DNA of 64,000 bases from Escherichia phage vB_Eco_mar003J3: the sequence record NC_048203.1. The stretch is one strand, 5' to 3'. The notes beneath the pieces are model-generated. The model saw only the letters and a list, made by a program, of their open reading frames with translations, ran no database searches and was not told where the DNA came from. Below are positions 1 through 64,000 of the stretch, piece after piece; within the stretch, counting starts at the first letter, position 1; the number at the start of each line of letters is the position of its first letter. A program made the translations under genes and the position numbers.

Positions 1-30
1 GAGCTGGAATCTAGAAACTATACCAGTACT

Positions 31-627
31 TTGCGTTATTATCTTCTCGATCAAGGTGCAACTATTGATATCTTCAGTGAAAGCTGGGGGACTATCGAAG
101 GTGCAGGCAAAGAGTATACAGAAGAGCGAATCAAAGCTATTCTGCACTCAACTCCTGAATATTGCGCACCACGTCATGCAGATGCCTATGAAGCCAAGTT
201 ACTTCTGGTTCGCTATTATCATCTGGATTCTATTAAAGATGTAACAGTGGAACACGTTGAACAGTATATCAAGGATAAACCGAATGATCGAGCTGCATTT
301 TTCCATAAGATGCACGAGATGTTCTGGGAAGATATTAAAAAGTGTTCAAACGTAACAATCAAACCGTTTATCGAAGCTCTTAAGAATAAGAAGAAAGATT
401 TCTTCCTTAAGACAGGTCAGAGCGCTAACCCAAAGTATGCTCGTATGTATCTTGGCATGATGGGTATCGGTAAAGATCTGGATACGGAAAAGATTGTGGA
501 CTGGTACAGAACTTACTGTAAGATCGAATGTATGCCGATTCCAGTTAAGTTTATGACAGATGAAGAACGTCAGATGCATGAGGAAGCTCTTGCTGAATTG
601 GGAGCTAGAAATGACAGTGAAGAATAA
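31..627 (+). CDS. hypothetical early protein, probably 5'-partial
   Basis: Long ORF in + early operon; listed start is TTG and the frame is open back to position 1, so the gene likely begins upstream of the window. Confidence 0.5.
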   Translation: MRYYLLDQGATIDIFSESWGTIEGAGKEYTEERIKAILHSTPEYCAPRHADAYEAKLLLVRYYHLDSIKDVTVEHVEQYIKDKPNDRAAFFHKMHEMFWEDIKKCSNVTIKPFIEALKNKKKDFFLKTGQSANPKYARMYLGMMGIGKDLDTEKIVDWYRTYCKIECMPIPVKFMTDEERQMHEEALAELGARNDSEE

Positions 628-844
628 AAAGTGGGAAACAAGGAAGTTTCCAGTAAAAGAACGTAAAACTTCTGTTTACGATACTGCGGAGAAACTATGT
701 AGGGTTGTACCACCTCGTCTCGCTGGCATCCCTAATGTCTCCATATGGTTACTTAAACAACGGAAGACTCGTGTGTCTCTTCGCATTGGCTTTGAGTTAG
801 ATAAAGTCTATGCTGAACTTGCTTCTTTGCTCAAAGAATCATAA
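611..844 (+). CDS. hypothetical small protein
   Basis: ATG at 611 preceded by GGAG; lies within ORF-track frame 560..844; overlaps the stop of the upstream gene. Confidence 0.4.
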   Translation: MTVKNKKWETRKFPVKERKTSVYDTAEKLCRVVPPRLAGIPNVSIWLLKQRKTRVSLRIGFELDKVYAELASLLKES

Positions 845-853
845 AAATTTTAT

Positions 854-882
854 TTGCTTTCAGGAAAAATTTTCTGTATAAT
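854..882 (+). promoter_or_regulatory. T5-type strong sigma70 promoter, PN25-like
   Basis: TTGCTT-17 bp-TATAAT followed by ATAGATTCATAAATTTGAGAGAGGAGTT; near-identical to the T5 PN25 promoter as I recall it. Confidence 0.8.
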
Positions 883-913
883 AGATTCATAAATTTGAGA
901 GAGGAGTTTAAAT

Positions 914-1618
914 ATGGCTGGTTCTCGTAGAAAGAAACTTATCCATGAAATCCCTGATGAAACCTTTAAAAAGGTCATTGAACATCTGGAGAACGGTGGT
1001 ACTAAGAAAGCAGCATGTGAGATGCTCGGTGTTTCTTCTAACCCAACTATGGAACGAATGATCGAAGAATGGAGAGATCGTCAGGTTCAAGTTGCGGAAA
1101 TGAAAAAGAAGAAGCGTGGAACACTGATTGAGGGTGTTGAGCTTGCAAACGTAATTGAACAGTATCTTTCTGGTGATTCTTTTGAAGAAATTGCTGATCG
1201 TAACTATCGTTCTGTAGCGATGATTAAATCTGTTCTGGAACGTTATGGTGCTCTGCTTCGTTTAAACGATATTGTTGATCCATTGAATCCTCCGTTGATT
1301 CCTGATGATGCAATGGCAGAAGAATTTGAAGTTGGTGAACTTGTTTGGGTTCCTGGCTATCAGTGTATTGGTGAAATCAAGAAAGCAATGACCAACCCAG
1401 TTGGCTGCTACCGTGTTTGGTTGTTATCAGAAGGTAAACAACAGAACGTTCACTATATGCACTACGAATTAGCTTCTGTTAAACATCTGGAAAAGCTGGG
1501 TGTTGATGTTAAGGCTCTGGGCTTTAAGTGGAGTCGTGAAGAAGTTATCACGTTGGTTAATGAAGCTGTTAAAGCTGCCCTGAAACTAGATAAAGAGAAA
1601 GGAAAACGTCGTGAGTAA
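914..1618 (+). CDS. hypothetical early protein, possible HTH DNA-binding
   Basis: 234-aa ORF just downstream of PN25-like promoter; RBS GAGGAG; N-terminal basic region. Confidence 0.6.
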   Translation: MAGSRRKKLIHEIPDETFKKVIEHLENGGTKKAACEMLGVSSNPTMERMIEEWRDRQVQVAEMKKKKRGTLIEGVELANVIEQYLSGDSFEEIADRNYRSVAMIKSVLERYGALLRLNDIVDPLNPPLIPDDAMAEEFEVGELVWVPGYQCIGEIKKAMTNPVGCYRVWLLSEGKQQNVHYMHYELASVKHLEKLGVDVKALGFKWSREEVITLVNEAVKAALKLDKEKGKRRE

Positions 1619-1847
1619 ACTAACTGATCTGTTAAAAGCTGGAGACGTAAAATATCTCCAGCGAACTAGTTGGGAAAATAATAAAGATTACACAGTAATC
1701 CTGAAATTCTTTGTAGATAGCAATACCGTACGCCAGTACGTGTGGATGCCTTTTGATACATCATTATTCCCAAGTGATGAAGTGTGTGAACTAACCCTAG
1801 AAGAAGCCCTGGCCGACGATTGGGAGATCGTTGAACTAGATGTGTAG
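1611..1847 (+). CDS. hypothetical protein
   Basis: 78-aa ORF with GTG start overlapping the upstream stop; AAGGAAA RBS. Confidence 0.4.
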   Translation: MSKLTDLLKAGDVKYLQRTSWENNKDYTVILKFFVDSNTVRQYVWMPFDTSLFPSDEVCELTLEEALADDWEIVELDV

Positions 1848-1867
1848 CAGTTACTGAAAAATTTCAG

Positions 1868-1896
1868 TTGCTTAATCCTGTAATTCTTGATATAAT
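1868..1896 (+). promoter_or_regulatory. T5-type sigma70 promoter
   Basis: TTGCTT-17 bp-TATAAT upstream of ORF 1955. Confidence 0.6.
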
Positions 1897-1954
1897 ATTC
1901 TCATAGTTTGAAAGAACTATTCTGTTTAATTCTTAATTAAGGAAATCGAAAAAT

Positions 1955-2365
1955 ATGACTACTCCAACTCAGTGGACTGATGAACTGTTCGAAAAAATGT
2001 CTTCCGACTACGTTGCTCGTATGGAGCAATTCCCAGAAGATGAGCGTCCGGGCGTTAGCATGGAAATTGTTAGCGAAATTGCTCAGGAAAATGGTGTAAC
2101 TCCGAACGGTTTCCGTATGAAGCTGACCAAAGCAGGTCTGTATATCAAGAAAGCTGCTGGCTCTACTTCTAAATCAAGCGCATCTACTGGAGAAAAAGCT
2201 TCTGGTGGTTCTCGTACTTCCAAAGCTCAGGCTCACTCCGATCTTCGCTCTGCATTCTCTGATGCTGGCTTAGCCCCGGACTTCCTGGACGACGCAATCA
2301 TCGACAAGCTGACCGGTAAAGCAGCTGCTCATCTGGCAGAAGCTATCCGAGCTATCACTAAGTAA
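1955..2365 (+). CDS. hypothetical protein, Ala/Ser-rich
   Basis: 136-aa ORF with RBS; shares short Ala-rich stretches with ORF 5282..6049. Confidence 0.5.
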   Translation: MTTPTQWTDELFEKMSSDYVARMEQFPEDERPGVSMEIVSEIAQENGVTPNGFRMKLTKAGLYIKKAAGSTSKSSASTGEKASGGSRTSKAQAHSDLRSAFSDAGLAPDFLDDAIIDKLTGKAAAHLAEAIRAITK

Positions 2366-2401
2366 TTCTTAGATAAATCCACCAACACAAGGAATACAGT
2401 T

Positions 2402-2698
2402 ATGAATAAAGCTGAAATTATTGCTCAATGCGAAAAATTTGGTGAGTTTTATCTTCATTACGAAAAACTTCGTCAGAAAGGAACCACGTACCTTCAGGGT
2501 ACGATGGAATTTGATCCAGCTCAGGATAAATACCTGGCTGAGCGTATTAAACGTGAGCGCATCCGTAAGCCGAAAGAAGATGAAATCCTCGTTTTCTCTC
2601 GTACTAATGATAGCTTCCGTTTCATTCCTGTTGCGAAAGTTCGCCGTGTGACGAGCCTCCAGTCAGAGTTAGATCGTGCTTCTCCAGTAGGCCGATAA
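2402..2698 (+). CDS. hypothetical protein
   Basis: 98-aa ORF followed by an intrinsic terminator. Confidence 0.5.
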   Translation: MNKAEIIAQCEKFGEFYLHYEKLRQKGTTYLQGTMEFDPAQDKYLAERIKRERIRKPKEDEILVFSRTNDSFRFIPVAKVRRVTSLQSELDRASPVGR

Positions 2699-2709
2699 GA
2701 AACCAATTA

Positions 2710-2729
2710 GCCCCTATATGGGGCTTTTT
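2710..2729 (+). terminator. rho-independent terminator
   Basis: GCCCC-TATAT-GGGGC hairpin followed by TTTTT. Confidence 0.7.
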
Positions 2730-2748
2730 GTGTATTTGGGATATGTAA

Positions 2749-3057
2749 ATGAGCGATCAGGTAAATCAAAACTATGAAGGACACGTTGACGACCAGTCCA
2801 TCATGCTTTGGGAGAAGGAGGGGGAACAAGTAAGACTAACCGTATCTGAATTTCGTGGGAATCTATACATGGGAATTCGTTACTGGCTCCAAGATATTAC
2901 TGGAGAGTGGTTTCCAACGAAATCCGGCTTCTCTTTTCCTTATACCCTAGAAACTACATCACAGCTATTCTACGCTTTTACGCAAATCCTCAGTGAATCA
3001 GAGGTCTTGCATGAAGTACAGAAACGAGCTGAAGAACTCAAAGCCAAGAATGTCTAG
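2749..3057 (+). CDS. hypothetical protein
   Basis: 102-aa ORF; terminator hairpin overlaps its 3' end. Confidence 0.5.
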   Translation: MSDQVNQNYEGHVDDQSIMLWEKEGEQVRLTVSEFRGNLYMGIRYWLQDITGEWFPTKSGFSFPYTLETTSQLFYAFTQILSESEVLHEVQKRAEELKAKNV

Positions 3058-3072
3058 TTCTTGGCTTTTTCT
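3043..3072 (+). terminator. rho-independent terminator
   Basis: GCCAAGAA-loop-TTCTTGGC hairpin followed by T-run. Confidence 0.65.
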
Positions 3073-3084
3073 TTATAAATGTAC

Positions 3085-3113
3085 TTGCTTTCGACTCAGT
3101 TTTCATATATAAT
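3085..3113 (+). promoter_or_regulatory. T5-type sigma70 promoter
   Basis: TTGCTT-17 bp-TATAAT followed by ATTTATATAAATTGATGAGAGG conserved downstream box. Confidence 0.7.
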
Positions 3114-3142
3114 ATTTATATAAATTGATGAGAGGATCAATT

Positions 3143-3343
3143 ATGGCAATGACAATAACACTTCCAAAGATTCAAGCAAAACTTAATTTGCTCTCCATAG
3201 CAAGAATCAATTACCAGGATAGTATCGGCACTCCAAACCAGAAAGCGTACAAAGATGCGTGGTTGAAAGAAGCTGCTGATTTAGCTGGTATGGCTGCGCA
3301 GTATAGTAAAGAACTCAAAATGGAAATCGCAGATGATGAATAA
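3143..3343 (+). CDS. hypothetical small protein
   Basis: ATG at 3143 with GAGAGGA RBS; inside ORF-track frame 3125..3343. Confidence 0.4.
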   Translation: MAMTITLPKIQAKLNLLSIARINYQDSIGTPNQKAYKDAWLKEAADLAGMAAQYSKELKMEIADDE

Positions 3344-4307
3344 TGTAAAAGACTTTATTAAACGTTGTCAAGAAGCGTACTACCAGGGAATGAGTCTTAT
3401 TTCCGATGAAGAATATGATCGTCTGATTAAAAGATTCCCACTAGAGGAAGAAATCGGACCGAAAGGTGATATCCCTCATTTGTATCGTATGTATTCTTTG
3501 CAGAAAGTCTATTACGATCGTGGTGATAAAGCTCCATTCAACCCACTTGGTCAGGTTGAAACTGATAAGTTAGATGGTTGTGCGATTTCTCTATTATATA
3601 TTAATGGTGAGTTTGTTCAAGCGTTAACTCGTGGTAACGGTATTCTAGGAAATGATGTAACGCATAATGTTAAAATGCTGAACATCCCCAAAACTATTTC
3701 CCAAAAAGTACCAACTCAAATCACTGGTGAAGTTCTCATTACTAAAGAAGTAGAGAACAAACGTAACTATGCTTCTGGTGCTATTAACCTGAAAGATAGT
3801 GATGATTTCATGCAACGTATTGGTGAAGGTGGTTTAATCTTCGTTGCATATGGTATCCAGTGTTCAGCGGAAACAGTCGGTATTACAGAAGCCTATTTAA
3901 AAGATATGCTTTGGCTAGAGAATGAGAACTTCTTGACAGTTGTTAATGTTCGTTCCTTTTTTAAATGGATTCCGACGGACGGTAAAGTTGTTCGTATTAA
4001 CGACAACAATAAATTCTTCCGTGAAGGTTGGACTAATAAATTTCCTCGTGGTGCATTTGCTATTAAAGAGGATGAAGAAGGCGAAATTACCACACTTGTT
4101 AAAGTTGAATGGCAAGTAGGGGCTTCTGGTAAAGTAACTCCAGTTGGTTATTTCGAGCCGGTGATTATTGATGATGCCACAATCGTTAAAGCAACTCTTA
4201 ATAACGTTGATTATATTAACGCTCTCGATTTAGAGATCGGTTGCCAGATTCGAGTGATTCGTGCTGGTGGTGTAATCCCTTGTATAGTAGAGCGAGTATA
4301 CGACTAA
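3333..4307 (+). CDS. NAD-dependent DNA ligase, N-terminal (adenylation/OB) subunit
   Basis: KLDG adenylation motif in VETDKLDGCAISL, typical LigA N-terminal region; ends before the Zn-finger/HhH/BRCT part. Confidence 0.8.
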   Translation: MMNNVKDFIKRCQEAYYQGMSLISDEEYDRLIKRFPLEEEIGPKGDIPHLYRMYSLQKVYYDRGDKAPFNPLGQVETDKLDGCAISLLYINGEFVQALTRGNGILGNDVTHNVKMLNIPKTISQKVPTQITGEVLITKEVENKRNYASGAINLKDSDDFMQRIGEGGLIFVAYGIQCSAETVGITEAYLKDMLWLENENFLTVVNVRSFFKWIPTDGKVVRINDNNKFFREGWTNKFPRGAFAIKEDEEGEITTLVKVEWQVGASGKVTPVGYFEPVIIDDATIVKATLNNVDYINALDLEIGCQIRVIRAGGVIPCIVERVYD

Positions 4308-4357
4308 TTCGTAACCCTTTGCTACCCGTTTACCATGTCGGAATTATAAAGTGGTTA

Positions 4358-4386
4358 TTGACATTTTCGCCGCTTAGGTATATACT
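4358..4386 (+). promoter_or_regulatory. sigma70-like promoter
   Basis: TTGACA-17 bp-TATACT in the spacer between the two ligase ORFs. Confidence 0.45.
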
Positions 4387-4450
4387 ATTATCATTCAGTT
4401 GAGGGATAGAAAGTTATGGCGAGGGTAAGCAAAGTTAGTTAAAATTGTAG

Positions 4451-4479
4451 TTGCTAAATGCTTAAATACTTGTTATAAT
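4451..4479 (+). promoter_or_regulatory. T5-type sigma70 promoter
   Basis: TTGCTA-17 bp-TATAAT followed by ATTTATATAAATTGATAAGGAAG. Confidence 0.65.
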
Positions 4480-4509
4480 ATTTATATAAATTGATAAGGA
4501 AGAAATTTG

Positions 4510-5289
4510 ATGAAAATCGAAATTCCAACACAATGTCCCTCTTGTGGTTCTAAGCTAGATCTTGTCAACGGGCAATTATTCTGTAGGAATAAGTCCAACT
4601 GTCCAGCACAATCAAGTAAGTTAATCGAGAACTTCTGCACAAAAATGAAGTTAAAGGGCTTTGGCCCGAAAACTATTGAGAAGCTGGAACTGACCAAGAT
4701 CTCAGAACTGTTTTACCTGACCGAAGAAGATTTGGTCGGAGCTGTGGGTAGCAAGGTTGCCGCTAAGTTGATTAGCGAGTTAAATACTAAGGTTCGCGGA
4801 GACATTGACTTTGGTTCGGTTCTCGGTTCTTTAGGAATTCCTCTTATTGGAGAGGTTGCAGCAAAGAAACTGTCCCAAAATTGCACTAGCTTCCACGATG
4901 TGAAGGCTGACGGCAAGGCTGGAGAAAATTACAAAACCTGGCTAAATTCCCCACAAGGCAAGGATGTTATTGAATTACCCTGGAAATTCTCAACTGGTAT
5001 TCGAGGTACTAAAGCTGATATCATCATTACGGATGATTTAGTTGCCCAGCCAAATGGAATCACGATCTGTATTACCGGATCTTTGCAAGATTTTGCAAAT
5101 CGAACGGATGCAACAAACTATTTAGAAAGTCTAGGATATACGGTTAAGAAATCCGTTACCAAAGACGTCAAATACCTAATCTGTGAGGATGAATCAAAAC
5201 GTTCTTCCTCATCTTATAAGAAAGCCGAAACGAATGGGATAGAAATCCTGTCGATTAAAGAACTATTGGAGAAAAATAATAATGTCTAA
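4510..5289 (+). CDS. NAD-dependent DNA ligase, C-terminal (Zn-finger/HhH/BRCT) subunit
   Basis: CPSCGSKL...C...C zinc finger, helix-hairpin-helix region and C-terminal BRCT-like segment; ATG 4510 with AAGGAAG RBS. Confidence 0.8.
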   Translation: MKIEIPTQCPSCGSKLDLVNGQLFCRNKSNCPAQSSKLIENFCTKMKLKGFGPKTIEKLELTKISELFYLTEEDLVGAVGSKVAAKLISELNTKVRGDIDFGSVLGSLGIPLIGEVAAKKLSQNCTSFHDVKADGKAGENYKTWLNSPQGKDVIELPWKFSTGIRGTKADIIITDDLVAQPNGITICITGSLQDFANRTDATNYLESLGYTVKKSVTKDVKYLICEDESKRSSSSYKKAETNGIEILSIKELLEKNNNV

Positions 5290-6049
5290 ACTGAACTGGA
5301 ACGTAGAAGGTGTAACCGAGTCTCTGAAAGCAAAAGCCACTGCTCTGGGTGTTGCTGTAATCTCTCAAGAACAAGTAGCTGCTATCGCTGCTGAACTGGC
5401 TACCGAGACTGGTAAAGACGTTACCGCTCGCTCTGTTGGCTCTAAGCTGCGTAAAGAAGGTTTCGAAGTACAGAAAGCTAACGAAGTACAGAAATCCCCG
5501 TGGACTCCTGAGCAGGAAGCTGAACTAGTTGATTTCCTGAACGCTCATGCTGGTCAGTATACTTACGCTGAAATCGCTGCTGCTGTAGCTGGTGGTCAGT
5601 TCGGTACTAAGCAGGTACAGGGTAAGATCCTGAGTCTGGAAATGACTGCTTCTGTTAAGCCAACTGAAAAAGCTGCTGCTGTTCGTTCCTTCACTCCTGA
5701 CGAAGAAACTGATTTCGTTAATCAGGTTGTTGCTGGTGCTACTATTGAAGCTATCGCTGCTCACTTCGGTCGTAATATTAAGCAGATCCGTGGTAAAGCT
5801 CTGAGCCTGCTTCGTGAAGGTCGTATCGCTGCTATGCCGGTACAGGAAACATCAAGTGCTAAGACTCGTGAAGATCTGTTAGAAGGTCTGGATCTGGCTT
5901 CCATGACTGTTGCAGAAGTTGCTGAGAAAACTGGTAAGTCTGAGCGCGGTGTTAAATCTATGCTGTCTCGTCGTGGTCTGGTTGCTAAGGACTATGATGG
6001 TGCTGCTAAGCGTGCTAAACTGGATGCAAAAGCTGCGGCTGCTGAATAA
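5282..6049 (+). CDS. D5-like DNA-binding protein (three internal repeats)
   Basis: 255-aa Ala/Lys-rich protein with three repeated ~70-aa units; size and position resemble T5 D5; inference. Confidence 0.5.
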   Translation: MSKLNWNVEGVTESLKAKATALGVAVISQEQVAAIAAELATETGKDVTARSVGSKLRKEGFEVQKANEVQKSPWTPEQEAELVDFLNAHAGQYTYAEIAAAVAGGQFGTKQVQGKILSLEMTASVKPTEKAAAVRSFTPDEETDFVNQVVAGATIEAIAAHFGRNIKQIRGKALSLLREGRIAAMPVQETSSAKTREDLLEGLDLASMTVAEVAEKTGKSERGVKSMLSRRGLVAKDYDGAAKRAKLDAKAAAAE

Positions 6050-6066
6050 TCTGGTAAATTAAACCT

Positions 6067-6098
6067 AAGGGGAGGGGGCTATGCTCCTTCCCCTTTTT
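6067..6098 (+). terminator. rho-independent terminator
   Basis: GC-rich imperfect hairpin (AAGGGGAGG...CTCCTTCCCC) followed by TTTTT. Confidence 0.55.
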
Positions 6099-7604
6099 GC
6101 ATTTAGAAGGCACGAAAGCGTGCAAAGGAGAATGACCTTGTTTAACGTGCAAGCTGTAGTGTTGAAGATGCTTCTCGCTTCTGAACAGAAGCAAATAGCA
6201 TTGGAAACATTCTCAAAACTGCATAAAGATCATTTTAATGACGCTTTCTCCTCAATTTACCAAGCCGTCCAGAATTATTATAAGAAATATAACGCAATGC
6301 CGTCCATTGACGCACTGATGCTTGAGGCCAATAGGAACGCCCGCCTTTCTCAAGCTCTTGTCGTCTTAGCTAACACTCAAATTCCAGAAGTGAGCATGGA
6401 ACAGGCACTTGAAGTCCTAGAAGCTGAATATACACAGGATCTATTCCTGAAACTTCTAGAAACAGACGTGCTTCAAGATTTAACAATGCTGGATCAGGGA
6501 GAAATTCTCAATCGAGTTGCCTCCCTTCACTTAAAATTAGAAGAGAAAGTAACGAATACTGGAAAGGTATTCAACGCAGACACAATGCGTATTTTCCAGA
6601 GAGAAGAAGATACCAAACTGAACTTGATCGCTCTTGGTATTTGTAATGAGTTCGACGCTCAAATTGGTTTAGCTCGCACAGAAACGTTACTGCTTGGTGG
6701 TTGGCGTGGTACTGGTAAATCCATTATCTGTTCAAACATACAGGTTCAGCAATATTTGAATGGGGATATTGCTCCATACTTCTCAATTGAGATGAAAGAA
6801 CATGAAGTATTTAGACGTAATCTAGCCATGTTAGCTGGCGTATCAGCACTAGCAATGCGTAATAATACTCTAGAAGGTGCAGCTCTGTTGAGATTAGCCA
6901 GAACTAGAGCTAGGATGTTTAACGGCGGTGAAGAGCTTTTCGATAACTTCGTTAAACAGTACACAATGGCTAAGATGAGTGATTTCTACGATATGGAAAG
7001 TAAGCTAATAGAAGGGTATGAGCTACATACTCCTATGATTATTGTTTATGACCCTGAACTGTCCATTACAACAGTTGACGTAGAATTAAATAAATTAGTT
7101 GCTAGATATGGTGATAAAGTTACAGTAGCTTTACTGGACTATATTAACCAAACCCGACTTCCAGACTCTAAAACCATTGATATGTATGACTGGAAAGAAC
7201 AGATGGTTGTTAGCTCGTCTTTCAAATCTATCTGCCAGAAACATAACGTGGCTGGTGTAGCCCCTTACCAGATCGATCAAGATGGTAGAACACGTATGTC
7301 AAAGGGGATTCTTGATTCCGCAGACATGGCTGCTAATCTTAATGCTGCAAAAGCTGATAATGGTCAAGGTGCTATTATGTTTGACTTCGTTAAGACCCGT
7401 TCTTCTGATAGCGTGAAGTTTATGCCTAAAATGAACTGGGAAACCCTACGGATGGATAACACTACCAACCTAGCAATGGAAGATATATCTCAAATGGAAG
7501 CTGAGTTCGTTATCCCTATTGAGAAGGATAAGCCGGCTCAATCTAAACGTGCTAAGAAAGACAAAGCTGAAAATTCAACAGGTGAACAGGCCAGCGATAT
7601 ATGA
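6081..7604 (+). CDS. DnaB-like replicative helicase
   Basis: Walker A GWRGTGKS and RecA-like core; listed ATG 6081 lies inside the terminator hairpin, so the true start is probably downstream (e.g. MTLFNVQ). Confidence 0.75.
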   Translation: MLLPLFAFRRHESVQRRMTLFNVQAVVLKMLLASEQKQIALETFSKLHKDHFNDAFSSIYQAVQNYYKKYNAMPSIDALMLEANRNARLSQALVVLANTQIPEVSMEQALEVLEAEYTQDLFLKLLETDVLQDLTMLDQGEILNRVASLHLKLEEKVTNTGKVFNADTMRIFQREEDTKLNLIALGICNEFDAQIGLARTETLLLGGWRGTGKSIICSNIQVQQYLNGDIAPYFSIEMKEHEVFRRNLAMLAGVSALAMRNNTLEGAALLRLARTRARMFNGGEELFDNFVKQYTMAKMSDFYDMESKLIEGYELHTPMIIVYDPELSITTVDVELNKLVARYGDKVTVALLDYINQTRLPDSKTIDMYDWKEQMVVSSSFKSICQKHNVAGVAPYQIDQDGRTRMSKGILDSADMAANLNAAKADNGQGAIMFDFVKTRSSDSVKFMPKMNWETLRMDNTTNLAMEDISQMEAEFVIPIEKDKPAQSKRAKKDKAENSTGEQASDI

Positions 7605-8131
7605 TAACACAGGAACGACTAAAAGAACTGTTTGACTACTCCCCAGATACTGGGGAGTTTACTAGAAAAGTATCTAGAGGCAATCAGAAAGCTGGTAGTA
7701 TTGCGGGTACTCTAGATAGTGGATACATACGGATAAAGGTAGATAGAAAATTATACTTTGCACACCAACTAGCCTTCCTATATATGGAAGGATATATGCC
7801 AGAGGAAGTAGACCATATTAATCGAATTACTTGGGATAATAGATGGATTAATATTAGGCCATCCACCCGGCAAGAAAATAGCAGAAATAAAACAGCTAGA
7901 AGTAAATCTGGATACTTGGGAGTTTTCTGGTTTAAGCGGGATCACAAATGGCATGTAAGAGTAGTAAATTCTATGGGAGAAAAAGTTCACGGTGGGCTCT
8001 TTAATTACGCAGATCTAAAGCTTGCAGTCACTAAAGCCAATGAACTACGTCTACAATTACATGGAGAAAATGCTGTTCAAGAGATCTTTGATCCAACTAA
8101 GTATCCTTCACTGGAGGAGTTAAATTCATGA
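7601..8131 (+). CDS. HNH homing endonuclease with AP2-like domain
   Basis: EVDHINRITWDNRWINIRPSTRQENSRNK HNH motif plus AP2-like GYLGVFWFK; 4-bp overlaps with both neighbours. Confidence 0.75.
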   Translation: MITQERLKELFDYSPDTGEFTRKVSRGNQKAGSIAGTLDSGYIRIKVDRKLYFAHQLAFLYMEGYMPEEVDHINRITWDNRWINIRPSTRQENSRNKTARSKSGYLGVFWFKRDHKWHVRVVNSMGEKVHGGLFNYADLKLAVTKANELRLQLHGENAVQEIFDPTKYPSLEELNS

Positions 8132-9018
8132 GTCGAATAACAGAATTACTTGATCTTAAGGGAATTGAGTATAAAGATACTGGTGGAGATATTTTAATCT
8201 GTTGCTTAAATCCAGATCATGACGATAAACACCCAAGTTTGCGTATTGACCCTGAAACAGGTATTATGCACTGCTTGAGTTGTGGCTTCGGTAAAGGTAT
8301 ACCGAGCATTTACCATTATTTTAATGAGACTCAGTACCGACAGTCCCCAAGGCTATCGCAAGTACGTAAAAAGATTTCAGAGATTAGGAATGGATCAACG
8401 AATCTTGCAATTCCTGAATCTGCTTACCTTTTCGAAGGTGATTTCCGAGGTATAAGTTCTAAGACCTTGAAGAAATATTTTGCTTTCCAACACCAAGCAG
8501 ACTGGGAAGGCAGAATTGTATTCCCAATCACAGATGCTGTTGGACGCAATATCCTATTTTTGGGTCGTTCTATAAACAGTTCTGCCCCTCCTAAATACTT
8601 AGTAAAACCAAAACAAGTTTCACCGCCAATTTTTCCTGTACGATATAATACTCCAGTTCTTATTCTAGTTGAAGGCATCTTTGATATGCTGAACCTAGAG
8701 GATAATGGTATAGACTATGCTTCTTGCTGCTTTGGTACACATCAGTTTACTTCGGATAACATTGCAGATAAGTTCAGTCCTTATATTATTGCCGGTGTAA
8801 AAGTTGTTGTTATCTTACTAGATAATGATGCTTCTGGTAATAAAGCTGCCCAGGCTCTAGCAAAATTAATTCGTACAAAAACGCGTTTAACACCTGTAGT
8901 TGCTAACTTTCTTCTTCCTGAAGGTAAAGACCCTGGTGACTTAAATAAAGAAGAGATTGATATGTTAGCAAAACGTATTGAAATTTTAGTTGCTGAATCA
9001 CTTAAAGATTTGGTATAA
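8128..9018 (+). CDS. DNA primase (DnaG-like, zinc-binding + Toprim)
   Basis: CCLNPDHDDKHPSLRIDPETGIMHCLSCGFGKG zinc ribbon; Toprim-like LILVEGIFDMLNL ... ILLDNDASG. Confidence 0.75.
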   Translation: MSRITELLDLKGIEYKDTGGDILICCLNPDHDDKHPSLRIDPETGIMHCLSCGFGKGIPSIYHYFNETQYRQSPRLSQVRKKISEIRNGSTNLAIPESAYLFEGDFRGISSKTLKKYFAFQHQADWEGRIVFPITDAVGRNILFLGRSINSSAPPKYLVKPKQVSPPIFPVRYNTPVLILVEGIFDMLNLEDNGIDYASCCFGTHQFTSDNIADKFSPYIIAGVKVVVILLDNDASGNKAAQALAKLIRTKTRLTPVVANFLLPEGKDPGDLNKEEIDMLAKRIEILVAESLKDLV

Positions 9019-9080
9019 TATATTGGTAAGTTAGAGAAGAAACACTGAAGTTATACTTACTTACCAAGAGGAGATTAAAT

Positions 9081-11648
9081 TTGAAAATCGCAGTAGTTGA
9101 TAAAGCTCTAAATAACACTCGTTATGATAAACATTTCCAGCTATACGGCGAGGAAGTTGATGTATTCCATATGTGTAACGAGAAGTTGTCCGGTCGTTTG
9201 CTCAAAAAGCATATTACTATCGGGACTCCAGATAACCCGTTCGATCCGAACGATTACGATTTTGTTGTACTAGTTGGTGCTGAACCTTTCCTGTATTTCG
9301 CAGGTAAGAAAGGTATCGGTGATTATACTGGTAAACGTGTAGAGCATGGAGGCTATGCCAACTGGATTGCAAGTATTAGTCCAGCTCAGCTACACTTTAA
9401 ACCTGAAATGAAACCAGTTTTCGATGCAACTGTTGAAAGTATTCATGACATTATTAATGGTCGTGAGAAGATTGCAAAAGCTGGTGATTATCGTCCTATT
9501 ACTGATCCAGATGAAGCTGAAGAATACATCAAGATGGTGTATAATATGGTTATCGGACCTATCGCATTCGACTCCGAAACCTCAGCTCTGTATGCTCGTG
9601 ATGGTTATCTTCTTGGTGTTTCTATGTCTCACCAAGAGTATCAGGGTGTCTATATTGACTCTGACAGCATTACCGAAGTAGCTGTACATTATCTCCAGAA
9701 AATTCTGGATAGCAAGAATCATCAGATCGTTTTTCATAACTTGAAGTTCGATATGCACTTTTACTCCTATCATCTAGGACTTTCCTTCGAGAAAGCACAT
9801 AAAGAGCGTAGACTTCATGATACCATGTTGCAACACTATGTTCTTGATGAACGTCGTGGTACTCACGGCTTGAAATCTCTGGCTATGAAGTATACTGACA
9901 TGGGCGATTATGACTTTGAACTGGATAAGTTCAAGGATGATTATTGCAAGGCACATAAGATCAAAAAAGAGGATTTCAGCTATGATCTGATTCCATTTGA
10001 TATTATGTGGCCTTATGCTGCAAAAGATACCGATGCTACTCTGCGTCTGCATAATTTCTTCTTACCGAAAATTGAGAAGAATGAAAAGCTTTGCAGTCTA
10101 TACTATGACGTTCTGATGCCTGGTTGTGTATTCTTGCAACGTGTGGAAGATCGTGGTGTACCGATTTCTGTTGATCGCTTGAAAGAAGCTCAGTATCAGC
10201 TAACTCACAATCTGAACAAGGCTCGTGAGAAACTGTATACTTATCCAGAAGTCGTTCAGCTAGAAAAAGACCAGAACGAAGCATTTAACCCTAACTCTGT
10301 TAAGCAACTCCGTGTTCTTCTGTTTGATTATGTTGGTTTGACTCCAACTGGTAAACTGACGGATACAGGTGCAGATTCTACAAATGCAGAAGCTCTGAAT
10401 GAACTGGCTACTCAGCACCCGATTGCTAAAACTCTGCTAGAGATTCGTAAGCTGACTAAGCTGATCTCTACTTATGTTGAGAAGATTCTTCTGAGCATCG
10501 ATGCAGATGGTTGCATTCGTACCGGTTTCCACGAACACATGACTACTTCTGGTCGTCTGAGTTCTTCTGGTAAGCTAAACCTGCAACAGTTACCACGTGA
10601 TGAATCTATTATCAAGGGTTGTGTAGTAGCTCCCCCTGGATATCGTGTAATCGCATGGGACTTAACAACTGCGGAAGTTTATTACGCTGCTGTACTGTCT
10701 GGTGACAGAAACATGCAACAAGTATTTATCAACATGAAGAATGAGCCGGATAAATACCCTGACTTCCACTCAAACATCGCACACATGGTATTTAAACTGA
10801 CCTGTGAACCACGTGATGTTAAAAAGCTGTTCCCAGCTCTGCGTCAGGCTGCTAAGGCAATTACCTTCGGTATTCTGTATGGTTCTGGCCCAGCGAAAGT
10901 AGCTCATTCTGTTAACGAAGCTCTTCTGGAACAGGCTGCTAAGACAGGCGAACCGTTTGTTGAATGTACCGTTGCAGATGCTAAGGACTATATCGAAACT
11001 TACTTCGGTCAGTTCCCTCAGCTTAAGCGTTGGATTGATAAGTGCCACGATCAGATCAAGAACTTTGGATTCATCTATAGTCACTTTGGTCGTAAGCGTC
11101 GTCTGCACAACATCCATTCCGAAGATCGTGGTGTTCAGGGTGAAGAAATCCGTTCTGGATTTAACGCAATCATTCAGTCTGCATCTTCTGATAGCCTGTT
11201 GTTAGGTGCTATTGATGCTGATGAAGAAATCCTGTCACTGGGTCTAGGAAAAGAGATGAAGATCGTCATGTTGGTTCACGACTCCGTGGTTGCCATTGTA
11301 CGTGAAGATCTGATCGATCAGTATAACGAGATTCTGATTCGTAACATCCAGAAGGATCGTGGTATTAGTATCCCTGGCTGCCCAATCGGTATTGATTCTG
11401 ATTCTGAGAAAGGTGGTTCTCGCGACTACTCTTGTGGTAAGATGAAGAAACAGCACCCATCAATCGCTTGTATTGATGATGATGAATATACTCGTTATGT
11501 TAAGGGTGTATTACTCGATGCAGATTTCGAGTATAAGAAGTTAGCTGCAATGGATAAAGAGCATCCAGACCACAGCAAGTACAAGGATGATAAGTTTATT
11601 GCTGTATGTAAAGATCTGGATAATGTGAAAAGGATTTTAGGTGCTTGA
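9081..11648 (+). CDS. DNA polymerase, family A with 3'-5' exonuclease domain
   Basis: 855 aa (the size I recall for T5 DNA polymerase); exonuclease motif IAFDSETSALY and PolA motifs; listed start is TTG after GAGGAG. Confidence 0.95.
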   Translation: MKIAVVDKALNNTRYDKHFQLYGEEVDVFHMCNEKLSGRLLKKHITIGTPDNPFDPNDYDFVVLVGAEPFLYFAGKKGIGDYTGKRVEHGGYANWIASISPAQLHFKPEMKPVFDATVESIHDIINGREKIAKAGDYRPITDPDEAEEYIKMVYNMVIGPIAFDSETSALYARDGYLLGVSMSHQEYQGVYIDSDSITEVAVHYLQKILDSKNHQIVFHNLKFDMHFYSYHLGLSFEKAHKERRLHDTMLQHYVLDERRGTHGLKSLAMKYTDMGDYDFELDKFKDDYCKAHKIKKEDFSYDLIPFDIMWPYAAKDTDATLRLHNFFLPKIEKNEKLCSLYYDVLMPGCVFLQRVEDRGVPISVDRLKEAQYQLTHNLNKAREKLYTYPEVVQLEKDQNEAFNPNSVKQLRVLLFDYVGLTPTGKLTDTGADSTNAEALNELATQHPIAKTLLEIRKLTKLISTYVEKILLSIDADGCIRTGFHEHMTTSGRLSSSGKLNLQQLPRDESIIKGCVVAPPGYRVIAWDLTTAEVYYAAVLSGDRNMQQVFINMKNEPDKYPDFHSNIAHMVFKLTCEPRDVKKLFPALRQAAKAITFGILYGSGPAKVAHSVNEALLEQAAKTGEPFVECTVADAKDYIETYFGQFPQLKRWIDKCHDQIKNFGFIYSHFGRKRRLHNIHSEDRGVQGEEIRSGFNAIIQSASSDSLLLGAIDADEEILSLGLGKEMKIVMLVHDSVVAIVREDLIDQYNEILIRNIQKDRGISIPGCPIGIDSDSEKGGSRDYSCGKMKKQHPSIACIDDDEYTRYVKGVLLDADFEYKKLAAMDKEHPDHSKYKDDKFIAVCKDLDNVKRILGA

Positions 11649-12138
11649 TTTCAAATTGCCCGTATATGCTTTACGGGCGTTTGTATCAATTGAGCAGGAA
11701 GGTGATTATTCCGTAATTACAACAAGATATAATAAATATGTGCTAGATAACAGGAAGTTGCCTGGCACATTCTCTCAACGTAGGTTAGACCTATTCGAGA
11801 AGCGGAAAGAATTACCTTATAAGCTCTATCCTATTCGTGGTAGAATATCAATGTTGTCCCAATTAGTTGGGTCAAAGCGTAGCCAGTTCATAGATTCTGA
11901 TGGAAATCTTATTAATTGGAAGAAAACTACGTTCTATGATGTTATCACGTCTAAAGTTCTGCATTCTGCAAGAATTTATAATGGAAAGTATCAATGTTAT
12001 GTGGCCAAAGTTCCATATCCATTCGTACTATCCTATGTTCCAGCTTATATAAGCTATATTCTGGTAAATAATAGCCCTGTTATTTACCAAGTCCATCAAG
12101 AGGAGCCTGAAATTCCTAGACTTAGAATAAAATTATGA
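11641..12138 (+). CDS. hypothetical protein
   Basis: 165-aa ORF overlapping polymerase stop and helicase start. Confidence 0.5.
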   Translation: MLDFKLPVYALRAFVSIEQEGDYSVITTRYNKYVLDNRKLPGTFSQRRLDLFEKRKELPYKLYPIRGRISMLSQLVGSKRSQFIDSDGNLINWKKTTFYDVITSKVLHSARIYNGKYQCYVAKVPYPFVLSYVPAYISYILVNNSPVIYQVHQEEPEIPRLRIKL

Positions 12139-13487
12139 AGGTTGTTATATCTAATAAAGCCTATTTCAAGCCCGATGATGAACTCTGGGATTATTGTAGT
12201 AAACAAACCACTTACCACATCGAGACAATGACTAGTAAATACCCTATTATGTATAAGAATAGTGGTGTTGTTGCTAAAGAGATTAAGTGGATTCCCATTA
12301 CGCGTCTGGATTTGCTAGATGCTAAGGGAGTAAAATACGAATTAGTTGATAAACGCACGTTAGCTCCGGTAAAAATACCAGAACCTCAGTTCAAGCTGCG
12401 TGAAGAAGATCAACTCCCTATATATGAAGAGTGTGATGATACTTGTATTATCAATGGTAAGCCCGGATTTGGTAAAACTATCCTAGCTTTAGCTCTTGCA
12501 TATAAGTTTGGCCAGAAAACTCTGGTAATCTGCACCAACACATCCATACGGGAAATGTGGGCTGCAGAAGTTCGTAAATGGTTTGGATTCGAGCCTGGTA
12601 TTATAGGTTCTGGAAAGTATAATATTGATCCACCAATCGTGGTCAGTAATATACAAACCGTGAATAAACATGCGAATAATCTTTCTAAGGTGTTCGGTAC
12701 TGTTATAGTTGATGAAGTTCACCACTGTGTGGCTACAACTTTCACTAATTTCTTAGAGATCTCGTGTGCTCGCTACAAGATTGGTTTATCGGGTACGTTA
12801 AAACGTAAAGATGGCCTACAAGTTATGTTCAAAGATTTCTTTGGATATAAGATCTTTAGTCCGCCTGTCAATAACACTGTTCCACCCACAATCCATAGGT
12901 ACTCCGTGCCTGTTGAGTTATCAGGAAACCAGAACGTACCGTGGGCATTACGTGCTAACGATGTGTATAACCATCCTGAATATCGAGAGACTATTATAAA
13001 TCTAGCTCATTTATATGTGTCTATGGGGCATAAGGTTCTCTTTGTAAGTGATAGAACAGAACTAATTCAAACAATACTAGAAGCTCTCGCACAACGTGGT
13101 GTTACAACCTATGAGATTATAGGTGCAACTCCTTTGGATGATCGATTGAGAATCCAGAAAGATGTAGCGGAGGGCGGACCTTGTGTACTTGCAGCAGCTC
13201 AGAGTATCTTCTCAGAAGGTATTTCTCTTAACGAGCTATCTTGTTTAATAATGGGAAGTCTCATTAATAATGAATCTCTCATAGAACAGCTAGCAGGTCG
13301 CGTTCAACGTATTGTTGACGGAAAACTAGATCCGATTGTTGTAGATTTAATTATGAAAGGAGGTACTGGTTTAAGACAGGCTTCTGGACGTATGGCCGTA
13401 TATCGCAATAACGCATGGAAAACTATTACTATGACTCCGGAGAAAGCAGTACAATTAGCTAAAATTGCATTTGGCAACTGCTCATAA
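12135..13487 (+). CDS. SF2 (DEAD/DEAH-type) DNA helicase
   Basis: Walker A GKPGFGKT, DEVHH box, helicase C-terminal motifs. Confidence 0.8.
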   Translation: MKVVISNKAYFKPDDELWDYCSKQTTYHIETMTSKYPIMYKNSGVVAKEIKWIPITRLDLLDAKGVKYELVDKRTLAPVKIPEPQFKLREEDQLPIYEECDDTCIINGKPGFGKTILALALAYKFGQKTLVICTNTSIREMWAAEVRKWFGFEPGIIGSGKYNIDPPIVVSNIQTVNKHANNLSKVFGTVIVDEVHHCVATTFTNFLEISCARYKIGLSGTLKRKDGLQVMFKDFFGYKIFSPPVNNTVPPTIHRYSVPVELSGNQNVPWALRANDVYNHPEYRETIINLAHLYVSMGHKVLFVSDRTELIQTILEALAQRGVTTYEIIGATPLDDRLRIQKDVAEGGPCVLAAAQSIFSEGISLNELSCLIMGSLINNESLIEQLAGRVQRIVDGKLDPIVVDLIMKGGTGLRQASGRMAVYRNNAWKTITMTPEKAVQLAKIAFGNCS

Positions 13488-13499
13488 TTATTGTATAAT
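13471..13499 (+). promoter_or_regulatory. T5-type sigma70 promoter
   Basis: TTGGCA-17 bp-TATAAT followed by ATACACATAAATTTGAGAGAG. Confidence 0.55.
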
Positions 13500-13570
13500 A
13501 TACACATAAATTTGAGAGAGAAAGTTTCGGATTGATAAGAAAGTCCGAAGCAGAAAAATAAAAATTGTAC

Positions 13571-13600
13571 TTGTCAAATCCTCCCGATTTAATGTATAAT
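13571..13600 (+). promoter_or_regulatory. T5-type sigma70 promoter
   Basis: TTGTCA-18 bp-TATAAT followed by ATATACATAAATTGATGAGAG. Confidence 0.65.
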
Positions 13601-13627
13601 ATATACATAAATTGATGAGAGACAAAA

Positions 13628-13990
13628 ATGAAATTCTTTGATTACGAGAGAATTTACCTCTTAGCTAGAGGAAACTCCGACCTGATTGTCAAGCTATTTA
13701 ATAGAATGCTTGCAGAGCCTGATGCTCACCAACTACTGGTCGGTTCTTCATTCATCTTGAATGAATCAACTATTGTTGATAACCCTTACAAATTGTCTAA
13801 TAGACAACTGGCAGAATATCTAGGAATTCTAAGTCTACGAAATTATGCCGAATATAAGTTTACAAACGATCCGAGTTTGGACATGCAATATGTTCCCGTA
13901 TGGATACCACGTTCTGTAATCGATACTAACCCACTAATTGCAATCAATAAATCGAAGATAATCTTTAAAGAGGAAATAAAATATGGCTAA
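13628..13990 (+). CDS. hypothetical protein
   Basis: 120-aa ORF downstream of tandem T5-type promoters; RBS GAGAGA. Confidence 0.5.
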   Translation: MKFFDYERIYLLARGNSDLIVKLFNRMLAEPDAHQLLVGSSFILNESTIVDNPYKLSNRQLAEYLGILSLRNYAEYKFTNDPSLDMQYVPVWIPRSVIDTNPLIAINKSKIIFKEEIKYG

Positions 13991-14756
13991 GTCTTGGGGC
14001 GAAACTACTGGCGGTTCTAACGATAAAATCGACTTCCTGAAATTCAACAACGGTGTAACTCGTGTTCGTATCGTTTCTGGTGTTCTTCCACGTTATGTCT
14101 ACTGGCTGACTAACAAAGATGGTAATGCAGCTCCGTTTGAGTGCCTGCGTTTCAACCGTACTAAAGAGAGCTTCATCCGCGGTAAAGCTGACCCGATTCA
14201 CGAAATGGGCTTCTTCGAAAAAGAGCTGGACAAAGATGGTAATCGTGTTCCGCTGAAACCGAAGAAAAACTACATCGCCTTCGTTATCGACCGTTCCGAT
14301 AACAAACTGAAAGTTATGGAAGTTAAAGCTACTATCCTGAAAGGCATCCAGTCTATCATGAAGCAGCTTGAACTGGCAGATCCATTCGATATCGATATTT
14401 CTATCGAGAAGAAAGGTAAAGGCTTCGATACTGAGTACGATGTACAGCAGATCGCAGCAATGCAGTTCCAGATGAAACTGAAAGATCCTACCAGTGCTGA
14501 GTCTAAACTGCACGCCGCTGATGTTGATATCCTCGGTGAAGCTATGTGTGATGATACTGGTGAGTTCATCAAGTTCGAAAAAGTTCCTTCTCTGGAAGAA
14601 ACCTACCCGGTTCCGTCCTATGAAGAGCAGAAAGAAGCTATTCTCGCCTTCATGGAAGGTCGTGAGAAGCAAGACGGCGGTGACGCTAAGTCTGGTGGAG
14701 ATGCTGGTTCTCAGAAAGGCATCGACGCTGAAGCTGCTAGCGATCTGGACGACTAA
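13983..14756 (+). CDS. hypothetical protein with acidic C-terminal tail (possible ssDNA-binding protein)
   Basis: 257 aa; C-terminus GGDAKSGGDAGSQKGIDAEAASDLDD resembles acidic tails of phage SSBs; strong RBS AAAGAGGA. Function is inference. Confidence 0.5.
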   Translation: MAKSWGETTGGSNDKIDFLKFNNGVTRVRIVSGVLPRYVYWLTNKDGNAAPFECLRFNRTKESFIRGKADPIHEMGFFEKELDKDGNRVPLKPKKNYIAFVIDRSDNKLKVMEVKATILKGIQSIMKQLELADPFDIDISIEKKGKGFDTEYDVQQIAAMQFQMKLKDPTSAESKLHAADVDILGEAMCDDTGEFIKFEKVPSLEETYPVPSYEEQKEAILAFMEGREKQDGGDAKSGGDAGSQKGIDAEAASDLDD

Positions 14757-14764
14757 TAAACCAA

Positions 14765-14790
14765 GGGGAGCTACGGCTCCCTTTCTTTTT
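14765..14790 (+). terminator. rho-independent terminator
   Basis: GGGGAGC-TACG-GCTCCC hairpin followed by TTTCTTTTT. Confidence 0.75.
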
Positions 14791-14795
14791 AACTT

Positions 14796-15773
14796 ATGAA
14801 AATACTATTTAGTGCTGATCATCATATCAAATTAGGACAAGATAAAGTTCCAAAGGAATGGCAGAAGCGTCGCTTCCTGATGCTAGGAGAACGGTTAAAT
14901 GACATATTCCATAATCATAACTGTGATCTGCATATTGCTGGTGGTGATATTCTTGATGTTGCCGACCCATCGTCGGAAGAAATAGAACTTCTTGAACAGT
15001 TCATGTCAAGGCTTGACCATCCAGGCAAGATCTTCACTGGGAATCATGAAATGTTAACTAAAACTATTTCATGTCTGTATCATTATGCAGGAGTTATTAA
15101 TAAAGTAACAAACGGAAATTGGGAAGTCATTAATAAACCATATCGTTCTCCTGAATTTGATATTATCCCTTATGATGAAATCCACAAACCAAAGTGGAAA
15201 CCATCTGAGTCAAAATTATGTTTCACGCATGTTCGTGGTGAAATCCCTCCACATGTAAAACCAGAGATTGATCTAACGAGGTATAACTGTTATGACATTG
15301 TAATTGCTGGCGATTTACATTCTTATACTAATAGTCAAACTGTTGGTTCTACTAGACTTCTTTATCCAGGATCTCCACTAACTACATCGTTCCATAGAGA
15401 ACGCACAAAAGGTACAAATGGTTGTTTTATCATTGATACCGACACATTAAAAGTAGAATGGATTGAACTTGGTGACTTACCACAACTGATTCGTAAAACA
15501 ATCGGAGTTGGTGAGGAAATGGAGCCTAGTGACTATGACCGTGTAATTTATGAAGTCACTGGTGACGTCGTTCAGTTAAAGTCTATCAAAGATTCCGATC
15601 TCTTAGATAAAAAGATTAACCATCGAGTTACTAAAGATGCTAAGTTAAATCTTGTCGATCTTGATATGTTAGGCGAGCTTGAGCTTTACTTCCGTGAAGT
15701 TGAAAAGCTGTCTCAAGGCGACATTGATAGAATCTTAGCTAGAGCTGCTAAATATGTCAAAGATTACAATTAA
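14796..15773 (+). CDS. SbcD/Mre11-like recombination nuclease (D12-like)
   Basis: Metallophosphoesterase motifs DHH, GGDILD, GNHE. Confidence 0.85.
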   Translation: MKILFSADHHIKLGQDKVPKEWQKRRFLMLGERLNDIFHNHNCDLHIAGGDILDVADPSSEEIELLEQFMSRLDHPGKIFTGNHEMLTKTISCLYHYAGVINKVTNGNWEVINKPYRSPEFDIIPYDEIHKPKWKPSESKLCFTHVRGEIPPHVKPEIDLTRYNCYDIVIAGDLHSYTNSQTVGSTRLLYPGSPLTTSFHRERTKGTNGCFIIDTDTLKVEWIELGDLPQLIRKTIGVGEEMEPSDYDRVIYEVTGDVVQLKSIKDSDLLDKKINHRVTKDAKLNLVDLDMLGELELYFREVEKLSQGDIDRILARAAKYVKDYN

Positions 15774-17592
15774 GACACTAAAATTCAGCAACGTTATGTC
15801 TTACGGTAAGGATATCGTAATTCATTTCGATAAGAATCCAGTTACTCAGTTAATCGGAGGAAACGGTCTAGGGAAGTCCACTATTGCTACTGTTATTGAG
15901 GAATTGTTTTATAACAAGAACTCACGTGGTATCAAGAAGGACGCCCTATTCTCTTGGGGTTCTCCGAAGAAAGAGTATGATATGCACGCTTACTTCTCGA
16001 AAGATGAAGATGAGTATGAATTGCATAAAGTAGTTAAATCAACTGCTAAGGTTACGCTGATTAAGAACGGAGAAGATATCAGTGGACACACAGCAACTCA
16101 AACGTACAAGATGATTGAAGAGATTATGGGTGGTGACTTCCAAACATTCACTAAACTGATCTATCAATCTGTTGGTTCCAATCTAGACTTCCTCAAAGCA
16201 ACTGATGCAACACGTAAAGCTTTTCTTGTTAATCTGTTCAATCAGGAACAGTATAAAGAGATGTCAGAAACTATTAAGGCTGATCGTAAAGAAGTGGCAA
16301 GTACGTTAAGTAACTTGCAAGGCCAGATGGCCGTAATTACGAAGATCCTCAATGGAAAAGGTAATCTCGGAAGTTTACAAGAGCCAGTTGAAGTTCCAGA
16401 GTTTGAGGAAGAACCGTTAGCACAAGAACTTACTGAATCGAAAATTAAGGCGGCATTAGCCAAGTCACAAGAGGCTAATATTACTAAACTTCGTAATTTG
16501 GACAAAGCTGTACAAGTTGCCGAACAATCTTTCGAGCCTTTCAAAAATTTCCCCGCGCCCACTGACCAATCTGAAGAGATCTCAAGTGTTACGCGTGACC
16601 TAACGATTGTTACCTCACGTGCAGGAGAAGTCAAGAAACGTTATCAGAAGTTCAAGCAAGAGGCTTCAAATACTGAATGTCCTACTTGTGGCACTCACCT
16701 TGATACAACTGCTGCTCAAAAAGCAATGGATATGGCTAGAACAGAATACGATCCTCTGTTTAAAGAGAAACAATCTCTTGAAGCTACATTGGAGCAGTTG
16801 AAGAAAGAACAAGTTGAGTATACTGCATATATTAGAGCTAAGGATGCTTTGGATAAGGCAGTAGCAGCTAGAGACGAGTTCAAAAATTCAATGAGTGATG
16901 CTTCTTTTGAAGAACTCAATGTGCAAATCCTACAGGTGCAAATCCGACAATTAGAACAGGAAATCGCAGATGGACGTTCTAAAGTTGCAATTGCCAAAGA
17001 GCATAATGCAAATGTCGAGTTAGCCAATGCAAAATATAAAGCGAAACTAGAACAGATTGAGAAAGCTGAGGCAGAAATGTCTGAGATAACGTCCAAACTG
17101 GATGGAGTATCAGAAGCTGTTGCTGATCTTGATATTCTGATCACTGCATTGAAAAATCTGGTAGGATATAAATTAGAGCATAGTGTGAAAGTATTTGAGG
17201 AATTGATTAATAAATATCTTTCTATTATGACTGGTGGTAAGTTCGCACTTGGATTTGAGCTTGATGAAACGAAATTACAAGTAGTAATCTTCAATGATGG
17301 GAACCGTACCAGTATGGAAAACTGCTCTACTGGTCAGCAAAGTAGAATTAACCTAGCAACTCTGTTAGCTATTCGAATGCTGTTAACATCTATTAGTAAA
17401 GTTAATATTAATCTTCTGTTCCTTGATGAAGTTATTAGCTTTATTGATACGAAAGGACTTGATACTCTCGTTGAATTATTAAATGAGGAAGATAGTCTGA
17501 ATTCTATCATTGTTTCTCATGGGCATACGCATCCATTAGCCCATAAGATTACTGTCAAAAAAGATGCAGAAGGATTTTCCTACTTAGAATAA
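15754..17592 (+). CDS. SbcC/Rad50-like ATPase (D13-like)
   Basis: Walker A GGNGLGKST, long coiled coil with CPTCG zinc hook, C-terminal LLFLDEV signature. Confidence 0.85.
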   Translation: MSKITIKTLKFSNVMSYGKDIVIHFDKNPVTQLIGGNGLGKSTIATVIEELFYNKNSRGIKKDALFSWGSPKKEYDMHAYFSKDEDEYELHKVVKSTAKVTLIKNGEDISGHTATQTYKMIEEIMGGDFQTFTKLIYQSVGSNLDFLKATDATRKAFLVNLFNQEQYKEMSETIKADRKEVASTLSNLQGQMAVITKILNGKGNLGSLQEPVEVPEFEEEPLAQELTESKIKAALAKSQEANITKLRNLDKAVQVAEQSFEPFKNFPAPTDQSEEISSVTRDLTIVTSRAGEVKKRYQKFKQEASNTECPTCGTHLDTTAAQKAMDMARTEYDPLFKEKQSLEATLEQLKKEQVEYTAYIRAKDALDKAVAARDEFKNSMSDASFEELNVQILQVQIRQLEQEIADGRSKVAIAKEHNANVELANAKYKAKLEQIEKAEAEMSEITSKLDGVSEAVADLDILITALKNLVGYKLEHSVKVFEELINKYLSIMTGGKFALGFELDETKLQVVIFNDGNRTSMENCSTGQQSRINLATLLAIRMLLTSISKVNINLLFLDEVISFIDTKGLDTLVELLNEEDSLNSIIVSHGHTHPLAHKITVKKDAEGFSYLE

Positions 17593-17595
17593 AAC

Positions 17596-18078
17596 ATGGC
17601 CGTAGATAGTAGAGAGAAAGGTAAACGTGGTGAATATCAGGTAAGAGATATACTGCGTGAACGTACAGGTCTTGAGTGGGAACGTGTTCCAGGCTCTGGT
17701 GCTTTTGGCCAGAGCCATGGACTGAAGGGTGACATCTACCTTCCACCACAGAGCGGACATATTAGTAAATACTGCTTCGAAGTTAAGTGGTATAAAGATG
17801 ATAACATATCAAGTAATTTATTTAACGTTGGTGAATCCACTCTAGAGAAGTGGTGGCAGCAGTGTTCCCGTGAAGGTGAACAGATGAACTCCAAACCAGC
17901 CTTAATATTCAAGAAAGACAGAGGACAGTGGTTAATTGCTTTGGGTAGCTCAGATCCTATGGTTGACAACTTAATGTGTCGTACCCATATGGTGTTAAAT
18001 AAGAAAGACATGGAAATCGTAATCGGGTTATTTGAACCATGGTTACACCACGCATCTGTTGAGGACTTAATTAAATAA
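17596..18078 (+). CDS. D14-like protein, putative PD-(D/E)xK nuclease
   Basis: 160 aa; GDIY...FEVKW resembles a D...ExK nuclease motif; synteny upstream of D15. Confidence 0.5.
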   Translation: MAVDSREKGKRGEYQVRDILRERTGLEWERVPGSGAFGQSHGLKGDIYLPPQSGHISKYCFEVKWYKDDNISSNLFNVGESTLEKWWQQCSREGEQMNSKPALIFKKDRGQWLIALGSSDPMVDNLMCRTHMVLNKKDMEIVIGLFEPWLHHASVEDLIK

Positions 18079-18953
18079 TGAGTAAATCCTGGGGAAAATT
18101 TATTGAAGAGGAAGAAGCTGAGCTGGCTTCTCGTCGCAACCTAATGATTGTTGATGGAACTAACTTAGGCTTCCGCTTCAAACATAATAATAGTAAGAAA
18201 CCATTCGCATCAAGTTATGTTTCTACAATTCAATCTCTAGCAAAATCCTACTCAGCTAGAACTACAATCGTTCTCGGTGATAAAGGAAAGTCTGTATTCC
18301 GTTTAGAGCACCTTCCTGATTATAAGGGCAACCGTGATGAAAAGTATGCTCAACGTACAGAAGAAGAGAAAGCACTAGATGAACAGTTCTTCGAGTATCT
18401 TCGTGATGCTTTCGAATTGTGTGAAACCACATTCCCAACTTTCACTATTCGTGGTGTAGAAGCAGACGATATGGCAGCTTATATTGTTAAGCTCATTGGT
18501 CATTTATATGATCATGTTTGGCTGATTTCTACTGATGGTGACTGGGATACTCTATTAACTGATCGAGTTTCTCGCTTCTCCTTTACCACACGTCGTGAGT
18601 ATCATCTTCGTGACATGTATGAACATCATAACGTTGACGATGTAGATCAGTTTATCTCTCTGAAAGCAATTATGGGAGATCTTGGTGATAACATCCGTGG
18701 TGTTGAAGGCATCGGTGCAAAACGTGGTTATAATATTATCCGTGAATTTGGTAATGTTCTGGATATTATTGATCAACTCCCTCTGCCTGGGAAACAGAAA
18801 TATATACAGAATCTGAACGCATCGGAGGAGTTGCTTTTCCGAAACTTGATTCTGGTTGATTTACCGACCTATTGTATAGATGCTATTGCTGCTGTGGGTC
18901 AAGACGTACTAGATAAGTTTACGAAAGATATTTTGGAGATCGCAGGACAATGA
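18078..18953 (+). CDS. D15: flap endonuclease / 5'-3' exonuclease (D15-like)
   Basis: 291 aa (same length as T5 D15 as I recall); FEN family N-terminal MIVDGTNLGFRF and H3TH-like region. Confidence 0.9.
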   Translation: MSKSWGKFIEEEEAELASRRNLMIVDGTNLGFRFKHNNSKKPFASSYVSTIQSLAKSYSARTTIVLGDKGKSVFRLEHLPDYKGNRDEKYAQRTEEEKALDEQFFEYLRDAFELCETTFPTFTIRGVEADDMAAYIVKLIGHLYDHVWLISTDGDWDTLLTDRVSRFSFTTRREYHLRDMYEHHNVDDVDQFISLKAIMGDLGDNIRGVEGIGAKRGYNIIREFGNVLDIIDQLPLPGKQKYIQNLNASEELLFRNLILVDLPTYCIDAIAAVGQDVLDKFTKDILEIAGQ

Positions 18954-19396
18954 TTAAAATTAAACTAACTCATCCAGATTGCATGCCAAAGATTGGTTCT
19001 AATGATGCCGCAGGTATGGATCTGCGTGCATTCTTTGGTACTAACCTTGCAGCAGATTTACGTGCTATTGCACCAGGCAAATCCCTTATGATAGACACCG
19101 GTGTCGCGGTGGAAATTCCGCGAGGTTGGTTTGGTTTGGTAGTTCCTCGCAGCTCTTTAGGTAAGCGTAAACTGATGATCGCAAATACCGCAGGAGTGAT
19201 CGACTCAGACTACCGTGGTACTATTAAGATGAACCTGTTTAACTACGGTTCTGAAATGCAAACTCTGGAGAATTTCGAGAGACTTTGTCAGCTAGTGGTA
19301 CTACCACACTATTCAACCCATCATTTTGAAATCGTTGACGAACTAGAGGAGACTGATCGTGGAGAAGGCGGCTTTGGAAGCTCAGGAAGTAAGTAA
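18950..19396 (+). CDS. dut: dUTPase
   Basis: Canonical dUTPase motifs AAGMDLRA, RSSLGKRKLMIANTAGVIDSDYRG, C-terminal RGEGGFGSSG. Confidence 0.9.
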   Translation: MIKIKLTHPDCMPKIGSNDAAGMDLRAFFGTNLAADLRAIAPGKSLMIDTGVAVEIPRGWFGLVVPRSSLGKRKLMIANTAGVIDSDYRGTIKMNLFNYGSEMQTLENFERLCQLVVLPHYSTHHFEIVDELEETDRGEGGFGSSGSK

Positions 19397-19412
19397 TTTT
19401 GCAGATCCTAAT

Positions 19413-19625
19413 ATGATAGGAGTAGATGTAGATCAATCTAATTTTTACAAGATTGATATTAAATACGTTGAACCTGAGAAAATAGTATTGAGGGTTGATG
19501 TATCTGGTGTAGTAGAGCAGTGGGATGAAGAGGGATTTATCGCACTTTGCACTGAATCTCAGGATCCTATGCTTAAAGCTATGCTAGCAGTGTATAACTT
19601 AGGTATTATTGCAGGTAGTAGATAA
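19413..19625 (+). CDS. hypothetical small protein
   Basis: ATG 19413 after dUTPase stop; weak RBS. Confidence 0.3.
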   Translation: MIGVDVDQSNFYKIDIKYVEPEKIVLRVDVSGVVEQWDEEGFIALCTESQDPMLKAMLAVYNLGIIAGSR

Positions 19626-19632
19626 TAATAAA

Positions 19633-19664
19633 CCCCAGTGGATTATCCACTGGGGTTTTCTTTT
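19633..19664. terminator. bidirectional intrinsic terminator between convergent early and late units
   Basis: CCCCAGTGG-ATTA-TCCACTGGGG hairpin with T-run on + strand and A-run before it. Confidence 0.7.
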
Positions 19665-20931
19665 ACTTAGAACTTCTTAGTGCATTAAGTTCTCTCTGCA
19701 TATATTCTAACTGTTCCTTATAGTCCACTATTTGTTTTTGTAGTTCCTGTACAACTGTGATAATATCAGCCATAACAGCCTTATCATTTACGTTTAGAAT
19801 CTCAAATTCTTTTCCATTATCATCTACAGACTGACCCCCACTAAAAACATAAATAGGGTCAATAGCTTCCATCTGCTGTGCTAAATACCCACGCTGGGGA
19901 ACTACATTTCCTTTATATGTGAATTCTACAATCCCTATTTGTTCAATTCGTTCCCACGCACCCGATTTCGGCAATTTAAAATTGTCTTTGATACGAACAT
20001 CAGAACCTTGAATAGCAACTTGCCCTAAAGGAGTATGCATTGTGCTGTCCGCTCGCATAGAATACCAGAGATTTATATTATCAGATCTTGTTAATTGCCA
20101 TGTATATTGTGCGACTCCATCTACAGTATAAATGTAGTTGGCTACCGTACAGTCAGAGTTTTCAAGATGGGATAACTTGTTATGTCTAACACCGTCTAAC
20201 GACTCTTGGCTTTTTAGCTTTACAATTGTAGCAGTGTATGCGTCAGAATTCCCAAAAAGTGCTCGAGCTACAAGGTTTGATTGTGTTTCTAATCCATTCT
20301 GTGGTAGTAAAGTCCCTGGTATATAAAGGTGTCCATTAGAATTAAAACGCATTACTGCTGTATTTGTTCCATGTGCTTCAACCCTTGCTTCGGTAATTCC
20401 ATTTCCAATTGCTGCTTGTGCGTAGAAATCTGCACTAAAGTTATCGGTAGCTCCTACTTTATACTTTGAACTAACTCTGCCACCACTTACTACAGTATTC
20501 ACTGGGGGTAATACTGCATCGGCATTGTTAACACTCCAAGAAGTATTTGCCGCAACAAAACCACCAGATGCACGAATAACCCAAACACCAACAAAACTAC
20601 GTGGCAATATGTTGTTTTTTATTGAATATTTTCCATAGACTCCATCACTGGCCCCAGCGTTAATTGTTAATACTGCGTTGTTTCTTACTCTGCTAAAAGT
20701 ACCATCATTAGGTAAAAATGTATCTTCAACTGCAGAATTATATCCGAAAGCTCCGCTTACAGCTTTAGGTGCTGGTTGCCAAACTTTTCCGCTTGTATCG
20801 TTTGCTGCCGTACCATAAATATTAGGTGCTGCCGCTTCATAGACACGCCCATCTTCGGAAGAATTACCACCATCACCACGCCCAAAAAGACTTAACGTAG
20901 AATTTGGTTGCGCACCGTTCCGGTCAGGCAC
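19663..20931 (-). CDS. distal L-shaped tail-fibre protein (LtfB-like), C-terminal segment with intramolecular chaperone domain
   Basis: C-terminal ...AVMADIITVVQELQ... matches the C-terminus of the neighbouring fibre protein; listed start is GTG and the frame is open upstream to an in-frame TAG at 21013-21015. Confidence 0.8.
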   Translation of the reverse strand: MPDRNGAQPNSTLSLFGRGDGGNSSEDGRVYEAAAPNIYGTAANDTSGKVWQPAPKAVSGAFGYNSAVEDTFLPNDGTFSRVRNNAVLTINAGASDGVYGKYSIKNNILPRSFVGVWVIRASGGFVAANTSWSVNNADAVLPPVNTVVSGGRVSSKYKVGATDNFSADFYAQAAIGNGITEARVEAHGTNTAVMRFNSNGHLYIPGTLLPQNGLETQSNLVARALFGNSDAYTATIVKLKSQESLDGVRHNKLSHLENSDCTVANYIYTVDGVAQYTWQLTRSDNINLWYSMRADSTMHTPLGQVAIQGSDVRIKDNFKLPKSGAWERIEQIGIVEFTYKGNVVPQRGYLAQQMEAIDPIYVFSGGQSVDDNGKEFEILNVNDKAVMADIITVVQELQKQIVDYKEQLEYMQRELNALRSSK

Positions 20932-21012
20932 ACGGAATGTAGTAGATCCGTTACCCGTTGAATACCTACCTCGTTTTTCTGGGTCAGCAAGCCATTCAGC
21001 ATCGGAAATAGG

Positions 21013-21888
21013 CTATAACATTTGAGCGTATGCCCACAATTCAGGCCAGTCTGCGCGATTTAGCAATTGACCATCTGATAAGACTTCATATGGTTGAATA
21101 TACGCACGACTATCACGAAGATGGAAATCACCAACGCCATAGTTCATTACACCATTCATTGTCGGGCCGACAGTGCCTGTATTTACAAGGTTTTGCACCC
21201 AACGTTTCGTCGCTGCATCATAATCGTTAACTGGATCACCAGACAGTGGGGTAGGACCTTGGGGCCTAACAACAGACCATAAAGCTTCCCTATTGGTTAC
21301 TCCTGTACCTCCCTGTTCAACAGATAATGATATCCACTTGTTTTCTACGTCACTATACGCACCCCAAGCACCTGAATTCTGAATAGTTAACCTTGAGCTT
21401 TTATCTCCACTATACACTCGAGTTTCTGTTCCAAATTCCTGGCTAAATCTATCAAGTTCTAGTGCAGTTTTAGCCCCATCTACAGTAGAAGAACCAGTAC
21501 CACCCTGAGCAATAGTAATAGCTTTGGTAAGTGAATTTAGTTCTGTAATATCGTTATTAGCACCCTTACCTGCTTTAGTATCTAGGCCAGTATTAATACT
21601 CTCAATGGATGTGTTAATACCACCCAAGGCAGAATTAATACCACCAATAGACTCGTTAATGCTACTAACAGACTCATTAGTATTGTTAATAGAAGTATCA
21701 ATTCCACTTAGACGAGTGTTTAATTCTTGCTGATCTATATTATACTTAGAGATTTGTAAGTATTTAGAAGTTAATACAACAGCACCAGCCTCTCCATCAA
21801 CAGAGAAAACACCAGCAACAGCAGCATCTCTGTTAACTACAATATATGGCGCCATTGCGCCAGATTTAGGCATTAAATTACGTGACAT
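21013..21888 (-). CDS. distal L-shaped tail-fibre protein (LtfB-like), N-terminal segment ending at an in-frame TAG
   Basis: Repeats GINTSI/GGTG; C-terminus DGQLLNRADWPELWAYAQ is the first half of a collar-like domain whose second half (GNGSTTFRVPD) lies 21 codons downstream in the same frame. Confidence 0.8.
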   Translation of the reverse strand: MSRNLMPKSGAMAPYIVVNRDAAVAGVFSVDGEAGAVVLTSKYLQISKYNIDQQELNTRLSGIDTSINNTNESVSSINESIGGINSALGGINTSIESINTGLDTKAGKGANNDITELNSLTKAITIAQGGTGSSTVDGAKTALELDRFSQEFGTETRVYSGDKSSRLTIQNSGAWGAYSDVENKWISLSVEQGGTGVTNREALWSVVRPQGPTPLSGDPVNDYDAATKRWVQNLVNTGTVGPTMNGVMNYGVGDFHLRDSRAYIQPYEVLSDGQLLNRADWPELWAYAQML

Positions 21889-22286
21889 AAGATTTCCTAA
21901 TAAGATTAGAATTACTCCCTAATCTCTTGTAAACTTTTAGAGTAAAGTGCGAGTCCCTTCGCACAATAGGTTATTATGGAGTATTTTTTATTTTACTCAC
22001 TTCTGTTTCAAGTGTGGACACACAGTTAACTAAAGCTAGAGCTTGATTTACTTCCGTAAGAAGTTTCTTAAGAGTAGTAATCCCTCCCTTTAAGCTATCA
22101 ATTTCTTTTGCTTACTGGTCATTTTCATCCCTTAGCTGAAGAAGAGCTTCATGGTGTAGTACTCTGTCTTTTCATCGAACATGATGTTGTCCGCATATTG
22201 CCGAGTTTGATCGGACTGTATACTCACAACATCCGCGCGGATGTAAAAACCTGCAACAGCATGGTTTAGGAGGAATCCAAATGGTG

Positions 22287-24929
22287 TTACTTTTGTAACA
22301 TCAGATTAACTAGTTCTTTAAGCTCTGCGACTTCTGACTTCAGCGTTTCGATTTCCGTATTCTTTCTCTGTAACTCCTGAACGACGGTTACTACATCCGC
22401 CATGACCGCGCGGTCATTTACGTTCATTATCTCAAATTCATTACCGTCATCACCAAGAGCGGTCCCCCCAAAGTAAGTATAGGTATCGTCGATATCAGCC
22501 ATTTGCTGTGCAAGAAAACCGCGCTGACGGATTTTACTTCCGTTATAGTAAAATTCCATGACACCTATTTTAGCAATCCTTTCCGCTGCGCCATCCCTTG
22601 CAGGAGCAAAGCTATTCTTAATGCGGATATCAGATCCTTGGATGGCGACGCGCCCTTCAGGGGTGTACATCCCGTTATCTGCTCGGATCGAAAAATATTT
22701 AATATCAAGACCTGTTACGTCCATCCTTGTTACAAACTGTTGTTGTGAACCTCCTGGAGATACAAGATAGTGATATATTTTTGTTGTGTTATTTTCGACT
22801 TGGCTCAGATAGTTGACGTTATCCGCGTCCGTCGACGATCTATCCGCTTTTTTTATGACCGCCGGGCCGAAAGCGCCATCACGGCCCGAAAATACGCGCC
22901 CCCGGGCTTCACTCTCACATGACATATTGCCATCAGAGTCTATCGCCAAAATAGCCTGTTTAAGTACGCCACCGATTCTGGATACTGCTGATATGCGAGT
23001 CACCACCACTGACGACCCTTTCGTCGCAGCCACGGACATCGACGCATCGGCGATATTAACGCCGTTTTCGGATAGTCGGCTAGTCAGCCACCCGCCCGCC
23101 GTAGCCCCCGCAGGTAGAACAGTCTCCTTATGTACGACCTGCAACGTGTCCTGGATATTAGGGTTAGTCACCTTTTCCAGAACCCAGCCACGCGTCGCGG
23201 CATCCATCTCGCTAACTGGATCTGCTGCTAATGGCGTGGCACCTACTGGGCGGACGTTAAGCCAAGCAGCGGCGCGGTCTGCGAGATCGCTCAAGTTATT
23301 TGCTTTCTTGAGTACATCTGAAGAAGCTGGAACTTCTAGGGCAGTTCTAGCCTCTTCTACTGTAGAAGCTCCGGTACCACCTTTATTTATCGGGATAATA
23401 TCTTCTACAGAGGCTTCTCCAAGTCCTAAAGCTGATCTTGCAGTCTCAATAGTAGAAGCTCCGGTACCACCTTTATTTATTGGGATAATATCTTCTACAG
23501 AGGCTTCTCCAAGTCCTAAAGCTGATCTTGCAGTCTCAATAGTAGAAGCACCAGTACCTCCTTTAGCTACAGGTAAAATTCCCTCAAAACTATCTGTAGA
23601 AATGGCAATATTAACAGAACCATCTGCAGAAGGTCCAATCCCATTAACCATAGTAATATACGGAATTTGTTCCTTAATAGCACCAGCGTTTTCCTCGCCT
23701 TTTGCAGCAGCACGGAATGCTTGACCCTGCATCATATCAGGTAGACGGAAAGTAGTAGTACCATTACCAGTGGAGAAATAGAGAGTTGCACCAGCTTGCC
23801 ATTGTTCCTCAGTAACCGAAGGGATTAAGCCAGCTTCAATAGCTTCCCAAGTATCTGGGTAGTCTACACGTAGAACCTCACGACCATCAGCAGGAAGAAC
23901 ACCAGGGTACCCAACGCCTGAATCCTTATCATAAGGGAACCAAGTAACTTCACCTAACCACAGAGAAGGATTACCACCAGGAAGAGTAATCTGTATGTTA
24001 CCTACATCATCTGCACGAACGTTATTAATAGAAACTATCTTTTGCTCTGCCTCTACTAACTCTAATTCTGGAGTCTCAGCAGTTCCAGCTACTTTGTACC
24101 ACCCATATTTTGAGTCAGTTTGGTTCCATACTAGGATCTTTTCACCTAGTGCGCGACTACTAACGTCAGTATCTGCTTCTTCTTTGGTCTTGTAGACTTT
24201 GATAAAGCCAGATATATCTTCTTTATCCAGTTTGCTATCTACAATCTGAGTAGCACGATCTGCCTCAGCTTTAGCACGATCTGCCTCAGTAGTAGCATCG
24301 ATAGCTTTATCGCCAGCTTCAGTAGCAGAACCAGCAGCATTAGTTTCAGAAATCTTAGCGTTTAGTTCTGATTGCTTAGCAGCAGCAGCATGCTCACCAG
24401 CAGTTGTTGCAGCAGCATCGGCTCCTTCTTTAGCAGTTTCTGCACCAGTTTGTGCAGTTTCAGCGGCTACTTGAGCTTGTTGAGCAGCAGTTTTAGCTTG
24501 TTCGGCTAGTTCTCTACTTCTTTCAGCATTTTGAGCAGCTAACTGAGCCGCATCTTTGTGTGTGCCGGCTTCTGTAGCAGATGCAGCGGATTCTTCAGCG
24601 CTAGCCTTAGATAATCCAGCTTGTCTCTCAGATTCCGTAGCAGAAGTAGCTGCTTGAGTAGCAGAAGCTTCAGAAGAATCAGCGTAAATAGCAGCTCTAT
24701 TTTCTGAGTCTCTAGCGTTAGTTTCAGATAATTTTGCTGCAATTTCAGAATCTTTTGCAGCAGCAGCTGAAGCTGCGGATGATTCCACAGCCGCAGTCAG
24801 TTCACCCGCAGTAATAGAACTGATAGAGTTACCTAAAACTACTGTATATTTAGGATACTTACTAGCAGTAGTTGTAGTATCATCTATGTTCAGAATCTGC
24901 TGTACAATAATTTTAGTTTTAAGTGCCAT
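22287..24929 (-). CDS. proximal L-shaped tail-fibre protein (pb1/LtfA-like) with C-terminal intramolecular chaperone domain
   Basis: 880 aa; Ala-rich coiled-coil N-terminus, GGTGASTIE repeats, collar-like DGREVLRVDYP...GNGTTTFRLPD, C-terminal AVMADVVTVVQELQ. Confidence 0.85.
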   Translation of the reverse strand: MALKTKIIVQQILNIDDTTTTASKYPKYTVVLGNSISSITAGELTAAVESSAASAAAAKDSEIAAKLSETNARDSENRAAIYADSSEASATQAATSATESERQAGLSKASAEESAASATEAGTHKDAAQLAAQNAERSRELAEQAKTAAQQAQVAAETAQTGAETAKEGADAAATTAGEHAAAAKQSELNAKISETNAAGSATEAGDKAIDATTEADRAKAEADRATQIVDSKLDKEDISGFIKVYKTKEEADTDVSSRALGEKILVWNQTDSKYGWYKVAGTAETPELELVEAEQKIVSINNVRADDVGNIQITLPGGNPSLWLGEVTWFPYDKDSGVGYPGVLPADGREVLRVDYPDTWEAIEAGLIPSVTEEQWQAGATLYFSTGNGTTTFRLPDMMQGQAFRAAAKGEENAGAIKEQIPYITMVNGIGPSADGSVNIAISTDSFEGILPVAKGGTGASTIETARSALGLGEASVEDIIPINKGGTGASTIETARSALGLGEASVEDIIPINKGGTGASTVEEARTALEVPASSDVLKKANNLSDLADRAAAWLNVRPVGATPLAADPVSEMDAATRGWVLEKVTNPNIQDTLQVVHKETVLPAGATAGGWLTSRLSENGVNIADASMSVAATKGSSVVVTRISAVSRIGGVLKQAILAIDSDGNMSCESEARGRVFSGRDGAFGPAVIKKADRSSTDADNVNYLSQVENNTTKIYHYLVSPGGSQQQFVTRMDVTGLDIKYFSIRADNGMYTPEGRVAIQGSDIRIKNSFAPARDGAAERIAKIGVMEFYYNGSKIRQRGFLAQQMADIDDTYTYFGGTALGDDGNEFEIMNVNDRAVMADVVTVVQELQRKNTEIETLKSEVAELKELVNLMLQK
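23361..23540. repeat. two near-identical 90-bp tandem repeats inside the tail-fibre gene
   Basis: Copies 23361-23450 and 23451-23540 differ at one or two positions; diverged third copy flanks them. Confidence 0.9.
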
Positions 24930-25351
24930 TATTGAGTTACTCCATCGCTGATGTATACTTTACCTTCCATAATACGGAAAGAACTGACTTCAGAGCCAAT
25001 TACATCACGAGTCATTAGGATATCATAATAACCAGCAAAACGTTGTCTTGGGTTATACTTATCACGTTCTTTAGATGCTTTTTCACCAATATTAGTAACG
25101 TCTGCAACGGAAAGACTAATTGCAGCAGCACCTTGAGCAGCATCAATAACACGAGTTTTAAAGTTAGCTAGAACCTCGGCGTTCTCATCTAAACTAGACT
25201 TAATAGTTCCTCGGAGTGAATATCCGGTTAAGTTAACAGGAACTTCTGTTGGTGGATATACACTGTCATCAACATCCATAAACTGCATGATAAGACCATA
25301 AGGTACTTTCTCATCAACAACAATATCAATAACTCGGTTTTCTGTACTCAT
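24929..25351 (-). CDS. collar protein (p132-like)
   Basis: 140 aa; position between pb4 and fibre gene; TAATG overlap with fibre gene start. Confidence 0.6.
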
Positions 25352-25356
25352 TATAA

Positions 25357-27414
25357 TTACCTTATATGGATATACCCACTATTTAGGTCTATCTTCATCT
25401 TGTAGTATGCTTCAGGGTTCCCTGATAACGCAGCATTTCTATCGTAGATTATATTAACACCGATTTGTGATAAGAAGGCATTTCCTGCCACAATCTTATC
25501 CGCAGTAACAGTTCCATTAACAATCATATTGCCATGAAGAACCATTGCAGGGTTAATCCATCCAGCTCCGTTCCACTGACGGGTAAATGCTGTTTGTGGA
25601 GCATTACTGTTAAATTGTGTTAGAACATCGTATTTAACCGGAGGTTTTCCAAAGTTATTTTGAAAGAATGCGTTAGCTTGTCCATCATCCCAACCGCCTA
25701 ATCCAGGAATACCCATGGAGTACATCCCAGGACCACGCTGTCCATCATGTCCTATAGTACCTTCAGTACCACTCCATTGAACTACATCAGACCAGCTAGT
25801 ACCTTCAAGAAGTTTGTTAGTAACTGGATCAAGTGTACCTGTAGTCGCATAGATATTTTGTGTCATATCTGTACGGTTAGGTGGAGTTTTTGACCAACCA
25901 GGAGGTGGATAATCTTGTTCTAGCGGTTTGGCCGGTAAAGATGTTGCTAACTTATAAACAAATACTGTTTGCTTACCTTGTAAACCAGTTCCAATATCTA
26001 CGTCACCATTTGGTGTTCCAATCACTACACCACTAGAAATACGCAGAGTAGTACCATCATAACGTATCCATTGTGTAGCATTACCAATGTCTAACTTAGC
26101 TTTGGCAGAGGTATTATCCATACCCATCCAAATACCAGAGTTATTATCCCCCCAGGATTTACCTTGAGTGTAAATTGCTGGGTTATCTTTACCAGACAAG
26201 TTAGTCATGATAAAGTTCGCAGCATTAATATCTCTAGTAATTACTTTACCATCAACGTTAACAACACGGTTTATAGGGTCAAAAGAAATAGGTGCTTTAC
26301 CTTCTTCATCTAGCAGACCAATGTTAATAGCACCAGTAGCTGCATCAATTAGGAATGTTTGTCTCCAGATTTCCCCATCTTTCATGCTGCCTTTAATAAA
26401 GGCATAGTTAACATCAATACCCGTCTCATTGACAAAACTATTATCTAGAGGAGTATCTTCATTCAGAATAAACGTTACAGGAGCTGACTCTGTTATATCT
26501 TGTTTACTTGGTCCCCAGGCAATTGATGATACCTTAAAAGTATGTTCAACTTTCCATGGGAATGATATAATTGTTGCAGCTCTGGCAGCACCCACGTTTA
26601 TCTTTTGAGCTTTAGCCCATCCGGTTTTAGCATATTCCTCGGAGTTTATGTAAGTAACCAAGAATTCACGAACGTTAGCACCAGCACCACGTTCCCAGTC
26701 CCACTCAATTCTAACATCATATCGTTCTTTACCATCAGCAATTCGTGCAGCTTTAAAAACAATATCGATAGGTGCAGTAGGAGGAACAAAATTATAAGCT
26801 ACAGTTAGAATATTAGTGAACTCATAGTACCCAGAAGAATCAACTGTAACACCATCAGGCATAGTTACTTGACCAGATATTCTGATCTTATAATCTCCGA
26901 TAGGAACTCCACCAAATTTAATAGTAGAACCTAAAGCCCCAATATAATATTTAGTCCATGGACTGTCTTCAGTGGCTGTACTTTTTAACTCAATAGTACA
27001 GTAGCTTGCTTCACCAGTTGTTTCCACAACAACTATTGGTGCGCCCACCCCAACATCCACAGGTTCTGACTCAGATCTTGCTGCAACAATTATTGGCTTC
27101 TCTTTTGTTTTAAAGTTAGTTTCATTAGAGAGGTTAATACCAATTTTTGCATTTAAAAGTTCTGAGTCAATAATTGAGTCATAAAAAGCTCCCTGAACCT
27201 GATAGGTAGTTGAGGGAGTTAAGTTATTGATCATAACAAAGAAAGTGTCGATTCCAGTGAAATCTCTTCTATCCACTTCTTCGCCAAGTTTAAGCCAGAA
27301 TGATCTACCGATAACATCGTAGTCGGTATAGATAGAATGCTGGATATACGCCATAGTATATCCAGTCATAATACTATTTAAGACCATCTTGGCTGGTGCA
27401 TTATTCGAAATCAT
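25357..27414 (-). CDS. tail tip protein pb4-like
   Basis: 685 aa; synteny pb3-pb4-p132-ltf as in T5. Confidence 0.7.
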
Positions 27415-30264
27415 TTAAATAGATGCCCAATCCACAGATTGCTCGCCATTATCACCTTCTGCTCTTATACGGAAGCGTAACTTCCTATTAATACCTAGAG
27501 CATCCTCGTTATGAAGAGCATAGTCTGCCTTATTGTATATCAGTAGATAATCGTAGACATACTGATCTTCAATTCGTACACTTCTTAATAAACGATCTAG
27601 GTTATCGTAGATTTCGAGAGTGTAGAAGATTCCATCAATGATATCTTCTTCTGGAATTCTATCCCAGGCCAACTTAACGTCTGGTCCTACAAACTCCGAT
27701 ACATCTCCTGAAGCTGTATTAGTAACTCTGAAGTTACTAACGACGCTTAAGTTTTTAGCAGAGTTAAGTTCTACTGATAGTGTTACTGGAGAACTTCGTC
27801 TACCATTAATATCTACAGCTCTAATCTCAAATACTGCTAAACCAGCAGGTTCTCCAATAATTTCTTGGATCATTCGTAGATTTGGATTAGTTTCTAATTG
27901 CTGTACGATATAAGGATCAGCATGTCCAGAGTGAACGATGGAGTAATAAACAACGTTATTAGTTAAGCTAGGAAGCCAAGATAGCTCACCATTCTTACCA
28001 ATAGATCCTACTTGTCCACCCGGTGTTGGTGTATACATAAAGTCTCTAGGAGGCAGTACGTTATTACTAACATCAGGGATATCGTTACCACTATTATCAA
28101 CCTGCTCGGAGTTAATGAATACATCCTCACCGTACTCTTGCAGTGTAATATTAATCTTACCTTCTCTAGAGTTTTCAACTTCATCAACTAGGAAGTATTT
28201 CTTGTCCCAACCATAACGACCGTATGTAAAAGCAATCGGATCGTTAGGCTCAATGCCTATGAAATGATATGGTAATGAGAATGTGAGAGTTCGTGAGTAA
28301 CGAGACTTTTTCAGTTCTCTATCTGCAAAGCTACGCGCAGTATAGTAGTTAGTGATGTTTGCAAAAGAAAGCTGAAGTTTTTTATCTAACCCTTTATCTT
28401 GCTCCTTAAATATAGAGTTAAAGAATGTAATGGAGTTAGTTTTCCAGCTTAATGCGGGATCTAGTATAGAGGCTTGTACTGAGTTGAATTTATTTCTACC
28501 AGTAGTATCTGACAATTCCAGATCACCATAGGTATCTAAGAAGTCAATCTCCAGTGGAGTATTCGAGAACTTCTCAACAGTTATTCTATACTGACCAGAT
28601 AAGTTGTTGATAGCACCTCCATAAGACTCTATTAATCCCTGCACGTTTTTAAATACTGACTCAGAGGTATCGAGAATAGTATTCATTTGAACTATTTGTC
28701 TATTCTCTCCTACAGCATCAGTCCATCCAACGTATCTCCAGTAGGGTTGCCAAGAAACCTGATAGGATTCATCAATGATATCCAGGATAGCTGCTTCTTG
28801 AATAAGTTGCTGGAGAGGGAACTGATCAATAGTGATATTAGCACCGTAGCGGTCAGAGGTTAGGTAGTCCAGAGTTTGCCAGATACCGTTTAAGCTAGTC
28901 TTATCAGCAGTTACTCTACCATCTGAATGGTAGATTTTAGTCTTCTTACCTTGAACTTCAGCACTAACTTCTGGAATTTCTGTTCTGTTTTCGTTAATAG
29001 TAAAGCGAACAATAGCATAAGCAGTATCTAACAGTTTATAACGAGAGTCCCAGTATTCCGGTCCATTCTCATTCATGTTCTGTAGATAGAAACCTTTCTC
29101 TTTTGCAATGTTAACTAGAACATCCGCAGCAGATTGGTCTGCTCTACCATGGTAAGTCCAGATACGGATATCACCATTACCATCATTATACCTATATTCC
29201 TGTCCATGAACAGAAGGTTCAGAGCTTGATTGACCAGAAGCAATACGTTGCATGGTATCTCCAGCTACTTTCTTAGTACCAAAGCAAGTACGAGACTTAC
29301 TATCATTAGGATCAATACAGATCATTGGTACATCACCAAAGTAGAAATCTAGAAATCCATCAATCTCACCCTCACAGAATGCATACACTATATATACGAT
29401 ATTAGGGTTATGCAGCTCAGTATCTGCGAATACGGGGATTCCAGGAATTTTCTGAGTTCCATACACTACCGGGAGGAACTTAGCCGCTAAGTTAAAATCG
29501 ATATCAACTTCCTTAGTCACAGTCTCATAGTATTTCTTCATGCTATAGCTTCTAGAAAGACCAAATAACTTTTTCTTAGACTGTAACTTGTAGCGTTCTT
29601 CCTGAACCTGATACTTAGCTAGAATAGAGATACTCTTATTAGCGTGGAAGAATCCATAGTCCTCTTGATATTCAGGTCGCTTAGCGCCGTTAGATGGAAC
29701 TAATTGGCCAGCAACAATCTCAAGTCCCCTATGGGCAGCATCATCTGTGAAACGTCCGTTTACTCTATCAAAGTCATAGAATTGATTTGAACAGTTCCAT
29801 GTGATAGTAGATGTGCTAATTCCAGAAGTACCAATGTTATCCTTAATACCTCCACCAGTAATTTTACCACGAAAGTAAAGTAAAGGACCATTAGTGTCTG
29901 AATCTACAGGAAGAATATTGCCTTCTTCATCAATAACCGCTTGATGGATTGAGATAGACCTATCTAGGAAGGATACACCATTTTGGACTAGTTTTAATAC
30001 TTCATCCTCAGCAGTACCTGTGATAGTAAAAGAAAGACTACCAATGGAAAGATCTCTATTTTGTTTATGTGTTGTTATAGACTTAACCTTACCGGATGTA
30101 TAAAGAATACCATTATATCTTACATCTCTAAAATAATCTGTAAGATATATGTACGCAGAACTTGATCCGGTAGAGCTTGGCAATTCAAGAGTAATAAGGC
30201 ATGCAGTTTTTATTTTATTATTGGTTCTTAGATACTCTCTTGCACTGTCAAGAATTTTCTTCAT
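27415..30264 (-). CDS. baseplate hub protein pb3-like
   Basis: 949 aa (the size I recall for T5 pb3); position between pb9 and pb4. Confidence 0.8.
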   Translation of the reverse strand: MKKILDSAREYLRTNNKIKTACLITLELPSSTGSSSAYIYLTDYFRDVRYNGILYTSGKVKSITTHKQNRDLSIGSLSFTITGTAEDEVLKLVQNGVSFLDRSISIHQAVIDEEGNILPVDSDTNGPLLYFRGKITGGGIKDNIGTSGISTSTITWNCSNQFYDFDRVNGRFTDDAAHRGLEIVAGQLVPSNGAKRPEYQEDYGFFHANKSISILAKYQVQEERYKLQSKKKLFGLSRSYSMKKYYETVTKEVDIDFNLAAKFLPVVYGTQKIPGIPVFADTELHNPNIVYIVYAFCEGEIDGFLDFYFGDVPMICIDPNDSKSRTCFGTKKVAGDTMQRIASGQSSSEPSVHGQEYRYNDGNGDIRIWTYHGRADQSAADVLVNIAKEKGFYLQNMNENGPEYWDSRYKLLDTAYAIVRFTINENRTEIPEVSAEVQGKKTKIYHSDGRVTADKTSLNGIWQTLDYLTSDRYGANITIDQFPLQQLIQEAAILDIIDESYQVSWQPYWRYVGWTDAVGENRQIVQMNTILDTSESVFKNVQGLIESYGGAINNLSGQYRITVEKFSNTPLEIDFLDTYGDLELSDTTGRNKFNSVQASILDPALSWKTNSITFFNSIFKEQDKGLDKKLQLSFANITNYYTARSFADRELKKSRYSRTLTFSLPYHFIGIEPNDPIAFTYGRYGWDKKYFLVDEVENSREGKINITLQEYGEDVFINSEQVDNSGNDIPDVSNNVLPPRDFMYTPTPGGQVGSIGKNGELSWLPSLTNNVVYYSIVHSGHADPYIVQQLETNPNLRMIQEIIGEPAGLAVFEIRAVDINGRRSSPVTLSVELNSAKNLSVVSNFRVTNTASGDVSEFVGPDVKLAWDRIPEEDIIDGIFYTLEIYDNLDRLLRSVRIEDQYVYDYLLIYNKADYALHNEDALGINRKLRFRIRAEGDNGEQSVDWASI

Positions 30265-30875
30265 AGACTTTCCCTCAAGGAAAGTGAAATACCAGTATAT
30301 GTACCATTACTATTTAACGTAGAGCCAAAACTGTCTCCGTTCATTAATTTAGTTCTAAACAGAATACCATTAAATACCGGTTTCTCACTACCCGTAGTAG
30401 TAATGAATAGATCAGGATAAACACTTATATTCCAAGTATTTCCTGCTGTGTTGATAGAAGTGATTTTGTACACTTTTGGATGGTTGGACAATTTAAATAA
30501 ATCGCCTGGTTTAGGCAGTCCACGAAGTGTACCTTTAGTGTCCATAATAACTATTGAACCTTTTTGTCCGGCAGGAATATTTACAGCACTAGTATCACCA
30601 CGAACTCGGAAAGCTTCATATTGTGGTAATAACACATCAATATAGCTACCTGTTCTTTTATAATCTAGAATGAATGAGTCTAATTTAGCAAATTCATCTG
30701 GGAATAATTCTGGATAAGAGATATTAATACCCCAATATTGAGCAGACACCTTAACCTCCCTAACTTTACCATTAGGTAATTCATCACGAATCATAGGGTC
30801 ATTGTCTACTAAGTTAACGCTTTCAAAACCTAACCCTGATAGCTCTGGGTTCGTGTATGGGTCTGGTAGTCTCAT
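30261..30875 (-). CDS. distal tail protein pb9-like
   Basis: 204 aa, immediately downstream of the tape measure gene. Confidence 0.75.
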   Translation of the reverse strand: MRLPDPYTNPELSGLGFESVNLVDNDPMIRDELPNGKVREVKVSAQYWGINISYPELFPDEFAKLDSFILDYKRTGSYIDVLLPQYEAFRVRGDTSAVNIPAGQKGSIVIMDTKGTLRGLPKPGDLFKLSNHPKVYKITSINTAGNTWNISVYPDLFITTTGSEKPVFNGILFRTKLMNGDSFGSTLNSNGTYTGISLSLRESL

Positions 30876-30901
30876 AGTTAATTTCTCCTCTTAATAACAA
30901 T

Positions 30902-30930
30902 ATTATAATAGGATTGGAAAATTTTATCAA
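30902..30930 (-). promoter_or_regulatory. sigma70-like promoter upstream of pb9 gene
   Basis: On - strand TTGATA-17 bp-TATAAT, 30-60 nt upstream of the pb9 start. Confidence 0.4.
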
Positions 30931-30945
30931 GAAATTTTTATTTTT

Positions 30946-30976
30946 CCATAAAGAAAAGGAGGACATAAAGTCCTCC
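30946..30976 (-). terminator. intrinsic terminator after tape measure gene
   Basis: GGAGGAC-loop-GTCCTCC hairpin followed on - strand by a T-rich run. Confidence 0.55.
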
Positions 30977-30983
30977 TCCAGTA

Positions 30984-33900
30984 TTAAGAATTACCAAGTG
31001 ATTTCAGGGTGGTTCCATTCTCATTAAGAGCCTGTTCTACGGCATCCCTGAAAGCAGCACTGTTGCTCGAAGCAAAGTCTCGGAAGCTAGCCGCATCCAT
31101 CGTACTGATGTTCAGCACAATAGGTCTACCCGATGTACCCTTTGAAGATCCTTTGAGTTCATCAGTAGGAGTAGCCTTCATCGGAACCATAGGAGTGATT
31201 ACTTCGGTACCATGTTCACCCATCTGGTAACTAACTCCAGGATACATATTACCACCTTCTGCACGGGGTACGAAAGAGTTAGCATTACCAATCCCTTGAT
31301 CTCCTCGAATATAAGAAAGCTCACCTGCGTTAGCCGACATAGAAACGTCTACGTTCTTCTGGCGCTCTCCAAGAGTTAAGTAACCAGCTGTCTCAGCACC
31401 AGAGTCCCCAATAGAAGACATACCAGATGCAGAGGATGCTTGAGCAAGAGCCATAGCACCTGCTAAACCAGCCGCAACCATCAGAGGAATAGAGAATGGA
31501 TACGGAACAGCTGTTGCTGCCTGCATCACCGCTACTGCCGTCTGGATAATGATTTGCTTCTTAGCCGCATCTTGCTGGATCTTGAGCTTTTCAGCCTCTA
31601 ACTTCTTGATCTTAGCTTTAGATTGCTCAGATTTACCATCACGTTTCTGTTCTGCTGCAATAGCTGCATCAATAGCACTTACCTGTTGACCAACACTATA
31701 CTGAATCATTGAAGATACAGTTTGCATACCAGCCGCTACTAGAGAAGTGGTATCCAGAGATCCTTGTGAAAACTGGATCATAGCATTAGTTAGGTTACCC
31801 ATGCTTTGTGCTACAGCAGTTGCTTCGGAGTTCAGTTCAGACAGCTTAGAAATAGCCTGGTCATAGGATGCCATTCTATTCTGCATATCCATATTTGCTT
31901 TATCATCTCCTTCCAGTCCAGTTGTTGGAGTGTAAACACCACCAACAGAAGAAGTGACTTGCTGCTGCATCTGAGCATCACGTTGCATCTTAAGCTGTGC
32001 TAGAGCTGCCGAAGTTTCTTGGATTTTACGCTTATACTCTTCCTGAGCTTGTGCATTTCCTTTTGTAATTTCCAGTAAACTTTGGTACAGAGCTTGCTGT
32101 TCGGTTAGTCTCTGAGATTCCCCCGTAACGTTTCTGCTAGTCTGTGAAATATTAAGAGCTCTTTCACGTCCAGAAGCCATTTCCCTTTGCTGATCCTGAC
32201 GGAATTTCCAGATTTCACGTTCAATTTGTGCCTGAGCTCGTCTTGATTGTTCAGCTTCCTTATGCTTATCAACCTGTTTGGAGTACCATTCATACTTTTC
32301 TTTCTCGATAGTCAGTTCAAGGTTCAACTGAGCTAAACGATACTGAGTATCTGTCATAGTACGGTTATTCAGGAGAGCTATTTCACGATCAACACCAAGA
32401 ATCTTATCAGTATAGTCCTTAACCTTCTTCTGAGCTTCCATACCCTGGTTAGTGATCTTGATACGTTCTAACTGAATCTTAGCTATCTCACCTTCGATTG
32501 CTTTGTTACCCTTGTTAGTTTCTAGGACACGCTTAAGAGCTGCTTCCTGTTCTTCTAACTGTTGGATTTCCAGACGTCTACCAGCTTCCTGTGCTTTCTC
32601 TTTGTCCTTAGTCTGGTTGTATACTTCTGCAATTTTCTGCTGAACTTCTAACTGATTCTTAGTCTCATTACCAGTTAATTTTACGTAACCAGCAAGAGCT
32701 TGTGAAGCAGTCTTCATCTCACTAAGAGTATTATACCCTAAGTTCAGGCTCTTAACATACTCATCAGCATTTTTACCAGTACCAGCAGATAAAGACTCAA
32801 TAGTCTTAATCGTATCTGATAGGGATGCACTAGTTTTAGCCGCAGTGTTAGTGTTCTGAGCGATGTTCTGGATATCGTTAGCTAAATCACTAGCAGTTTT
32901 CTTAGCCTGGTCATATGCTTTCTGCTGTTCTGTCAATCCTTTCAGAGTTGCAGAGTTAAAGTCATAAACCGCATCCGGGTCATTTGCATCTTTCTGTAGG
33001 TTAATTTGCTTCTGGAATTCTGTATTAGATTTGGCTGCTGCAGCACCAGCAGCTTGGTATGCCGATTTCCATGCATTAAGATTGCCAGTTGAATCCTCTA
33101 CTTCCTTATCAAGACGCTCTACCTGGAGAGCTAATGCAGCAGTATCTGCAATGAATTTCTGGTTTTCTTCAGAAGATCCTATGCGAACTCCTCCTACTTC
33201 AAAACCTCCTGCAGCTAATCCTACCGGTGCACCTTGAGCAACTAAACGAATAGCCCCTGCTGTAGATGCATCTGCTTGCTGCATACGCTTATCTAGATCA
33301 GCTTTTAACTTATTACGCTTTTCTAGAGATTCTTTGTACATATCAAGAGCTTTATTATATCCTTCCTCAGAAGCGGAAAGACTTAAAGCTACAGCACCAA
33401 CGTTAGTTGGGTCAATCTGACGGTTAGTTTCTTCCTGTGCTCTAGCAGCAGAGGCCGAGATAGATGCTTGAGAAGTATAGAACACTGCGTTGATAGAATC
33501 AATTACTGGCCCTAAATACTTAGCAGCAGCCTGTTGAACCTTTCTCAGGGCAGCATCAGCATTAGCAGCAAACTGTTCCCAAGAGGTTGCACGAAGTACA
33601 TCATCAAGATAGCCGAAACGTTTAGTAGATTCAGCGATTACTGCGTTAGCATATGCTTGTTGCTTCTGGAAAGTAGAGAGACTATTAACGTTATATGTAA
33701 TACCTGTGTTAGCAGCATTTAACTGTTTAACGTAGTCAGCGTAAGCATCGTTAAGACGAATAGTAACACCAAGTTCGTCCAGAAGTTCGATTTCTTGTTT
33801 AGATACACCCTTGATTACACGGTTAAGTGCATCAGTCATATCAACACCAAGAACAGCAGCAGCACGACGAGCTACTAGACCAAATTTATTAAGTTGTTCA

Positions 33901-34691
33901 GCATCAAATCCATATGCAGAGGCAGAGGATGCCTGTCTCATTGCTTCTTCAAAGGAGATTGCATAACCAGCAGCCTCTTGTAGAGATCTAGCTAGAGTTT
34001 GTACAGGAGTACCTGTTTGAGTACCAACAATAGTACCAAACTTCTCAAGACGGTTTAACTGGTCACCCATCTTAAGTTGTTCGAATGCAGATTGTAGAAC
34101 GAACACGTTAGACGCAATAGCAGCATACATAAGAGGTAGAGAACCACCAACTTTAGCCATTGCTGCGAAGTCACGAGTAGCACCTCGTGCAGAACCAGAG
34201 GTATTACCTAGAGCACGACTAGCACGACCTGCGGATGTGGTAGTATCATTGAAGCCTCTAGTAGTACCCGACAAAGCACGGTTTGTATCGTATAATCTAT
34301 CTTGAACTTTTTCAGTTGCAGCAGCTACATCGTTACCCATTGCCTTAACAGATTTACCAACATGTGTAAATCCAGACTCTAGCTTATCAGATACCTCAAT
34401 CATAGCAATAGCAAGGTCATCTAACTTAGCACCAATACTATCCATAGATTTGGTGATGCCCATCATACCTCTGCTAGCCTGCATTTTTGTTAGACTTTTG
34501 GCTGCCCTATCTGCTGCCCTCTCAATGGAATAAAGAGTTTTGGGCATTTTTCCTAGCTGCTCATTAGTCAGTTCGGAAGCAGCAGCAGCGTTTTCTAACG
34601 CATCAGATACGTTTTCAATAGACTTTGCAGTACGGGTTGCCCCTTTCTGCTTTACATCTATAAGTAATTCTCGTATTAGCTTATCAGTCAT
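30984..34691 (-). CDS. tape measure protein pb2-like
   Basis: 1235 aa, long coiled-coil, C-terminal Gly/Ala-rich hydrophobic segment; canonical position. Confidence 0.9.
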   Translation of the reverse strand: MTDKLIRELLIDVKQKGATRTAKSIENVSDALENAAAASELTNEQLGKMPKTLYSIERAADRAAKSLTKMQASRGMMGITKSMDSIGAKLDDLAIAMIEVSDKLESGFTHVGKSVKAMGNDVAAATEKVQDRLYDTNRALSGTTRGFNDTTTSAGRASRALGNTSGSARGATRDFAAMAKVGGSLPLMYAAIASNVFVLQSAFEQLKMGDQLNRLEKFGTIVGTQTGTPVQTLARSLQEAAGYAISFEEAMRQASSASAYGFDAEQLNKFGLVARRAAAVLGVDMTDALNRVIKGVSKQEIELLDELGVTIRLNDAYADYVKQLNAANTGITYNVNSLSTFQKQQAYANAVIAESTKRFGYLDDVLRATSWEQFAANADAALRKVQQAAAKYLGPVIDSINAVFYTSQASISASAARAQEETNRQIDPTNVGAVALSLSASEEGYNKALDMYKESLEKRNKLKADLDKRMQQADASTAGAIRLVAQGAPVGLAAGGFEVGGVRIGSSEENQKFIADTAALALQVERLDKEVEDSTGNLNAWKSAYQAAGAAAAKSNTEFQKQINLQKDANDPDAVYDFNSATLKGLTEQQKAYDQAKKTASDLANDIQNIAQNTNTAAKTSASLSDTIKTIESLSAGTGKNADEYVKSLNLGYNTLSEMKTASQALAGYVKLTGNETKNQLEVQQKIAEVYNQTKDKEKAQEAGRRLEIQQLEEQEAALKRVLETNKGNKAIEGEIAKIQLERIKITNQGMEAQKKVKDYTDKILGVDREIALLNNRTMTDTQYRLAQLNLELTIEKEKYEWYSKQVDKHKEAEQSRRAQAQIEREIWKFRQDQQREMASGRERALNISQTSRNVTGESQRLTEQQALYQSLLEITKGNAQAQEEYKRKIQETSAALAQLKMQRDAQMQQQVTSSVGGVYTPTTGLEGDDKANMDMQNRMASYDQAISKLSELNSEATAVAQSMGNLTNAMIQFSQGSLDTTSLVAAGMQTVSSMIQYSVGQQVSAIDAAIAAEQKRDGKSEQSKAKIKKLEAEKLKIQQDAAKKQIIIQTAVAVMQAATAVPYPFSIPLMVAAGLAGAMALAQASSASGMSSIGDSGAETAGYLTLGERQKNVDVSMSANAGELSYIRGDQGIGNANSFVPRAEGGNMYPGVSYQMGEHGTEVITPMVPMKATPTDELKGSSKGTSGRPIVLNISTMDAASFRDFASSNSAAFRDAVEQALNENGTTLKSLGNS

Positions 34692-34702
34692 TTATTTTTC
34701 CC

Positions 34703-34736
34703 AATAAAAAAGGCTCTGGGCAAATCACCCAGAGCC
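34703..34736 (-). terminator. intrinsic terminator upstream of tape measure gene
   Basis: GGCTCTGGG-loop-CCCAGAGCC hairpin followed on - strand by TTTTTTATTGGGAAAAATAAATG, the last ATG being the tape measure start. Confidence 0.6.
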
Positions 34737-34774
34737 AAGCCTCATCGTGGAACGCCCATTGGAGGAAACTTTTA

Positions 34775-35140
34775 CTAAGCTCGAGATCTAGCATGTGGTT
34801 TAATGTTCGGAGTACGACCATTAGGTTTACTATGCTTCTCGGCTCTCTTACGAGCTGCATCTACAGCTTTCGAATCAAATATATTGATAATGTGTAGAAC
34901 AAACTCTTTCTCTATAGGATCAGTAATCCCATAGATATCAAATAAAACACCTAATGCACTTTTGTCTTTCCCTATAAATATAGGAAAGTCACCGGGTATG
35001 AAACAATCAATAAGACTATTATAAATATTCATACTAGTAGATACAATAGGTGGAAAATCTTCGAGCTCAACAGGCATTGCCTTAGGATCAGGTTCAATAC
35101 CTAGAGACTCACAAAGCATTAAATATTGTTGTTTTGTCAT
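34775..35140 (-). CDS. tail assembly chaperone, downstream (+1 frame) segment
   Basis: 121-aa ORF directly upstream of the tape measure gene; frame is open upstream to 35227 and overlaps the end of ORF 35202..35606; no good SD before its ATG. Confidence 0.55.
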   Translation of the reverse strand: MTKQQYLMLCESLGIEPDPKAMPVELEDFPPIVSTSMNIYNSLIDCFIPGDFPIFIGKDKSALGVLFDIYGITDPIEKEFVLHIINIFDSKAVDAARKRAEKHSKPNGRTPNIKPHARSRA

Positions 35141-35201
35141 TTTAGATGCTGAGGATTTAATGCATTTATCTGCAAAATCGGCAACAGCATCTAGTAACTG
35201 C

Positions 35202-35606
35202 TTACGCTTTTGAGCTACGAAAAGTGTCTAAGTGGAACACTGTCTGGTTGATCCAAGAATCAAACGCAGCAGAGTTCTGCATAAGCATGATAGCATTATC
35301 GCGGCTAAATGGAACTTCAGTAGTAGGATCAGCTTCAGTTTCGATAAGCATCAGCTTCTCAACATCTCCAATCGTCAAGCCAGTCCAGCCAGCAATTGCA
35401 GTATCAACGAAAGCTTCAATAAACTTATCATCGTCCTGAACCTGAATCATAGTACCGTTAACCCACTCGTCACGCTTAGCGGAAGAGATAACACGTTTAG
35501 ATGCAGCACGAGACATGTAGTTCAGTTGTAGCTTGAAGTTAGGCATACCTGGATAAGCCAGCTCAATAGTACGAGTTTCAAGGGTAATATCTTTTAAATT
35601 GATCAT
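35202..35606 (-). CDS. tail assembly chaperone
   Basis: 134-aa ORF in the canonical position upstream of the tape measure gene. Confidence 0.55.
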   Translation of the reverse strand: MINLKDITLETRTIELAYPGMPNFKLQLNYMSRAASKRVISSAKRDEWVNGTMIQVQDDDKFIEAFVDTAIAGWTGLTIGDVEKLMLIETEADPTTEVPFSRDNAIMLMQNSAAFDSWINQTVFHLDTFRSSKA

Positions 35607-36502
35607 TTCTTTATTTCTCCAAAGAAGTCGATTCTTACCGGATCAGAGTCTGCAGTAGGGATTACATCCCATTCAACTCTATATATATCCGAGAATTGTA
35701 GGCGTTTTGTTATACGTGTTGAAGGAAAATCTATCGAAATATGTTCATTTCGGATGGTTAATGGTATGTCAGTTTCGGGTTCAATATTATAAAACATATC
35801 ACCAGCAAATCGCTTGGTGTAGTAAAATGCAATTGTTGCCGAAGCATTCATTTCATTAACATAAGCTCTCTTATTATTATATATTTTGTTTATGTCAAAT
35901 ACGCTTTTATCTTCCCTCCAAGAACATTGTTGCTGGAATGACATAGAAGCGGATAAAAGAGCTGGTAAAACGTTACTATTGGTAGATACTCTAGGAGGAC
36001 TATATGATATGACTTCACCCTGAACAATAGAACCAGCAGGGGTAGAAGTGGATACCTCAGAGAACTTACCAGATTCAATTCCTACGTTTAGAATAGGAAC
36101 GCTTTTATCTAGAGAAAAGTCTACAGTAGATACATAGCAATTCTCAAAGTACACACAGTTATTATCTTTATTAACTATGTATATATTAAACATTGTTGGC
36201 TCAATATTTGTACTATAAAGTGGTAGTAAGAATGTGTTACCCTCTCGGTCAAAGCCCATCCATTCAAAGAAGTTAGCTTCAGTAAGGGTATTACTAAAAT
36301 TTATAGCCAGCGATATTGAAGATGGAGTTTGTGCATTAATAATAGAGTCAGCATAGTTGGTTCTACGATGTATAGTCCTACGAAGAGTTTTAAATTCCTC
36401 ATAGGACGTATTGATATCGTAATTTGACAGGGCATCAAAATGATAAGCCCTGCCATCGTACTCAACTATAACTTTTGACTCCCTCATTAGAGAGTAGTAC
36501 AT
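35603..36502 (-). CDS. minor tail protein (p140-like)
   Basis: 299 aa between tail tube and chaperone genes; 4-bp overlap. Confidence 0.5.
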   Translation of the reverse strand: MYYSLMRESKVIVEYDGRAYHFDALSNYDINTSYEEFKTLRRTIHRRTNYADSIINAQTPSSISLAINFSNTLTEANFFEWMGFDREGNTFLLPLYSTNIEPTMFNIYIVNKDNNCVYFENCYVSTVDFSLDKSVPILNVGIESGKFSEVSTSTPAGSIVQGEVISYSPPRVSTNSNVLPALLSASMSFQQQCSWREDKSVFDINKIYNNKRAYVNEMNASATIAFYYTKRFAGDMFYNIEPETDIPLTIRNEHISIDFPSTRITKRLQFSDIYRVEWDVIPTADSDPVRIDFFGEIKK

Positions 36503-36506
36503 TTAA

Positions 36507-37916
36507 TTAGCCACCAGAAGCAGTAACTGTAATGCTCTTAGTACCTTCTACACCAGAACCATCTTTAGCTACAGCTTTCACAGTAACTGCACCGGTCTTA
36601 GAAGCATCAGCGGTTAGTAACCCAGAAGTTGCATCAATAGTGGCAGCAGTACCAGAGGAAATAGACCAAGTTACTTCCTTATTAGTAGCTTCAGCAGGTA
36701 AAACATCTACAGTCATCTGAAGAGTTGCACTATTCTCGACGGAAGTTGCATCACCCGCAGATTTAACAGTAATACCTGTTACTTTTACTGGAGCTGCTTT
36801 ACCACCGTCACCAGTTGCAATCAGATTTGCAATAGTAGCTTTGGTGTACTTATTAGAGAAACCAAGATAACCTTCATCACCAGTATCCAGATCAGTAGGA
36901 ATTGCTTTGAACTCTACAGAAGTACCAAGTACATCGTCAGTCTCAATAGTTGGGATGTTTACGTGGGCTTGCTTAGCAACCAGAACAGCAGCAGGGCGCT
37001 CATCATCATATTCACCACCAAGTACTAGAGCGATTTCGAAACGGTTAACTACTTTCAGGGTCTTAATTAGATCTTTGTACAGATCCATAGAACCTAGAGC
37101 TTTATCGTTAAGATAAGCAGTTAGAGAACCAGTTAGTTCGAATGCACCAGTAAATGAACCGATTGGGATGTTAACACGGGACATAACGTTCGGAGTCAGG
37201 TAGGTGATGTTGTTATTGATTGTAAAGCTACCACCAGTGATCGGAATGTCATATGCCTTACCAGTATCCATATCCTTAATTTTGAGGATAGTCAGTTTGT
37301 TCTTGGTATAAGAACCCTGGATAGTCATGTAAGTTTCATCATCAATACCTACAGTATCAGGATCAAATGGAGCAGCATCCAGAGGGATCAGCTGGTTACC
37401 ATTACCTGACCAAGTTACACGACCGATATCTTCGATATCAACGTTTACTTCAGCCTGGTTGATCTGGCAGGAATCGATGTAGCTCCATGCTTTATCAGTA
37501 AGGATGTAAATATGTAGCATTGCCAGTTCGTGGTATGCGTTATCCTTAAAGTTAACCATGAAGTTAGTTTCGTTAGTGTGTGCACCTGTATCACCATCTA
37601 GGTTGATAGGCTTACCACTAGAAAGAGCATGCCACAGCATGTAGTCCGGAACGATCTGCTTACTCGTAGTCTTGTCTAAGTAAGGCAGGATGTAAGTAGA
37701 GAAACTCCACTCAGCTGCGTTCAGGGAGTCGTTGAAACGTTTTGAACCACGAGTTGGACGCGGACCAGCTTCGTTAACAGTAATATCGGTTGAGTTACTG
37801 TCCTGACCCCAAGAAATATCATCTTGAACTAGAATCTCTTGCGTGTTGGTCTTATCGTGACCAGTCTTAACCGTAGACACGAAGATTCGAGTATTACGTA
37901 ATAGTTGTAAAGACAT
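36507..37916 (-). CDS. major tail tube protein pb6-like with C-terminal Ig-like domain
   Basis: 469 aa; C-terminal Big_2-like KVTGITVKSAGDATSVENSATLQMTVDVLP...; strong RBS AGGAGA. Confidence 0.85.
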   Translation of the reverse strand: MSLQLLRNTRIFVSTVKTGHDKTNTQEILVQDDISWGQDSNSTDITVNEAGPRPTRGSKRFNDSLNAAEWSFSTYILPYLDKTTSKQIVPDYMLWHALSSGKPINLDGDTGAHTNETNFMVNFKDNAYHELAMLHIYILTDKAWSYIDSCQINQAEVNVDIEDIGRVTWSGNGNQLIPLDAAPFDPDTVGIDDETYMTIQGSYTKNKLTILKIKDMDTGKAYDIPITGGSFTINNNITYLTPNVMSRVNIPIGSFTGAFELTGSLTAYLNDKALGSMDLYKDLIKTLKVVNRFEIALVLGGEYDDERPAAVLVAKQAHVNIPTIETDDVLGTSVEFKAIPTDLDTGDEGYLGFSNKYTKATIANLIATGDGGKAAPVKVTGITVKSAGDATSVENSATLQMTVDVLPAEATNKEVTWSISSGTAATIDATSGLLTADASKTGAVTVKAVAKDGSGVEGTKSITVTASGG

Positions 37917-37942
37917 TTATTTATATTCTCCTAATCTGTAAC

Positions 37943-38428
37943 TTATCTGCGAAGTGCCCTACGAGGTGGCTGATACCTCACTGTTACATTTATTTCCGCT
38001 AAACCATATGGGGCCAGTAGACCCTCATCTGTAGCTACTGAGGTAATGCTCATATCAGTTGCCTCACATGGGAAGGTCGATCCATTAGGTTTACTAACAG
38101 TATATTCTAAATTTCCACCTGTGTCAATGACGGTTTTTATGTCAGCTACGAGTTTTTCAAGTTGCTCTTGAATATCTGTTTTCTCTTTGTCATACACGAG
38201 GATTGGAAGTTCTAAAAACATCCACTGTTGGCCTGAGGGAAGATACTGCCCAGTTTCAGTTCCGATATGGACTGCCACATAAGGAAATTCTCGGATTTCC
38301 TCGAATTTATAAGTTTGACGAGAAACGTTTCCATAAAGGTTATTGAAATACTCGTCAGGTTGTGAACCATCCATTTGTGTGGCGATTCGGTCAACCACTG
38401 CTTGTGCAATACTTGTTCTGTGATCCAT
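37943..38428 (-). CDS. tail terminator protein (p142-like)
   Basis: 161 aa; immediately upstream of the tube gene. Confidence 0.6.
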   Translation of the reverse strand: MDHRTSIAQAVVDRIATQMDGSQPDEYFNNLYGNVSRQTYKFEEIREFPYVAVHIGTETGQYLPSGQQWMFLELPILVYDKEKTDIQEQLEKLVADIKTVIDTGGNLEYTVSKPNGSTFPCEATDMSITSVATDEGLLAPYGLAEINVTVRYQPPRRALRR

Positions 38429-38431
38429 TTA

Positions 38432-39199
38432 TTAGGTTCCTTGATTAACCTTGATTTTATATCTAGAGTGAATCAGGTCTCTTGCAGCTTTTGCGATTGC
38501 TTCCCCAATAAGTTTTTGAGGGTTTCGAGCGCCAGGGTAAGGTCGTAGAGAAAGTCTTCGATATGTAGAAACTGCGGGGTTGAACACAGAGTAAGGACGA
38601 ACCATATAGTTATACGTCACATTCAGCTCTGGAGCACCTTTACTAGTTTCTGCATCACGTAACATAACATCTTTAATCTTTAAGGAGTTAGCAAAGCGAC
38701 CAGTTCTGAACTTCAATGGTGCCCCTGCTTTTTTCATATCCTTGATTAAGTATTCCTTAGCTACTATCTCAAGAATAGCACGCATGTTACTATTTGATAC
38801 GAAACGACCGGAAGCACCTGTTACTGCACCTGAATAGCCATCTTCAGTATCTCTAGGATCTCCAAAGTTTACCTGAACTCTACCGGTAGAACGTTTTTTA
38901 CCAACAGCAGAACGTTTACCTGCGGTTGCTTGAATTAAATTCTCTAGAGCGCCTAAATCACCAGAAAGATCTAAGTTAGAAGAAACAGCCTTCAGTATAG
39001 ATGCTGTCCTAACATTTAATAAGTCTTGTGATACTGGTTTTGAGAATTTGAAAGATACCTGTGCAACTGTGCCATCTCTTGTAGGATCCTTCAAACCAGT
39101 CTCAACTGTATATACAACAGTATTCTTATTATTCTCAGATCGTCCTGCAGTATCTAGCTGCTCTTTAATAATTTGTCTAGCTAGATCAGAAAGAGCCAT
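38432..39199 (-). CDS. tail completion protein (p143-like)
   Basis: 255 aa; synteny. Confidence 0.5.
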   Translation of the reverse strand: MALSDLARQIIKEQLDTAGRSENNKNTVVYTVETGLKDPTRDGTVAQVSFKFSKPVSQDLLNVRTASILKAVSSNLDLSGDLGALENLIQATAGKRSAVGKKRSTGRVQVNFGDPRDTEDGYSGAVTGASGRFVSNSNMRAILEIVAKEYLIKDMKKAGAPLKFRTGRFANSLKIKDVMLRDAETSKGAPELNVTYNYMVRPYSVFNPAVSTYRRLSLRPYPGARNPQKLIGEAIAKAARDLIHSRYKIKVNQGT

Positions 39200-39711
39200 T
39201 ACACTCTCCTATAGACTTCGATGATTGTACGAATATGTTCTGGAATACCAGACTTAGTATTGTTAAACGTAACTGTCTCACCACCAATAGTCTTGGCTTG
39301 ACGATAATCTTGCTTATGCCAGTGATCTACTAACAGACATGCTGCCAGTTTAAGATCTTCAGGCATTGGATTGAAACCACCTTGAGTATACTCTACATCC
39401 ATATATCCTTCAGGAGGATTAAACTTAAGGAGGATAACACCATCAGGATACAGTTTAAACTGTTCCGTATCTATTTCATTCTCGTTAATAGTCATCTTTG
39501 TAATAGATGTGGCTGAAGGAGAACTCAGGAAATATTTCCTACGGCTAGGTTTTGTGGTGATTAATTGATCTACCGCATCTGCATCATCCATACCTAGAAG
39601 GCTTGTAATCAGCGTATTGGCAGCTTTAATCATCATCTCAACCTGAGTTTCCATATCAGGACGTTTTAAATTCCCATATAGTTTATAATCTTCAACAGTG
39701 ATGATTTGCAT
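39199..39711 (-). CDS. head completion / connector protein (p144-like)
   Basis: 170 aa; follows the capsid gene terminator. Confidence 0.5.
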   Translation of the reverse strand: MQIITVEDYKLYGNLKRPDMETQVEMMIKAANTLITSLLGMDDADAVDQLITTKPSRRKYFLSSPSATSITKMTINENEIDTEQFKLYPDGVILLKFNPPEGYMDVEYTQGGFNPMPEDLKLAACLLVDHWHKQDYRQAKTIGGETVTFNNTKSGIPEHIRTIIEVYRRV

Positions 39712-39722
39712 TTATTTTTCCC

Positions 39723-39749
39723 AATAAAAAAGGAGAGCCGAAGCTCTCC
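39723..39749 (-). terminator. intrinsic terminator after major capsid gene
   Basis: GGAGAGC-CGAA-GCTCTCC hairpin followed on - strand by TTTTTTATTGGGAAAAATAAATG. Confidence 0.65.
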
Positions 39750-39770
39750 TTATCGGCTGAAAAGCCTGTA

Positions 39771-41147
39771 TTAAGATGCAGCGTAAGCACCAGATACAAC
39801 GCCGTTTTCGAAGTAACGTTGCAGGTTAACACGCTGAGTAACGTAGTATGCGTCACGCTGTTTGCCAGCTTGGCGCTCACGTTCAACAGTAACAGCACGC
39901 TGACGCGGCATTACGAAGTTATCTTTATAAACAATAACTGCGAATTCTGCAGAAGCAGCTTTAGCTGGGAAGTACTCAGAAACTACAACCGGCAGACCGT
40001 AAATACGACCAACCTGACCCTGCAGTTTAACAGCATCGTTACCAACCTGGGCAACATCCTGCCATTCTTCATCTTCCAGCAGATCGTAGTAAGCATCCAT
40101 AGATACGATCAGTACCAGTTTGCTCAGTTTCAGACCATGACGGCCCAGTTTACGACGCAGCTTGGAGATAGTCTTAGCAGTTACCAGAACAGAACCGTCA
40201 GCTTTAGCTTCGGTAACAACCTTAGCACCATCATCAGCAGCCAGTTTCAGCAGACCCTTAGGCTGACCAGTACCATTACCAGACATGAAAGCTTCTTCGA
40301 TAGAAACAGCGTGTGCTTCGATCAGACGCTTACGCAGCAGAGGCAGCAGGGAGAAGATTGCATCTTCTTCAGTTTCATCAGTGATGAAGGACTTAGCAGC
40401 CAGCTTGTAAGTTTTGAAGCTGATTTCAGTCAGTTGACCTTTAACTTCGTCACCAACAGTTTCGTCAGTACCGAATTTGGAAGCATCTACCCAAGTAGCA
40501 CGACCAGCTTCTGGTTCAACGAGCATTGTAAGGATTTTGCTGGACATTGGCAGTTCATCGAACAGTGCACCAACTACCAGTTCCTTCTGCAGGTCACGGA
40601 TAATACGGGTAGAGAAGATAGTTTCGTATGCTTCGCTAGACATGGAAACGGAAGAAGAACCGTTAACAGCTTTAACGTGAGCCTTACCATGTTCAGTTTC
40701 GAATACGTCTTTCTCCATCATATAAGACAGAAGAACCAGTTTCTCAACTTCATCTTCGAAAGCATCCTGAGTGCCATAAAGAGCTTTAGCTACGCTATCA
40801 CCAACGAAGGAACGACCTTCACGAGCTGCCAACAGAGACTTGATTTCGTCCTGAAGACCAACGATGGTTTCCTGCTGCTTTTCTACAGTCTGTGCGAACA
40901 GTTCTGCGCTCTTCTTAGACTTCTCGTCCAGGTTCTTAACCAGATCCAGAGCTTCTTCCAGACGCTTACGGTCTTCACCAACAGCTTTAGATACTAGGTC
41001 ATTCATACGAGACAGTTCTTTTTCTTCCTGCTCTTCACGCAGACGCTTAGCTTCCGCAGCTTTCTGAGCAGCAGTCAGACCTTCCAGAGATTTAGCCAGA
41101 TCACCCAGACCAAGTTCTTCCTTCAGCTTATTAATATCAATAGTCAT
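39771..41147 (-). CDS. major capsid protein pb8-like (HK97 fold)
   Basis: 458 aa (the size I recall for T5 pb8); N-terminal scaffolding-like coiled coil; RBS GGAG. Confidence 0.9.
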   Translation of the reverse strand: MTIDINKLKEELGLGDLAKSLEGLTAAQKAAEAKRLREEQEEKELSRMNDLVSKAVGEDRKRLEEALDLVKNLDEKSKKSAELFAQTVEKQQETIVGLQDEIKSLLAAREGRSFVGDSVAKALYGTQDAFEDEVEKLVLLSYMMEKDVFETEHGKAHVKAVNGSSSVSMSSEAYETIFSTRIIRDLQKELVVGALFDELPMSSKILTMLVEPEAGRATWVDASKFGTDETVGDEVKGQLTEISFKTYKLAAKSFITDETEEDAIFSLLPLLRKRLIEAHAVSIEEAFMSGNGTGQPKGLLKLAADDGAKVVTEAKADGSVLVTAKTISKLRRKLGRHGLKLSKLVLIVSMDAYYDLLEDEEWQDVAQVGNDAVKLQGQVGRIYGLPVVVSEYFPAKAASAEFAVIVYKDNFVMPRQRAVTVERERQAGKQRDAYYVTQRVNLQRYFENGVVSGAYAAS

Positions 41148-41164
41148 TTTTAAATAATTCTCCG

Positions 41165-41797
41165 TTATTCTTTAACGTAGCCTAAAGCTATCGCAAGTTT
41201 TTCTAGTTCAGAAAGATTACGTTCTTGAGCTGGGACAGCCTTAGAACTTGTTGCAGTAAAAGATTTGCGCCATTCAGTGTAATCGTGACCATTCATACTC
41301 TTAGCGAGGTTGAACGTTGAGTCCTGATTACAAGGTACAGAGACTACCGAAACTTCGTATAGTTCTAAATCTTTAATAATAAATATGTCAGTAGCTTCAT
41401 CCCATTCTGCGTCTAGGCAGCGGAATCCGATACTGAATGTTTTCAGTACACCGTTTTTAATTAGTGAGAAGATAGCTGGATCAGAACTTTCATAAATCTC
41501 GCATTCAATTTCGAGACCCATTTCAGTAGGGTTAAGATCAATACACTTGCCGATTGGACGACGATGGTCGTGGCCGAAAAGAATAATCGGGTTTTTCATG
41601 TAGTTAACAAGTGCATTAGACGTTTTCCATGCCGAAGCAGGAATTACGTCACCAGCGCGATCTTTACTAATTGTATTAGCGAATCCACGGATTTTTATAA
41701 CACCCTCTTTGGATTCGCTATCAATAGACTTAATGTAAGCGTCTAAATGAACCGGTGCTGATTTTAACTTGTTATAGTCAATAGCAGCATTTGTCAT
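41165..41797 (-). CDS. prohead protease pb11-like
   Basis: 210 aa between portal/decoration and capsid genes. Confidence 0.8.
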   Translation of the reverse strand: MTNAAIDYNKLKSAPVHLDAYIKSIDSESKEGVIKIRGFANTISKDRAGDVIPASAWKTSNALVNYMKNPIILFGHDHRRPIGKCIDLNPTEMGLEIECEIYESSDPAIFSLIKNGVLKTFSIGFRCLDAEWDEATDIFIIKDLELYEVSVVSVPCNQDSTFNLAKSMNGHDYTEWRKSFTATSSKAVPAQERNLSELEKLAIALGYVKE

Positions 41798-41800
41798 TTA

Positions 41801-42283
41801 TTAAGCCTCCGGCGCAGGGTTGATAGTTGTTACACACTCATTAGAAGTAATGGAAGTAGATTTACTATCCGTTACAACAACTTTGTAAGTACCAGCATCT
41901 TCTGCAGCAGCTGTAGCTTTGTTGAAATTAGGGCCAGTAACACCACTTAGTGGAGAACCGTCTTTAGTCCAAGCATAAGTATATGGTGCAGTACCACCAG
42001 TAACTGTTACACCCAGATTAATTGCTGCACCAGTATCAACAGCTAGAGTTTTAGCCAGATTCTTTGTGAAAGCTAGTGCCGGAACAACCGGAGCAGTAAT
42101 TTCGTATGCTTCTTTGAACTTGTTCCAAACCTTGCGGTTGGTATGTGCAGTGGTCATTCCAAACTCTTTACGTAGAGTAGCGTAGTTTGGAACGAACTTG
42201 TGTGCTGCAACCGTAGCAAAGAAGATATGAGATTCTGGCAGCTTTTCACCAAAAATGGCCTTTAGACCAGCATAATCAATCAT
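41801..42283 (-). CDS. capsid decoration protein pb10-like (C-terminal Ig-like domain)
   Basis: 160 aa; C-terminal Ig-like TGGTAPYTYAWTKDGSPL...GTYKVVVTD. Confidence 0.7.
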   Translation of the reverse strand: MIDYAGLKAIFGEKLPESHIFFATVAAHKFVPNYATLRKEFGMTTAHTNRKVWNKFKEAYEITAPVVPALAFTKNLAKTLAVDTGAAINLGVTVTGGTAPYTYAWTKDGSPLSGVTGPNFNKATAAAEDAGTYKVVVTDSKSTSITSNECVTTINPAPEA

Positions 42284-43497
42284 TCTTTATCCCCATCGGC
42301 AGTGCCTTGCGGTCTACCACCTTCTTGACCAGATACACCTGTTGCAGAACCAGCAATGTTAGCAGGAATACGAATCTTATTCATCTGCTCATCATCTAAA
42401 GGTTCAAGGTTAAGCTCTTCACGAGCTTCGTTACCAGTCATGATACCGTTATTAACCAAAGAGGTTAAATGTTTAGCCTCAGCTTCTTTATCTGGCGTCA
42501 GTGCAGCCACTTCCTTAGTATTAGGAGTAACCTTGTAGCCAAAGAAGAAAGTAAGAGAACTAGTCAGCTTGTTCAGCATGGGAATGATAGTCATGTAATA
42601 GAACAATTCGATGTTTGGTCGAATGTTAGCATTATTACCACCATCAAGTAACACTTGCGGAACACCAAAGGCAAGACAGATGGATTTATTAAATCCTTCG
42701 ATATCTTCCTTGAAGTCTAGATCTTTAAAAGAGGATATTTGGGAGTACGGTTTTGCTTTCATACCACCATCTAGAATCAGGACAGTAGACTGACCCGTAC
42801 TAGGATTATAATCGAGTTGTAATTCTTCTTGTTTACGCTCACGCAATTTCTTGTTCAGGATTTCATCCGTCTCAAGAATAAGACCAATCACAGTGCCGTT
42901 ATCGAGGAACTTCTCTTTAAAGTTAAGCATTTTAGAACGCTTCTCAAGAGAGTCAATAACTGTAGCAACACGAGATTGTCCAGAAATTTGGGAGTTTGTG
43001 CCACACACGTAACTGTTATCCTTTATAAAGATAATCTCATCTACGCGATAGTCTATCTGGTTATTAAATATGAATTTTTTGATAAACTTATTGGCATCTG
43101 CCTCTACTTGCATTAGTGCAGCAGGGACATGGTAAAGTGCTGTGCCATCCCAATAGATGTATGCACAACCCTCAAAAAGTAGATCAGTGACTACAAGTCT
43201 ACGGAATGTGCTTATATCCATGAATGGATTAGGTCGTACATTTAAGAGAGTGTCTAGAGTCTTTGCCTTGACGCCGTTAGCGTACGTGACAATATTATAT
43301 TTATCTCCGACAGTATAAGAACACTCCGCCGCACTATCGATAACCATGTTAGCAGTTCGGTTGAGAATCTCAATCTTACTGTAGGCTTGTCCAGTGGTAA
43401 ATGGCTTACGGTTAGTGCGATGACTAACTGGTTCCATGTCTCTTATAATACGTTGACCCGGATTTAGCTTTTCAGTAATCCAGCTTTTTAAACCCAT
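42280..43497 (-). CDS. portal protein pb7-like
   Basis: 405 aa; position downstream of terminase. Confidence 0.85.
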   Translation of the reverse strand: MGLKSWITEKLNPGQRIIRDMEPVSHRTNRKPFTTGQAYSKIEILNRTANMVIDSAAECSYTVGDKYNIVTYANGVKAKTLDTLLNVRPNPFMDISTFRRLVVTDLLFEGCAYIYWDGTALYHVPAALMQVEADANKFIKKFIFNNQIDYRVDEIIFIKDNSYVCGTNSQISGQSRVATVIDSLEKRSKMLNFKEKFLDNGTVIGLILETDEILNKKLRERKQEELQLDYNPSTGQSTVLILDGGMKAKPYSQISSFKDLDFKEDIEGFNKSICLAFGVPQVLLDGGNNANIRPNIELFYYMTIIPMLNKLTSSLTFFFGYKVTPNTKEVAALTPDKEAEAKHLTSLVNNGIMTGNEAREELNLEPLDDEQMNKIRIPANIAGSATGVSGQEGGRPQGTADGDKE

Positions 43498-44021
43498 TAT
43501 AAGAACCTTGCGAATCCTGATTTAGTTTCAGTCTTGACTTGTGTCTTTTCTTGAGGATTCTGTAGCTTTTCCTTTTGTTTAAGAACCCATACCTTCTGCT
43601 TATTAGCAGAGAAAAGGGGTGGTTCTTTAGTGTACACCTTATGTAATAGTTGGTGATGGTGGACACAAAGGGTAACAGTGTCATCTACTAGCTCATGCCT
43701 ATATCTTTCATAGAATGCCGTCCTATTTGAGAGGACTATTTCTTCGTCAGTGAAATCCAATTGGAGTTCTTTAGCAAATTTTTTAACTAGTAGAGACACT
43801 GTATGGTAATGATGAAGTTCTAATTCTTCACCACAACCACAGATTTCGCAGCGATCGGCTTTTTTATATTGACTTTTTATACCGTCTCGCATGAGTGATA
43901 TAGCATCACGTTTATATTTTACATTTCCTGCCACAGTATTCTCCTCAACTGTATGAATATAGTATACATAATCATGTCGAATTTGTAAAGGGGATTTTAA
44001 AATGCAGGAATGGGATACCAA
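43497..44021 (-). CDS. HNH endonuclease
   Basis: CEICGCGEELELHHYH ... CVHHHQLLH zinc-finger/HNH motifs; true start probably internal. Confidence 0.7.
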   Translation of the reverse strand: MVSHSCILKSPLQIRHDYVYYIHTVEENTVAGNVKYKRDAISLMRDGIKSQYKKADRCEICGCGEELELHHYHTVSLLVKKFAKELQLDFTDEEIVLSNRTAFYERYRHELVDDTVTLCVHHHQLLHKVYTKEPPLFSANKQKVWVLKQKEKLQNPQEKTQVKTETKSGFARFL

Positions 44022-44048
44022 CTGAGTAGTATCCTATCCTATACTTAT

Positions 44049-45365
44049 TTATTTCCCACGGGAAATTGAGTAAATTCCATAACGCAGTGCGTCACAAAGG
44101 TGAGAGTTCGCATCATGACGTGGTTTTTCACGTGATAATTTCTCTTCACCTTCCTGGAAGTCCCACTTGTAGTTCGCTAAGGCGTGGATCAATGAGGTAC
44201 ATGAAGCATCTACGATGATCTTACCTTGCTGGAACAGTGCTTGCAGGCATGCCAAACCATCTAGGACGGATTTCTTAGCAGGAGCAGAAGCGATTTCATG
44301 TTCATAAGCTAAGTCCTGACGGAACTGAGCAGCGGCGGAGTCTACAAATATACGATCAACATTATAACGATCTATGCAGTGCTGGATATAAGCAGCGTGT
44401 TGGGCTGTAGTCTTTTCAGCCTGCTGATACTCTTCTAGTATGTAATAAACATCAGTATCATAGTGATACTTGATAGTAAGAACTGCTGTAGGGTCACGAT
44501 AACCAACGTCGATACCAAGTAATGTTTCGAAAGCCTCATCATCTTTAAAGAAGTGACGCATACCTTTGAGGTCTTTAACGTGCTCGATAGCATTGAAGGT
44601 ATCAAAGATCTGACCTTCGAATACGGAGAAGTCAGCCTCATATTCTTGACGGAAATAGTTTTTACTAACAGTACGACGCGCTTCTTCGATATCGTTCAGG
44701 TCAGCACGTGGGTTATCACGATATGTACCATGAATAGATACCCAATTAGGTAGCGTTTCGTTAAATCCTTTCTCATAGAACTCTTTGAACCAGTTACCCC
44801 CACGAGGAGTAGAGATAAATAGAGCTTTAGAGTTTGGCTTATCTAGGGTAGGACGTAACTGAATATCGAAAGCTGCACCACCAACGTCGGAAATCGCTGC
44901 TTCGTCAAAAATGATGAAGTCATATGAACGACCAACCGCGGAGTCAGCCTGCGCCGCGGAAGCCAGTTTAAAGAGTGAACCATTCGCTAATTCAATCTCT
45001 TTATCTTTGGCGTTCTCACGTTCAGTCTGTAATCCATACTTTTTAATAAGACCACGAATCTGTGACCAACCAATGTTAGCCAGTGAGTAGTTAGGTGCAA
45101 CTACTAGCACCTTCACATTGGGTTCCAGAAGTTTTAAGAACCCAAGTGTATATGCGATGAACGACTTACCTACACGACGTGATACACATGCAGTTACGAA
45201 ACGGTGTCTAGGATCTTCCAGCGCGTTAATAATTGCAACCTGAGGGGCGTTAGGCGTAATCCCCTCTTGAGCTAGAATGCTAGAGACTGGCAGACGGAAA
45301 AATCGTTTGTCAATACCAAAGTCAATAACATCTGTGGTGTTAATATAATCTCTAGAGACCTTCAT
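44049..45365 (-). CDS. terminase large subunit
   Basis: 438 aa; Walker A-like CVSRRVGKS, Walker B FIIFDEAA, C-terminal RNaseH-like nuclease region. Confidence 0.9.
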   Translation of the reverse strand: MKVSRDYINTTDVIDFGIDKRFFRLPVSSILAQEGITPNAPQVAIINALEDPRHRFVTACVSRRVGKSFIAYTLGFLKLLEPNVKVLVVAPNYSLANIGWSQIRGLIKKYGLQTERENAKDKEIELANGSLFKLASAAQADSAVGRSYDFIIFDEAAISDVGGAAFDIQLRPTLDKPNSKALFISTPRGGNWFKEFYEKGFNETLPNWVSIHGTYRDNPRADLNDIEEARRTVSKNYFRQEYEADFSVFEGQIFDTFNAIEHVKDLKGMRHFFKDDEAFETLLGIDVGYRDPTAVLTIKYHYDTDVYYILEEYQQAEKTTAQHAAYIQHCIDRYNVDRIFVDSAAAQFRQDLAYEHEIASAPAKKSVLDGLACLQALFQQGKIIVDASCTSLIHALANYKWDFQEGEEKLSREKPRHDANSHLCDALRYGIYSISRGK

Positions 45366-45847
45366 TATCTCTTACCTCCTCCTGCTAGAGCGGTAATAAG
45401 ATTCATATAGTTTTCGTCACCACTTCCAGCAATAATATTATTCTGAATGTTAGTCTGGTTAGCCGGAGTACGGGCTGCTGCCTTCACTTTCTCCAGTTCT
45501 ACCATCATTTTCATTTCTTCCATCTTCATCTTATGCGCCTTCCAGAGAATATCCATGATATCCTGGTCAGAACCCATGCCAGTTTCTTCGAGTTCTTCCA
45601 ACTTGCGCTTGATAACTTCATCAAGAACTCCGAATAAGCGGTCACGATTACGGAAGCCACTTTCCATAAAGATATCGTTGAGATAGTTTTTAACTTCCCC
45701 ACGATTCATTATATCACGGAATACAATCTCGGACATTCCAAGACTACGAGCGGCGGCAGGAACATCACTACCGCACTGTAAATAGGCTTCAATAACATCC
45801 ATGCCCTCAGGAGACATGAGATCGGGAACTAATACATCATTTGCCAT
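45365..45847 (-). CDS. terminase small subunit (putative)
   Basis: 160 aa immediately upstream of the large subunit gene, sharing one base with its start; N-terminal HTH-like region. Confidence 0.6.
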
Positions 45848-45857
45848 ATATCCTCCT

Positions 45858-47639
45858 TTAGGTTAGGCGTTGAACTGTTACACGTAGTCTTGGCAAGAAA
45901 ACAGCCGCCGCTTCCGCAGCGTGAATGATAACACCCAATTCAACGTTGCCATTACCAAGGTTTTTAATAGTATAAATATATCCGTTCCTACGGAAAGCAA
46001 ACTCATCAGGCCTACTAGCCCAAGTTTGTGTATAACTATAGGAAGTTGTACTGTGATAAGGTACTAGATATCCAGGTGGCAGAGTAAGAATCTGGTGGAA
46101 TACACCATCACCAGCAGTATAACTTTGTTGCCGTCTACCTTGTACCTGCCAAGCACTACCTCCGTAAGTACGCACAGGCATTCCAGCAGTATTAAGATTA
46201 CCCATAATAACTTCGGTAGTTAATATAACAGTAGAGTGAGCATTCGGTAATCCCAACCAAACTGTGGCCAAAGGTGTGTAGAAGTCACCAGCACCAGGGT
46301 AGGATGGAGTTATATCGTCCCCTACATAAGTACTTGCAACGTTGCCTGGGAATAACCTGAGTGGTACAGTACTAGGACTCCACACAGGTCCATGTTCATT
46401 ACCAATGGAGTTGGTATTAGTATCTACATACCATTGTTTACCTACACCAAATTTATATAAGCTAATTTGAGAAGCTGCACCCCCATAGTTAACTGGTGAC
46501 CACAACCCACCATTACTAGAGCCGATAAATTCACATCGTGCAGTATTATCACCAAAAACTCCGGTATACGCAGCGTTATTACCAACATACTCCATATCAG
46601 GGCGATAGCCTAAGTTTCCGAAAGCATTCTGGTTAATAAATTTATAGCCTGTATTTGGTAGGCTAACACCTTTAATAGTAAAGTTAGATGGAGATATTAA
46701 GATATCTGAACTGGTAAATGGATTACCAGAAACTCCCATACTACCATTAGAATAGCGCAGATTTAGTACATACCAAATAACCTTAGTTGGCGTAACGTTG
46801 TACCAGTCCTGTACATATACCTTTCTAGTGGCTTGTGCAGCCATATTAGTTGTAGAACCCCTACAAACGTATACTTTAGTAGGAAAGGAGGGGGATTGGT
46901 AGTTAATGTTTACGTTATCTGGTAGTACGCCTTTTTTACCTGCGAAGCCACGAATATTAGAACTACAAACATAAAACCAATCATGGCCTCTACCAGCAGA
47001 ACCAATAGGCGCCTGCCAGTTAGGATCCCAATAATCTGCGTTACCACCATCTAAAGGAACAGTAGAGACACCAGTTGGAAAACCCATAAGACTCCAGGCT
47101 CTGGCAATGGCTTCACCAGCAGAAACACCACCAGGTCTAAAGATCTGGAAACCAGAGGACTGTAGTAAACTGCCTCCAGAACCTTGCCTAGCAATAGATT
47201 CCTCATGACCAAGACCACCATTATAGATATAAGTACCATGAGCTAAACTATCACCGATCGCAAAAGCAGATGTTACAGATAATTCAGCACCAGCACGTGG
47301 TGGGTCTTCAAAGAATGATAAGAACTGGCCAACCTGAGATTGAGTACCATTCAGAAATCCACGATGAGTACCGTTTATCTCAATAGCAGTTAATATAACT
47401 CTACCCGGATCATTGGATTTAATATTTATAATATCCCAAGGCATCTGAGTAACAAAGTATCCATTACCTGCATTACCTAGGGCTGCTTCATAAGTCCCAT
47501 CAACCAGGACGAAAGGCATATCTGAGTGGAAGATACTATTAGTATTTGGAGAATAGTGCTCACCAGTATCACCACCATTAGCAGCGTTTAGAGATAATAC
47601 AGTTTTACCATCACTAAATTTTCCTGCGAAAAAACTCAT
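45858..47639 (-). CDS. receptor-binding tail protein (pb5-like)
   Basis: 593 aa, Gly/Asn/Tyr-rich; first gene of the late strand, divergent from the llp-like gene; RBS AAGGAGA. Confidence 0.7.
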
Positions 47640-47664
47640 ACAATCTCCTTCTTTAAAAATGTAT

Positions 47665-47693
47665 TTGCTTAGGTCCCTCTATTTTGCTATAAT
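47665..47693 (+). promoter_or_regulatory. T5-type sigma70 promoter driving llp
   Basis: TTGCTT-17 bp-TATAAT followed by ATATTTATAAATTAAACAGAGG. Confidence 0.65.
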
Positions 47694-47722
47694 ATATTTA
47701 TAAATTAAACAGAGGAACGATT

Positions 47723-47989
47723 ATGAAAAAGTTACTAGCTATCGTAGTTGCAGCAGTAGTGTTGACTGGTTGTGTACCAGCTCCCGAGCCGTTCTGTAAG
47801 GCATACGTGAAGTCTTATGGTCATGTTGGTGAAGAACACTATGCTTTAGATATTCGAGAAGCACGTACTGTGGGCTACCGATTCCCTAAAACTCAGTTAC
47901 GCACTAAGTTTGGGTGGTGGGATCTGTCACAGTTTGATCTCAAATATGGCGATTGCAAATTTAAACTAGAACAATCTGGTCACTTGTAA
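47723..47989 (+). CDS. llp: Llp-like superinfection-exclusion lipoprotein
   Basis: 88 aa; signal peptide MKKLLAIVVAAVVLTGC with lipobox LTGC; small Cys-containing mature domain; divergent from the RBP gene as in T5. Confidence 0.75.
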   Translation: MKKLLAIVVAAVVLTGCVPAPEPFCKAYVKSYGHVGEEHYALDIREARTVGYRFPKTQLRTKFGWWDLSQFDLKYGDCKFKLEQSGHL

Positions 47990-48316
47990 TTAGTATAAAG
48001 TAAAAAGATCTCGAAGTAAACAAAAATTTTTATTTCTGGGATGAGGTACAGGTAGCAAACACAATGCAAGATGAAGAAAAGCCCTTTCAGGAACCTGTTA
48101 ACTTTGAAATAGATCCCAGGACTAAAGCAATACATGATGCGATTAACGAAATCATTCAAGACGTCATAGAAGATACAATATAAGACGTGATGGGAACATC
48201 CTTCTTACTAGAAGAATCCGGCTTCGACGAAGTAATGGATCTAATCGGGACAGTCGTAATGGTTCGTGCAATTGCTAGGGTATTCCAAATACCAAGACTA
48301 TAGGAGAAGCAAAGAG

Positions 48317-48451
48317 ATGTCAGACGACAACAGAAGAAAGAACAGACGCGGGGAAGTGTACGAAAGTTGGATAAATAGTTTCGGATTCGGAACTGTATTA
48401 TTCTTTATCTTTGTACTCTTTTGGTTAGCGGCTATGGCGGGGTGGTTATAA
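48317..48451 (+). CDS. small membrane protein (44 aa)
   Basis: ATG 48317 after AGGAGAAG; basic N-terminus then one hydrophobic helix. Confidence 0.4.
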   Translation: MSDDNRRKNRRGEVYESWINSFGFGTVLFFIFVLFWLAAMAGWL

Positions 48452-48555
48452 TGGAAGTAATAATTATTGCTTTACTAGTTGTGGTAATTATCGGGCAGTG
48501 CATTTTAGATAACCACTTAACTCGTATCGAACGTAAGCTGCGGGGAGACAAGTAA
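48451..48555 (+). CDS. small membrane protein (34 aa)
   Basis: MEVIIIALLVVVIIGQC...; TAATG overlaps with both neighbours; below the ORF-track size cut-off. Confidence 0.35.
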   Translation: MEVIIIALLVVVIIGQCILDNHLTRIERKLRGDK

Positions 48556-48773
48556 TGTTTAGTTTTGTAGCTATCTTCATTATTGGGGTACTTGCGGGAA
48601 TCTTCGGAACACTCGGGGCGATTAATAAGCATCGTGAATATATTGTGGGAGTATCGCGGGAGCTTTCGGAAAGGGAGCGGAGGTTTGCAGAAAAACGGGA
48701 GGAGTTCGAGCGAGAGTGGAGTGCTGGCTCAAGAAGCTCTCGTAGGAGATTTAAGATAGATGACAAATCATAA
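48555..48773 (+). CDS. small membrane protein (72 aa)
   Basis: N-terminal TM helix then charged Arg/Glu-rich tail. Confidence 0.45.
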   Translation: MFSFVAIFIIGVLAGIFGTLGAINKHREYIVGVSRELSERERRFAEKREEFEREWSAGSRSSRRRFKIDDKS

Positions 48774-49257
48774 GCCCTTACTTCCCTTAGAGGAATACCA
48801 GAGTAAGTTCGATTATGATCCAGAAACAGGTATATTTACTTGGAACTCGGGGAGTCGTAGAGGTAAACCAGCTGGCGGCCGTAATGACTCGGGCATTTCC
48901 CTTTCTATGGGCAGCAAAGGCAAGTATAAGGCCCACCGAGTGGCGTGGTTATACATGACAGGGGAAGATCCAGGAGATCTTCTAATAGATCATAAAGATC
49001 AAGACCCCTGGAACAATAAATGGAACAACTTACGAAAAGCTACGAATAAAGAAAATAGTAATAACTCTTCCGGATGGGAAAATAAATCCACAGGTGTAAA
49101 AGGGATATATAAGAGGACAGAAGGGAAGTTCGAGGCGAGAATACGTGCTAACGGGGAAAGAATCAACGTAGGTACATTTGGTAGCCTCGAGGAAGCTGAA
49201 AGTGCGATAAGGGAAGCACGTGAGAAAGTATGTGGTGAGTTCACAAACCACGGTTAA
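48760..49257 (+). CDS. HNH homing endonuclease with AP2-like domain
   Basis: Paralogue of ORF 7601..8131 (shared YDPETGIFTW / HKDQDPWNN motifs). Confidence 0.75.
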   Translation: MTNHKPLLPLEEYQSKFDYDPETGIFTWNSGSRRGKPAGGRNDSGISLSMGSKGKYKAHRVAWLYMTGEDPGDLLIDHKDQDPWNNKWNNLRKATNKENSNNSSGWENKSTGVKGIYKRTEGKFEARIRANGERINVGTFGSLEEAESAIREAREKVCGEFTNHG

Positions 49258-49374
49258 TAGCGCTAATTTGAAAATCTTGAAATTTCATAAGATTACACAT
49301 GCGGATGTGCTCAGTGGGACTGGAGATAGTTAGTAGTCTAATAATCCCCCTGTGTTACTATTACCATGCTAACT

Positions 49375-49413
49375 GTTTCATCCTGTAACCATTTTTTAAT
49401 TACAGGATGAAAC
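49375..49413. terminator. bidirectional hairpin between convergent genes
   Basis: Perfect 14-bp inverted repeat GTTTCATCCTGTAA ... TTACAGGATGAAAC with 11-nt loop; T-rich on + side. Confidence 0.6.
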
Positions 49414-49430
49414 TATTTTATTTTTAATTG

Positions 49431-50165
49431 TTAGGCAACTTTTAATTTATCAATGAATTGTTGCGGAGCGGTACTATAGTCTCCCCTTTCTTCCTCAGTC
49501 ATACCCTGCCAGCACATTTCTAAGCGCTGGCAAAGATATTGATAATCATTATCATCATCTAACGATTCATCAATAAAGGTTTCACCGATCAATGCTACGC
49601 CGATTGATAGGATATCGTTAACGGCTTGGGCGTCCAGTGTTTTGAATCCAGCACTTGCCGCCACCGATAATACGCCTTTATGATCATCAATCATCGTAAA
49701 ATCAGCGTTTGGATATAGCTGTTTAAATAGTTCAAAGTAATAGCTTTTGTATACAGCGTCTTTGCTGTGGTATATTTCGCTAACCTTATCCGCTTCAAAG
49801 TATTTGTGTAATGTATCGCGGGAGAATACGCGGATATTGCTATTTCCGCGCCCTCGCAAGCCTTGTTTACGCAAATAAAAGTAATCGCTTTTAGACATAA
49901 GGCGCGCGGTACAAATAACATTTAAAGTATTTGCATCATTCATACATTGGCGCATATATTCAACCAACGGCAATAAAGAATCCTGCATAATTAAATCATG
50001 TTTACAGGCTTCGCGGGAATACTTATTTAAATTTAAATTCCCGTTATCATCAAAGCAAGGCGCTACACGATGGAAAGAATTAATGATTGTGCCGTCCAGA
50101 TCCCAAATCATGACGCGGGAAATATGCGGGAAATTATGGGTAATATTCGTTTTAACTTGATTCAT
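49431..50165 (-). CDS. dmp: 5'-deoxyribonucleotidase (Dmp-like, HAD-type)
   Basis: 244 aa (the size I recall for T5 Dmp); WDLDGT HAD motif I. Confidence 0.8.
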   Translation of the reverse strand: MNQVKTNITHNFPHISRVMIWDLDGTIINSFHRVAPCFDDNGNLNLNKYSREACKHDLIMQDSLLPLVEYMRQCMNDANTLNVICTARLMSKSDYFYLRKQGLRGRGNSNIRVFSRDTLHKYFEADKVSEIYHSKDAVYKSYYFELFKQLYPNADFTMIDDHKGVLSVAASAGFKTLDAQAVNDILSIGVALIGETFIDESLDDDNDYQYLCQRLEMCWQGMTEEERGDYSTAPQQFIDKLKVA

Positions 50166-50245
50166 TTGTTACATTCTCCATTTAAGGGATCTAGGTTAAT
50201 TCAGCATTACCCGCTATTTATAAGCGGGTAATAATAAATTAACTA

Positions 50246-50638
50246 TTAAAGACCATACGCCAACGCATCAGCGATAAAACTAATATCCTCACCTGATACA
50301 CTGGAACGAATCCCCGCGCAAGTGTAGACCTTTGCAGACATAAGAGCATTATCAAGGCAAGCGGGGCATGGCGCGACAACTGCAAACGCTAGACCTGATT
50401 TTACAGCGTCAATAATAACAGTTTGCTCTTTTACGGTATCAATATAAACGCCTTTTGCTTTTGTATGGCTTGACGCTTTACCGGTAATGTATGCAAATGT
50501 TGTTACCTGTAGCGCCTCGTTAAAGTCTAGCAGTTCATCAATAATATGACCCGATTCAACGTGATAACGCTCGCCATTAGAATAAACTAGAACGATGGAA
50601 GAAGTAGCGTGATCAAAAGGAATGTTTTGGTTTTTCAT
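50246..50638 (-). CDS. hypothetical pre-early protein (130 aa)
   Basis: ORF between A1-like and dmp genes with GGAG RBS; contains PCPAC motif; function unknown. Confidence 0.55.
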   Translation of the reverse strand: MKNQNIPFDHATSSIVLVYSNGERYHVESGHIIDELLDFNEALQVTTFAYITGKASSHTKAKGVYIDTVKEQTVIIDAVKSGLAFAVVAPCPACLDNALMSAKVYTCAGIRSSVSGEDISFIADALAYGL

Positions 50639-50682
50639 GTTTAAAACTCCAGATTATTTAATTAACTTTTTCGGGAATATAA

Positions 50683-50700
50683 GCGGGGAATATTCCCCGC
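50683..50700. repeat. 18-bp perfect palindrome GCGGGGAATATTCCCCGC (copy 1)
   Basis: Lies in a 30-bp segment identical to 52705-52734; between the A1-like gene stop and the next gene. Confidence 0.9.
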
Positions 50701-50713
50701 TGATTAAATTTAA

Positions 50714-52378
50714 TTAGGCAAAGAATTTGCCATTTTTGAAATCAATCAAGGTACGTTGACCGTTTGCATATGTAATTAAATGCGTTTGCGTCCAGCTTGA
50801 CGCGCCAACGTTGTAACCCATATCGAGACTACCAGCAACGCCAGCGGTATAAACGCCGCCGTATATACTAGCCGTGTGAGTGTGGCCCGTGTTGAGGCGT
50901 CCTAACTTTTTAAACTGTTTAGGATTGCCCCGACTGCCGTTAATGCCGTTGTGACCATGTACACCGCATTCAATTCCTGCAATCTTGAAAGATTGGTCAG
51001 TAGTCAGGAAAATAGCGTTAAATTCGCAACCTGCAACGTTTCTAAGCGCATAATCCAATACGTTAAAGGTATCATCTTGTTTTGCAATAGCCGCATAAAT
51101 CGCAGCGTTTAGGCTGTGATACAGTTCGGCGTTTGCGGGGTCGTCTTTAATGTTAGCGTTACGATCATCAAGCCAACGGGATAACGCCAAATCATGATTG
51201 GATTCCACGATGATTGTTTGAGAAAAATCGCGCTCCATTGACTCCAACACGCGACCGGTATCAATGAGATCGTCAATAACTTTATCACGTCCGGCGGCGT
51301 ATTGTTTCGCAAGGAATACACCACTTGCGCGGTTGTGATGGTTACGCGATGTAAAATCATGCACATCATGAATAAACTGATATTTCGGTTTAAGAATATC
51401 AAGCAAGCTATTTTCGCCCACCCATGATGCAACGGCGCATTCATCATCTAATTTTTCGGCGTGAATATCGCCATATTGCAAGCCTAGAACATGATCGGAC
51501 GTTTCAAAACATCCGGTAGGCATAGCGCAAATATTCAAATCATAAAACATTCCGCTTTCATCCATTGTTTCAAGCTGGCGAACAAAAAATTCGCCGTCGT
51601 CGTCAAATTCTACCAACAAAGCGCCGTAATTATGCAGCGCCTCAGCTTTTTGACCTGCTTTCTGCTGAATATAGTTTTTAAGTGTAGCCGTTCCGGTGGA
51701 GTACATACGGCGCACTACTTCACCTTTTAACGCTGGCACACTTTCAGCGGTAATTTTAGCGTGACCAATTGCCAGACCTTCAATATTTAAAGCCGTGGCG
51801 GTTTCTGCGAATCCTGAAAGCGGATAGTCTGCCGTTGGTAACACGTTAATTTCAGCCATGAAAGCAAAACGGCGATTATTTAAAAATACGTTTTTCTCGC
51901 AAATATATTTATTAAATGCGGGATCGTATTTAATGCCTTCGTTACCTTCTCCATTCTGGAAGCCGTTTTTATTGTAAATGAATTTACTAACCAGCAATTC
52001 ACCGCCGATATATTCAGCGAATTGCTCAAGCACTTTCAAAAAGTTTTTATGTGGGAAAGTATTATTTTGAATCGACGTTAGAATAAAACGGCGACCGGAT
52101 TTAACTTCCCACTGTTCCACGGTACTAGAAACAATCCCCGCCGCTTCTGGGCGATCATCATTTTTAATCGCCTTTTCAGCTTTTGCCGCTTTCGGTTTCG
52201 CTGGCTTATTTGCTTCCAGCCAGTCACAAATTGCGGTCGAATGTTTCGGCGTGTCATAAACAGCTTTTGAAATATCGTCACAAACTTCCAATTTAGTAGC
52301 GCGTAAACGCTTGCCATAGAAATTAAAATCAGCGGCAAGTTTAGTGATCTGGGACTGTTTTTCTGCGGAAATATTCAT
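50714..52378 (-). CDS. A1: pre-early A1-like metallophosphoesterase
   Basis: 554 aa; calcineurin-like motifs GDIH, HDVHDF, ESNHD, GVHGHNG, GHTH; adjacent to dmp as in T5. Confidence 0.8.
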   Translation of the reverse strand: MNISAEKQSQITKLAADFNFYGKRLRATKLEVCDDISKAVYDTPKHSTAICDWLEANKPAKPKAAKAEKAIKNDDRPEAAGIVSSTVEQWEVKSGRRFILTSIQNNTFPHKNFLKVLEQFAEYIGGELLVSKFIYNKNGFQNGEGNEGIKYDPAFNKYICEKNVFLNNRRFAFMAEINVLPTADYPLSGFAETATALNIEGLAIGHAKITAESVPALKGEVVRRMYSTGTATLKNYIQQKAGQKAEALHNYGALLVEFDDDGEFFVRQLETMDESGMFYDLNICAMPTGCFETSDHVLGLQYGDIHAEKLDDECAVASWVGENSLLDILKPKYQFIHDVHDFTSRNHHNRASGVFLAKQYAAGRDKVIDDLIDTGRVLESMERDFSQTIIVESNHDLALSRWLDDRNANIKDDPANAELYHSLNAAIYAAIAKQDDTFNVLDYALRNVAGCEFNAIFLTTDQSFKIAGIECGVHGHNGINGSRGNPKQFKKLGRLNTGHTHTASIYGGVYTAGVAGSLDMGYNVGASSWTQTHLITYANGQRTLIDFKNGKFFA

Positions 52379-52476
52379 ATATTAATTAACTCCATTAAAG
52401 GGATTTAAAACATTTTAAAGCTGGCAATATTGCCAAATATAACGCCGTTTATTTACAGCGTTATAATTTGCAACAT

Positions 52477-52674
52477 TTAACTAATCGGCATTAGGCTAGA
52501 ACTTACACCAAGAGCAACGGCGGCAATAAAACAAATAAGACCTAAACTCTTTGCGAATTTAGATTTATGCTTAAAATAATATGAATCTAAATCATTTTGA
52601 AAATAAGCGAATAATAATGAGGCCGCCATAATAAACAAGCCTAGAATGAGGGATTCACTAGGAAAGAAGATCAT
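52477..52674 (-). CDS. small membrane protein (two predicted TM helices)
   Basis: ATG at 52674 (MIFFPSESLILGLFIMAASLL...); between A2-like and A1-like genes. Confidence 0.45.
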   Translation of the reverse strand: MIFFPSESLILGLFIMAASLLFAYFQNDLDSYYFKHKSKFAKSLGLICFIAAVALGVSSSLMPIS

Positions 52675-52704
52675 TTTAATAACTCCGGTCAAAGGGAAAT
52701 TATA

Positions 52705-52722
52705 GCGGGGAATATTCCCCGC
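52705..52722. repeat. 18-bp perfect palindrome GCGGGGAATATTCCCCGC (copy 2)
   Basis: Identical 30-bp context to copy 1; followed on - strand by TATAAT. Confidence 0.9.
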
Positions 52723-52731
52723 TGATTAAAT

Positions 52732-53166
52732 TTATTCGCCTGCGGCCTGTTTTACTTCATCGACAACGCCTAACAATTGCGCCATGGCTTCCAGCGTTTC
52801 CAGTTTTGCACTTTCCAAACTTGCCAGATCGTCGGCGTCTTTGATAATGCCTGAATCAATGGCGTGTTTAGCGATAACGCGCACATAGTGAGCTTTACGG
52901 ATTGAGCTACCGCCGCCAACTTTGCGCGGCTTGTCGCTTTTCTGGTAGGCTTTTGCACTGGTCAATTTAGAACGTACAGAGACAGGGGAAGCCGCGCCAA
53001 CGGCGGCGGCGATTTCTTTTAAGCCGTCACTGTTAGCAAATTCAACGCCATTTTTTTCGATCATTTCAGAATACAAAGAGACAGCTTTCTGCGTGTTTTC
53101 TTCATTCCAAGAGAATTTTGCGGCTTTTTCGGTTTTAACGTTAGACATAGTAAATACTCCGTTCAA
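52732..53166 (-). CDS. pre-early A2-like protein (putative)
   Basis: 144-aa ORF upstream of the A1-like gene, size close to the ~15 kDa I recall for T5 A2; assignment by synteny only. Confidence 0.45.
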   Translation of the reverse strand: MNGVFTMSNVKTEKAAKFSWNEENTQKAVSLYSEMIEKNGVEFANSDGLKEIAAAVGAASPVSVRSKLTSAKAYQKSDKPRKVGGGSSIRKAHYVRVIAKHAIDSGIIKDADDLASLESAKLETLEAMAQLLGVVDEVKQAAGE

Positions 53167-53247
53167 TTATTAATTAAGGGATTATGATTAACTAATGTTA
53201 ATCGTTATATTGCCCATATTTCAGGGCAATATAAAAGTAACACTAAT

Positions 53248-53499
53248 TTATGCTATGGCTTGCCATTTATCATCTTTCTGAATGACCTTTACAACGTCGC
53301 CAGATTTAACACGGACGGTATAAATCGGCTTGCCGTGGTTACTGCGTTCCGTTTCCGCGTAGACCGCTTCAATCTTATCAAAGGGATCAAGCGCCGCACC
53401 TTTAATACGTTCGGCTTTTCCGGTTAATTCATCCGTTTTAGTTACAAAAGGAATGAATACAGATTGACCTACTTTCGGCGCGGTAATAACGTTTTGCAT
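53248..53499 (-). CDS. hypothetical pre-early protein
   Basis: 83-aa ORF with GGAG RBS. Confidence 0.5.
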   Translation of the reverse strand: MQNVITAPKVGQSVFIPFVTKTDELTGKAERIKGAALDPFDKIEAVYAETERSNHGKPIYTVRVKSGDVVKVIQKDDKWQAIA

Positions 53500-53632
53500 T
53501 TTTAATACTCCGGTTTATTGGGGATTATTCCACAATAGCGCCTCGATACTTTGAAACGCTATTAGATTATAATCCGCTAGGAGTTAGCCTAAACATTACC
53601 GTTATCCAAATTGTTAAAGAGCAGTTACTACG

Positions 53633-53655
53633 GGGAACATCTTAAAACCTATCGG
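53633..53655. repeat. 23-bp inverted repeat, left arm
   Basis: GGGAACATCTTAAAACCTATCGG; reverse complement of 53907-53929 with one mismatch. Confidence 0.85.
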
Positions 53656-53663
53656 CTAGCGTG

Positions 53664-53873
53664 TCAAGCGTTTTTTAAACTTTTTTCGATTTGATGGGAG
53701 TTATATAAATCAATCATTATATTACGCCACACCATTTCCAGCCCTTGTTGCTTGCCTTTCTTGTATTGCTTGAATCTGTATTTTACAGATCGTTGCGCTA
53801 CTGTCAACAAATTTTTTGTTCTGCTATCAAGCGACTTGATAGGCTTGCCAGTGATCAAAAGCGTTTGTTTCAT
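53664..53873 (-). CDS. hypothetical small basic protein
   Basis: 69 aa, Lys/Arg-rich, RBS AAGGAA; ORF sits exactly between the two arms of the 23-bp inverted repeat. Confidence 0.45.
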   Translation of the reverse strand: MKQTLLITGKPIKSLDSRTKNLLTVAQRSVKYRFKQYKKGKQQGLEMVWRNIMIDLYNSHQIEKSLKNA

Positions 53874-53906
53874 ATCGTCGATTCCTTATAATATCTAAGT
53901 TTACCG

Positions 53907-53929
53907 CCGATAGGCTTTAAGATGTTCCC
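53907..53929. repeat. 23-bp inverted repeat, right arm
   Basis: CCGATAGGCTTTAAGATGTTCCC. Confidence 0.85.
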
Positions 53930-54028
53930 TAATTTTTAAAGAGCATGGCAGGGTTTTGAAAGGTCAAACAGACTGTCAATCGCTGTTATCCCCGCCGTGT
54001 AGTTCGTCATTGCCGCCCTACGTGATAA

Positions 54029-54057
54029 ATAATAGGAGAATACCGAGAAGGGCGCAA
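54029..54057 (-). promoter_or_regulatory. candidate sigma70 promoter for the - strand pre-early operon
   Basis: On - strand TTGCGC-17 bp-TATTAT about 150 nt upstream of ORF 53873; weak call. Confidence 0.3.
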
Positions 54058-54280
54058 GCGTATTTTTGTAAAGAAACGTAAAGAAAACCACTACTCGCAA
54101 ACGTCCAGCGGCGCATTAAATTTAATGAAACGGGCGCGCGAATAACACCAAAACAACCATTTTAGCAAGTAATTTTTTCATTTATATCTGCTCTAGGGTA
54201 CTTGACAAAATCTAAAATCCTCGTGGTGAGGTTTTCTCGGTGTACCCCTTATGATTGCCTATCTTTTCCTTTGAGGCGCT

Positions 54281-54307
54281 TAGAATGCGTTACAGAGCGT
54301 TTTAGAC
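54281..54307. repeat. 27-bp direct repeat, copy 1
   Basis: TTAGAATGCGTTACAGAGCGTTTTAGA, identical at 57704-57730. Confidence 0.85.
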
Positions 54308-54521
54308 CCTGTTAATAACTTATACAAAAAGCAAAAATGAAATTTAATGAGTTATCCACTTGATTTTTCAAAAAAGTATTTTCTGCTGTTATTTTTCATT
54401 GACAAATAAGTCTGGACGTGTATCAGATCGTTAGCAGACTAATAATCGCTAGGATGATAATCACGCTGGTGGATTGTAACGGCTGAAATCATTAGCAGAC
54501 TATTAATCAAGGAAAATCCTA

Positions 54522-54552
54522 TTAGCCAACTAACTATTTCATAATATATAAT
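54522..54552 (+). promoter_or_regulatory. T5-type promoter (weak -35)
   Basis: TATAAT followed by ATACATATAAATTAATGAGAAAT conserved downstream box; about 430 nt upstream of ORF 54982. Confidence 0.45.
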
Positions 54553-54636
54553 ATACATATAAATTAATGAGAAATAATAAATATGAGAAACTATCGGGCT
54601 AAGTGAGAACCACTATCATTTAACTTATACCCAAAG

Positions 54637-54645
54637 TTATCCACA
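54637..54645 (+). promoter_or_regulatory. DnaA box (TTATCCACA)
   Basis: Exact match to the consensus 9-mer. Confidence 0.5.
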
Positions 54646-54685
54646 GCACAAAATAACTTGACGCAATAGGCGACGTTTTGGCGAC

Positions 54686-54694
54686 TTATCCACA
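54686..54694 (+). promoter_or_regulatory. DnaA box (TTATCCACA)
   Basis: Exact match to the consensus 9-mer; part of inverted repeat A. Confidence 0.5.
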
Positions 54695-54714
54695 GACTTA
54701 TATACAGGTTATCC

Positions 54715-54734
54715 TACTGTATAAATATACAGGG
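54715..54734. promoter_or_regulatory. LexA/SOS-box-like palindrome
   Basis: TACTGTATAAATATACAGGG fits CTGT-N8-ACAG; part of inverted repeat A. Confidence 0.4.
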
Positions 54735-54981
54735 TAGAATGGTAGCAGTAACAACCGCAATCAAATTTAAGCGGCCTAGAACGCGCTACACGGCGTTTTC
54801 TCACTGCTGCCCTTATTATAATAAAGCCTTGTGTACACTTACAGAGTGCTAGAAATAGAAAACGCGCGGATATCATAAAAACAGGCAGTAAGCAAGGAAT
54901 AAAAAACCTTTTCTTTTTCCTTGCCCCTAGCGAACAAATATCTATATCATTCACTCACCGATTAACGAGGGAGACAAAGAA

Positions 54982-56007
54982 ATGTCTACTGTAAGAATTG
55001 CAGTACCAGCAAACGCCACTATTATTAAGGGTAGTTTGCGCAACCTGCTAGACGGATCAAGTCTAGCAAGCCTACAGCTAGACGGATCAAGTCTAGCAAG
55101 CCTACAACATACGGCGGCAATGGTTGAAAAGATTCACGATGAAATTTTAGATAATAATGATACTCATTATTGTTTAAGTGATTTCACACAATTACTAGAC
55201 CCTACCCGCGTTCTAGTGCTTTACAACCGTGACTATCACATCATGCGAAATCAGCGGGGAAGAGATATTGATTTTATCATTGTAGGTCACGACGAAAAAA
55301 GCTATATTGCCCGTGGTTACAATGTACAAGAAAAAGAAATGGTTTTCGCTACTCGCGTAAATGGTATTAATTCCAGCGATGTAGAAGATTTACTATCTAG
55401 TATTTGTGGCGAATTGACAAGCGCCATTAAACGTGCTGATAGTTACGCAATCGAAACAACTGGCGTATTGTGTTTTGGACGCGCTAGAGGTAACATGTTG
55501 ATCCCTAACGATTATTTAGAGTATGGGAATGAATCAAACGTTGCAAACGCTGGATTTACACTTTTACCGCTTGACAATGTAACAAAACAGGCTGTACAAT
55601 CTCAAACTTCAAGCGCAAATGCGCAAACTACTGAAAATAAAGGAAATATTATGTCTAAAGTATCTTCTATCGTTGCTGCTAATAAATCCGCCGTTGTAAA
55701 CGCTGCTAAACTGGAAGTGGGTAAAATTGCACTGACTCAAGTCACAAAAGTAGCGGCGAAAAAAGCACCGTTTATGATTAAAGGGTATATTGATACGCCG
55801 ATTGGTCGTGTAGTGATCGCTAACCTGCTGAGTGTAGCGGTTGACCAGTACGCCCCGACTAATGCGAAAGCTAAAGCGGTAGCAGGCGCGGCAATGGAAG
55901 CGGCAATGTTGGAAATGGTACAAAGTTTCAATATTGCTGAAATGATCGATGAAATGGTAAAAGGTATTGACATTTCAACCTTTACCCAAAATGCTGAAAG
56001 CGAGTAA
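54982..56007 (+). CDS. hypothetical protein (341 aa) with internal 10-aa tandem duplication
   Basis: RBS GAGGGAG; N-terminal LDGSSLASLQ x2; possible internal start MSKVSSIV after AAAGGAAA. Confidence 0.6.
   Translation: MSTVRIAVPANATIIKGSLRNLLDGSSLASLQLDGSSLASLQHTAAMVEKIHDEILDNNDTHYCLSDFTQLLDPTRVLVLYNRDYHIMRNQRGRDIDFIIVGHDEKSYIARGYNVQEKEMVFATRVNGINSSDVEDLLSSICGELTSAIKRADSYAIETTGVLCFGRARGNMLIPNDYLEYGNESNVANAGFTLLPLDNVTKQAVQSQTSSANAQTTENKGNIMSKVSSIVAANKSAVVNAAKLEVGKIALTQVTKVAAKKAPFMIKGYIDTPIGRVVIANLLSVAVDQYAPTNAKAKAVAGAAMEAAMLEMVQSFNIAEMIDEMVKGIDISTFTQNAESE
55048..55107. repeat. 30-bp tandem duplication, two copies
   Basis: CTAGACGGATCAAGTCTAGCAAGCCTACAG / ...ACAA, one mismatch. Confidence 0.9.
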
Positions 56008-56035
56008 TAATTAGTCTAATGTAAAGTTTTGTAAA

Positions 56036-56061
56036 GGTCGCCCTAATCGGCGGCCTTTTTT
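56036..56061 (+). terminator. rho-independent terminator
   Basis: GGTCGCC-CTAATC-GGCGGCC hairpin followed by TTTTTT. Confidence 0.65.
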
Positions 56062-56125
56062 GTTATAATGCCTTTACACCGAAACGGTGGATTGAAAATT
56101 TTCCCCGATTTCTAGGAGGCGTTAA

Positions 56126-56353
56126 ATGGTACATTCATCATCTTCTGCAATTTTTAATGGTATGGAATGGGTATCCGTTCCCACTATTGTAAGCGTTATG
56201 GTTTCGGAGTTTGGGATTGGTAAAACTTATGTTACCATTCAGGAGCTTTACGACAATGACAAGATTGATCAGCAAACAGCCGGATTTTTGCTGGATGAAT
56301 TGAAAGCTAACCACTGCACCAAAAAGCAAGCGGCAAAAATTGTTTTAATGTAA
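56126..56353 (+). CDS. hypothetical protein (75 aa)
   Basis: RBS TAGGAGG. Confidence 0.5.
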   Translation: MVHSSSSAIFNGMEWVSVPTIVSVMVSEFGIGKTYVTIQELYDNDKIDQQTAGFLLDELKANHCTKKQAAKIVLM

Positions 56354-56360
56354 TTAATAA

Positions 56361-56388
56361 CGGGGCGTTACTTTCGCCCCTAATTTCT
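56361..56388 (+). terminator. hairpin / partial terminator
   Basis: GGGGCG-TTACTTT-CGCCCC followed by TAATTTCT. Confidence 0.5.
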
Positions 56389-56401
56389 AGGAGCTAATAA
56401 A

Positions 56402-56551
56402 ATGGTTATTTTTCGATCAGTTCTAGCAGGTATCTTGGGCGCTATTTTATCGTTGTTTGCAATAGCTTTCGGTGTTCATGCCGTTATTATCGGCGCGGGT
56501 ATCGCGGGGTTTTCTTACCTGTTAGGCTGTATGACTGGTAAAGGGGGATAA
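56402..56551 (+). CDS. small membrane protein (49 aa, two predicted TM helices)
   Basis: RBS TAGGAGCTAATAAAATG; hydrophobic Gly/Ala-rich sequence; below ORF-track cut-off. Confidence 0.45.
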   Translation: MVIFRSVLAGILGAILSLFAIAFGVHAVIIGAGIAGFSYLLGCMTGKGG

Positions 56552-56553
56552 AA

Positions 56554-56766
56554 ATGTTAAAAAATGTAAGCCTTGCCCGTTCTAAAGGTTTTAAGCTGGT
56601 GGATGTTAACACGTTCGAGCGTCCAGATTGTAAAATCGAATATGTAGCACGCAACAAAAACGCGTTTCGTGTTACAGAAAAGAAATTTGACAAGCGCGGC
56701 AATTTGGTAGCCGAAACGGTTAAACACTTTGCCACCTTTTACGCTGCGTTTCGGGGAGTGTTATAA
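56554..56766 (+). CDS. hypothetical protein (70 aa)
   Basis: RBS AAGGGGGA; tightly packed operon. Confidence 0.5.
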   Translation: MLKNVSLARSKGFKLVDVNTFERPDCKIEYVARNKNAFRVTEKKFDKRGNLVAETVKHFATFYAAFRGVL

Positions 56767-56767
56767 A

Positions 56768-57112
56768 ATGGTAATTTACGAGGGCAACCGATTTGTAACT
56801 AATTGCCGTCCGGCATTATTAGCAAACTATTTAAATCAGCTTTCACCAGTTTATAAAGGCGTGGTTAATATCTATGAGGGCAAAGCACATTATAAAATTT
56901 CTGCCGTTGTCGCCCGTGAACTAGCGTTTCAATTTTTAACTTTTGGGTCTTGTGACGTTCAGGTTATGGGGGAAGCGTTAATAGCGGAAAATGAAAATGA
57001 ATTTATTGACATTTTCCGCAAAGTATGTACAGAGCGCCTGATTATGAAAGGCGCGTATATTCAATCAACCGCTGAAAGTATCGAAACAGCGTTTCGAAAG
57101 GTGGCGCAATGA
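56768..57112 (+). CDS. hypothetical protein (114 aa)
   Basis: ATG 56768 with GGGAG RBS; inside ORF-track frame 56729..57112. Confidence 0.5.
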   Translation: MVIYEGNRFVTNCRPALLANYLNQLSPVYKGVVNIYEGKAHYKISAVVARELAFQFLTFGSCDVQVMGEALIAENENEFIDIFRKVCTERLIMKGAYIQSTAESIETAFRKVAQ

Positions 57113-57294
57113 CTAGAAATGAAGCTGTTAAAGCTATGTTAGAAGGTAAAAAAGTAACTCATCGTTATTTTTCCATGCATGAATATTTATTCATGAAATA
57201 TGAAGTGATCACCACGGAGGATGGTTATAAATTTAATCATGAATTTTATAGCCGTGAAATGTTTAATGATGGCTGGCAGCTTTATTATGAATAG
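57109..57294 (+). CDS. hypothetical protein (61 aa)
   Basis: ATGA overlap with upstream gene; RBS AAGGTGG. Confidence 0.45.
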   Translation: MTRNEAVKAMLEGKKVTHRYFSMHEYLFMKYEVITTEDGYKFNHEFYSREMFNDGWQLYYE

Positions 57295-57420
57295 CTGGTG
57301 GCGAAAAACACAAAGCCATAAATCTAATAATACCGCTGGGAAACATTCCCAGCGTTTACGATTTGGTAATGGCTTCACAATGATATTGATAATCATTCTC
57401 ATTCTAGGAGCAATGGCGTT

Positions 57421-57615
57421 ATGAGTGATAAAATTGTTGTAACTAAAACTACTGTTACCGTTGATACTTTCTTTGTGCCTGATACGCTGGAAAATCGGCA
57501 AGCGGTGGAGCGTGGCGATTATGATAAAGTGATTTATGATAACGATGGTTACTATCAACATTTGGTAGACTCCTACGGCGAAAGCGAAAAGATCACACAT
57601 CGACTACCAGACTAA
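57421..57615 (+). CDS. hypothetical protein (64 aa)
   Basis: RBS AGGAG; followed by terminator. Confidence 0.5.
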   Translation: MSDKIVVTKTTVTVDTFFVPDTLENRQAVERGDYDKVIYDNDGYYQHLVDSYGESEKITHRLPD

Positions 57616-57621
57616 TAATAA

Positions 57622-57650
57622 CGGGGCGCAACTATCGGCCCCGTCTTTTC
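57622..57650 (+). terminator. rho-independent terminator
   Basis: CGGGGC-loop-GCCCCG hairpin followed by TCTTTTCT. Confidence 0.7.
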
Positions 57651-57703
57651 TGGCCTTCCTCAAATTTCCCCTTATTAAAATACCTCCGCCAAAAATAAAC
57701 GCG

Positions 57704-57730
57704 TTAGAATGCGTTACAGAGCGTTTTAGA
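57704..57730. repeat. 27-bp direct repeat, copy 2
   Basis: Identical to 54281-54307. Confidence 0.85.
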
Positions 57731-57760
57731 GCTATATTAGAGTTATTCACTACGCAGGAA

Positions 57761-57780
57761 TACTGTATAAATATACAGTA
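57761..57780. promoter_or_regulatory. LexA/SOS-box-like palindrome
   Basis: TACTGTATAAATATACAGTA: one mismatch from the idealised SOS box TACTGTATATATATACAGTA. Confidence 0.45.
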
Positions 57781-57788
57781 GAATAACC

Positions 57789-57809
57789 TGTTGATAAGTC
57801 TGTTGATAA
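57789..57809 (-). promoter_or_regulatory. two DnaA-box-like 9-mers (TTATCAACA)
   Basis: TGTTGATAA at 57789-57797 and 57801-57809; one mismatch from TTATCCACA. Confidence 0.35.
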
Positions 57810-57861
57810 CGCCCCAAAATCGCTAGGATTTTGTCAAGTCAAATCGTGCTGTTAATAAACC

Positions 57862-57870
57862 TGTGGATAA
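57862..57870 (-). promoter_or_regulatory. DnaA box (TTATCCACA on - strand)
   Basis: TGTGGATAA, exact consensus. Confidence 0.5.
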
Positions 57871-57902
57871 CTTAAATAACAGTGTTTCTCACTTCGCTTT
57901 GT

Positions 57903-58044
57903 AAATGCGAGTCATTCTCATTATCATTAGCGTTTCCCTTCCTAAATGCAAATCATTCTCATTCGTATTCCGGTAGTCAAATGATAACTGTTCTCATTCG
58001 CATTCAACTTCTCAAATGCGAATCATTCTCATTATCATTCGCAT
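57903..58044. repeat. four direct repeats of AAATGCGAATCATTCTCATTatCATT-like unit
   Basis: Copies begin at 57903, 57944, 57979, 58013 (period ~35-41 bp). Confidence 0.8.
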
Positions 58045-58053
58045 TTCGGCAGG

Positions 58054-58076
58054 CAGGGCAATTTGCCCTGCGCTTT
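58054..58076 (+). terminator. palindrome plus T-run (terminator-like)
   Basis: CAGGGCA-ATT-TGCCCTG followed by CGCTTTTG. Confidence 0.45.
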
Positions 58077-58077
58077 T

Positions 58078-58677
58078 GTGCAAATCCGACATTTGCCCCC
58101 ACGGATTACGTGCCAGTGTGCATGTGCGAATCCGACAATTTTTGGTAGTGTGCAAATCCGATGGGAAATATTTTTTATATGTGCGAATCCGACAATGAAT
58201 TTTCCTAAAAACTCCAGCAATCCGCAACTGCGATGCAATCCAGCTGGATTTACTAGAATATGTGCAAAACCGACAAGTGTTAAGGTGTGCGAATCCGACA
58301 AGATTTTTGTGACTTCGATTGGAGGGTGTGTGATTGTGTGGGTTTGGGGAGAAGTGCGAATCCGATGAGATTTTGGGAGGAACTACGGAAGGAGCAGCGG
58401 TGATGGTGCTTTAGCACCGATTTGCTGCATTTTTGGGGATAATGCGGGATGTTTTGGCTAGAATTGAGATTAGTGGAGATAAAGCGAAATTTTATTAGCA
58501 AAATGGGGCAAAATCGCTTGACAAGTGAAAATTCCTGTGGCTCTAAAAACTCAGGCAATCATGGGCCTTCGGCCCGAAATAATGCTGCTATTTTCAGTGT
58601 TCCTAAAAACTTTGGAGACTCCTATCAATGTGCAAATCCGACCATAAATTTCTAGAAACATAATGTGCAAATCCGAT
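58078..58677. repeat. iteron-like array: nine copies of (T)GTGCRAATCCGAYA
   Basis: Copies at 58078, 58124, 58150, 58181, 58262, 58287, 58354, 58630, 58665, all same orientation, irregular spacing. Confidence 0.85.
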
Positions 58678-58721
58678 AGCAATTTCCAGAAATGTGTTTT
58701 GGAAAAATGTCTCCTAGAAAT

Positions 58722-58793
58722 AACCGCCCTCCCTATAACCGCCCTGTATAGGAAACCGCCCTAGGATATGTAACGTTGGAGAGAAACTGCCCT
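58722..58793. repeat. four direct copies of AAC(C/T)GCCCT
   Basis: At 58722, 58737, 58754, 58785 with 15-31 bp spacing. Confidence 0.7.
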
Positions 58794-59210
58794 AGAATGC
58801 GTGAGAAACAGATTTAAAGTTTAGTGTAAACTCTAGAGTTAATGCTCAACTATTCCTAGAAACTTAGGAGTCTACTAGAAAGTGTTGTGCCATCCTAGCA
58901 GATGAGCGGCAACCGGTGTATCATCTTGAACACAAATATTGCCTTTAAATATTATAAGGTAAATAAAAGTTAATATACCCCCATTTCATGAGAGTTAGCC
59001 CCTCTAGGCGCGTGCGATTTGATACATCCTCCTGAGTCTCGGGGAGGAAGAACAATTGACGAGAACCTGCAAGCAGAACCGTCATCAAGTATTTTCCTAC
59101 GAGGAATGATGTAAATCTACGGCCTAGAGGTAAAAACAAGTTGATGTTTTTAATCTATGAGATTATTATAACATGCAGCTCAAATAATGTCAAGAAGATT
59201 TTGCTAACGT

Positions 59211-59936
59211 TTATAGATCGTGATTGACTTTGAGTATGACTCCCTTCGATGCCATGAAAAGGAATGTTGCTAGGTAAGATGACTCGGAATTTAGCGCAGA
59301 ATAATCTACACTTCCTCTAGGTCTAGTTTCTTGTTTAGTGTCAAGAATTGTTTCGATATCAAACTTAACAGATCTTGCAACTTTTCTAGCTTGTTCAGGA
59401 TCACGTAAGATTTCAAAGTGAGCAGCATCTAGAATATGGTTAGATGATGTTGATTCGTCAACTATACTTAGATGAACCTGCGCAAGTGTAGATACGATTC
59501 CTAGCTTTAATTCAGATAGAGAAGAATATGGTGGTTCTACTTTCTTTGTAAGTCTAGGGAGATGATCGTATTTACATTGCTTTTGAGGAATCATCAGAAT
59601 ATTAGGATAACATTCTAAACATGACTTTGCATTTCCTTCTTTAAAATGCGGGAGTTCTTTATCTGCAAAGACGTGGAATGAATCTGCTGAAAATCCTTTA
59701 ATAGTAGGATCAACAGTTTGAATCAGACGACGTAAACTAATATATGAAGGAGCTAATGTGACTTCTTCTGCATCTTTATTATATTTAGGTTGCCCACTAG
59801 CATTAATATATGCTGGATAAAACTCTGCACAAAATGCTACTGCATGAGCTTCTAACTCATTAAGTTCGGAAACATTCTTTCCATTACAAGCTCTAGCTAA
59901 CTTAATAATCTCTGCTAAATTCTTTTTTATACTCAT
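59211..59936 (-). CDS. hypothetical early protein (241 aa)
   Basis: Long ORF, first of a tightly packed - strand operon. Confidence 0.6.
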   Translation of the reverse strand: MSIKKNLAEIIKLARACNGKNVSELNELEAHAVAFCAEFYPAYINASGQPKYNKDAEEVTLAPSYISLRRLIQTVDPTIKGFSADSFHVFADKELPHFKEGNAKSCLECYPNILMIPQKQCKYDHLPRLTKKVEPPYSSLSELKLGIVSTLAQVHLSIVDESTSSNHILDAAHFEILRDPEQARKVARSVKFDIETILDTKQETRPRGSVDYSALNSESSYLATFLFMASKGVILKVNHDL

Positions 59937-60241
59937 ATATAATCATCCGGTTTTGTTTTAGTTTTTGTTACTGATTTCACTGAAGGATCTAACTTAATCC
60001 ACGTAAACCCTAGCTGCTCAGATAAGTGAGATATATTTCTAGGTGTTATTTTTATATTTGGAGGTAACTTAAATACTAGGTCTTTAAGTAACTTCATATC
60101 ATCTGAACCAATGAAGAGAATATACTGCATATCTTCTTTTTGTTCATATTCGTTTTCAGATAATGTACTAACTCCGACTGTATGTTTATTGAGTGTGGCC
60201 ACCTTACAGCGGCCTACAGTAAACTGAGTAATTATATCCAT
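59933..60241 (-). CDS. hypothetical protein (102 aa)
   Basis: 4-bp overlap with downstream gene. Confidence 0.5.
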   Translation of the reverse strand: MDIITQFTVGRCKVATLNKHTVGVSTLSENEYEQKEDMQYILFIGSDDMKLLKDLVFKLPPNIKITPRNISHLSEQLGFTWIKLDPSVKSVTKTKTKPDDYI

Positions 60242-60852
60242 TAACGACCTCTAGCCTTATCTGCATCAATAGCTTCGAATACTTTCGTTAACATTTCTTC
60301 AAGCTCACCTTCTTTGCTAGGATTGCTCAAACGAATAGTATATGAGTTCCTAGAAACTCCTGAGTCTTCTTGTGCTCCGCGATCTTTTGCAAAGCCCATC
60401 ATTGCAACGCCAGCTTTATTCCACTCGTCTACGCTAGATGCTTCCCCAAATTTATATGATTGCGTATTGCTTACCACGCCACCACAAGGAACATTGTGCA
60501 TATCCGACATTAATCTTTTATCAGAATTATTCAGCATTGCGATTGGCCCTGACTGCCACGGATCCCGAATAGTCACTGGAGTACTAGGGCGATTCACCTC
60601 AGTCTTCACGAGTTTGTATCCAGCATCGATTAGTGCATTAATCAGATTATCAGCCGGGATACGAGCCGTGCCAAAGATAGCACGAGCATTCATAAGCTTA
60701 GCCTGAAATTCCTTGCAACCTTGAAGATCAGTGTGCAAAAACGACAGTTGCATAGATTTAAACTGTACTGTAGCAGTCAGATCTTTAAAGCTGTAATCCC
60801 ATGTGTCGAGTTCATGATCTGCAACTACTTTAATGGTTTGTTGTGTAAACAT
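60241..60852 (-). CDS. hypothetical protein (203 aa)
   Basis: Long ORF in operon context. Confidence 0.6.
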   Translation of the reverse strand: MFTQQTIKVVADHELDTWDYSFKDLTATVQFKSMQLSFLHTDLQGCKEFQAKLMNARAIFGTARIPADNLINALIDAGYKLVKTEVNRPSTPVTIRDPWQSGPIAMLNNSDKRLMSDMHNVPCGGVVSNTQSYKFGEASSVDEWNKAGVAMMGFAKDRGAQEDSGVSRNSYTIRLSNPSKEGELEEMLTKVFEAIDADKARGR

Positions 60853-61037
60853 TATCTATTCTCCAGTTTATCTAACAGCTTACGAGCTGCGATATTATGT
60901 TGTTTAATTTCTCGGTTAAGAATTTCATTTTCACTATTTAATTCTAGATTCTTGGTATTAAGACTACTACAGCAAACCACTAACCCTAGAACTGCCACTA
61001 GAGACGCTACTAATATAACGAGAAATAATATTTCCAT
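60852..61037 (-). CDS. small membrane protein (61 aa)
   Basis: N-terminal TM helix then coiled-coil-like tail. Confidence 0.45.
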   Translation of the reverse strand: MEILFLVILVASLVAVLGLVVCCSSLNTKNLELNSENEILNREIKQHNIAARKLLDKLENR

Positions 61038-61270
61038 TATTTAATTCCCATGTATCTTTTTAGGTATTCGATGAAGTCTTCAGCTTTATGCTCTTGACTG
61101 CCCTGAGCCACGAATAACTTTAGAACCTCACGCTGTTGTTTAAGAACAGAGACTTCTCTCCGCAATTTCACAGTATCGTCAATGATCTGGTTAGCATAAC
61201 GAGTCTTGCGCACAGCGGTATTGATAGCGAAGACTAGTGCGATTAGTAAAATAATTAATACATATTCCAT
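61037..61270 (-). CDS. small membrane protein (77 aa)
   Basis: N-terminal TM helix then charged coiled-coil-like tail. Confidence 0.45.
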   Translation of the reverse strand: MEYVLIILLIALVFAINTAVRKTRYANQIIDDTVKLRREVSVLKQQREVLKLFVAQGSQEHKAEDFIEYLKRYMGIK

Positions 61271-61557
61271 CAGTTACTCCAGATTAGCATCCAGCTCTTG
61301 TCGAACGTGGCTGCTCTGTTAATTAATTCGCCCATAGAAACGTTATTGTTGTCTATGGCTTCTTGTACAAACTCTTTACCGAAATCATCTACTAGGTATT
61401 CTGTACCATTTATAATAATCTTGTAGAGAGTTGGGACTAAAGGATGTTGATGATTAAGAGGACTCTCGTTAACAATTATCTCATTCCTTCCCCACGTCGT
61501 TTTGAACATTTTATGGGATAGTAGAGCTAATGGATTTGACCAGACTACGTACTCCAT
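61270..61557 (-). CDS. hypothetical protein (95 aa)
   Basis: ORF in operon context. Confidence 0.45.
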   Translation of the reverse strand: MEYVVWSNPLALLSHKMFKTTWGRNEIIVNESPLNHQHPLVPTLYKIIINGTEYLVDDFGKEFVQEAIDNNNVSMGELINRAATFDKSWMLIWSN

Positions 61558-62023
61558 CTTTCTTTAACTCCTGTTTTAACTTTTGATCTTTATTATACCA
61601 AATTATGTGCTCACCGTCAACTACAAATTTGTGGAAAGGTGCTGGTACGGTATACACTCCATATTCTGTTAAGCGTGTTACAACTTTATGAGCACATAAT
61701 CGGCAACCATGTCCTTCTAAGTGAGACCGTGCAGTTTGTAAGAAGTAACCATCGTGATCTGGGCAATAGATCTCAACCTGCTGTTGCATAGTTCTATACT
61801 TAACTCTTTCATATCCAAAGAACTTACCATGTGCTTCTACAGCTCTCCTGATAAAGATTAGATTAAGTGCATCTTGCTGGAAGTCTATATGAAGTTGTTT
61901 GAGTTTAATTCTATTAATAGATCCATCTGATTTAGTGAATCTATTTATGGGAAACTGTAATGCTTCCTCATAAAGTAATTCGTTTATTTTATCTCTCATA
62001 GTATACACGAAAGGCCAGAACAA
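61511..62023 (-). CDS. hypothetical protein (170 aa), Cys/His-containing
   Basis: CPDHDGYF...HGCRLCAH, possible zinc-binding. Confidence 0.5.
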   Translation of the reverse strand: MFWPFVYTMRDKINELLYEEALQFPINRFTKSDGSINRIKLKQLHIDFQQDALNLIFIRRAVEAHGKFFGYERVKYRTMQQQVEIYCPDHDGYFLQTARSHLEGHGCRLCAHKVVTRLTEYGVYTVPAPFHKFVVDGEHIIWYNKDQKLKQELKKDGVRSLVKSISSTIP

Positions 62024-62043
62024 TTAAGTCCTGGCCTCTAGGA

Positions 62044-62493
62044 TTAGTGAAGTTGCTTGCCGTTTAAGGCCATATCAGCAGTTTCCAGAAGAGATTCAGT
62101 AATCTCACGAGAAACTAGATATTCATCAATTGAGTGGCGGCGTTTATAAGCGTAAGCATTAACAATCAGATCTAGAGCACCGAGAACATCATGAACAGTT
62201 ACTTCTTCATTATTGTCTAGCTCTTCTTGGGTAATCTCAATTAACTGGCCAACTGCCATTAAAAGCCCAAGAATATCTGCTGTTTCACCTGCCACCAGCG
62301 GATTAGCACATCCTACTGTAAGATCGAAAGCATGATTGACAATTGACTGTCCATCAACGCTTCCTTCCTCAATCTGCTTCTCCAACTGCTTCATCTGCTC
62401 TAGCACTGGATTTTTCTTTTGTGTCATGGTAAAGATTTCCTGTATCAGTTGGAAGGAATGCCGATTGTGCCTTCGGCGGATGTTGTTTAGCAA
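62044..62493 (-). CDS. hypothetical protein
   Basis: 149-aa frame; real start probably internal (MTQKK...). Confidence 0.5.
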   Translation of the reverse strand: MLNNIRRRHNRHSFQLIQEIFTMTQKKNPVLEQMKQLEKQIEEGSVDGQSIVNHAFDLTVGCANPLVAGETADILGLLMAVGQLIEITQEELDNNEEVTVHDVLGALDLIVNAYAYKRRHSIDEYLVSREITESLLETADMALNGKQLH

Positions 62494-62836
62494 TCCAGTT
62501 GAGGATCAGTACACGGCTAGGAACGATATCGGTATTATACCAGAAGTCATGAACCCAATGTCGTGCATCTTCGAACTTACCGAACTTATATGCTTTCTTG
62601 AACAGTTCAAAACCAAAGCAGTCAGGTGCAAAATCTACGTCACGATAAAGAATTACCTTAGAACCGGTGAGATCTTGAATCGCTGCGTTAATCTCTGTAT
62701 GTGAGAACTTCGTCTCATGGAAAGTATTAAAGAAGCGGTAATTAAAACGTCCGTTCGTTTCGACAAACAACTGGATGAATAAATCATTAAATTGGCCATC
62801 AAACCAGTAATTCTGTAATCTTTGCAGTGCTGTCAT
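62369..62836 (-). CDS. hypothetical protein (155 aa)
   Basis: ORF in operon context; partial overlap with downstream ORF. Confidence 0.5.
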   Translation of the reverse strand: MTALQRLQNYWFDGQFNDLFIQLFVETNGRFNYRFFNTFHETKFSHTEINAAIQDLTGSKVILYRDVDFAPDCFGFELFKKAYKFGKFEDARHWVHDFWYNTDIVPSRVLILNWIAKQHPPKAQSAFLPTDTGNLYHDTKEKSSARADEAVGEAD

Positions 62837-63033
62837 TTACGAACTCCATTTATTGCTGCTATAACGCCTTCATACATGAAAGGAAGAACTTGTGAAATGT
62901 GGAAATCTTGAACTGTCCAACCAGCCTCTTGATACATAATGTTAATGATTGCACAACTTAACATAAAAGCTGGTAGAATTATAAAGTAATCCCACGTTGC
63001 TTTCTGCAAGTTAGGGTTATAAAAATTAATCAT
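62833..63033 (-). CDS. small membrane protein (66 aa)
   Basis: Hydrophobic core segment. Confidence 0.4.
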   Translation of the reverse strand: MINFYNPNLQKATWDYFIILPAFMLSCAIINIMYQEAGWTVQDFHISQVLPFMYEGVIAAINGVRK

Positions 63034-63133
63034 CTATTTTTAAGTCTCCGTATTACTTTGGCCTGCTCAACGATTATGAAAACGGCAACCACTAAACCGA
63101 AGATTAGGATTGCCGTAACAGTTGTTAAATCAA

Positions 63134-63466
63134 TCAAGGCAGACGCCAAACGTAATGGGCTGTCCAAAGTGTTTCTGGTTCATCGTCATTATGCATCACT
63201 AGGGACTCTGGAGAATAACTATTAGCTAGTTCTTTACGAACCATTTCACGTTCTTCACCAGTTTCAATATTTTTAACAATCACTTTCATATTAAGAGGAG
63301 TTAGCTCAGAAAGCGGTCGCCATAAGTCTTCCAGATCTGTTTTAGTTTTATTCTGGATGGATTGCAAGACTTCTAGTGTCTGAGGATTTACATTAATAAA
63401 CCCACGTTCAGTAACAAAACCTAGAAACTCGTCCAGCAGGATTAATTCACTAAAATTAAGCTTCAT
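63134..63466 (-). CDS. hypothetical protein (110 aa)
   Basis: ORF in operon context. Confidence 0.5.
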   Translation of the reverse strand: MKLNFSELILLDEFLGFVTERGFINVNPQTLEVLQSIQNKTKTDLEDLWRPLSELTPLNMKVIVKNIETGEEREMVRKELANSYSPESLVMHNDDEPETLWTAHYVWRLP

Positions 63467-63701
63467 CTTTCAGAATATCCTCGATCATGTCAGAAGATTG
63501 CTGTAGTTCGTCTACAATGCGTTTAACGTCAGTTTTTGTCACTTTACCTGCCAACATCGTGAACAACATAGCAACAATGATGATAGGGACTGGCAGAACA
63601 AACAGTGCTACTTTACCAACGTTCTTTGGAGTCCAGGTGTGATACTTAGTAACCAGAATACCAACAATAACCAGATAAAAAGCTAAGATAATTAACATCA
63701 T
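63456..63701 (-). CDS. small membrane protein (81 aa)
   Basis: Two hydrophobic helices. Confidence 0.45.
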   Translation of the reverse strand: MMLIILAFYLVIVGILVTKYHTWTPKNVGKVALFVLPVPIIIVAMLFTMLAGKVTKTDVKRIVDELQQSSDMIEDILKDEA

Positions 63702-63979
63702 TTCTTAATCTCCGTGATTACCTGAGCGCGCAGGACTTTAATAGGAAGTTTAGTGTTACCAACAAGAGCTTCAATATTCTTTAGCTTTTCTTTGAGAAGA
63801 TCTGAACGTCTTTGTGTGTCCTCGATATCTTTTTCAGCAGCTATATATTTTTCCCAGAGCGCATTATTGGTGGCCTTCATTGCTTCCATATTTTTATTAG
63901 CATTAAGAATGCCAATGATTCCACCAATTGCTGCTAAAGTAGTGAGAACCAGCAATCCAATTAAAATTTCTGTAATCAT
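63698..63979 (-). CDS. small membrane protein (93 aa)
   Basis: N-terminal TM helix then coiled-coil-like tail. Confidence 0.45.
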   Translation of the reverse strand: MITEILIGLLVLTTLAAIGGIIGILNANKNMEAMKATNNALWEKYIAAEKDIEDTQRRSDLLKEKLKNIEALVGNTKLPIKVLRAQVITEIKK

Positions 63980-64000
63980 TTAAATACTCCATTAGCACAC

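Follow-up and report, generated by a model that had tools for sequence, protein, structure and literature searches.

An inverted repeat in the pre-early A1/A2 region of a T5-like phage frames a small cistron, and its two arms are most likely the leader and trailer strands of a long-range helix in the leftward pre-early operon transcript. The repeat lies in the window, the 64,000-nucleotide stretch of Escherichia phage vB_Eco_mar003J3 (NC_048203.1) that was analysed. By analogy with the rRNA operons of the host, we read the locus, with a probability of about 0.6, as a Nus-factor antitermination leader combined with a leader-trailer helix that encloses the first cistron and is probably a site for RNase III. 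The first-expressed operon of the phage appears to copy the layout of host rRNA operons. The coordinates of the features are collected in Table 1.

Table 1. Features of the repeat locus, in window coordinates.
Feature	Position	Strand	Basis or remark
boxA#2 (GCTCTTTAACAA), putative NusB/NusE site	53606..53623; core 53611-53622	-	sense TGCTCTTTAACAATTTGG; starts 9 nt past 3' arm
3' arm of RNA helix (trailer strand)	53633..53656	-	sense GCCGATAGGTTTTAAGATGTTCCC; equivalent to T5 "inverted repeat A"
Sigma-70 promoter TTGACA-17-TAAGAT, T5 P-D/E20 counterpart	53639..53667	-	promoter scan; AY692264 annotation
Cargo gene, 69 aa, T5.008 homolog, Pfam DUF7416	53664..53873	-	only ORF of at least 60 aa between the arms
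Internal promoter TTGACA-16-TAAAAT in cargo ORF, T5 P-H22 counterpart	53780..53807	-	promoter scan and annotation
Shine-Dalgarno AAGGA of cargo gene	53883..53887	-	9 nt before ATG, just inside helix
5' arm of RNA helix (leader strand)	53906..53929	-	sense GGGAACATCTTAAAGCCTATCGGC; equivalent to T5 "inverted repeat A'"
boxA#1, putative NusB/NusE site	53930..53945; core GCTCTTTAAAAA at 53933-53944	-	sense TGCTCTTTAAAAATTA; 3 nt 5' of 5' arm
Stem-loop directly 5' of boxA#1	53947..53996	-	GGCGGGG ... CCCTGCC, enlarged loop; relative position as rrn boxB
Candidate upstream promoter TTGCGC-17-TATTAT	54029..54057	-	read from sequence; below promoter-scan threshold
Second candidate upstream promoter TTGTCA-16-TATAAA	54181-54208	-	

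The arms are 24 nt each, 96% complementary with one mismatch, and 249 nt apart. The preliminary description of this DNA had reported 23-bp inverted repeats with one mismatch; the repeat and its mismatch are real, and the length is corrected here to 24 nt. The enclosed ORF is on the minus strand, so the arm on the right in that description is the 5' arm in the mRNA. The mismatch is an A·C on the plus strand and a G·U on the minus, or sense, strand. When up to three mismatches were allowed, the arm motif had only two sites in the 64-kb window, which are the two arms, and it had no match in 100 dinucleotide-preserving shuffles, so that none is expected by chance. The 5' arm lies outside every ORF and every predicted promoter, yet 17 of the 24 pairs are invariant among 36 distinct sequences. 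As DNA, the 3' arm forms the spacer, the -10 and the discriminator of a P-D/E20-type promoter. The arms had been said to flank the 69-aa ORF and nothing else, which is true of ORFs of 60 aa or more but overlooks two promoters. One is a conserved sigma-70 promoter within the ORF, the counterpart of T5 P-H22; the other is of the P-D/E20 type, with its -35 between the ORF stop codon and the left arm and with the left arm itself as its spacer and -10. The boxA elements, the promoters and the earlier annotation of the repeat in T5 were all absent from the preliminary description.

As an observation the repeat is not new. The T5 record AY587007 already annotates it as "inverted repeat A/A'" within "Repeat Region 1", and the T5 copy (4682-4706 and 4950-4974) is the same repeat in the homologous position. 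A preprint by Davison (10.1101/866236) describes a conserved repeat without assigned function. Both sources describe it at the DNA level, as a repeat located in an "untranslated" region, and mention no boxA, RNA pairing or overlap with P-D/E20. With the 2005 T5 genome paper outside the search, we found no paper combining boxA with T5-like phages and none on RNase III and the T5 pre-early mRNA; a literature search with the promoter sequence string returned nothing relevant. What is new here is the pairing of the arms in the sense RNA, the rrn-type boxA elements that flank them, the overlap of the 3' arm with P-D/E20, and the constancy of the frame while its cargo changes. The GenBank records are at odds over the region: one calls no gene there, and the P-D/E20 coordinates in RefSeq differ and look wrong.

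The Lys/Arg-rich ORF of 69 aa was found between the repeats as first described, on the minus strand. Residues 1-69 of its product match Pfam DUF7416 with 135 bits against a gathering threshold of 27. DUF7416 was the only Pfam family found, the PHROGs match is labelled "unknown function", and no PDB sequence was matched in a profile search. AlphaFold2 predicts a two-helix hairpin (pLDDT 75), and the Foldseek search of the PDB with this model gave generic helical hairpins at a best E-value of 2.3. No DNA-binding fold or family was found by Pfam, PDB profile or Foldseek. The cargo gene is dispensable. The region homologous to it is transcribed in phage Bas33. At the Shine-Dalgarno of the cargo gene, TATAAGGAATCG is invariant in alignment A3, and a small conserved hairpin lies just within the helix and overlaps the Shine-Dalgarno region. 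The 35-aa ORF over the 5' arm that is named T5.009 in NC_005859 is unlikely to be a gene; a 36-nt insertion in the window breaks the ORF, and T5.009 is not called in AY587007 or AY692264.

That the arms may pair in RNA as a long-range stem around the cistron had been proposed in the preliminary description, with consequences for processing or translation, and the pairing is backed by RNA folding, by covariation and by an excess of G·U pairs. In the main alignment of 36 distinct sequences, 99.9% of the 864 cells are paired, as compared with 28-43% when the partners are slid, and the observed covariation score was reached by none of 500 shuffles. The sense-strand cells comprise 823 Watson-Crick pairs, 40 G·U pairs and 1 mismatch, and the 40 G·U cells would be mismatches on the opposite strand. 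With the DT57C group added, there are 47 G·U-type and 5 A·C-type cells. Counted by pair positions, 9 are of the G·U type and 4 of the A·C type in the T5/Epseptima clade, which is a modest wobble excess; the A·C cases come from DT57C/Gostya9 and a single short metagenome contig. Outside the arms, C/T polymorphisms do not predominate (32 versus 52 A/G), so the G·U excess is not explained by strand-biased mutation.

Compensatory changes were observed at pair 4/21 (A-U to U-A), at pair 6/19 (C-G to U-G to U-A) and, in DT57C, at pair 9/16 (C-G to U-A), where a -10 of TAAAAT is matched by a change in the 5' arm. One relative, L026, has a matched 1-nt insertion in both arms, and in Klebsiella phages and My1-like phages the arm sequences differ while their positions are the same. 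Since 17 of the 24 pairs are invariant, the covariation rests on few positions, and its support for pairing on the transcribed strand is moderate. The helix is present in both the MFE and the centroid folds, with z-scores of -3.7 for the window, -8.5 for T5 and -4.6 for the Klebsiella phage Shiner. The unbiased RNAalifold consensus also contains it, with boxA left unpaired. The duplexes were measured with an ungapped helix finder, as duplex folding of long flanks over-extended them. Klebsiella phages (28 bp) and T5 (28-39 bp) have longer helices than the window (24 bp). In the My1-like phage, helix a has 32 bp, and helix b reaches only 16 bp and includes a C·A mismatch. An Rfam scan of positions 53200-55100 gave only a chance-level match (E = 0.94). 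Taken together, the alignments and folds support the arms as a long-range stem in the sense RNA.

Two boxA elements flank the arms. By consensus match, strand and conservation they are of the rrn type, and we regard them as putative NusB/NusE sites. Both match exactly the gamma-proteobacterial consensus GYTCTTTAANA (PMC5725501). boxA#1 shares all 12 nt of its core with the spacer boxA of E. coli rrnH, and the first 16 nt of boxA#2 are identical to the rrnH leader boxA TGCTCTTTAACAATTT. The string GCTCTTTAAMAA has 2 matches in the 64 kb, where 0.04 are expected, and both are on the sense strand and flank the arms. Both boxA elements are on the transcribed (minus) strand in untranslated leader, the upstream promoter for boxA#1 being a candidate. 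boxA#1 is invariant in all 36 aligned relatives and is also kept in the Klebsiella, My1-like and DT57C lineages, although the ORFs there are only 37-47% identical or have been replaced. boxA#2 is present in Epseptimavirus-type, Klebsiella and My1-like phages and absent from T5-type phages, in which the helix extends over boxA#1. Between boxA and the leader strand there are 0-3 nt in phages of the window, T5 and Klebsiella types, and no more than 14 nt at helix b of the My1-like phage. Directly upstream of boxA#1, the stem-loop is in most relatives a compact hairpin, CGGCGG-GAAGTTTA-CCGCCG, and in L008 and L019 the hairpin is an exact flipped copy. A scan of viral contigs for GCTCTTTAAMAATTTGG gave more than 120 matches, many on contigs of about 40 kb, so a boxA in a phage is not unusual as such; these matches may be lambdoid nut sites or carry-over of host rrn.

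The 3' arm coincides with a promoter that is already on record. In AY692264, P-D/E20 is annotated at 4664..4738 on the minus strand, in the homologous position and exactly over the 3' arm. The genes driven by the P-D/E20-type promoter are the T5.007 homolog, A2, A1 and those further downstream, and the promoter is conserved in all lineages. boxA#2 falls at about +10 to +21 of the transcripts expected from this promoter. Both hexamers of the P-H22-type promoter are kept at synonymous sites among T5/Epseptima-type relatives. The block that holds the candidate promoter at 54029..54057 is conserved from T5 through the Klebsiella phages, and a transcript from this promoter would carry the hairpin, boxA#1 and both arms. 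In RNA-seq data of Bas33, the value for the cargo gene is 1232 and that for the next gene 12199, an about 10-fold higher level downstream. P-D/E20 or P-H22 is the probable origin of most downstream transcripts; these would lack the helix, which would therefore affect a minority of the RNAs. A promoter of reverse orientation in the 5' arm was rejected, as its -35 position reads CTAAGT or ATAAGT, with 2 of 6 matches.

The repeat is present in every relative examined, which amounts to at least 44 distinct haplotypes from T5, Epseptimavirus, DT57C/Gostya9, the Klebsiella Sugarlandvirus and one My1-like phage. The frame is kept in all of them, and the cargo is DUF7416, another small ORF, or both; the enclosed span is 249-410 nt, with one or two small protein-coding cistrons. 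Identical arms may enclose an allele of 39-42% identity, two ORFs, or a different ORF only. The window and L074, for example, are 67% identical inside the arms and nearly identical outside, GSW6 has two ORFs between the arms, and DT57C has another ORF. The extra small ORFs of the two-gene cassettes matched no Pfam family. Since the cargo differs between identical arms, the interior behaves as an exchangeable module. The preliminary description had suggested an empty-site comparison; no empty site turned up among the relatives, and the arms are present whatever the cargo. Vibrio Demerecviridae were uninformative in this comparison, with the T5.007 homolog in an unrelated early nucleotide-metabolism context.

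The model that we infer comprises Nus binding, antitermination, tethered pairing, RNase III cleavage and an upstream start position. A transcript would start upstream and run through the small hairpin, the rrn-type boxA, the 5' arm, the small cistron or cistrons and the 3' arm. boxA would recruit NusB and NusE (S10), then NusA, NusG and SuhB, to RNA polymerase, and the resulting complex would make RNA synthesis over the operon and its long untranslated leader fast and Rho-resistant. The leader strand, tethered through boxA, would be held near the RNA exit channel and would pair with the trailer as it emerges, closing a helix of 24-28 bp (39 bp in T5) around the first cistron or cistrons. A near-perfect duplex of 24-39 bp in E. 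coli is expected to be cleaved by RNase III. Cutting by the host enzyme would separate the small-gene mRNA, its two ends still base-paired to each other, from the boxA-bound complex and from the message for A2/A1. Where a second boxA follows just past the trailer (the window, Klebsiella and My1 types), it could reload the Nus factors. The trailer also supplies the spacer and -10 of the strong P-D/E20, and transcripts from this promoter would carry the second boxA at about +10; through this fusion of trailer and promoter the read-through and the promoter-initiated transcripts would gain the same boxA-headed 5' region. In the T5 type, which has no second boxA, the helix would cover boxA#1 itself instead. 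A broader formulation is that T5-like virulent phages carry a miniature of the control layout of host rRNA operons that recruits the rrn antitermination complex, has its first cistron excised by RNase III and has its trailer fused to the strongest pre-early promoter; we offer it tentatively, at somewhat less than even odds. Some observations run against the model. The T5-type helix would sequester boxA#1, and a simple idea of reloading fails there; ribosomes on the enclosed cistron could compete with the long-range pairing; and part of the constraint on the 3' arm comes from its role as a promoter.

All of the pairing evidence applies equally to an RNA helix that acts without RNase III or Nus tethering, protecting the mRNA ends from RNase E and exonucleases or modulating translation, with boxA either a translational repressor as in suhB or inactive. 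Translational repression by Nus factors and boxA is documented for suhB (PMC5725501), the rrn leader-trailer helix matters independently of RNase III (PMC10250234), and the conserved small hairpin over the Shine-Dalgarno region just inside the helix would fit an effect on translation. boxA#1 is, however, about 60 nt from the start codon, outside the 50-nt range of suhB-type sites (PMC5725501), and the location of boxA#2, at the 5' end of the main transcript of the operon, fits antitermination better than repression. A duplex of this length and regularity is, moreover, an expected target of RNase III, and we consider such a helix an unlikely but credible explanation. Still less probable, in our judgement, is a pair of DNA operators, in which the arms would be two sites for a regulator (A1, A2, DUF7416 or a host factor), one in the P-D/E20 core and the other 250-430 bp upstream, and a bound oligomer would loop the DNA and shut off or tune pre-early transcription. 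The 3' arm lies where operators are classically found, over the -10 and spacer of a strong promoter that has been mapped, and A1-dependent shut-off of the pre-early genes is known (PMC13250531 and an annotation note). The spacer (GCCGATAGGCTT in the 3' arm, GCGAATAGGCTT in My1-like and GCCGATAACGCTT in Klebsiella phages) is more conserved across T5, My1-like and Klebsiella phages than pairing by itself would need, which also fits a protein operator, and two identical sites would co-vary too. For a DNA site, however, both kinds of transition are equivalent, whereas the one-sided changes keep a sense-strand G·U in 40 versus 1 cells (47 versus 5 with the DT57C group). Helix a of the My1-like phage has an unrelated sequence with the same geometry, and operators predict neither the matched 1-nt insertion nor the location of the 5' arm right after boxA. 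The cargo protein, as a candidate regulator, has no DNA-binding fold or family detected in the searches described above and is dispensable.

The stem and a DNA-level resemblance to a miniature inverted-repeat cassette had been put forward together in the preliminary description, and only the stem is retained. In the second reading, the arms would be the terminal repeats of a mobile or recombination-driven cassette that brought in the gene. Inverted repeats do surround a small ORF, a direct repeat lies just outside them, and the cargo between identical arms differs sharply among phages such as L074, GSW6 and DT57C. The arms, however, show no presence/absence polymorphism and occur in all relatives, including those without the ORF; there is one copy per window, with no dispersed copies in the 64 kb at up to three mismatches, and no transposase or recombinase is present. 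The apparent target duplication is boxA, a conserved motif whose distance to the arms varies (3 nt on one side, 9-15 nt on the other); T5-type phages have it on one side only. Expression of A2/A1 requires a mapped promoter, and one of the arms supplies the core of that promoter. Divergence of the arms among lineages follows the phage phylogeny, and ordinary homologous recombination in the conserved flanks explains the exchange of cargo. We regard a cassette of this kind as highly improbable.

A long-range helix with boxA-coupled antitermination would provide a concrete, testable mechanism for a repeat that has been annotated in T5 for about 20 years, and would explain the conservation of "Repeat Region 1". 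It would link the first minutes of T5 expression to host Nus/rrn antitermination and RNase III, an unnoticed host-factor dependency of the T5 takeover; for the therapeutic and biocontrol phages of this widely used group, nusB, nusE, suhB or rnc could prove to be host requirements or points of vulnerability. If correct, the locus would be the first case in which an rrn-type leader-trailer helix is shown to act on an mRNA, and its 300 nt would offer a natural system in which to examine how a boxA complex promotes long-range co-transcriptional pairing, a question that is hard to study on the 1.5-kb rRNA. A fixed RNA and promoter frame with swapped small early genes would explain the cassette-like mosaicism, and such a frame could be reused as an insulated expression module.

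Among known systems, the E. coli rrn operons are the closest in layout. The shared order is a hairpin (boxB in rrn), boxA, a leader strand 0-14 nt further on, the product, the trailer and a second boxA. In rrnH, the leader boxA is followed 5 nt on by the 16S leader strand, and the partner strand is just past 16S; the spacer and leader copies of rrnH have exactly the cores of the two phage boxA elements. The tethering model was developed for rrn (PMC10250234), and the phage helix, at 24 bp or more, exceeds the >17 bp that are critical for the 16S leader-trailer helix (PMC10250234). The phage element differs in that its trailer doubles as a strong promoter core, its host genome is that of a virulent phage, and its T5-type variants lack the second boxA and have boxA#1 paired into the helix. 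Because its helix encloses protein-coding cistrons, not rRNA, and Rfam finds nothing there, the phage element would work like the rrn element by analogy but does not belong to the rrn family.

Other phages offer partial parallels. In the lambda nutL-N leader, a promoter-proximal boxA, a boxB hairpin and an RNase III site precede the small basic immediate-early gene N. The present locus likewise has a promoter-proximal boxA, a hairpin and a putative RNase III-type duplex with a small basic first gene. Its hairpin, however, precedes boxA, which is the rrn and not the lambda order, and its duplex is long-range and encloses the gene. The lambda boxA (CGCTCTTA) deviates from the full rrn consensus, which the boxA of the present locus matches. 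No similarity of DUF7416 to N or to any solved structure was detected, N proteins being short and fast-evolving, and its dispensability sets DUF7416 apart from lambda N. In the T7 early region, host RNase III cuts the polycistronic early mRNA into messages with base-paired ends, and a cut of an early phage mRNA is proposed here as well. The T7 sites are local hairpins between genes, whereas here the strands lie on either side of a cistron and are coupled to boxA. The PeSL "mobile regulatory cassettes" of T4-type phages are units of promoter and stem-loop that flank variable small ORFs, with direct repeats that promote excision and shuffling. The repeats described here are, in contrast, inverted, single-copy and RNA-pairing; what the two arrangements have in common is that conserved regulatory sequences frame small, exchangeable early ORFs in a cassette-like mosaic.

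The inverted repeat that the preliminary description placed around the 69-aa Lys/Arg-rich ORF is real. Its arms are 24 nt each with one mismatch and stand 249 nt apart; no further site in the 64 kb matched the arm motif at ≤3 mismatches, and 0 of 100 dinucleotide-preserving shuffles gave a match. With the ORF encoded on the minus strand, the right-hand arm comes first (5') in the mRNA, and the single mismatch is a G·U pair on this sense strand. T5 too has the repeat on both sides of T5.008; its core is 24 nt and can be extended to 39 nt. In AY587007 the arms carry the labels 'inverted repeat A' (4682-4706) and 'A'' (4950-4974), with no gene called between, and a preprint by Davison locates IRA/IRA' in 'Repeat Region 1' of T5. 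T5.008 is called in two T5 records and lacks a call in AY587007; T5.009 appears only in RefSeq. A mapped promoter, P-D/E20, is annotated in AY692264 at 4664..4738(-), and the same record places P-H22 inside T5.008. Both the repeat and the promoters were already known before this analysis.

The window comes from a T5-like phage; Salmonella phage vaffelhjerte (Epseptimavirus) matches it best, with 95.7% identity over 1.6 kb. The locus is part of the pre-early, first-step-transfer region. Transcription runs toward descending window coordinates. Upstream of the 69-aa ORF is about 1 kb of non-coding DNA, and beyond it a divergent T5.011 homolog. The translation-initiation regions of A2 and the T5.007 homolog are spanned by a 39-nt direct repeat of 72% identity (sense …GGAGTATT.A…ATG…AACGTTA…), and their ribosome-binding contexts are alike. 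In two Vibrio Demerecviridae (L097, L098), the T5.007 homolog is about 32% identical and stands among early nucleotide-metabolism genes (ribonucleotide reductase, thyA, RNase H), not in the pre-early region; DUF7416, the family of the 69-aa protein, was not detected in either.

Features of the locus and related sites in the window
Feature	Position	Strand	Remark
Small membrane protein gene	between A2 and A1	minus	fourth in transcription order
A1	50714..52378	minus	fifth in transcription order
A2	52732..53166	minus	third in transcription order
T5.007 homolog	53248..53499	minus	second in transcription order
39-nt direct repeat	53130-53168 and 53481-53519		
boxA#2	53606..53623	minus	past the 3' arm
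3' arm (trailer)	53633-53656	minus	
69-aa ORF, T5.008 homolog	53664..53873	minus	first in transcription order
P-H22 counterpart	53780-53807	minus	TTGACA-16-TAAAAT
5' arm (leader)	53906-53929	minus	
boxA#1	53930..53945	minus	at the 5' arm
Conserved ~100-nt block	53947-54100	minus	
36-nt loop insertion	53954-53989	minus	
IRB/IRB' counterpart	about 54202-54222 and 54295-54315		
Third boxA-consensus match	39160-39170	plus	

Related loci were gathered from IMG/VR, metagenomes and GenBank phages (at least 44 distinct haplotypes). In an alignment of 36 distinct T5/Epseptima-type modules (A3), the 24 pairs of the arm helix are formed in 99.9% of 864 cells, as compared with 28-43% when the partners were slid by 1-3 columns. 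The covariation score was reached by 0 of 500 shuffles, and an unbiased RNAalifold run recovered the helix. Seventeen of the 24 pairs are invariant; pair 4/21 shows a compensatory change from U-A to A-U, and pair 6/19 occurs as C-G, U-G and U-A. DT57C, with its promoter -10 now TAAAAT, carries the matching 5'-arm change from ATCTT to ATTTT, and a 1-nt insertion in the related locus L026 is matched in both arms. The more distant Klebsiella and My1-like lineages combine arm sequences unlike the T5 type with the same geometry. Klebsiella Sugarlandviruses form a 14+14 bp helix with a 1-nt bulge (TTGGGATTCTATAAAAAGCGTTATCGGC / GCCGATAACGCTTTATTATAGAATCTCAA), and a My1-like contig of 122,024 bp (L078) contains two successive bracketed units at 829-1630. 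Its helix a (841-872 / 1105-1136, 32 bp) encloses a 65-aa ORF and its helix b (1160-1175 / 1503-1518, 16 bp) a 46-aa DUF7416 homolog and a 53-aa ORF, each 3' arm sitting in a promoter-like element. The arm helix was found in both MFE and centroid structures of the window (z = -3.7), T5 (z = -8.5) and phage Shiner (z = -4.6). Just inside the helix, a TA-dinucleotide tract (A3 columns 100-116, 5' arm to SD) differs in length between phages, the longest being TATTATATATATATATAAGG in L082; in the consensus fold it forms a small hairpin overlapping the Shine-Dalgarno region.

A repeat search flagged a direct repeat just outside the arms, which in sense orientation is a pair of boxA copies. boxA#1 (TGCTCTTTAAAAATTA) lies directly 5' of the 5' arm and boxA#2 (TGCTCTTTAACAATTTGG) 9 nt 3' of the 3' arm; both fit the published consensus GYTCTTTAANA (PMC5725501). 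The pattern GCTCTTTAAMAA has exactly 2 matches in the window, both on the sense strand and both flanking the arms, against 0.04 expected. The same pattern occurs exactly twice in E. coli rrnH: the leader copy reads GCTCTTTAACAA and the 16S-23S spacer copy GCTCTTTAAAAA. There, CAGACAATCTGTGTG stands 5 nt past the leader boxA and its complement CACACAGATTGTCTG just after 16S, the two together making up the leader-trailer helix. boxA#1 is invariant in 36/36 sequences of A3 and is also present in the Klebsiella, My1-like and DT57C lineages; the My1-like contig has three boxA copies (about 829, 1133 and 1613), so placed that every 5' arm is preceded and every 3' arm followed by one. boxA#2 is missing from T5-type phages, whose helix reaches across boxA#1 through pairing of CGCTCTTT with AAAGAGCG; this suggests sequestration of boxA once the trailer is made. 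A stem-loop always stands directly 5' of boxA#1, the position of rrn boxB, and its loop is enlarged in the window.

This enlargement is a 36-nt insertion (GATAACAGCGATTGACAGTCTGTTTGACCTTTCAAAAC) relative to all relatives, which keeps the closing stem GGCGGGG/CCCTGCC and interrupts the frame of 'T5.009', an ORF that NC_005859 annotates. In L008 and L019 (A3 columns 27-47), the hairpin CGGCGGGAAGTTTACCGCCG is exchanged for its exact reverse complement CGGCGGTAAACTTCCCGCCG; the palindromic hairpin is flipped, with the stem kept and the loop inverted. A third boxA-consensus match in the window (GCTCTTTAATA; 0.75 expected by chance) is opposite in strand to the local genes (38432..39199 and 39199..39711, minus) and is probably fortuitous. 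A 17-nt phage-type boxA string, GCTCTTTAAMAATTTGG, occurs in >120 viral contigs (IMG/VR loci L105-L184), many of about 40 kb, which could therefore be temperate phages or host rrn carry-over. boxA in phages is generally not unusual.

P-D/E20 is a TTGACA-17-TAAGAT element whose spacer and -10 are formed by the 3' arm. The AY692264 coordinates fit this sequence; those in RefSeq NC_005859 (4338..4664) miss it and look garbled. Counterparts of P-D/E20 and P-H22 are both at the homologous window positions. The near-consensus P-H22 counterpart lies within the DUF7416 coding sequence, and T5/Epseptima-type relatives retain both hexamers where synonymous codons would be allowed (Leu TTG, Thr ACA, Val GTA), so the ORF is constrained both as coding sequence and as promoter; the promoter is absent from the divergent GSW6/Klebsiella-type allele. 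RNA-seq of Bas33 shows the region homologous to the ORF to be transcribed, at 1232 versus 12199 for the gene just downstream of the 3'-arm promoter. This roughly ten-fold step fits a strong promoter at the 3' arm, and it implies that read-through RNAs with the helix make up the smaller share of the downstream transcripts. About 100 nt of non-coding sequence 5' of boxA#1 (…CTTTACAAAAATA.GGTTGCG…TATTATTTATCTCGTAGGGCGGCAATGACGAACTACACGG…; L037 1140-1250, T5 4990-5100) is near-identical in T5, the window and Klebsiella Sugarlandviruses, with neighbouring ORFs only 37-47% identical; it holds a candidate promoter TTGCGC-17-TATTAT and small stems. A second T5 inverted repeat, IRB/IRB' of AY587007 (NC_005859 5275-5311 and 6260-6296; 37 nt, 86% complementary), brackets the HNH endonuclease gene hegG. 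Phages that lack hegG have the two IRB arms some 80 nt from each other, and one arm shares sequence with the -35 of a candidate promoter (TTGTCA-16-TATAAA); this is the second instance here of overlap between a promoter and an arm of an inverted repeat.

The enclosed protein matches Pfam DUF7416 (135 bits), is labelled unknown function in PHROG and falls in 60 database clusters, all from T5-like phages. It has a conserved motif, K-x-R-F/Y...Y-x-x-G-x-QQGL-x-M-x-W-x-N-x-M, and a predicted two-helix hairpin (pLDDT 75), and PDB searches by sequence and structure gave no meaningful relatives. The protein is dispensable in nature. The window has one DUF7416 ORF in the 249 nt between the arms. With identical arms, GSW6 has two ORFs in 410 nt (DUF7416 homolog 39% identical) and L074 a single 42%-identical allele. 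In chee24 and Klebsiella phages DUF7416 is preceded by an additional ORF of 52-57 aa, and only this other type of ORF is found in DT57C, Gostya9, HK6 and HMD-P3; that of DT57C (about 4427-4597, minus) is without annotation. The hairpin, boxA#1, arms and promoter are kept in all these phages. Between the window and L074, identity is nearly complete from boxA#1 to the ATG and from the promoter onwards, and 67% inside.

Recombination inside a regulatory frame that is itself conserved best accounts for such cassette-like variability. The miniature inverted-repeat cassette proposed in the preliminary description fails, because the relatives examined gave no empty site and no second arm copy, and the apparent target duplication is boxA; a mobile element of this kind is very improbable. 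That the arms are a DNA operator pair acting by looping is distinctly unlikely. In A3, 823 cells on the sense strand are Watson-Crick, 40 are G·U and 1 is mismatched; on the opposite strand the 40 G·U cells become A·C mismatches. Polymorphic C/T columns outside the arms (32) are rarer than A/G columns (52), so strand-biased C-to-T mutation is not the cause of the G·U excess. Counted by pair position instead of cell, the excess is 9 G·U-type versus 4 A·C-type; the A·C cases are confined to the DT57C/Gostya9 lineage and one 1.4-kb metagenome contig, and My1-like helix b carries a C·A mismatch. It is also unlikely that the RNA helix works with neither RNase III nor Nus factors involved. A literature search, with key older papers outside its reach, found no paper in which pre-early transcription of T5-like phages is connected with boxA, Nus factors or RNase III.

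We favour, at a probability of roughly 60%, a model in which an rrn-like antitermination leader is combined with a leader-trailer helix that encloses the first pre-early cistron(s) and is probably a site for RNase III. As for the RNA stem suggested in the preliminary description, the pairing of its arms is supported by covariation, sense-strand G·U pairs and folds; Nus binding, antitermination, RNase III cleavage and an upstream start site we infer. In this model the trailer is joined to P-D/E20, and the downstream message of most lineages would begin with a second boxA. In rrn operons, boxA nucleates a Nus/SuhB antitermination complex, and the proposal is that, through boxA-anchored RNA, the leader strand waits at the RNA exit channel for the trailer to appear; a length of >17 bp is critical for the helix that the two form, and the RNase III site is part of it (PMC10250234; PMC4807359). 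The order of the phage module, namely hairpin, boxA, leader strand, cistron(s), -35, trailer strand with the -10, and boxA, is the layout shared with the E. coli rrn operons.

Follow-up and report, generated by a model that had tools for sequence, protein, structure and literature searches.

Why should a virulent phage carry, at either end of a 3-kb gene cassette, inverted repeats that match the binding sites of two host proteins, DnaA and LexA? The window, which is the whole 64-kb stretch of DNA analysed here, belongs to an EPS7/T5-like phage, with 87–96% identity to EPS7-like phages across the region, and this similarity agrees with the description "virulent phage" given by an earlier, sequence-only reading. 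That reading had drawn attention to the repeats and to their matches to host sites, both of which were borne out, but it had not recognised the published T5 IRC/IRD injection-stop system to which they belong.

The inverted repeats and their place in the T5 family

By homology and position, the two arms of the repeat, A and B, are the IRC-spacer-IRD and IRD'-spacer-IRC' inverted repeats published for first-step-transfer (pre-early) DNA of the T5 family, an identity demonstrated in the present analysis. Arm B aligns with T5 (AY692264, 9338-9543) at 88.8% identity over 206 nt, and the matching T5 segment sits within the GenBank feature "injection stop signal". The arms lie between the side of the dmp-A1-A2 operon on the left and an untranslated repeat field on the right, as follows:

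50714-52378, - strand: A1, left of the arms
52732-53166, - strand: A2, left of the arms
54598-54734, + strand: arm A (proximal, A2 side; homologue of T5 IRC-spacer-IRD, Repeat Region 2), running from outer to inner end; from repeat search, pairwise comparison, alignment with 28 relatives and Davison's description
54913-54981, + strand: probable cassette promoter and leader, with -35 TTGCCC (54921-54926) and -10 TATCAT (54945-54950); from comparison with T5 record AY692264 and promoter scan
54982-56007, + strand: first cassette gene, 341 aa, DUF7566 (Pfam PF24450, E = 3.5e-130), homologue of the T5 37-kD pre-early protein (tblastn, 53% identity to T5)
56126-56353, 56402-56551, 56554-56766, 56729-57112, 57109-57294 and 57421-57615, + strand: six further small cassette ORFs (ORF list)
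57621-57652, + strand: probable cassette terminator, a G+C-rich hairpin followed by a T run (sequence; direct repeat D7 matches a terminator-like site at 56355-56380)
57761-57897, - strand: arm B (distal; homologue of T5 IRD'-spacer-IRC', Repeat Region 3); from repeat search, pairwise comparison and the T5 match of 88.8% identity
57886-58680, + strand: untranslated repeat field right of arm B, equivalent to T5 Repeat Region 3 (repeat search, sequence, T5 nick annotation)
57886-58047: 51-nt repeats within the field (repeat search)
58053-58071: G+C hairpin within the field (sequence)
58073/58074: homologue of the T5 major nick (T5 nick annotation)
58077-58373 and about 58630-58680: TGTGCGAATCCGACAA repeats within the field (repeat search)

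As cited by Davison (bioRxiv 10.1101/866236), the first description of IRC/IRD repeats with paired DnaA boxes dates from 1987 (Heusterspreute 1987; Wang 2005). Davison compared these repeats in 25 phages, including EPS7, a close relative of the window, and described an architecture of a 131-bp inverted repeat with DnaA boxes paired 3 bp apart and a variable coding region between the arms (bioRxiv 10.1101/866236). The window shares with the T5 repeats their position, their length of ~131–135 nt, the 3-bp spacing of the DnaA pairs, a variable cassette of 2–4 kb and sequence homology, and no structural differences were found. Inverted repeats with DnaA boxes that flank a variable pre-early operon beside a T5-like injection stop region are thus already known. 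What appears to be new, judging from the sequence, is that each arm is bounded on its inner side by a near-perfect LexA operator-like palindrome; our literature search found no papers tying LexA to T5-like phages.

The repeat search delimited the arms as 54598-54732 and 57763-57897, 135 nt in length, 74–75% complementary and 3030 nt apart. This full inverted repeat exceeds the 49-nt core given earlier, and the ~87% identity then quoted for the inverted copies should read 84% (41/49) for those cores. The repeat, DnaA-box and palindrome sequences that had been listed all lie where they were placed. By a binomial estimate, chance alone would give ~1e-7 inverted pairs as good as the cores in 64 kb, and <1e-22 as good as the full arms.

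The ORF list also agrees with the + strand cassette as first described (54982-57615). Its probable promoter corresponds by homology to a "putative promoter" that the T5 record (AY692264) places ahead of the gene for the 37-kD pre-early protein, a product marked there as unessential. The six small ORFs have homologues in EPS7 and T5, and a Pfam scan returned no match for any of them. Cassette content differs among relatives, as in a variable segment. To the right, the promoter scan found a perfect consensus promoter at 59193-59165 that aims leftward at the repeat field and arm B.

DnaA boxes and LexA-like palindromes in the arms

Each arm combines two pairs of DnaA boxes, a spacer and a palindrome:

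54625-54645, + strand: arm A outer DnaA pair, TTATACCCA (degenerate, 54625), AAG, TTATCCACA (exact consensus, 54637-54645); from sequence, pattern scans and the 3-bp pair rule
54658-54663, + strand: conserved TTGAC(G/A) spacer motif of arm A, lying between its two DnaA pairs (alignment, sequence, promoter scan)
54686-54717, + strand: arm A inner DnaA array, TTATCCACA (exact, 54686), GAC, TTATATACA (54698), GG, TTATCCTAC (54709); from sequence and pattern scans
54715-54734, strand not applicable: LexA-operator-like palindrome A, TACTGTATAAATATACAGGG, 22.5 bits, heterology index ~3.8, three mismatches to the ideal box
57761-57780, strand not applicable: LexA-operator-like palindrome B, TACTGTATAAATATACAGTA, 25.7 bits, heterology index ~0.9, one mismatch to the ideal box
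57789-57797 and 57801-57809, - strand: arm B inner DnaA pair, TTATCAACA twice on the - strand (TGTTGATAA at 57789 and 57801); from sequence and pattern scans
57832-57837, - strand: TTGACA motif in arm B (sequence)
57850-57870, - strand: arm B outer DnaA pair, TTATTAACA (57850-57858, degenerate) and TTATCCACA (57862-57870); from sequence and pattern scans

The exact consensus TTATCCACA occurs three times in the 64-kb window, all inside the arms (0.75 expected anywhere in the window by pattern scan): twice on the + strand (54637 and 54686) and once on the - strand (57862), the first and last being the exact boxes claimed earlier. These three cluster with weaker boxes, among them degenerate partners 3 bp away at 54625, 54698 and 57850, and the resulting pairs are 54625/54637, 54686/54698, 57789/57801 and 57850/57862. 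The inner boxes of arm A run head to tail with a period of 11–12 bp, and the third, weak box there (54709) overlaps the first 3 nt of LexA box A; a third weak box in arm B, TTATTCTAC (- strand, 57778-57786), likewise overlaps LexA box B. For the TTGAC(G/A) motif of arm A, the promoter scan found no usable -10 at 16–18 bp. DnaA-box arrays are well known in oriC and in plasmid and phage origins such as P1 oriR, and the arms resemble them in having a high-affinity TTATCCACA beside weaker boxes, at 2–3 bp spacing and head to tail. They differ from those arrays in that no replication role is evident for the arms, and in that arm DNA has already entered when phage replication proteins begin to be made.

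Scoring of the palindromes, proposed in the sequence-only reading, was done with a position weight matrix built from 20 E. coli LexA operators, which themselves score 13–23.9 bits with heterology indices of 0.5–9.2. Against this 20-operator matrix, boxes B and A are the two best sites in the 64 kb. They are also the only sites in the window with three or fewer mismatches to the idealised LexA box (0.00 expected), and they account for two of its four CTGT-N8-ACAG sites. With a 16-bp CTGT-N8-ACAG core, an AT-rich centre and scores within or above the range of these 20 operators, both boxes score as top-grade candidate LexA operators. The earlier suggestion of host-factor sites therefore stands insofar as the arms, by the LexA matrix and the pattern scans, match host DnaA and LexA sites well; that the two proteins would actually bind the arms, and what their complex would do, we infer from the sequence.

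Gammaproteobacterial LexA operators are also exploited by mobile elements, including colicin operons, coliphage 186 tum and CTXphi. The phage boxes share with LexA operators the CTGT-N8-ACAG core and the TACTGTATAT half-site, and score equal to or above chromosomal operators. They differ in lacking promoter overlap, in belonging to a strictly virulent phage, in being fused to a DnaA-box array and in being duplicated in inverted orientation 3 kb apart.

Conservation across the family

The sequence-only reading had held that absence of the palindromes from relatives would count against it; they are retained. As a rule, the 12–20 kb covered at each of 37 T5/EPS7-type (type-1) loci contain two sites, no more and no fewer, that reach 15 bits, both beside DnaA boxes, and some more distant loci have one such site or none. 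The distal LexA box is found in T5, EPS7, Sugarlandvirus, My1, Priunavirus PR1 (which has a single arm, arm B), three Vibrio phage lineages and one metagenomic relative whose A1 identity is 31%. When the arm was aligned across nine lineages, ranging from E. coli phages to those of Vibrio and Providencia, no invariant stretch was longer than CTGTAT..TAT.CAG, and on this evidence no other part of the repeat is as well conserved in the phage family as the LexA-like palindrome. A composite-motif scan of 2.9 million viral contigs gave matches in T5-like contigs only. The same LexA motif occurs in all known hosts of the T5-like family.

Variation in the box is confined to positions 1, 2, 9 and 10, and inner changes are one-sided, without compensation. 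One-sided changes at positions that LexA tolerates fit a protein site with the tolerances of LexA rather than a hairpin. Conservation has its exceptions, however: the critical CTG of the arm A box is lost in several close relatives, and the Vibrio lineage L049/L050 keeps its distal-arm DnaA boxes but lacks the LexA box there, so that LexA binding is not indispensable.

Possible roles of the arms

Our preferred reading, which we hold to be rather probable on the basis of these sequence features, is that the arms are landing pads for the host proteins DnaA and LexA and act in cis during two-step DNA entry. The arms flank a variable, dispensable right-hand pre-early operon, with arm B just inside the untranslated injection-stop region, and each presents two DnaA-box pairs, a fixed spacer and a near-consensus LexA operator abutting the inner pair, all of which would serve host proteins that exist before infection. 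Once the first 8% of the genome has entered, host DnaA and a LexA dimer could occupy their sites within seconds, and the resulting nucleoprotein complex might act in cis on the incoming DNA by anchoring it, by marking a boundary or by helping the transfer pause. Arm B would be the ancestral, universally kept unit and arm A an inverted copy that is free to decay; neither would be a classical promoter operator. Several observations weigh against this proposal. It is not obvious how a protein on DNA already inside the cell could stop DNA that is still outside, and both the LexA-free distal arm of L049/L050 and the loss of CTG from arm A boxes count against it. T5 with hegG-017 deleted is also viable, a deletion that, from the gene map, would take out arm A.

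The palindrome could instead be the site of a phage protein, either dimeric A2 or the A1/A2 nuclease considered by Davison, in which case the arms would serve transfer restart or DNA cutting rather than host-factor binding, and the likeness to LexA operators would be incidental or mimicry. A2 is a DNA-binding dimer needed for second-step transfer, palD is among Davison's possible cleavage sites, and A1 and A2 are present in every lineage that has the module. We nevertheless consider a phage-protein site unlikely. The box follows the LexA consensus position by position, and its core stays invariant while A2 protein identity between E. coli and Vibrio phages drops to 41–43%. The DNA-binding domains of host LexA and DnaA are far better conserved than A2. 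The pause, moreover, occurs without protein synthesis, and a protein made after entry cannot explain it.

It is less likely still that the arms are transcription boundaries at which DnaA and LexA act as roadblocks or terminators, stopping either host RNA polymerase that leaves the pre-early operons for the repeat field and the envelope-threaded DNA, or read-in that starts at the strong promoter 59193-59165 and runs leftward. In E. coli, DnaA is known to block transcription; the consensus promoter is directed at arm B; and arms lie at operon ends in My1 (both boxes at 3' ends), as well as at the cassette's 3' end in the window. However, the cassette already has a good intrinsic terminator of its own (~57621-57652), and in type-1 phages arm A is upstream of the cassette promoter.

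Coupling of cassette expression to LexA, one of the possibilities first raised, was not supported, as the boxes are not placed like cassette operators and have no fixed relation to promoters. As classical SOS operators, they would have LexA repress the cassette, or a small arm-borne transcript, until SOS induction; the very high operator quality speaks for this, and repression is plausible in that several T5 cassette genes are toxic if expressed alone. Yet the promoter scan found no sigma-70 promoter-like site overlapping either box, where a LexA operator would be expected to overlap or abut its promoter. Box A precedes the -35 of the T5-annotated promoter homologue for the first gene by ~187 bp, box B is past the terminator, the My1 boxes both sit at operon 3' ends, and in inverted or rearranged cassettes the boxes track DnaA boxes and not promoters. 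We regard a classical operator function as very unlikely.

The arms had also been suggested to mark a formerly mobile or an invertible segment. Inverted orientation does occur in related clades: in IME260, My1 and loci L043-L048, homologues of the 341-aa and 64-aa genes lie on the A2 strand in reversed order, whereas all type-1 loci that carry these genes (35/37) have them on the strand opposite A2. Davison described the type 2 and 3 clades as having the cassette replaced by unrelated sequence read oppositely (bioRxiv 10.1101/866236); we add protein-level evidence that there, in the clades of Sugarlandvirus and My1, the cassette is inverted both by strand and by the order of its genes, which means that the arms have recombined at least once. 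Fixed orientation within clades (35/35 gene-carrying type-1 loci, with the other orientation in distant clades only) fits one rare homologous flip rather than a switch, and homologous recombination between the arms has flipped the enclosed cassette over evolutionary time. That inverted repeats surround a variable accessory cassette, inverted in other clades, would suit terminal repeats of a former transposable element or a site-specific invertible segment, but we give either hardly any credence. No transposase, invertase or other recombinase was found in or beside the cassette, whose sole Pfam match is DUF7566; the outer flanks differ, without target duplication (left aaactatcgg, right tttgtaaatg); and the site is the same in every lineage, PR1 having arm B alone. 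Neither the hallmarks of transposon terminal inverted repeats nor those of a Hin/Gin/Cin-type segment were found.

That the terminal repeat has a DnaA-dependent origin of replication in the arms, as four to five DnaA boxes per arm in oriC-like head-to-tail arrays might suggest, is similarly implausible, as nothing indicates an origin here, the arms are duplicated and inverted around non-replication genes, T5 origins lie near mid-genome and the replication genes are still outside the cell during first-step transfer (Davison, bioRxiv 10.1101/866236).

Returning to the landing pads, a bolder form of the proposal, to which we attach only low confidence, counts host LexA, along with DnaA, among the pre-existing host factors long sought for the T5 injection-stop region, with entry wired to the SOS and replication status of the cell. 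If this were true, a composite DnaA/LexA complex would sit on the DNA that enters last ahead of the pause, and host DNA breakdown driven by A1 could, by activating RecA, free LexA as one step of the restart. Two-step entry in the whole Demerecviridae family, whether in the pause itself or in the decision or timing of its release, would then be tied to the SOS and replication status of the host.

Inverted arms in the first-step transfer region

The 3.7 kb around the arms is 87-96% identical to EPS7-like relatives of T5, including vB_EcoS_Ace, SP76, GRNsp8 and EPS7, which belong to the Demerecviridae, genus Epseptimavirus. Because the minus-strand genes to the left are pre-early genes, the arms and the cassette between them are located in the first-step transfer (FST) DNA, the ~8% of the genome that is first into the cell, after which transfer pauses. 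These genes are:

49431-50165, minus strand, dmp
50714-52378, minus strand, A1
52732-53166, minus strand, A2
53248-53499, minus strand, homologue of T5p007

The A1 region of the EPS7 record (NC_010583, 1612-3277, annotated only over 1612-2604) matches the intact 554-aa A1 of the window in three separate frames or pieces, which suggests that the record contains sequencing frameshifts. Three copies of ATTAGCAGACTAATAATC-like repeats (54427-54540), located left of arm A in the divergent control region, are probably the equivalent of T5 Repeat Region 1.

Every sequence quoted in the sequence-only reading lies where that reading placed it. The inverted repeat that it described is real and is longer than the ~47 bp proposed: the arms, 54598-54732 and 57763-57897, are 135 nt each, 75% complementary and separated by 3030 nt, a match that cannot be due to chance, and their cores agree at 41 of 49 positions (84%, instead of ~87%). 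All three exact TTATCCACA DnaA boxes in the 64-kb window fall within the arms, where every exact or near-exact box belongs to a pair with a 3-bp gap; each arm has in addition a weak third box that overlaps the first bases of the palindrome. A search of arm B against E. coli genomes returned only chance-level matches of 38-45 nt (E = 4e-3) and revealed no homologue of host or plasmid origin. In an Rfam scan of 53900-59300 nothing came near threshold, the weak matches being PrrF (26.9 bits, gathering score 90) and two Salmonella sRNAs on the terminator at 56012-56076.

The arms are the IRC/IRD elements of T5. Arm B is 88.8% identical to T5 AY692264 9338-9543, inside the feature annotated there as "injection stop signal" (9140-10144). 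In his comparison of 25 T5-like phages, EPS7 included, Davison (bioRxiv 10.1101/866236) described IRC-spacer-IRD in Repeat Region 2 as a 131-bp inverted repeat, with its partner IRD'-spacer-IRC' in Repeat Region 3, a weakly conserved 2-4 kb coding segment between them, and paired DnaA or DnaA-like boxes, with 3 bp between partners and eight boxes per FST region, first noticed in 1987. Of the two copies, the right-hand one is immediately to the left of the FST DNA shear point and the left one was considered of secondary importance; the palindromes palC and palD were listed for the region, palindromes were suggested as possible cleavage sites, and membrane-bound DnaA was proposed to hold the DNA so that injection stops. 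The sequence-only reading thus described a real structure correctly, apart from core identity and arm length, but both the repeats and the DnaA boxes in them have been published and, as structure, are not a new discovery. As in T5, an untranslated repeat field extends to the right of arm B, with 51-nt repeats, a G+C hairpin with the major-nick homologue, and TGTGCGAATCCGACAA repeats. The hairpin, GCAGGGCAATTTGCCCTGC with GC|TTTT after it (58053-58074), is located ~176 bp to the right of arm B and is the homologue of the T5 st0 site, annotated as major single-chain interruption and end of the left terminal repeat. According to papers of 2023 and 2026, the role of the T5 injection-stop sites is still without experimental study.

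LexA-operator-like palindromes and their conservation

When up to three mismatches to the idealised LexA box were allowed, only box A (54715-54734, in arm A) and box B (57761-57780, in arm B) were found in the 64-kb window, where zero were expected. A position weight matrix was built from 20 E. coli LexA operators, which themselves score 13-23.9 bits; it gave 25.7 bits for box B and 22.5 bits for box A, the two highest scores in the window, ahead of a runner-up at 17.3 bits. The heterology index, from the same set, was ~0.9 for box B and ~3.8 for box A (operators 0.5-9.2). The likeness to LexA and DnaA sites seen in the sequence-only reading therefore holds for both factors, with the two best matrix sites and all exact DnaA boxes in the arms, which are shown to combine high-grade predicted sites for the two proteins. 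The runner-up, AACTGTATACTTATCCAGAA at 10231-10250, is inside the range of real operators and far from the pre-early region.

Relatives' loci were collected around A2 homologues, blind to the palindrome, and named GenBank phages were added. Sites of at least 15 bits generally number exactly two per 12-20 kb in the 37 T5/EPS7-type loci, both adjoining DnaA boxes; in some of the more distant loci there is one or none. Conservation of the palindromes in relatives, which the sequence-only reading proposed as a check, extends for the distal box from E. coli to Vibrio phages: it is present in T5, EPS7, Klebsiella Sugarlandvirus IME260, Pectobacterium My1, Providencia PR1 (which has the distal arm only), the Vibrio phages Pontus, L054 and D254, and a metagenomic fragment with only 31% identity in A1. 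In the distal-arm alignment of nine lineages, between which A2 proteins are as little as 41% identical, CTGTAT..TAT.CAG forms the longest stretch of invariant columns, followed by GGATAA of the adjoining DnaA box. Changes among 19 distinct box variants are almost all at half-site positions 1, 2, 9 and 10, and the rare inner changes are one-sided; this is the pattern expected of a LexA-type dimer site, not of a hairpin.

The proximal box in arm A is less protected, with CTG lost in several close relatives, which fits Davison's view of the left copy as secondary. A Vibrio lineage (loci L049/L050) retains the distal-arm DnaA boxes and has no LexA box there, showing that the putative LexA binding can be dispensed with. 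The composite motif (LexA core and DnaA pair within 14 nt) was sought in 2.9 million viral contigs and found in T5-like contigs only. These comparisons show the distal arm and its predicted LexA box to be under strong purifying selection throughout the family.

Two further features of these sites were noted. The centre of box B (57770-57771, the same position in loci L002-L038 of close relatives) is AA in some and TT in others between fixed flanks, and in the window and T5 the centres of boxes A and B are in direct orientation despite the inverted arms; either template switching within the palindrome or gene conversion from one arm to the other could account for this. A second conserved motif, TTAGAATGCG(A/T)TACAGAGCGTTTTAGAGC, lies inside of the LexA boxes in direct, not inverted, copies (54776-54805 and 57706-57735) and recurs beside LexA-like half-boxes in Vibrio phages (L049, 9545-9573) and in a distant metagenomic relative (L059, ~2190-2215); it does not fit a sigma-70 promoter.

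No paper linking LexA or an SOS box to T5-like phages was found in the searchable literature, and neither LexA nor SOS is mentioned anywhere in the text of Davison (bioRxiv 10.1101/866236). The LexA reading of the palindrome, well supported by sequence and conservation, thus appears to be unpublished; its priority is uncertain because Davison 2015 (a review), Heusterspreute 1987 and Wang 2005 lie outside the literature covered.

Proposed host factors and competing explanations

We consider it fairly probable that the arms are composite sites for host factors, DnaA together with LexA. Both proteins are present before infection and would bind their sites immediately on DNA entry. The complex would then work in cis on the incoming DNA, as an anchor, a boundary or part of the pause; we hold any specific role in the pause with much less confidence. 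A complex formed inside the cell would not obviously halt DNA yet to enter. The pause needs no new protein synthesis (Davison, bioRxiv 10.1101/866236), which is easier to reconcile with proteins already in the host than with phage A2. For the same reason, a palindrome bound by a phage protein, A2 or A1/A2, is a poorer fit, and we give this alternative a modest chance at best. That the arms form a transcription roadblock is unlikely.

Slightly less likely again is that the boxes are classical SOS operators, through which the sequence-only reading had envisaged coupling of the cassette to the SOS state. The T5 record AY692264 annotates a putative promoter directly upstream of the 37-kD pre-early gene, and its homologue here is:

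54913-54981, plus strand, homologue of the T5 37-kD gene promoter (-35 TTGCCC, -10 TATCAT)

This places box A ~187 bp upstream of the -35; box B is ~110 bp beyond the cassette terminator. No sigma-70 promoter with acceptable spacing or a usable -10 overlaps either box or uses the spacer TTGAC. In My1 the inter-arm segment consists of two operons diverging from the middle, so that both boxes are at 3' ends, and the IME260 cassette is read away from the distal arm, in the direction of A2. It is thus the DnaA arrays, not promoters, to which the positions of the boxes are tied. This argues against a classical SOS-regulated promoter, and the boxes are not promoter operators.

Other potential regulatory sequences were observed nearby. 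A perfect consensus sigma-70 promoter (59165-59193, minus strand; TTGACA, 17 nt, TATAAT, upstream TG) faces left, reading into the repeat field on the side of arm B. None of the sequences that we take to be T5 promoters N25, N26, H207, D/E20, J5 and K28a maps in the arms; elsewhere in the window, presumed matches are D/E20 at 38073-38140 and, as leads only, the strong promoters N25 at 839-909 and N26 at 1853-1913, both near-exact. As these names disagree with the placement of P_D/E20 in a 2026 preprint, they were left out of the argument. Seven Fur-box-like sites (GATAATGATAATCATTATC, 1-3 mismatches; 0.05 expected), among them 57382-57400, 49535-49559 and 55153-55171, are all within the pre-early 10 kb. 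The first of these is just 5' of the ORF at 57421-57615 and is retained in EPS7. The best, 49535-49559, was rejected as a regulatory site: it sits in the dmp coding sequence (GAT GAT GAT AAT GAT TAT) and is conserved along with dmp, so a coding origin is probable. Fur-like sequence also occurs in the repeats at 57906-58046 (TGCGAATCATTCTCATT), where the weak PrrF match falls.

The sequence-only reading had also suggested the ends of a formerly mobile or invertible segment, and a past inversion is indeed evident. The first cassette gene encodes a DUF7566 protein, homologue of the T5 37-kD pre-early protein, which is noted as unessential; among the seven cassette proteins, Pfam recognised DUF7566 only, leaving the six small ORFs without a family. 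Within this gene a perfect 30-bp tandem duplication (55047-55106) gives a 10-residue protein repeat. According to a 2026 preprint, T5 without hegG through 017 is viable with small plaques; by the gene map, this deletion should also remove arm A. Homologues of the 341-aa and 64-aa genes, compared at the protein level, share the strand of A2, with their order reversed, in IME260, My1 and loci L043-L048, whereas in the window, EPS7, T5 and all T5/EPS7-type loci that carry them (35 of 37) they are on the strand opposite to A2. The inter-arm segment has therefore flipped at least once in the history of the family, an outcome that homologous recombination between inverted repeats would produce, and the arms are shown to have recombined. 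This corrects the view of the type 2 and 3 cassettes, those of the inverted clades, as simply unrelated. Orientation is fixed within clades and there is no recombinase gene, so the segment is not an active switch, and we regard mobile-element ends or an active invertible segment as very improbable. A replication origin in the arms is just as hard to credit.

Significance for the T5 injection stop

Why T5 transfer stops after 8% entry, and how it restarts, has been an open question for ~60 years. The addition made here is a second, very specific host-factor candidate for the injection-stop region, whose most conserved element, from E. coli to Vibrio phages, is what we predict to be a consensus LexA operator joined to a DnaA-box array. 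The LexA reading makes the T5 injection stop more directly testable, and it would be unusual for a strictly virulent phage to retain a LexA site that is something other than a promoter operator.

Follow-up and report, generated by a model that had tools for sequence, protein, structure and literature searches.

The repeat segment at positions 57903–58076 of the window (the whole stretch of 64,000 nucleotides analysed, from Escherichia phage vB_Eco_mar003J3, NC_048203.1) belongs to the injection-stop-signal (iss) region of a T5-like phage, and is best read as a predicted binding array for the host protein Fur lying beside a nick site and a weak terminator. Its identity with the T5 iss repeat region and the conservation of each of its modules are established; the functional reading, which is drawn from sequence comparison, we regard as evenly balanced between right and wrong. 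The transfer of T5 DNA in two steps has been recognised since the 1960s and, to our knowledge, the cis-acting stop signal was never defined. Should the repeats prove to be Fur operators with LexA and DnaA sites beside them, this old problem becomes testable with standard tools, and a strictly lytic phage would be making unusual use of a host metalloregulator. Several relatives enter the cell via Fur-controlled receptors (FhuA, FepA).

The window is from a T5-like phage (Demerecviridae), and the segment is almost certainly the ortholog of T5 “Repeat Region 3”, a part of the iss region. Matches to the region, at 60–99% identity, come from 524 T5-like phage records, while a search of 72,556 plasmids gave no match to it. 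T5 9338–9785 aligns with 100% of the query at 78.8% identity (421 bp), and in T5 this stretch is annotated as ‘injection stop signal (iss)’ and bears a ‘major DNA single-chain interruption’. The window and T5 agree letter for letter over a block of 38 nt that surrounds the palindrome and nick. The segment is non-coding and lies in the right part of the terminal repeat, after the plus-strand pre-early operon (homologues of A1, A2 and dmp are upstream) and before the first early genes. Genomic position and module order are both as in T5 Repeat Region 3: DnaA boxes, units, palindrome and iterons follow one another in this order here, in T5, and in phages S114, Seabear, Gostya9, Spc35 and phiLLS. 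The order also agrees with Davison's list for the T5 region, namely DRC copies 1–4, palE–palJ and then DRD (Davison 2020, bioRxiv 10.1101/866236). The two regions differ in that there are four units here with GCGAAT or GCAAAT cores, whereas T5 has about six with GAGAAT, and in that the hairpin loop is ATT here, whereas the T5 counterpart is a perfect palindrome.

The preliminary description of this DNA, made from the letters of the window, gave no link to the published T5 region. The T5 repeats were described by Heusterspreute 1987, Wang 2005 and Davison 2015 (as cited in bioRxiv 10.1101/866236), and the latest comparative study states that their function is impossible to guess (bioRxiv 10.1101/866236). 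That study (Davison 2020) makes no mention of Fur or LexA, and a full-text literature search for T5 together with ‘Fur box’ or with Fur/LexA/DnaA gave nothing relevant; the three earlier papers (Davison 2015, Wang 2005 and Heusterspreute 1987) may mention Fur. The repeat and palindrome elements are already published; the Fur-likeness of the units is new here.

Four copies of a repeat unit had been noted, and the family is real: three copies are within one mismatch of the 20-mer AAATGCGAATCATTCTCATT, and the fourth is diverged and of inverted type. Direct reading places the exact copy (0 mismatches) at 58014, one position later than first given (58013), while AAATGCGAGTCATTCTCATT at 57903 and AAATGCAAATCATTCTCATT at 57944 have one mismatch each. 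Three matches with at most one mismatch compare with an expectation of 0.03 from 100 dinucleotide-preserving shuffles, none of which reached three. The third copy, AAATGATAACTGTTCTCATT at 57979, has five mismatches, and is best taken as a copy of this quasi-palindromic unit turned the other way round. In full, unit 1 (AAATGCGAGTCATTCTCATTATCATTAGCGTT, a T5 ‘DRC’-type repeat) occupies 57903–57934, unit 2 (AAATGCAAATCATTCTCATTCGTATT) 57944–57969, unit 3 (AAATGATAACTGTTCTCATTCGCATT, the diverged copy, which forms an inverted repeat with unit 4) 57979–58004, and unit 4 (AAATGCGAATCATTCTCATTATCATTCGCATTT, a 33-bp near-palindrome of about five hexamers) 58014–58046, no strand being assigned to any of them. 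They are spaced 41, 35 and 35 bp from start to start, and the 9-nt spacer CCACTTCTT between units is conserved and belongs to no Fur motif. The repeat search recovered the family as D2–D4, with an extra copy beyond the noted four at 57387–57404. It also bore out the claim of short inverted segments within the units, finding an inverted repeat between units 3 and 4 (I1, arms 57980–58004 and 58015–58039, 72%) and a palindrome in unit 4 (I4, arms 58014–58026 and 58034–58046, 13 nt, 92%).

Open reading frames overlap the array, and tiny CDSs are annotated there in some records. Among relatives, however, the array segments are 229–364 bp long and the differences are not multiples of three; we therefore treat the array as non-coding and reject a coding array. 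The small ORFs called in the region are spurious, and the recognition of the palindrome as a nick site is a caution for annotators on this point.

At the sequence level the units match genuine E. coli Fur sites. An unseeded Gibbs search of 14 E. coli K-12 Fur-regulated promoters gave the motif AATGAAAATGATTATCATT, whose training-member sites include those of ryhB (AATGAGAATGATTATTATT) and fecI (TATGAGAATGGTTATCATT); scored by leave-one-out, the genuine training sites range from 10.5 to 22.2 bits with a median of 17.4. The best scores of units 1–4 are 17.0, 17.8, 21.6 and 18.4 bits, and these 19-bp scores are within the genuine range for E. coli Fur operators (ryhB, fecI, fhuA, exbB; classical consensus GATAATGATAATCATTATC). 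Another Fur operator, which we take to be that of aerobactin, is GATAATGAGAATCATTATT. This Fur box is listed in PMC10665472. Unit 1 has overlapping hits in 6-bp phase at 57904 (17.0 bits), 57910 (14.1) and 57916 (11.4), unit 2 has hits at 57945 (17.8 bits) and 57951 (12.3), unit 3 has one on the minus strand at 57980 (21.6 bits, as AATGAGAACAGTTATCATT), and unit 4 has three in 6-bp register at 58015 (18.4 bits), 58021 (17.7) and 58027 (14.1). At least three adjacent hexamers of NAT(A/T)AT type in 6-bp register are thus present at 57904/57910/57916 and at 58015/58021/58027.

The background is close to empty. Five hits of at least 15.2 bits lie within 161 bp, and there are none in positions 1–48399 and 58101–64000 of the window (about 54 kb); in simulated sequence about 0.3 such hits are expected per 64 kb. 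K-12 DNA outside the training promoters (55,485 bp) contains no Fur hit of at least 13 bits, and 200 column-permuted matrices gave none. Outside the anchored columns, an AATG-anchored profile built from 36 arrays correlates with the Fur matrix (r = 0.80, reached by 0 of 2000 permutations), and the positions at which the units vary are the low-information positions of the Fur motif. The Rfam PrrF model, which contains a Fur box, aligns that box onto unit 2.

The units also depart from E. coli Fur operators in several ways. Position 14 of the matrix, the most informative one (A, 0.91 in E. coli), is C, A or T in the phage units, and is often C. A matrix made from 11 literature boxes in the classical GATAAT register takes the units to only 12.5–16.4 bits, and counting against the classical 19-mer consensus gives them only 13–15 of 19 positions; the register shifted by 3 nt, as found in the unseeded search, fits better. 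Unlike the E. coli operators, the units form a tandem array of 4–13 copies in a phage non-coding region and have no recognisable strong promoter beneath them, the promoter-like sites that overlap them, at 57899–57927 and 58009–58038, being weak (9/12). Consensus sequences of other regulators were compared by eye. The AAATG-N11-CATTT arms have Zur-like spacing, but the centre agrees at only about 11 of 23 positions with the consensus GAAATGTTATAATATAACATTTC, and a Zur box was rejected; the ArgR, IHF and CpxR consensus sequences did not fit.

The proposal that the repeats are further protein-binding sites is therefore upheld in kind, since the units score as Fur-type operators, with binding itself a prediction. 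We consider it rather more probable than otherwise that Fur would bind the units, and put somewhat short of even the chance that such binding is the function for which they were selected. Mutants in fur are fully T5-sensitive, and Fur therefore cannot be essential.

The units may instead be sites for a phage protein, either A2 or an unknown early product, which releases the paused DNA, organises the terminal repeat for cutting or packaging, or directs the nickase, their likeness to Fur sites being coincidence or mimicry. Of the pre-early products, A2 (52732–53166) alone carries a DNA-binding annotation (phrog_1725), and second-step transfer depends on it (T5 record; Davison, bioRxiv 10.1101/866236). 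In addition, the conserved flanks of the units, CCACTTCTTAAATG, extend past the Fur motif, and the units adjoin the DRD repeat family, which has no host-factor match. We nevertheless consider this explanation unlikely. A2 is annotated in Vibrio phage Chester despite the absence of the array there (Serratia phage Slocum is likewise without an array), chance would hardly produce a match to a host motif as good as that of genuine operators while the background has zero hits, and the sites beside the units are consensus sequences of host factors (DnaA, LexA). Ten pre-early products were tested, and none of them has a Fur-like domain or any other Pfam DNA-binding domain; a phage-encoded Fur-like protein was rejected on the same result.

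Conservation in related phages, which had been proposed as a check on the repeats, is found within the T5-like group: 25 of 25 distinct T5-like arrays examined contain four to eight Fur-type hits of at least 15.2 bits, with varying copy number. Pectobacterium phage My1, from another subfamily, has five units of up to 23.8 bits, and the trio of Fur, LexA and DnaA sites recurs in Aeromonas phage AhSzw-1 with little nucleotide homology. Serratia phage Slocum and Vibrio phage Chester, which were examined, have no such array, and a Proteus phage has a single Fur-type site; two-step transfer therefore cannot depend on the array in every phage.

Phages differ widely in how many units they have (3 to 13) and in how these are ordered and oriented. 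This variation bears on the idea that the DNA structure itself is the signal, such that hairpins, cruciforms or bends stall the DNA in the tail or membrane channel and sequence-specific proteins play no part. Consistent with that idea, the 186-nt segment folds as single-stranded DNA at −26.9 kcal/mol, compared with −13.6 kcal/mol for shuffles (z = −5.1), the T5 shear point (about 9618) falls inside the T5 array, and T5 ejection in vitro pauses at nick positions (PMC2771126). However, the quasi-palindromic units alone account for the fold score, and the DNA is transferred double-stranded. With unit number, order and orientation so variable, no long-range structure is conserved, and it is the unit motif that is conserved instead. 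We regard a purely structural signal as improbable.

A Fur box, about 110 nt and a terminator hairpin is the layout of the Fur-repressed small-RNA loci PrrF and RyhB, and the same layout is seen here. The segment could on this basis encode a Fur-repressed small RNA of about 145 nt, similar to RyhB or PrrF, with a promoter over unit 1 or 2 and the palindrome and T-run as its terminator. The Rfam PrrF model (RF00444) gives a weak full-length match at 57935–58080 (26.9 bits, E = 0.013–0.066), the promoter-like site at 57899–57927 (9/12) is upstream of the start of this match, and the RNA fold has z = −4.5. However, 26.9 bits is far below the gathering threshold of 90 bits, which leaves the segment outside the family, and the alignment is carried only by the Fur box and terminator of the model, which explain the match; a PrrF RNA was rejected on these grounds. 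The promoter is weak and, in contrast to the PrrF and RyhB loci, there is no conserved RNA body: the variation among relatives in segment length (229–364 bp) and copy number is incompatible with a conserved RNA. A small RNA here is very improbable.

Beyond the units, the reported succession of a CAGGGCA-ATT-TGCCCTG palindrome and a T-run was confirmed, although the T-run is only four T. The palindrome, at 58054–58070, extends to an 8-bp stem, giving the GC-rich plus-strand hairpin GCAGGGCA-ATT-TGCCCTGC at 58053–58071, which is probably the T5 ‘palJ’. The sequence GCGC at 58070–58073 overlaps the stem and is followed by the four T at 58074–58077. As RNA, the hairpin region folds at −22.1 kcal/mol (z = −3.07), and the hairpin and tail pass a simple terminator rule both here and at T5 9729–9746, on the plus strand only. 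The stem is kept in relatives whose loops measure 3, 4, 9 or 10 nt, and the sole stem change among 15 distinct hairpin variants, in L058, is a compensatory one (G>A / C>T).

The palindrome and T-run had been proposed as a terminator for the upstream cassette. The terminator rule and the kept stem speak for this, but some 400 bp upstream the pre-early operon already has a terminator of its own, and neither the T-run nor the hairpin is universal, so that a terminator role for the cassette is weakly supported. The operon's actual terminator, read from the sequence at 57621–57650 on the plus strand, is an ACGGGGC / GCCCCGT stem followed by CTTTTCT, and its T5 ortholog is the ‘putative rho-independent transcription terminator’ at 9275–9296. 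Gostya9, the L030/L032 locus and the Klebsiella phages have TTAT in place of TTTT, and the hairpin is missing in three lineages examined, namely the Klebsiella Sugarlandvirus phages, Serratia phage Slocum and Pectobacterium phage My1. The element thus resembles rho-independent terminators in its 8-bp GC-rich stem, 3-nt loop and T-rich tail on the plus strand only, but differs from them in that the T-tract is short (TTTT then GTG), is not found in all relatives and is redundant with the upstream terminator. A literature search for T5 transcript 3' ends, which bear on the second check that had been proposed, yielded none.

Framed as a rival explanation, the preliminary proposal is that the palindrome and T-run form a back-up rho-independent terminator against plus-strand read-through from the pre-early operon, the repeats being unspecified operator-like sites. 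The scan matches here and in T5, the z-score of the hairpin and the compensatory substitution agree with this, but no convincing promoter separates the two terminators (9/12 is the highest score among promoter-like sites), and the conserved core is the nick consensus. We find it doubtful. Where the hairpin is missing, what is kept is CCTGCGC, which in T5 is the annotated major single-strand interruption.

The right palindrome arm and GCGC together are predicted, with good confidence, to be a conserved T5-type major nick site, corresponding to the 7.9% interruption on the minus strand. The predicted site, CCCTGCGC/TTTT at 58066–58077 (slashes mark the nick), is placed by the block identical to T5 and by a consensus match. 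The minus strand would be nicked between 58074 and 58073, leaving 5'-pGCGC; from 58077 to 58066 this strand reads AAAA/GCGCAGGG, which fits 5'-NPu pGCGCN-3', the consensus that the T5 record cites. T5 9748/9749, annotated ‘major DNA single-chain interruption’, is inside the identical block GCCCTGCGC/TTTTGTGCAAATCCGACATTTGCCCCCA. The PhageTerm repeat end of phage Seabear is the same C as the predicted nick, and may reflect the nick rather than a true terminus.

The T5 major nicks are those at 18.5%, 32.6% and 64.8% (placed by consensus match) and that at 7.9% (for whose position the T5 record gives no basis); CCCTGCGC/T in the window is on the same strand as in T5 and at the orthologous position to the 7.9% site. 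The extended context GCGCAGGGC, with TTAC(G/A) about 31–36 nt away, is common to the four T5 sites and to this one. Comparison of the four annotated T5 sites, which have TTAC then G/A in common, identifies GATTACG at 58104–58110 on the plus strand, 31–37 nt past the nick, as a second element; TTACG is kept in every aligned relative, including the Klebsiella phages. The window contains a single instance of the bipartite pattern (58066) against 0.1 expected, although it misses even the 64.8% site of T5 and a window counterpart of that site could be missed. The left palindrome arm is found in this arrangement only at the 7.9%-type site, whereas the T5 32.6% site has an inverted partner across the nick.

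Upstream of the units are a near-perfect SOS (LexA) box, TACTGTATAAATATACAGTA, at 57761–57780, found by sequence reading and a regular-expression search, and four paired DnaA-type boxes at 57789, 57801, 57850 and 57862 (T5 IRD'-spacer-IRC'), found by a regular-expression search, DnaA boxes having been described by Davison. Downstream, the iteron array TGTGCGAATCCGACA (T5 ‘DRD’; repeat family D1, 8 copies, plus strand) occupies 58077–58373, with more copies at 58629 and 58664. The first iteron, TGTGCAAATCCGACA, starts at 58077, and the segment had been correctly placed beside the array. DnaA boxes adjoin direct-repeat arrays in iteron plasmids and oriC as they do here, and the whole non-coding block of DnaA boxes, units and iterons could be taken for a plasmid-type replication origin or a partition-like locus. 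We give this very little credence. A plasmid origin was rejected on the lack of any match among 72,556 plasmids, and there is no adjacent Rep gene; moreover, mapping placed the T5 origins close to the middle of the genome, and the replication genes stay silent while only this DNA is inside the cell (Davison, bioRxiv 10.1101/866236).

In the Fur-array reading that we prefer, the segment is this phage's counterpart of the DRC-repeat and palindrome part of the T5-type iss non-coding region, within the terminal repeat. The units would act as Fur-type operators, made of 6-bp-phased AATGAN / NTCATT hexamers around a GAATCATTC core, and several host Fe2+-Fur dimers may be loaded on the phage DNA at the point where first-step transfer gives way to the second step. 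Together with the LexA box and DnaA boxes beside them, the units would give a block of DNA bound by host proteins, in which Fur might serve as a roadblock or anchor, insulate transcription or sense iron. The right palindrome arm and GCGC would form the sequence context in which the conserved major nick of the minus strand is recognised, and the hairpin, apparently selected as a structure, may double as a weak plus-strand terminator. More tentatively, the T5 iss repeats as a whole could bring together, in compact form, consensus sites for three host proteins (Fur, LexA and DnaA) directly beside the 7.9% nick, by which the iron, DNA-damage and replication status of the host might be used to hold, insulate or time the release of the DNA between the transfer steps.

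One outlying member of the unit family, AATGATATTGATAATCATTCTCATT (repeat families D3/D4, no strand assigned), is found at 57379–57403, just upstream of the ribosome-binding site and start of the ORF at 57421–57615. It is the strongest Fur-type site of the window, scoring 24.4 bits at 57385 and 19.8 bits at 57379, and matches the classical Fur consensus at 17 of 19 positions. The site at 57385 and the ryhB operator have AATGAGAATGATTAT in common (15/15).

The four repeat units of the array lie at 57903, 57944, 57979 and 58014. Those at 57903, 57944 and 58014 match AAATGCGAATCATTCTCATT with 1, 1 and 0 mismatches respectively, where 0.03 matches are expected in shuffles. The preliminary description gave four direct copies and placed the last one base early, at 58013; the unit at 57979 is 75% identical and acts as an oppositely oriented copy of this quasi-palindromic unit, forming an inverted repeat with unit 4. 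A further copy, not in that description, is found at 57387–57404. The array is followed by a palindrome with an 8-bp stem at 58053–58071, GCAGGGCA-ATT-TGCCCTGC, and on its 3′ side by GCGC, four T and directly the first TGTGCAAATCCGACA iteron; the palindrome and T-run next to the iterons are as first described. The observation itself is confirmed; its interpretation, as protein-binding sites and a terminator, was partly right.

The region 57300–59200 matches 524 phage records, all of them T5-like (Demerecviridae), with Escherichia phage TrudiRoth (96.8%) as the top match; no plasmid match to it was found. The T5 ortholog of the stretch is 9338–9785 (78.8% identity across the whole query), which is in the left terminal repeat and is annotated under ‘injection stop signal (iss)’ and ‘major DNA single-chain interruption’. 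The segment is orthologous to the T5 iss repeats: the element is the same, with a unit sequence and copy number particular to this phage. Upstream of the array are the pre-early genes dmp (49431–50165, minus strand), A1 (50714–52378) and A2 (52732–53166) and a plus-strand pre-early operon (54982–57615), which has its own terminator at 57621–57650, orthologous to one annotated in T5. The early genes begin beyond the array, from 59211 on the minus strand. The order of modules is exactly that listed by Davison (bioRxiv 10.1101/866236) for T5 ‘Repeat Region 3’, namely IRD′-spacer-IRC′ (the DnaA boxes), DRC 1–4 interleaved with palE–palI, palJ, and nine DRD. Davison places the calculated shear point of T5 first-step-transfer DNA at about 9618, within the T5 array, calls the functions of the repeats impossible to guess, and makes no mention of Fur, LexA or nicks. 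Because the same module order is listed there and the functions are left unguessed, we regard the sequence element as already described and its function as not.

In the phages compared (T5, S114, Seabear, Gostya9, Spc35, phiLLS and two Klebsiella Sugarlandvirus phages), the stretch from the last DnaA-type box to the first iteron invariably contains an array of 3 to about 13 units. The consensus unit is about 23 bp long, CCACTTCTTAAATG[A/C][G/A]AATCATT, and often continues with CTCATT or ATCATT. Relatives differ freely in how many units they have and in the order and orientation of these, and array lengths (229–364 bp) differ by amounts not divisible by three; the array is therefore not coding. 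Idealised, the unit core reads AATGAGAAT-C-ATTCTCATT, a palindrome of 19 bp with one symmetric position different from the extended Fur palindrome, AATGATAAT-C-ATTATCATT.

A Fur matrix was learned by an unseeded Gibbs search for a 19-mer in 14 E. coli K-12 promoter regions whose genes are repressed by Fur (fepA-fes, fepD-entS, fepB-entC, fhuA, cirA, fiu, fecA, fecI, tonB, exbB, fhuE, fhuF, sodA and ryhB). The motif it settled on, AATGAAAATGATTATCATT, is the classical Fur box with its register shifted by 3 nt. The halves AATGAGAAT or AATGCAAAT of the phage units also occur in genuine sites, at ryhB, fecI, fhuA, exbB, tonB and fepA. Against the AT-rich composition of the window as background, the training sites score 10.5–22.2 bits on leave-one-out (median 17.4) and the four phage units 17.0, 17.8, 21.6 and 18.4 bits; additional matches 6 and 12 bp off in units 1 and 4 score 11.4–17.7 bits, and the outlying copy at 57385 scores 24.4 bits. 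In K-12 DNA other than the training promoters (55,485 bp), nothing reached 13 bits. At a threshold of 15.2 bits, 0.3 matches are expected per simulated 64-kb window; the terminal repeat contains 10, including five in the 161-bp array, and the 54 kb of the window outside it contain none. Matrices with permuted columns (200) gave no match in the array. Each of the 25 distinct T5-like arrays that IMG/VR yielded contains 4–8 matches at 15.2 bits or more. Outside the anchored columns, the profile of AATG-anchored 19-mers from 36 arrays correlates with the E. coli matrix at r = 0.80 (reached by 0 of 2000 column permutations), compared to 0.47 for AATG-anchored 19-mers elsewhere in the window. There are two weak points: matrix column 14 is a strong A in E. 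coli and C, A or T in the phage, and a small classical-register matrix built from 11 literature iron boxes gives only 12.5–16.4 bits. Every unit of the array is Fur-operator-grade sequence, and on this basis binding of Fur to the units is strongly predicted. Neither the Fur-operator reading nor the extended nick motif described below was present in the literature searched, a set without Wang 2005, Heusterspreute 1987 and Davison 2015.

Independently of the K-12 matrix, the Rfam PrrF model aligns its starting Fur box to unit 2 and its terminal terminator to the palindrome; at 26.9 bits against a threshold of 90, the segment is no PrrF homologue. Unlikely alternatives are that the segment encodes a small RNA, for which the fold (z = −4.5) speaks, or that it acts as a signal purely through DNA structure (z = −5.1).

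Fur-type sites are also found in more distant relatives. Pectobacterium My1, from a different subfamily, has a five-unit Fur-type array (up to 23.8 bits) abutting the iterons, with no palindrome. Aeromonas AhSzw-1 has scattered sites of 17–22 bits with DnaA and LexA-type boxes nearby, and Proteus M4H10_20 has one site together with both types of box. The non-coding regions of Serratia Slocum and Vibrio Chester contain no Fur-type site; Chester has DnaA boxes and one LexA-type box, while Slocum has another repeat at the same place and keeps CCTGCGCTT and the iterons. The distribution in these five phages indicates that the modules are separable and that the Fur-type array is common and not universal; this speaks against the array being indispensable for two-step transfer. 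A less likely explanation is that the units are bound by a phage protein. A2 is annotated in the arrayless Chester, which argues against the array as a universal A2 target. In Slocum (locus L059, 3960–4100), the DnaA boxes are followed by two copies of AATAACGTAAGGTGAYTAATGATT and then by the conserved CCTGCGCTT and iterons, a module swap at the position of the Fur-type array.

The palindrome and T-run had been proposed as a terminator, and a plain terminator is a less likely explanation of the hairpin. Here as in T5, its plus strand passes a simple rule for terminators; against this, the T-run is short and is replaced by TTAT in Gostya9, the L030/L032 phage locus and the Klebsiella phages. 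The stem is unchanged with loops of 3, 4, 9 or 10 nt, and one phage has the compensatory pair CAGAGCA / TGCTCTG; where present, the hairpin is conserved as a structure. In the T5 record, one major single-strand interruption of the minus strand is located at 9748/9749, which is GCGC|TTTT, and the other three major nicks (at 1337, 1747 and 1574 of loci L064, L065 and L066) are annotated by match to 5′-NPu pGCGCN-3′. Aligned, the four sites share two elements, (C)CCTGCGC| or CCCGCGC| preceding the nick on the plus strand and TTAC(G/A) 31–36 nt past it, which suggests that the nicking activity recognises a bipartite signal. The same pattern is present in the window at 58066–58110 and nowhere else (0.1 expected). 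The left palindrome arm does not belong to the nick context in general: two T5 sites (18.5% and 64.8%) lack it, as does the orthologous site of the Klebsiella phages and of Slocum, and My1 has no nick site at all. We take the nick site to be the conserved function here, with terminator activity of the hairpin possible but secondary. In Salmonella phage Seabear, the last C of GCGC is the PhageTerm ‘repeat end’ (record 8522; locus L003, 1084–1090), the product expected of a minus-strand 5′ end at the nick. The terminal repeat ends about 400–470 bp further right in T5 and Slocum, and the Seabear boundary may be a nick artefact. T5 ejection in vitro pauses at nick positions (PMC2771126). In SPC35-like phages (L024, 3766–3809, and similar Tequintavirus loci), the palindrome is extended to a perfect 24-mer, AGCGCAGGGCAATTGCCCTGCGCT, with the GCGC nick motif on both strands.

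We propose that host Fe2+-Fur would coat the array immediately on its entry into the cell and, with the LexA box (57761–57780) and DnaA boxes (57789–57870), could form a host-protein complex at the transfer pause point. Such a complex might anchor or block the entering DNA, insulate the pre-early operon from the minus-strand promoter at 59193–59165, or sense the iron state of the host. An unlikely rival is that the region is an origin.

The LexA box at 57761–57780 matches the SOS consensus at 19 of 20 positions. A second near-perfect box with the same core, CTGTATAAATATACAG, lies at 54715–54734, giving one per inverted DnaA-box module. Variants of CTGTATA(AA/TT)TATACAG occur in most T5-like loci examined, and the Proteus, Aeromonas and Vibrio relatives also have LexA-type boxes close to DnaA boxes; these boxes are not mentioned as LexA sites by Davison (bioRxiv 10.1101/866236). 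The promoter at 59193–59165 is a perfect sigma-70 consensus (TTGACA, 17 nt, TG, TATAAT). It follows the last minus-strand early gene and points leftwards into the 1.5-kb ‘non-coding’ region of iterons, nick and Fur-type array; its T5 counterpart (10879–10851) matches at 11 of 12 positions.

In a scan of the 64-kb window, all Fur-type matches of at least 15.2 bits fall within 9.7 kb of first-step-transfer DNA. The strongest, 57385–57403 (24.4 bits), with an overlapping site at 57379 (19.8 bits), lies between a hairpin (57334–57354) and the RBS and ATG of ORF 57421–57615 (phrog_6973, T5.017-like). ORF 57221–57424, which overlaps the site, has no family match and may be spurious. No Fur-type match is found at the corresponding place in T5, and the site could be a Fur-controlled internal promoter. 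Inside dmp, GATATTGATAATCATTATC (49532–49559) agrees with the classical Fur consensus in 18 of its 19 positions and reaches 19.3 bits on the K-12 matrix; the counterpart in T5 dmp, at position 231, scores 16.4 bits. It lies within coding sequence (Asp/Asn/Tyr codons) and is either a chance product of codon usage or a real site. Two further matches in the terminal repeat are found at 54602–54620 (15.6 bits; T5 counterpart 6098), adjoining the DnaA boxes of ‘Repeat Region 2’, and at 55156–55174 (16.3 bits), inside a gene-011-like ORF.
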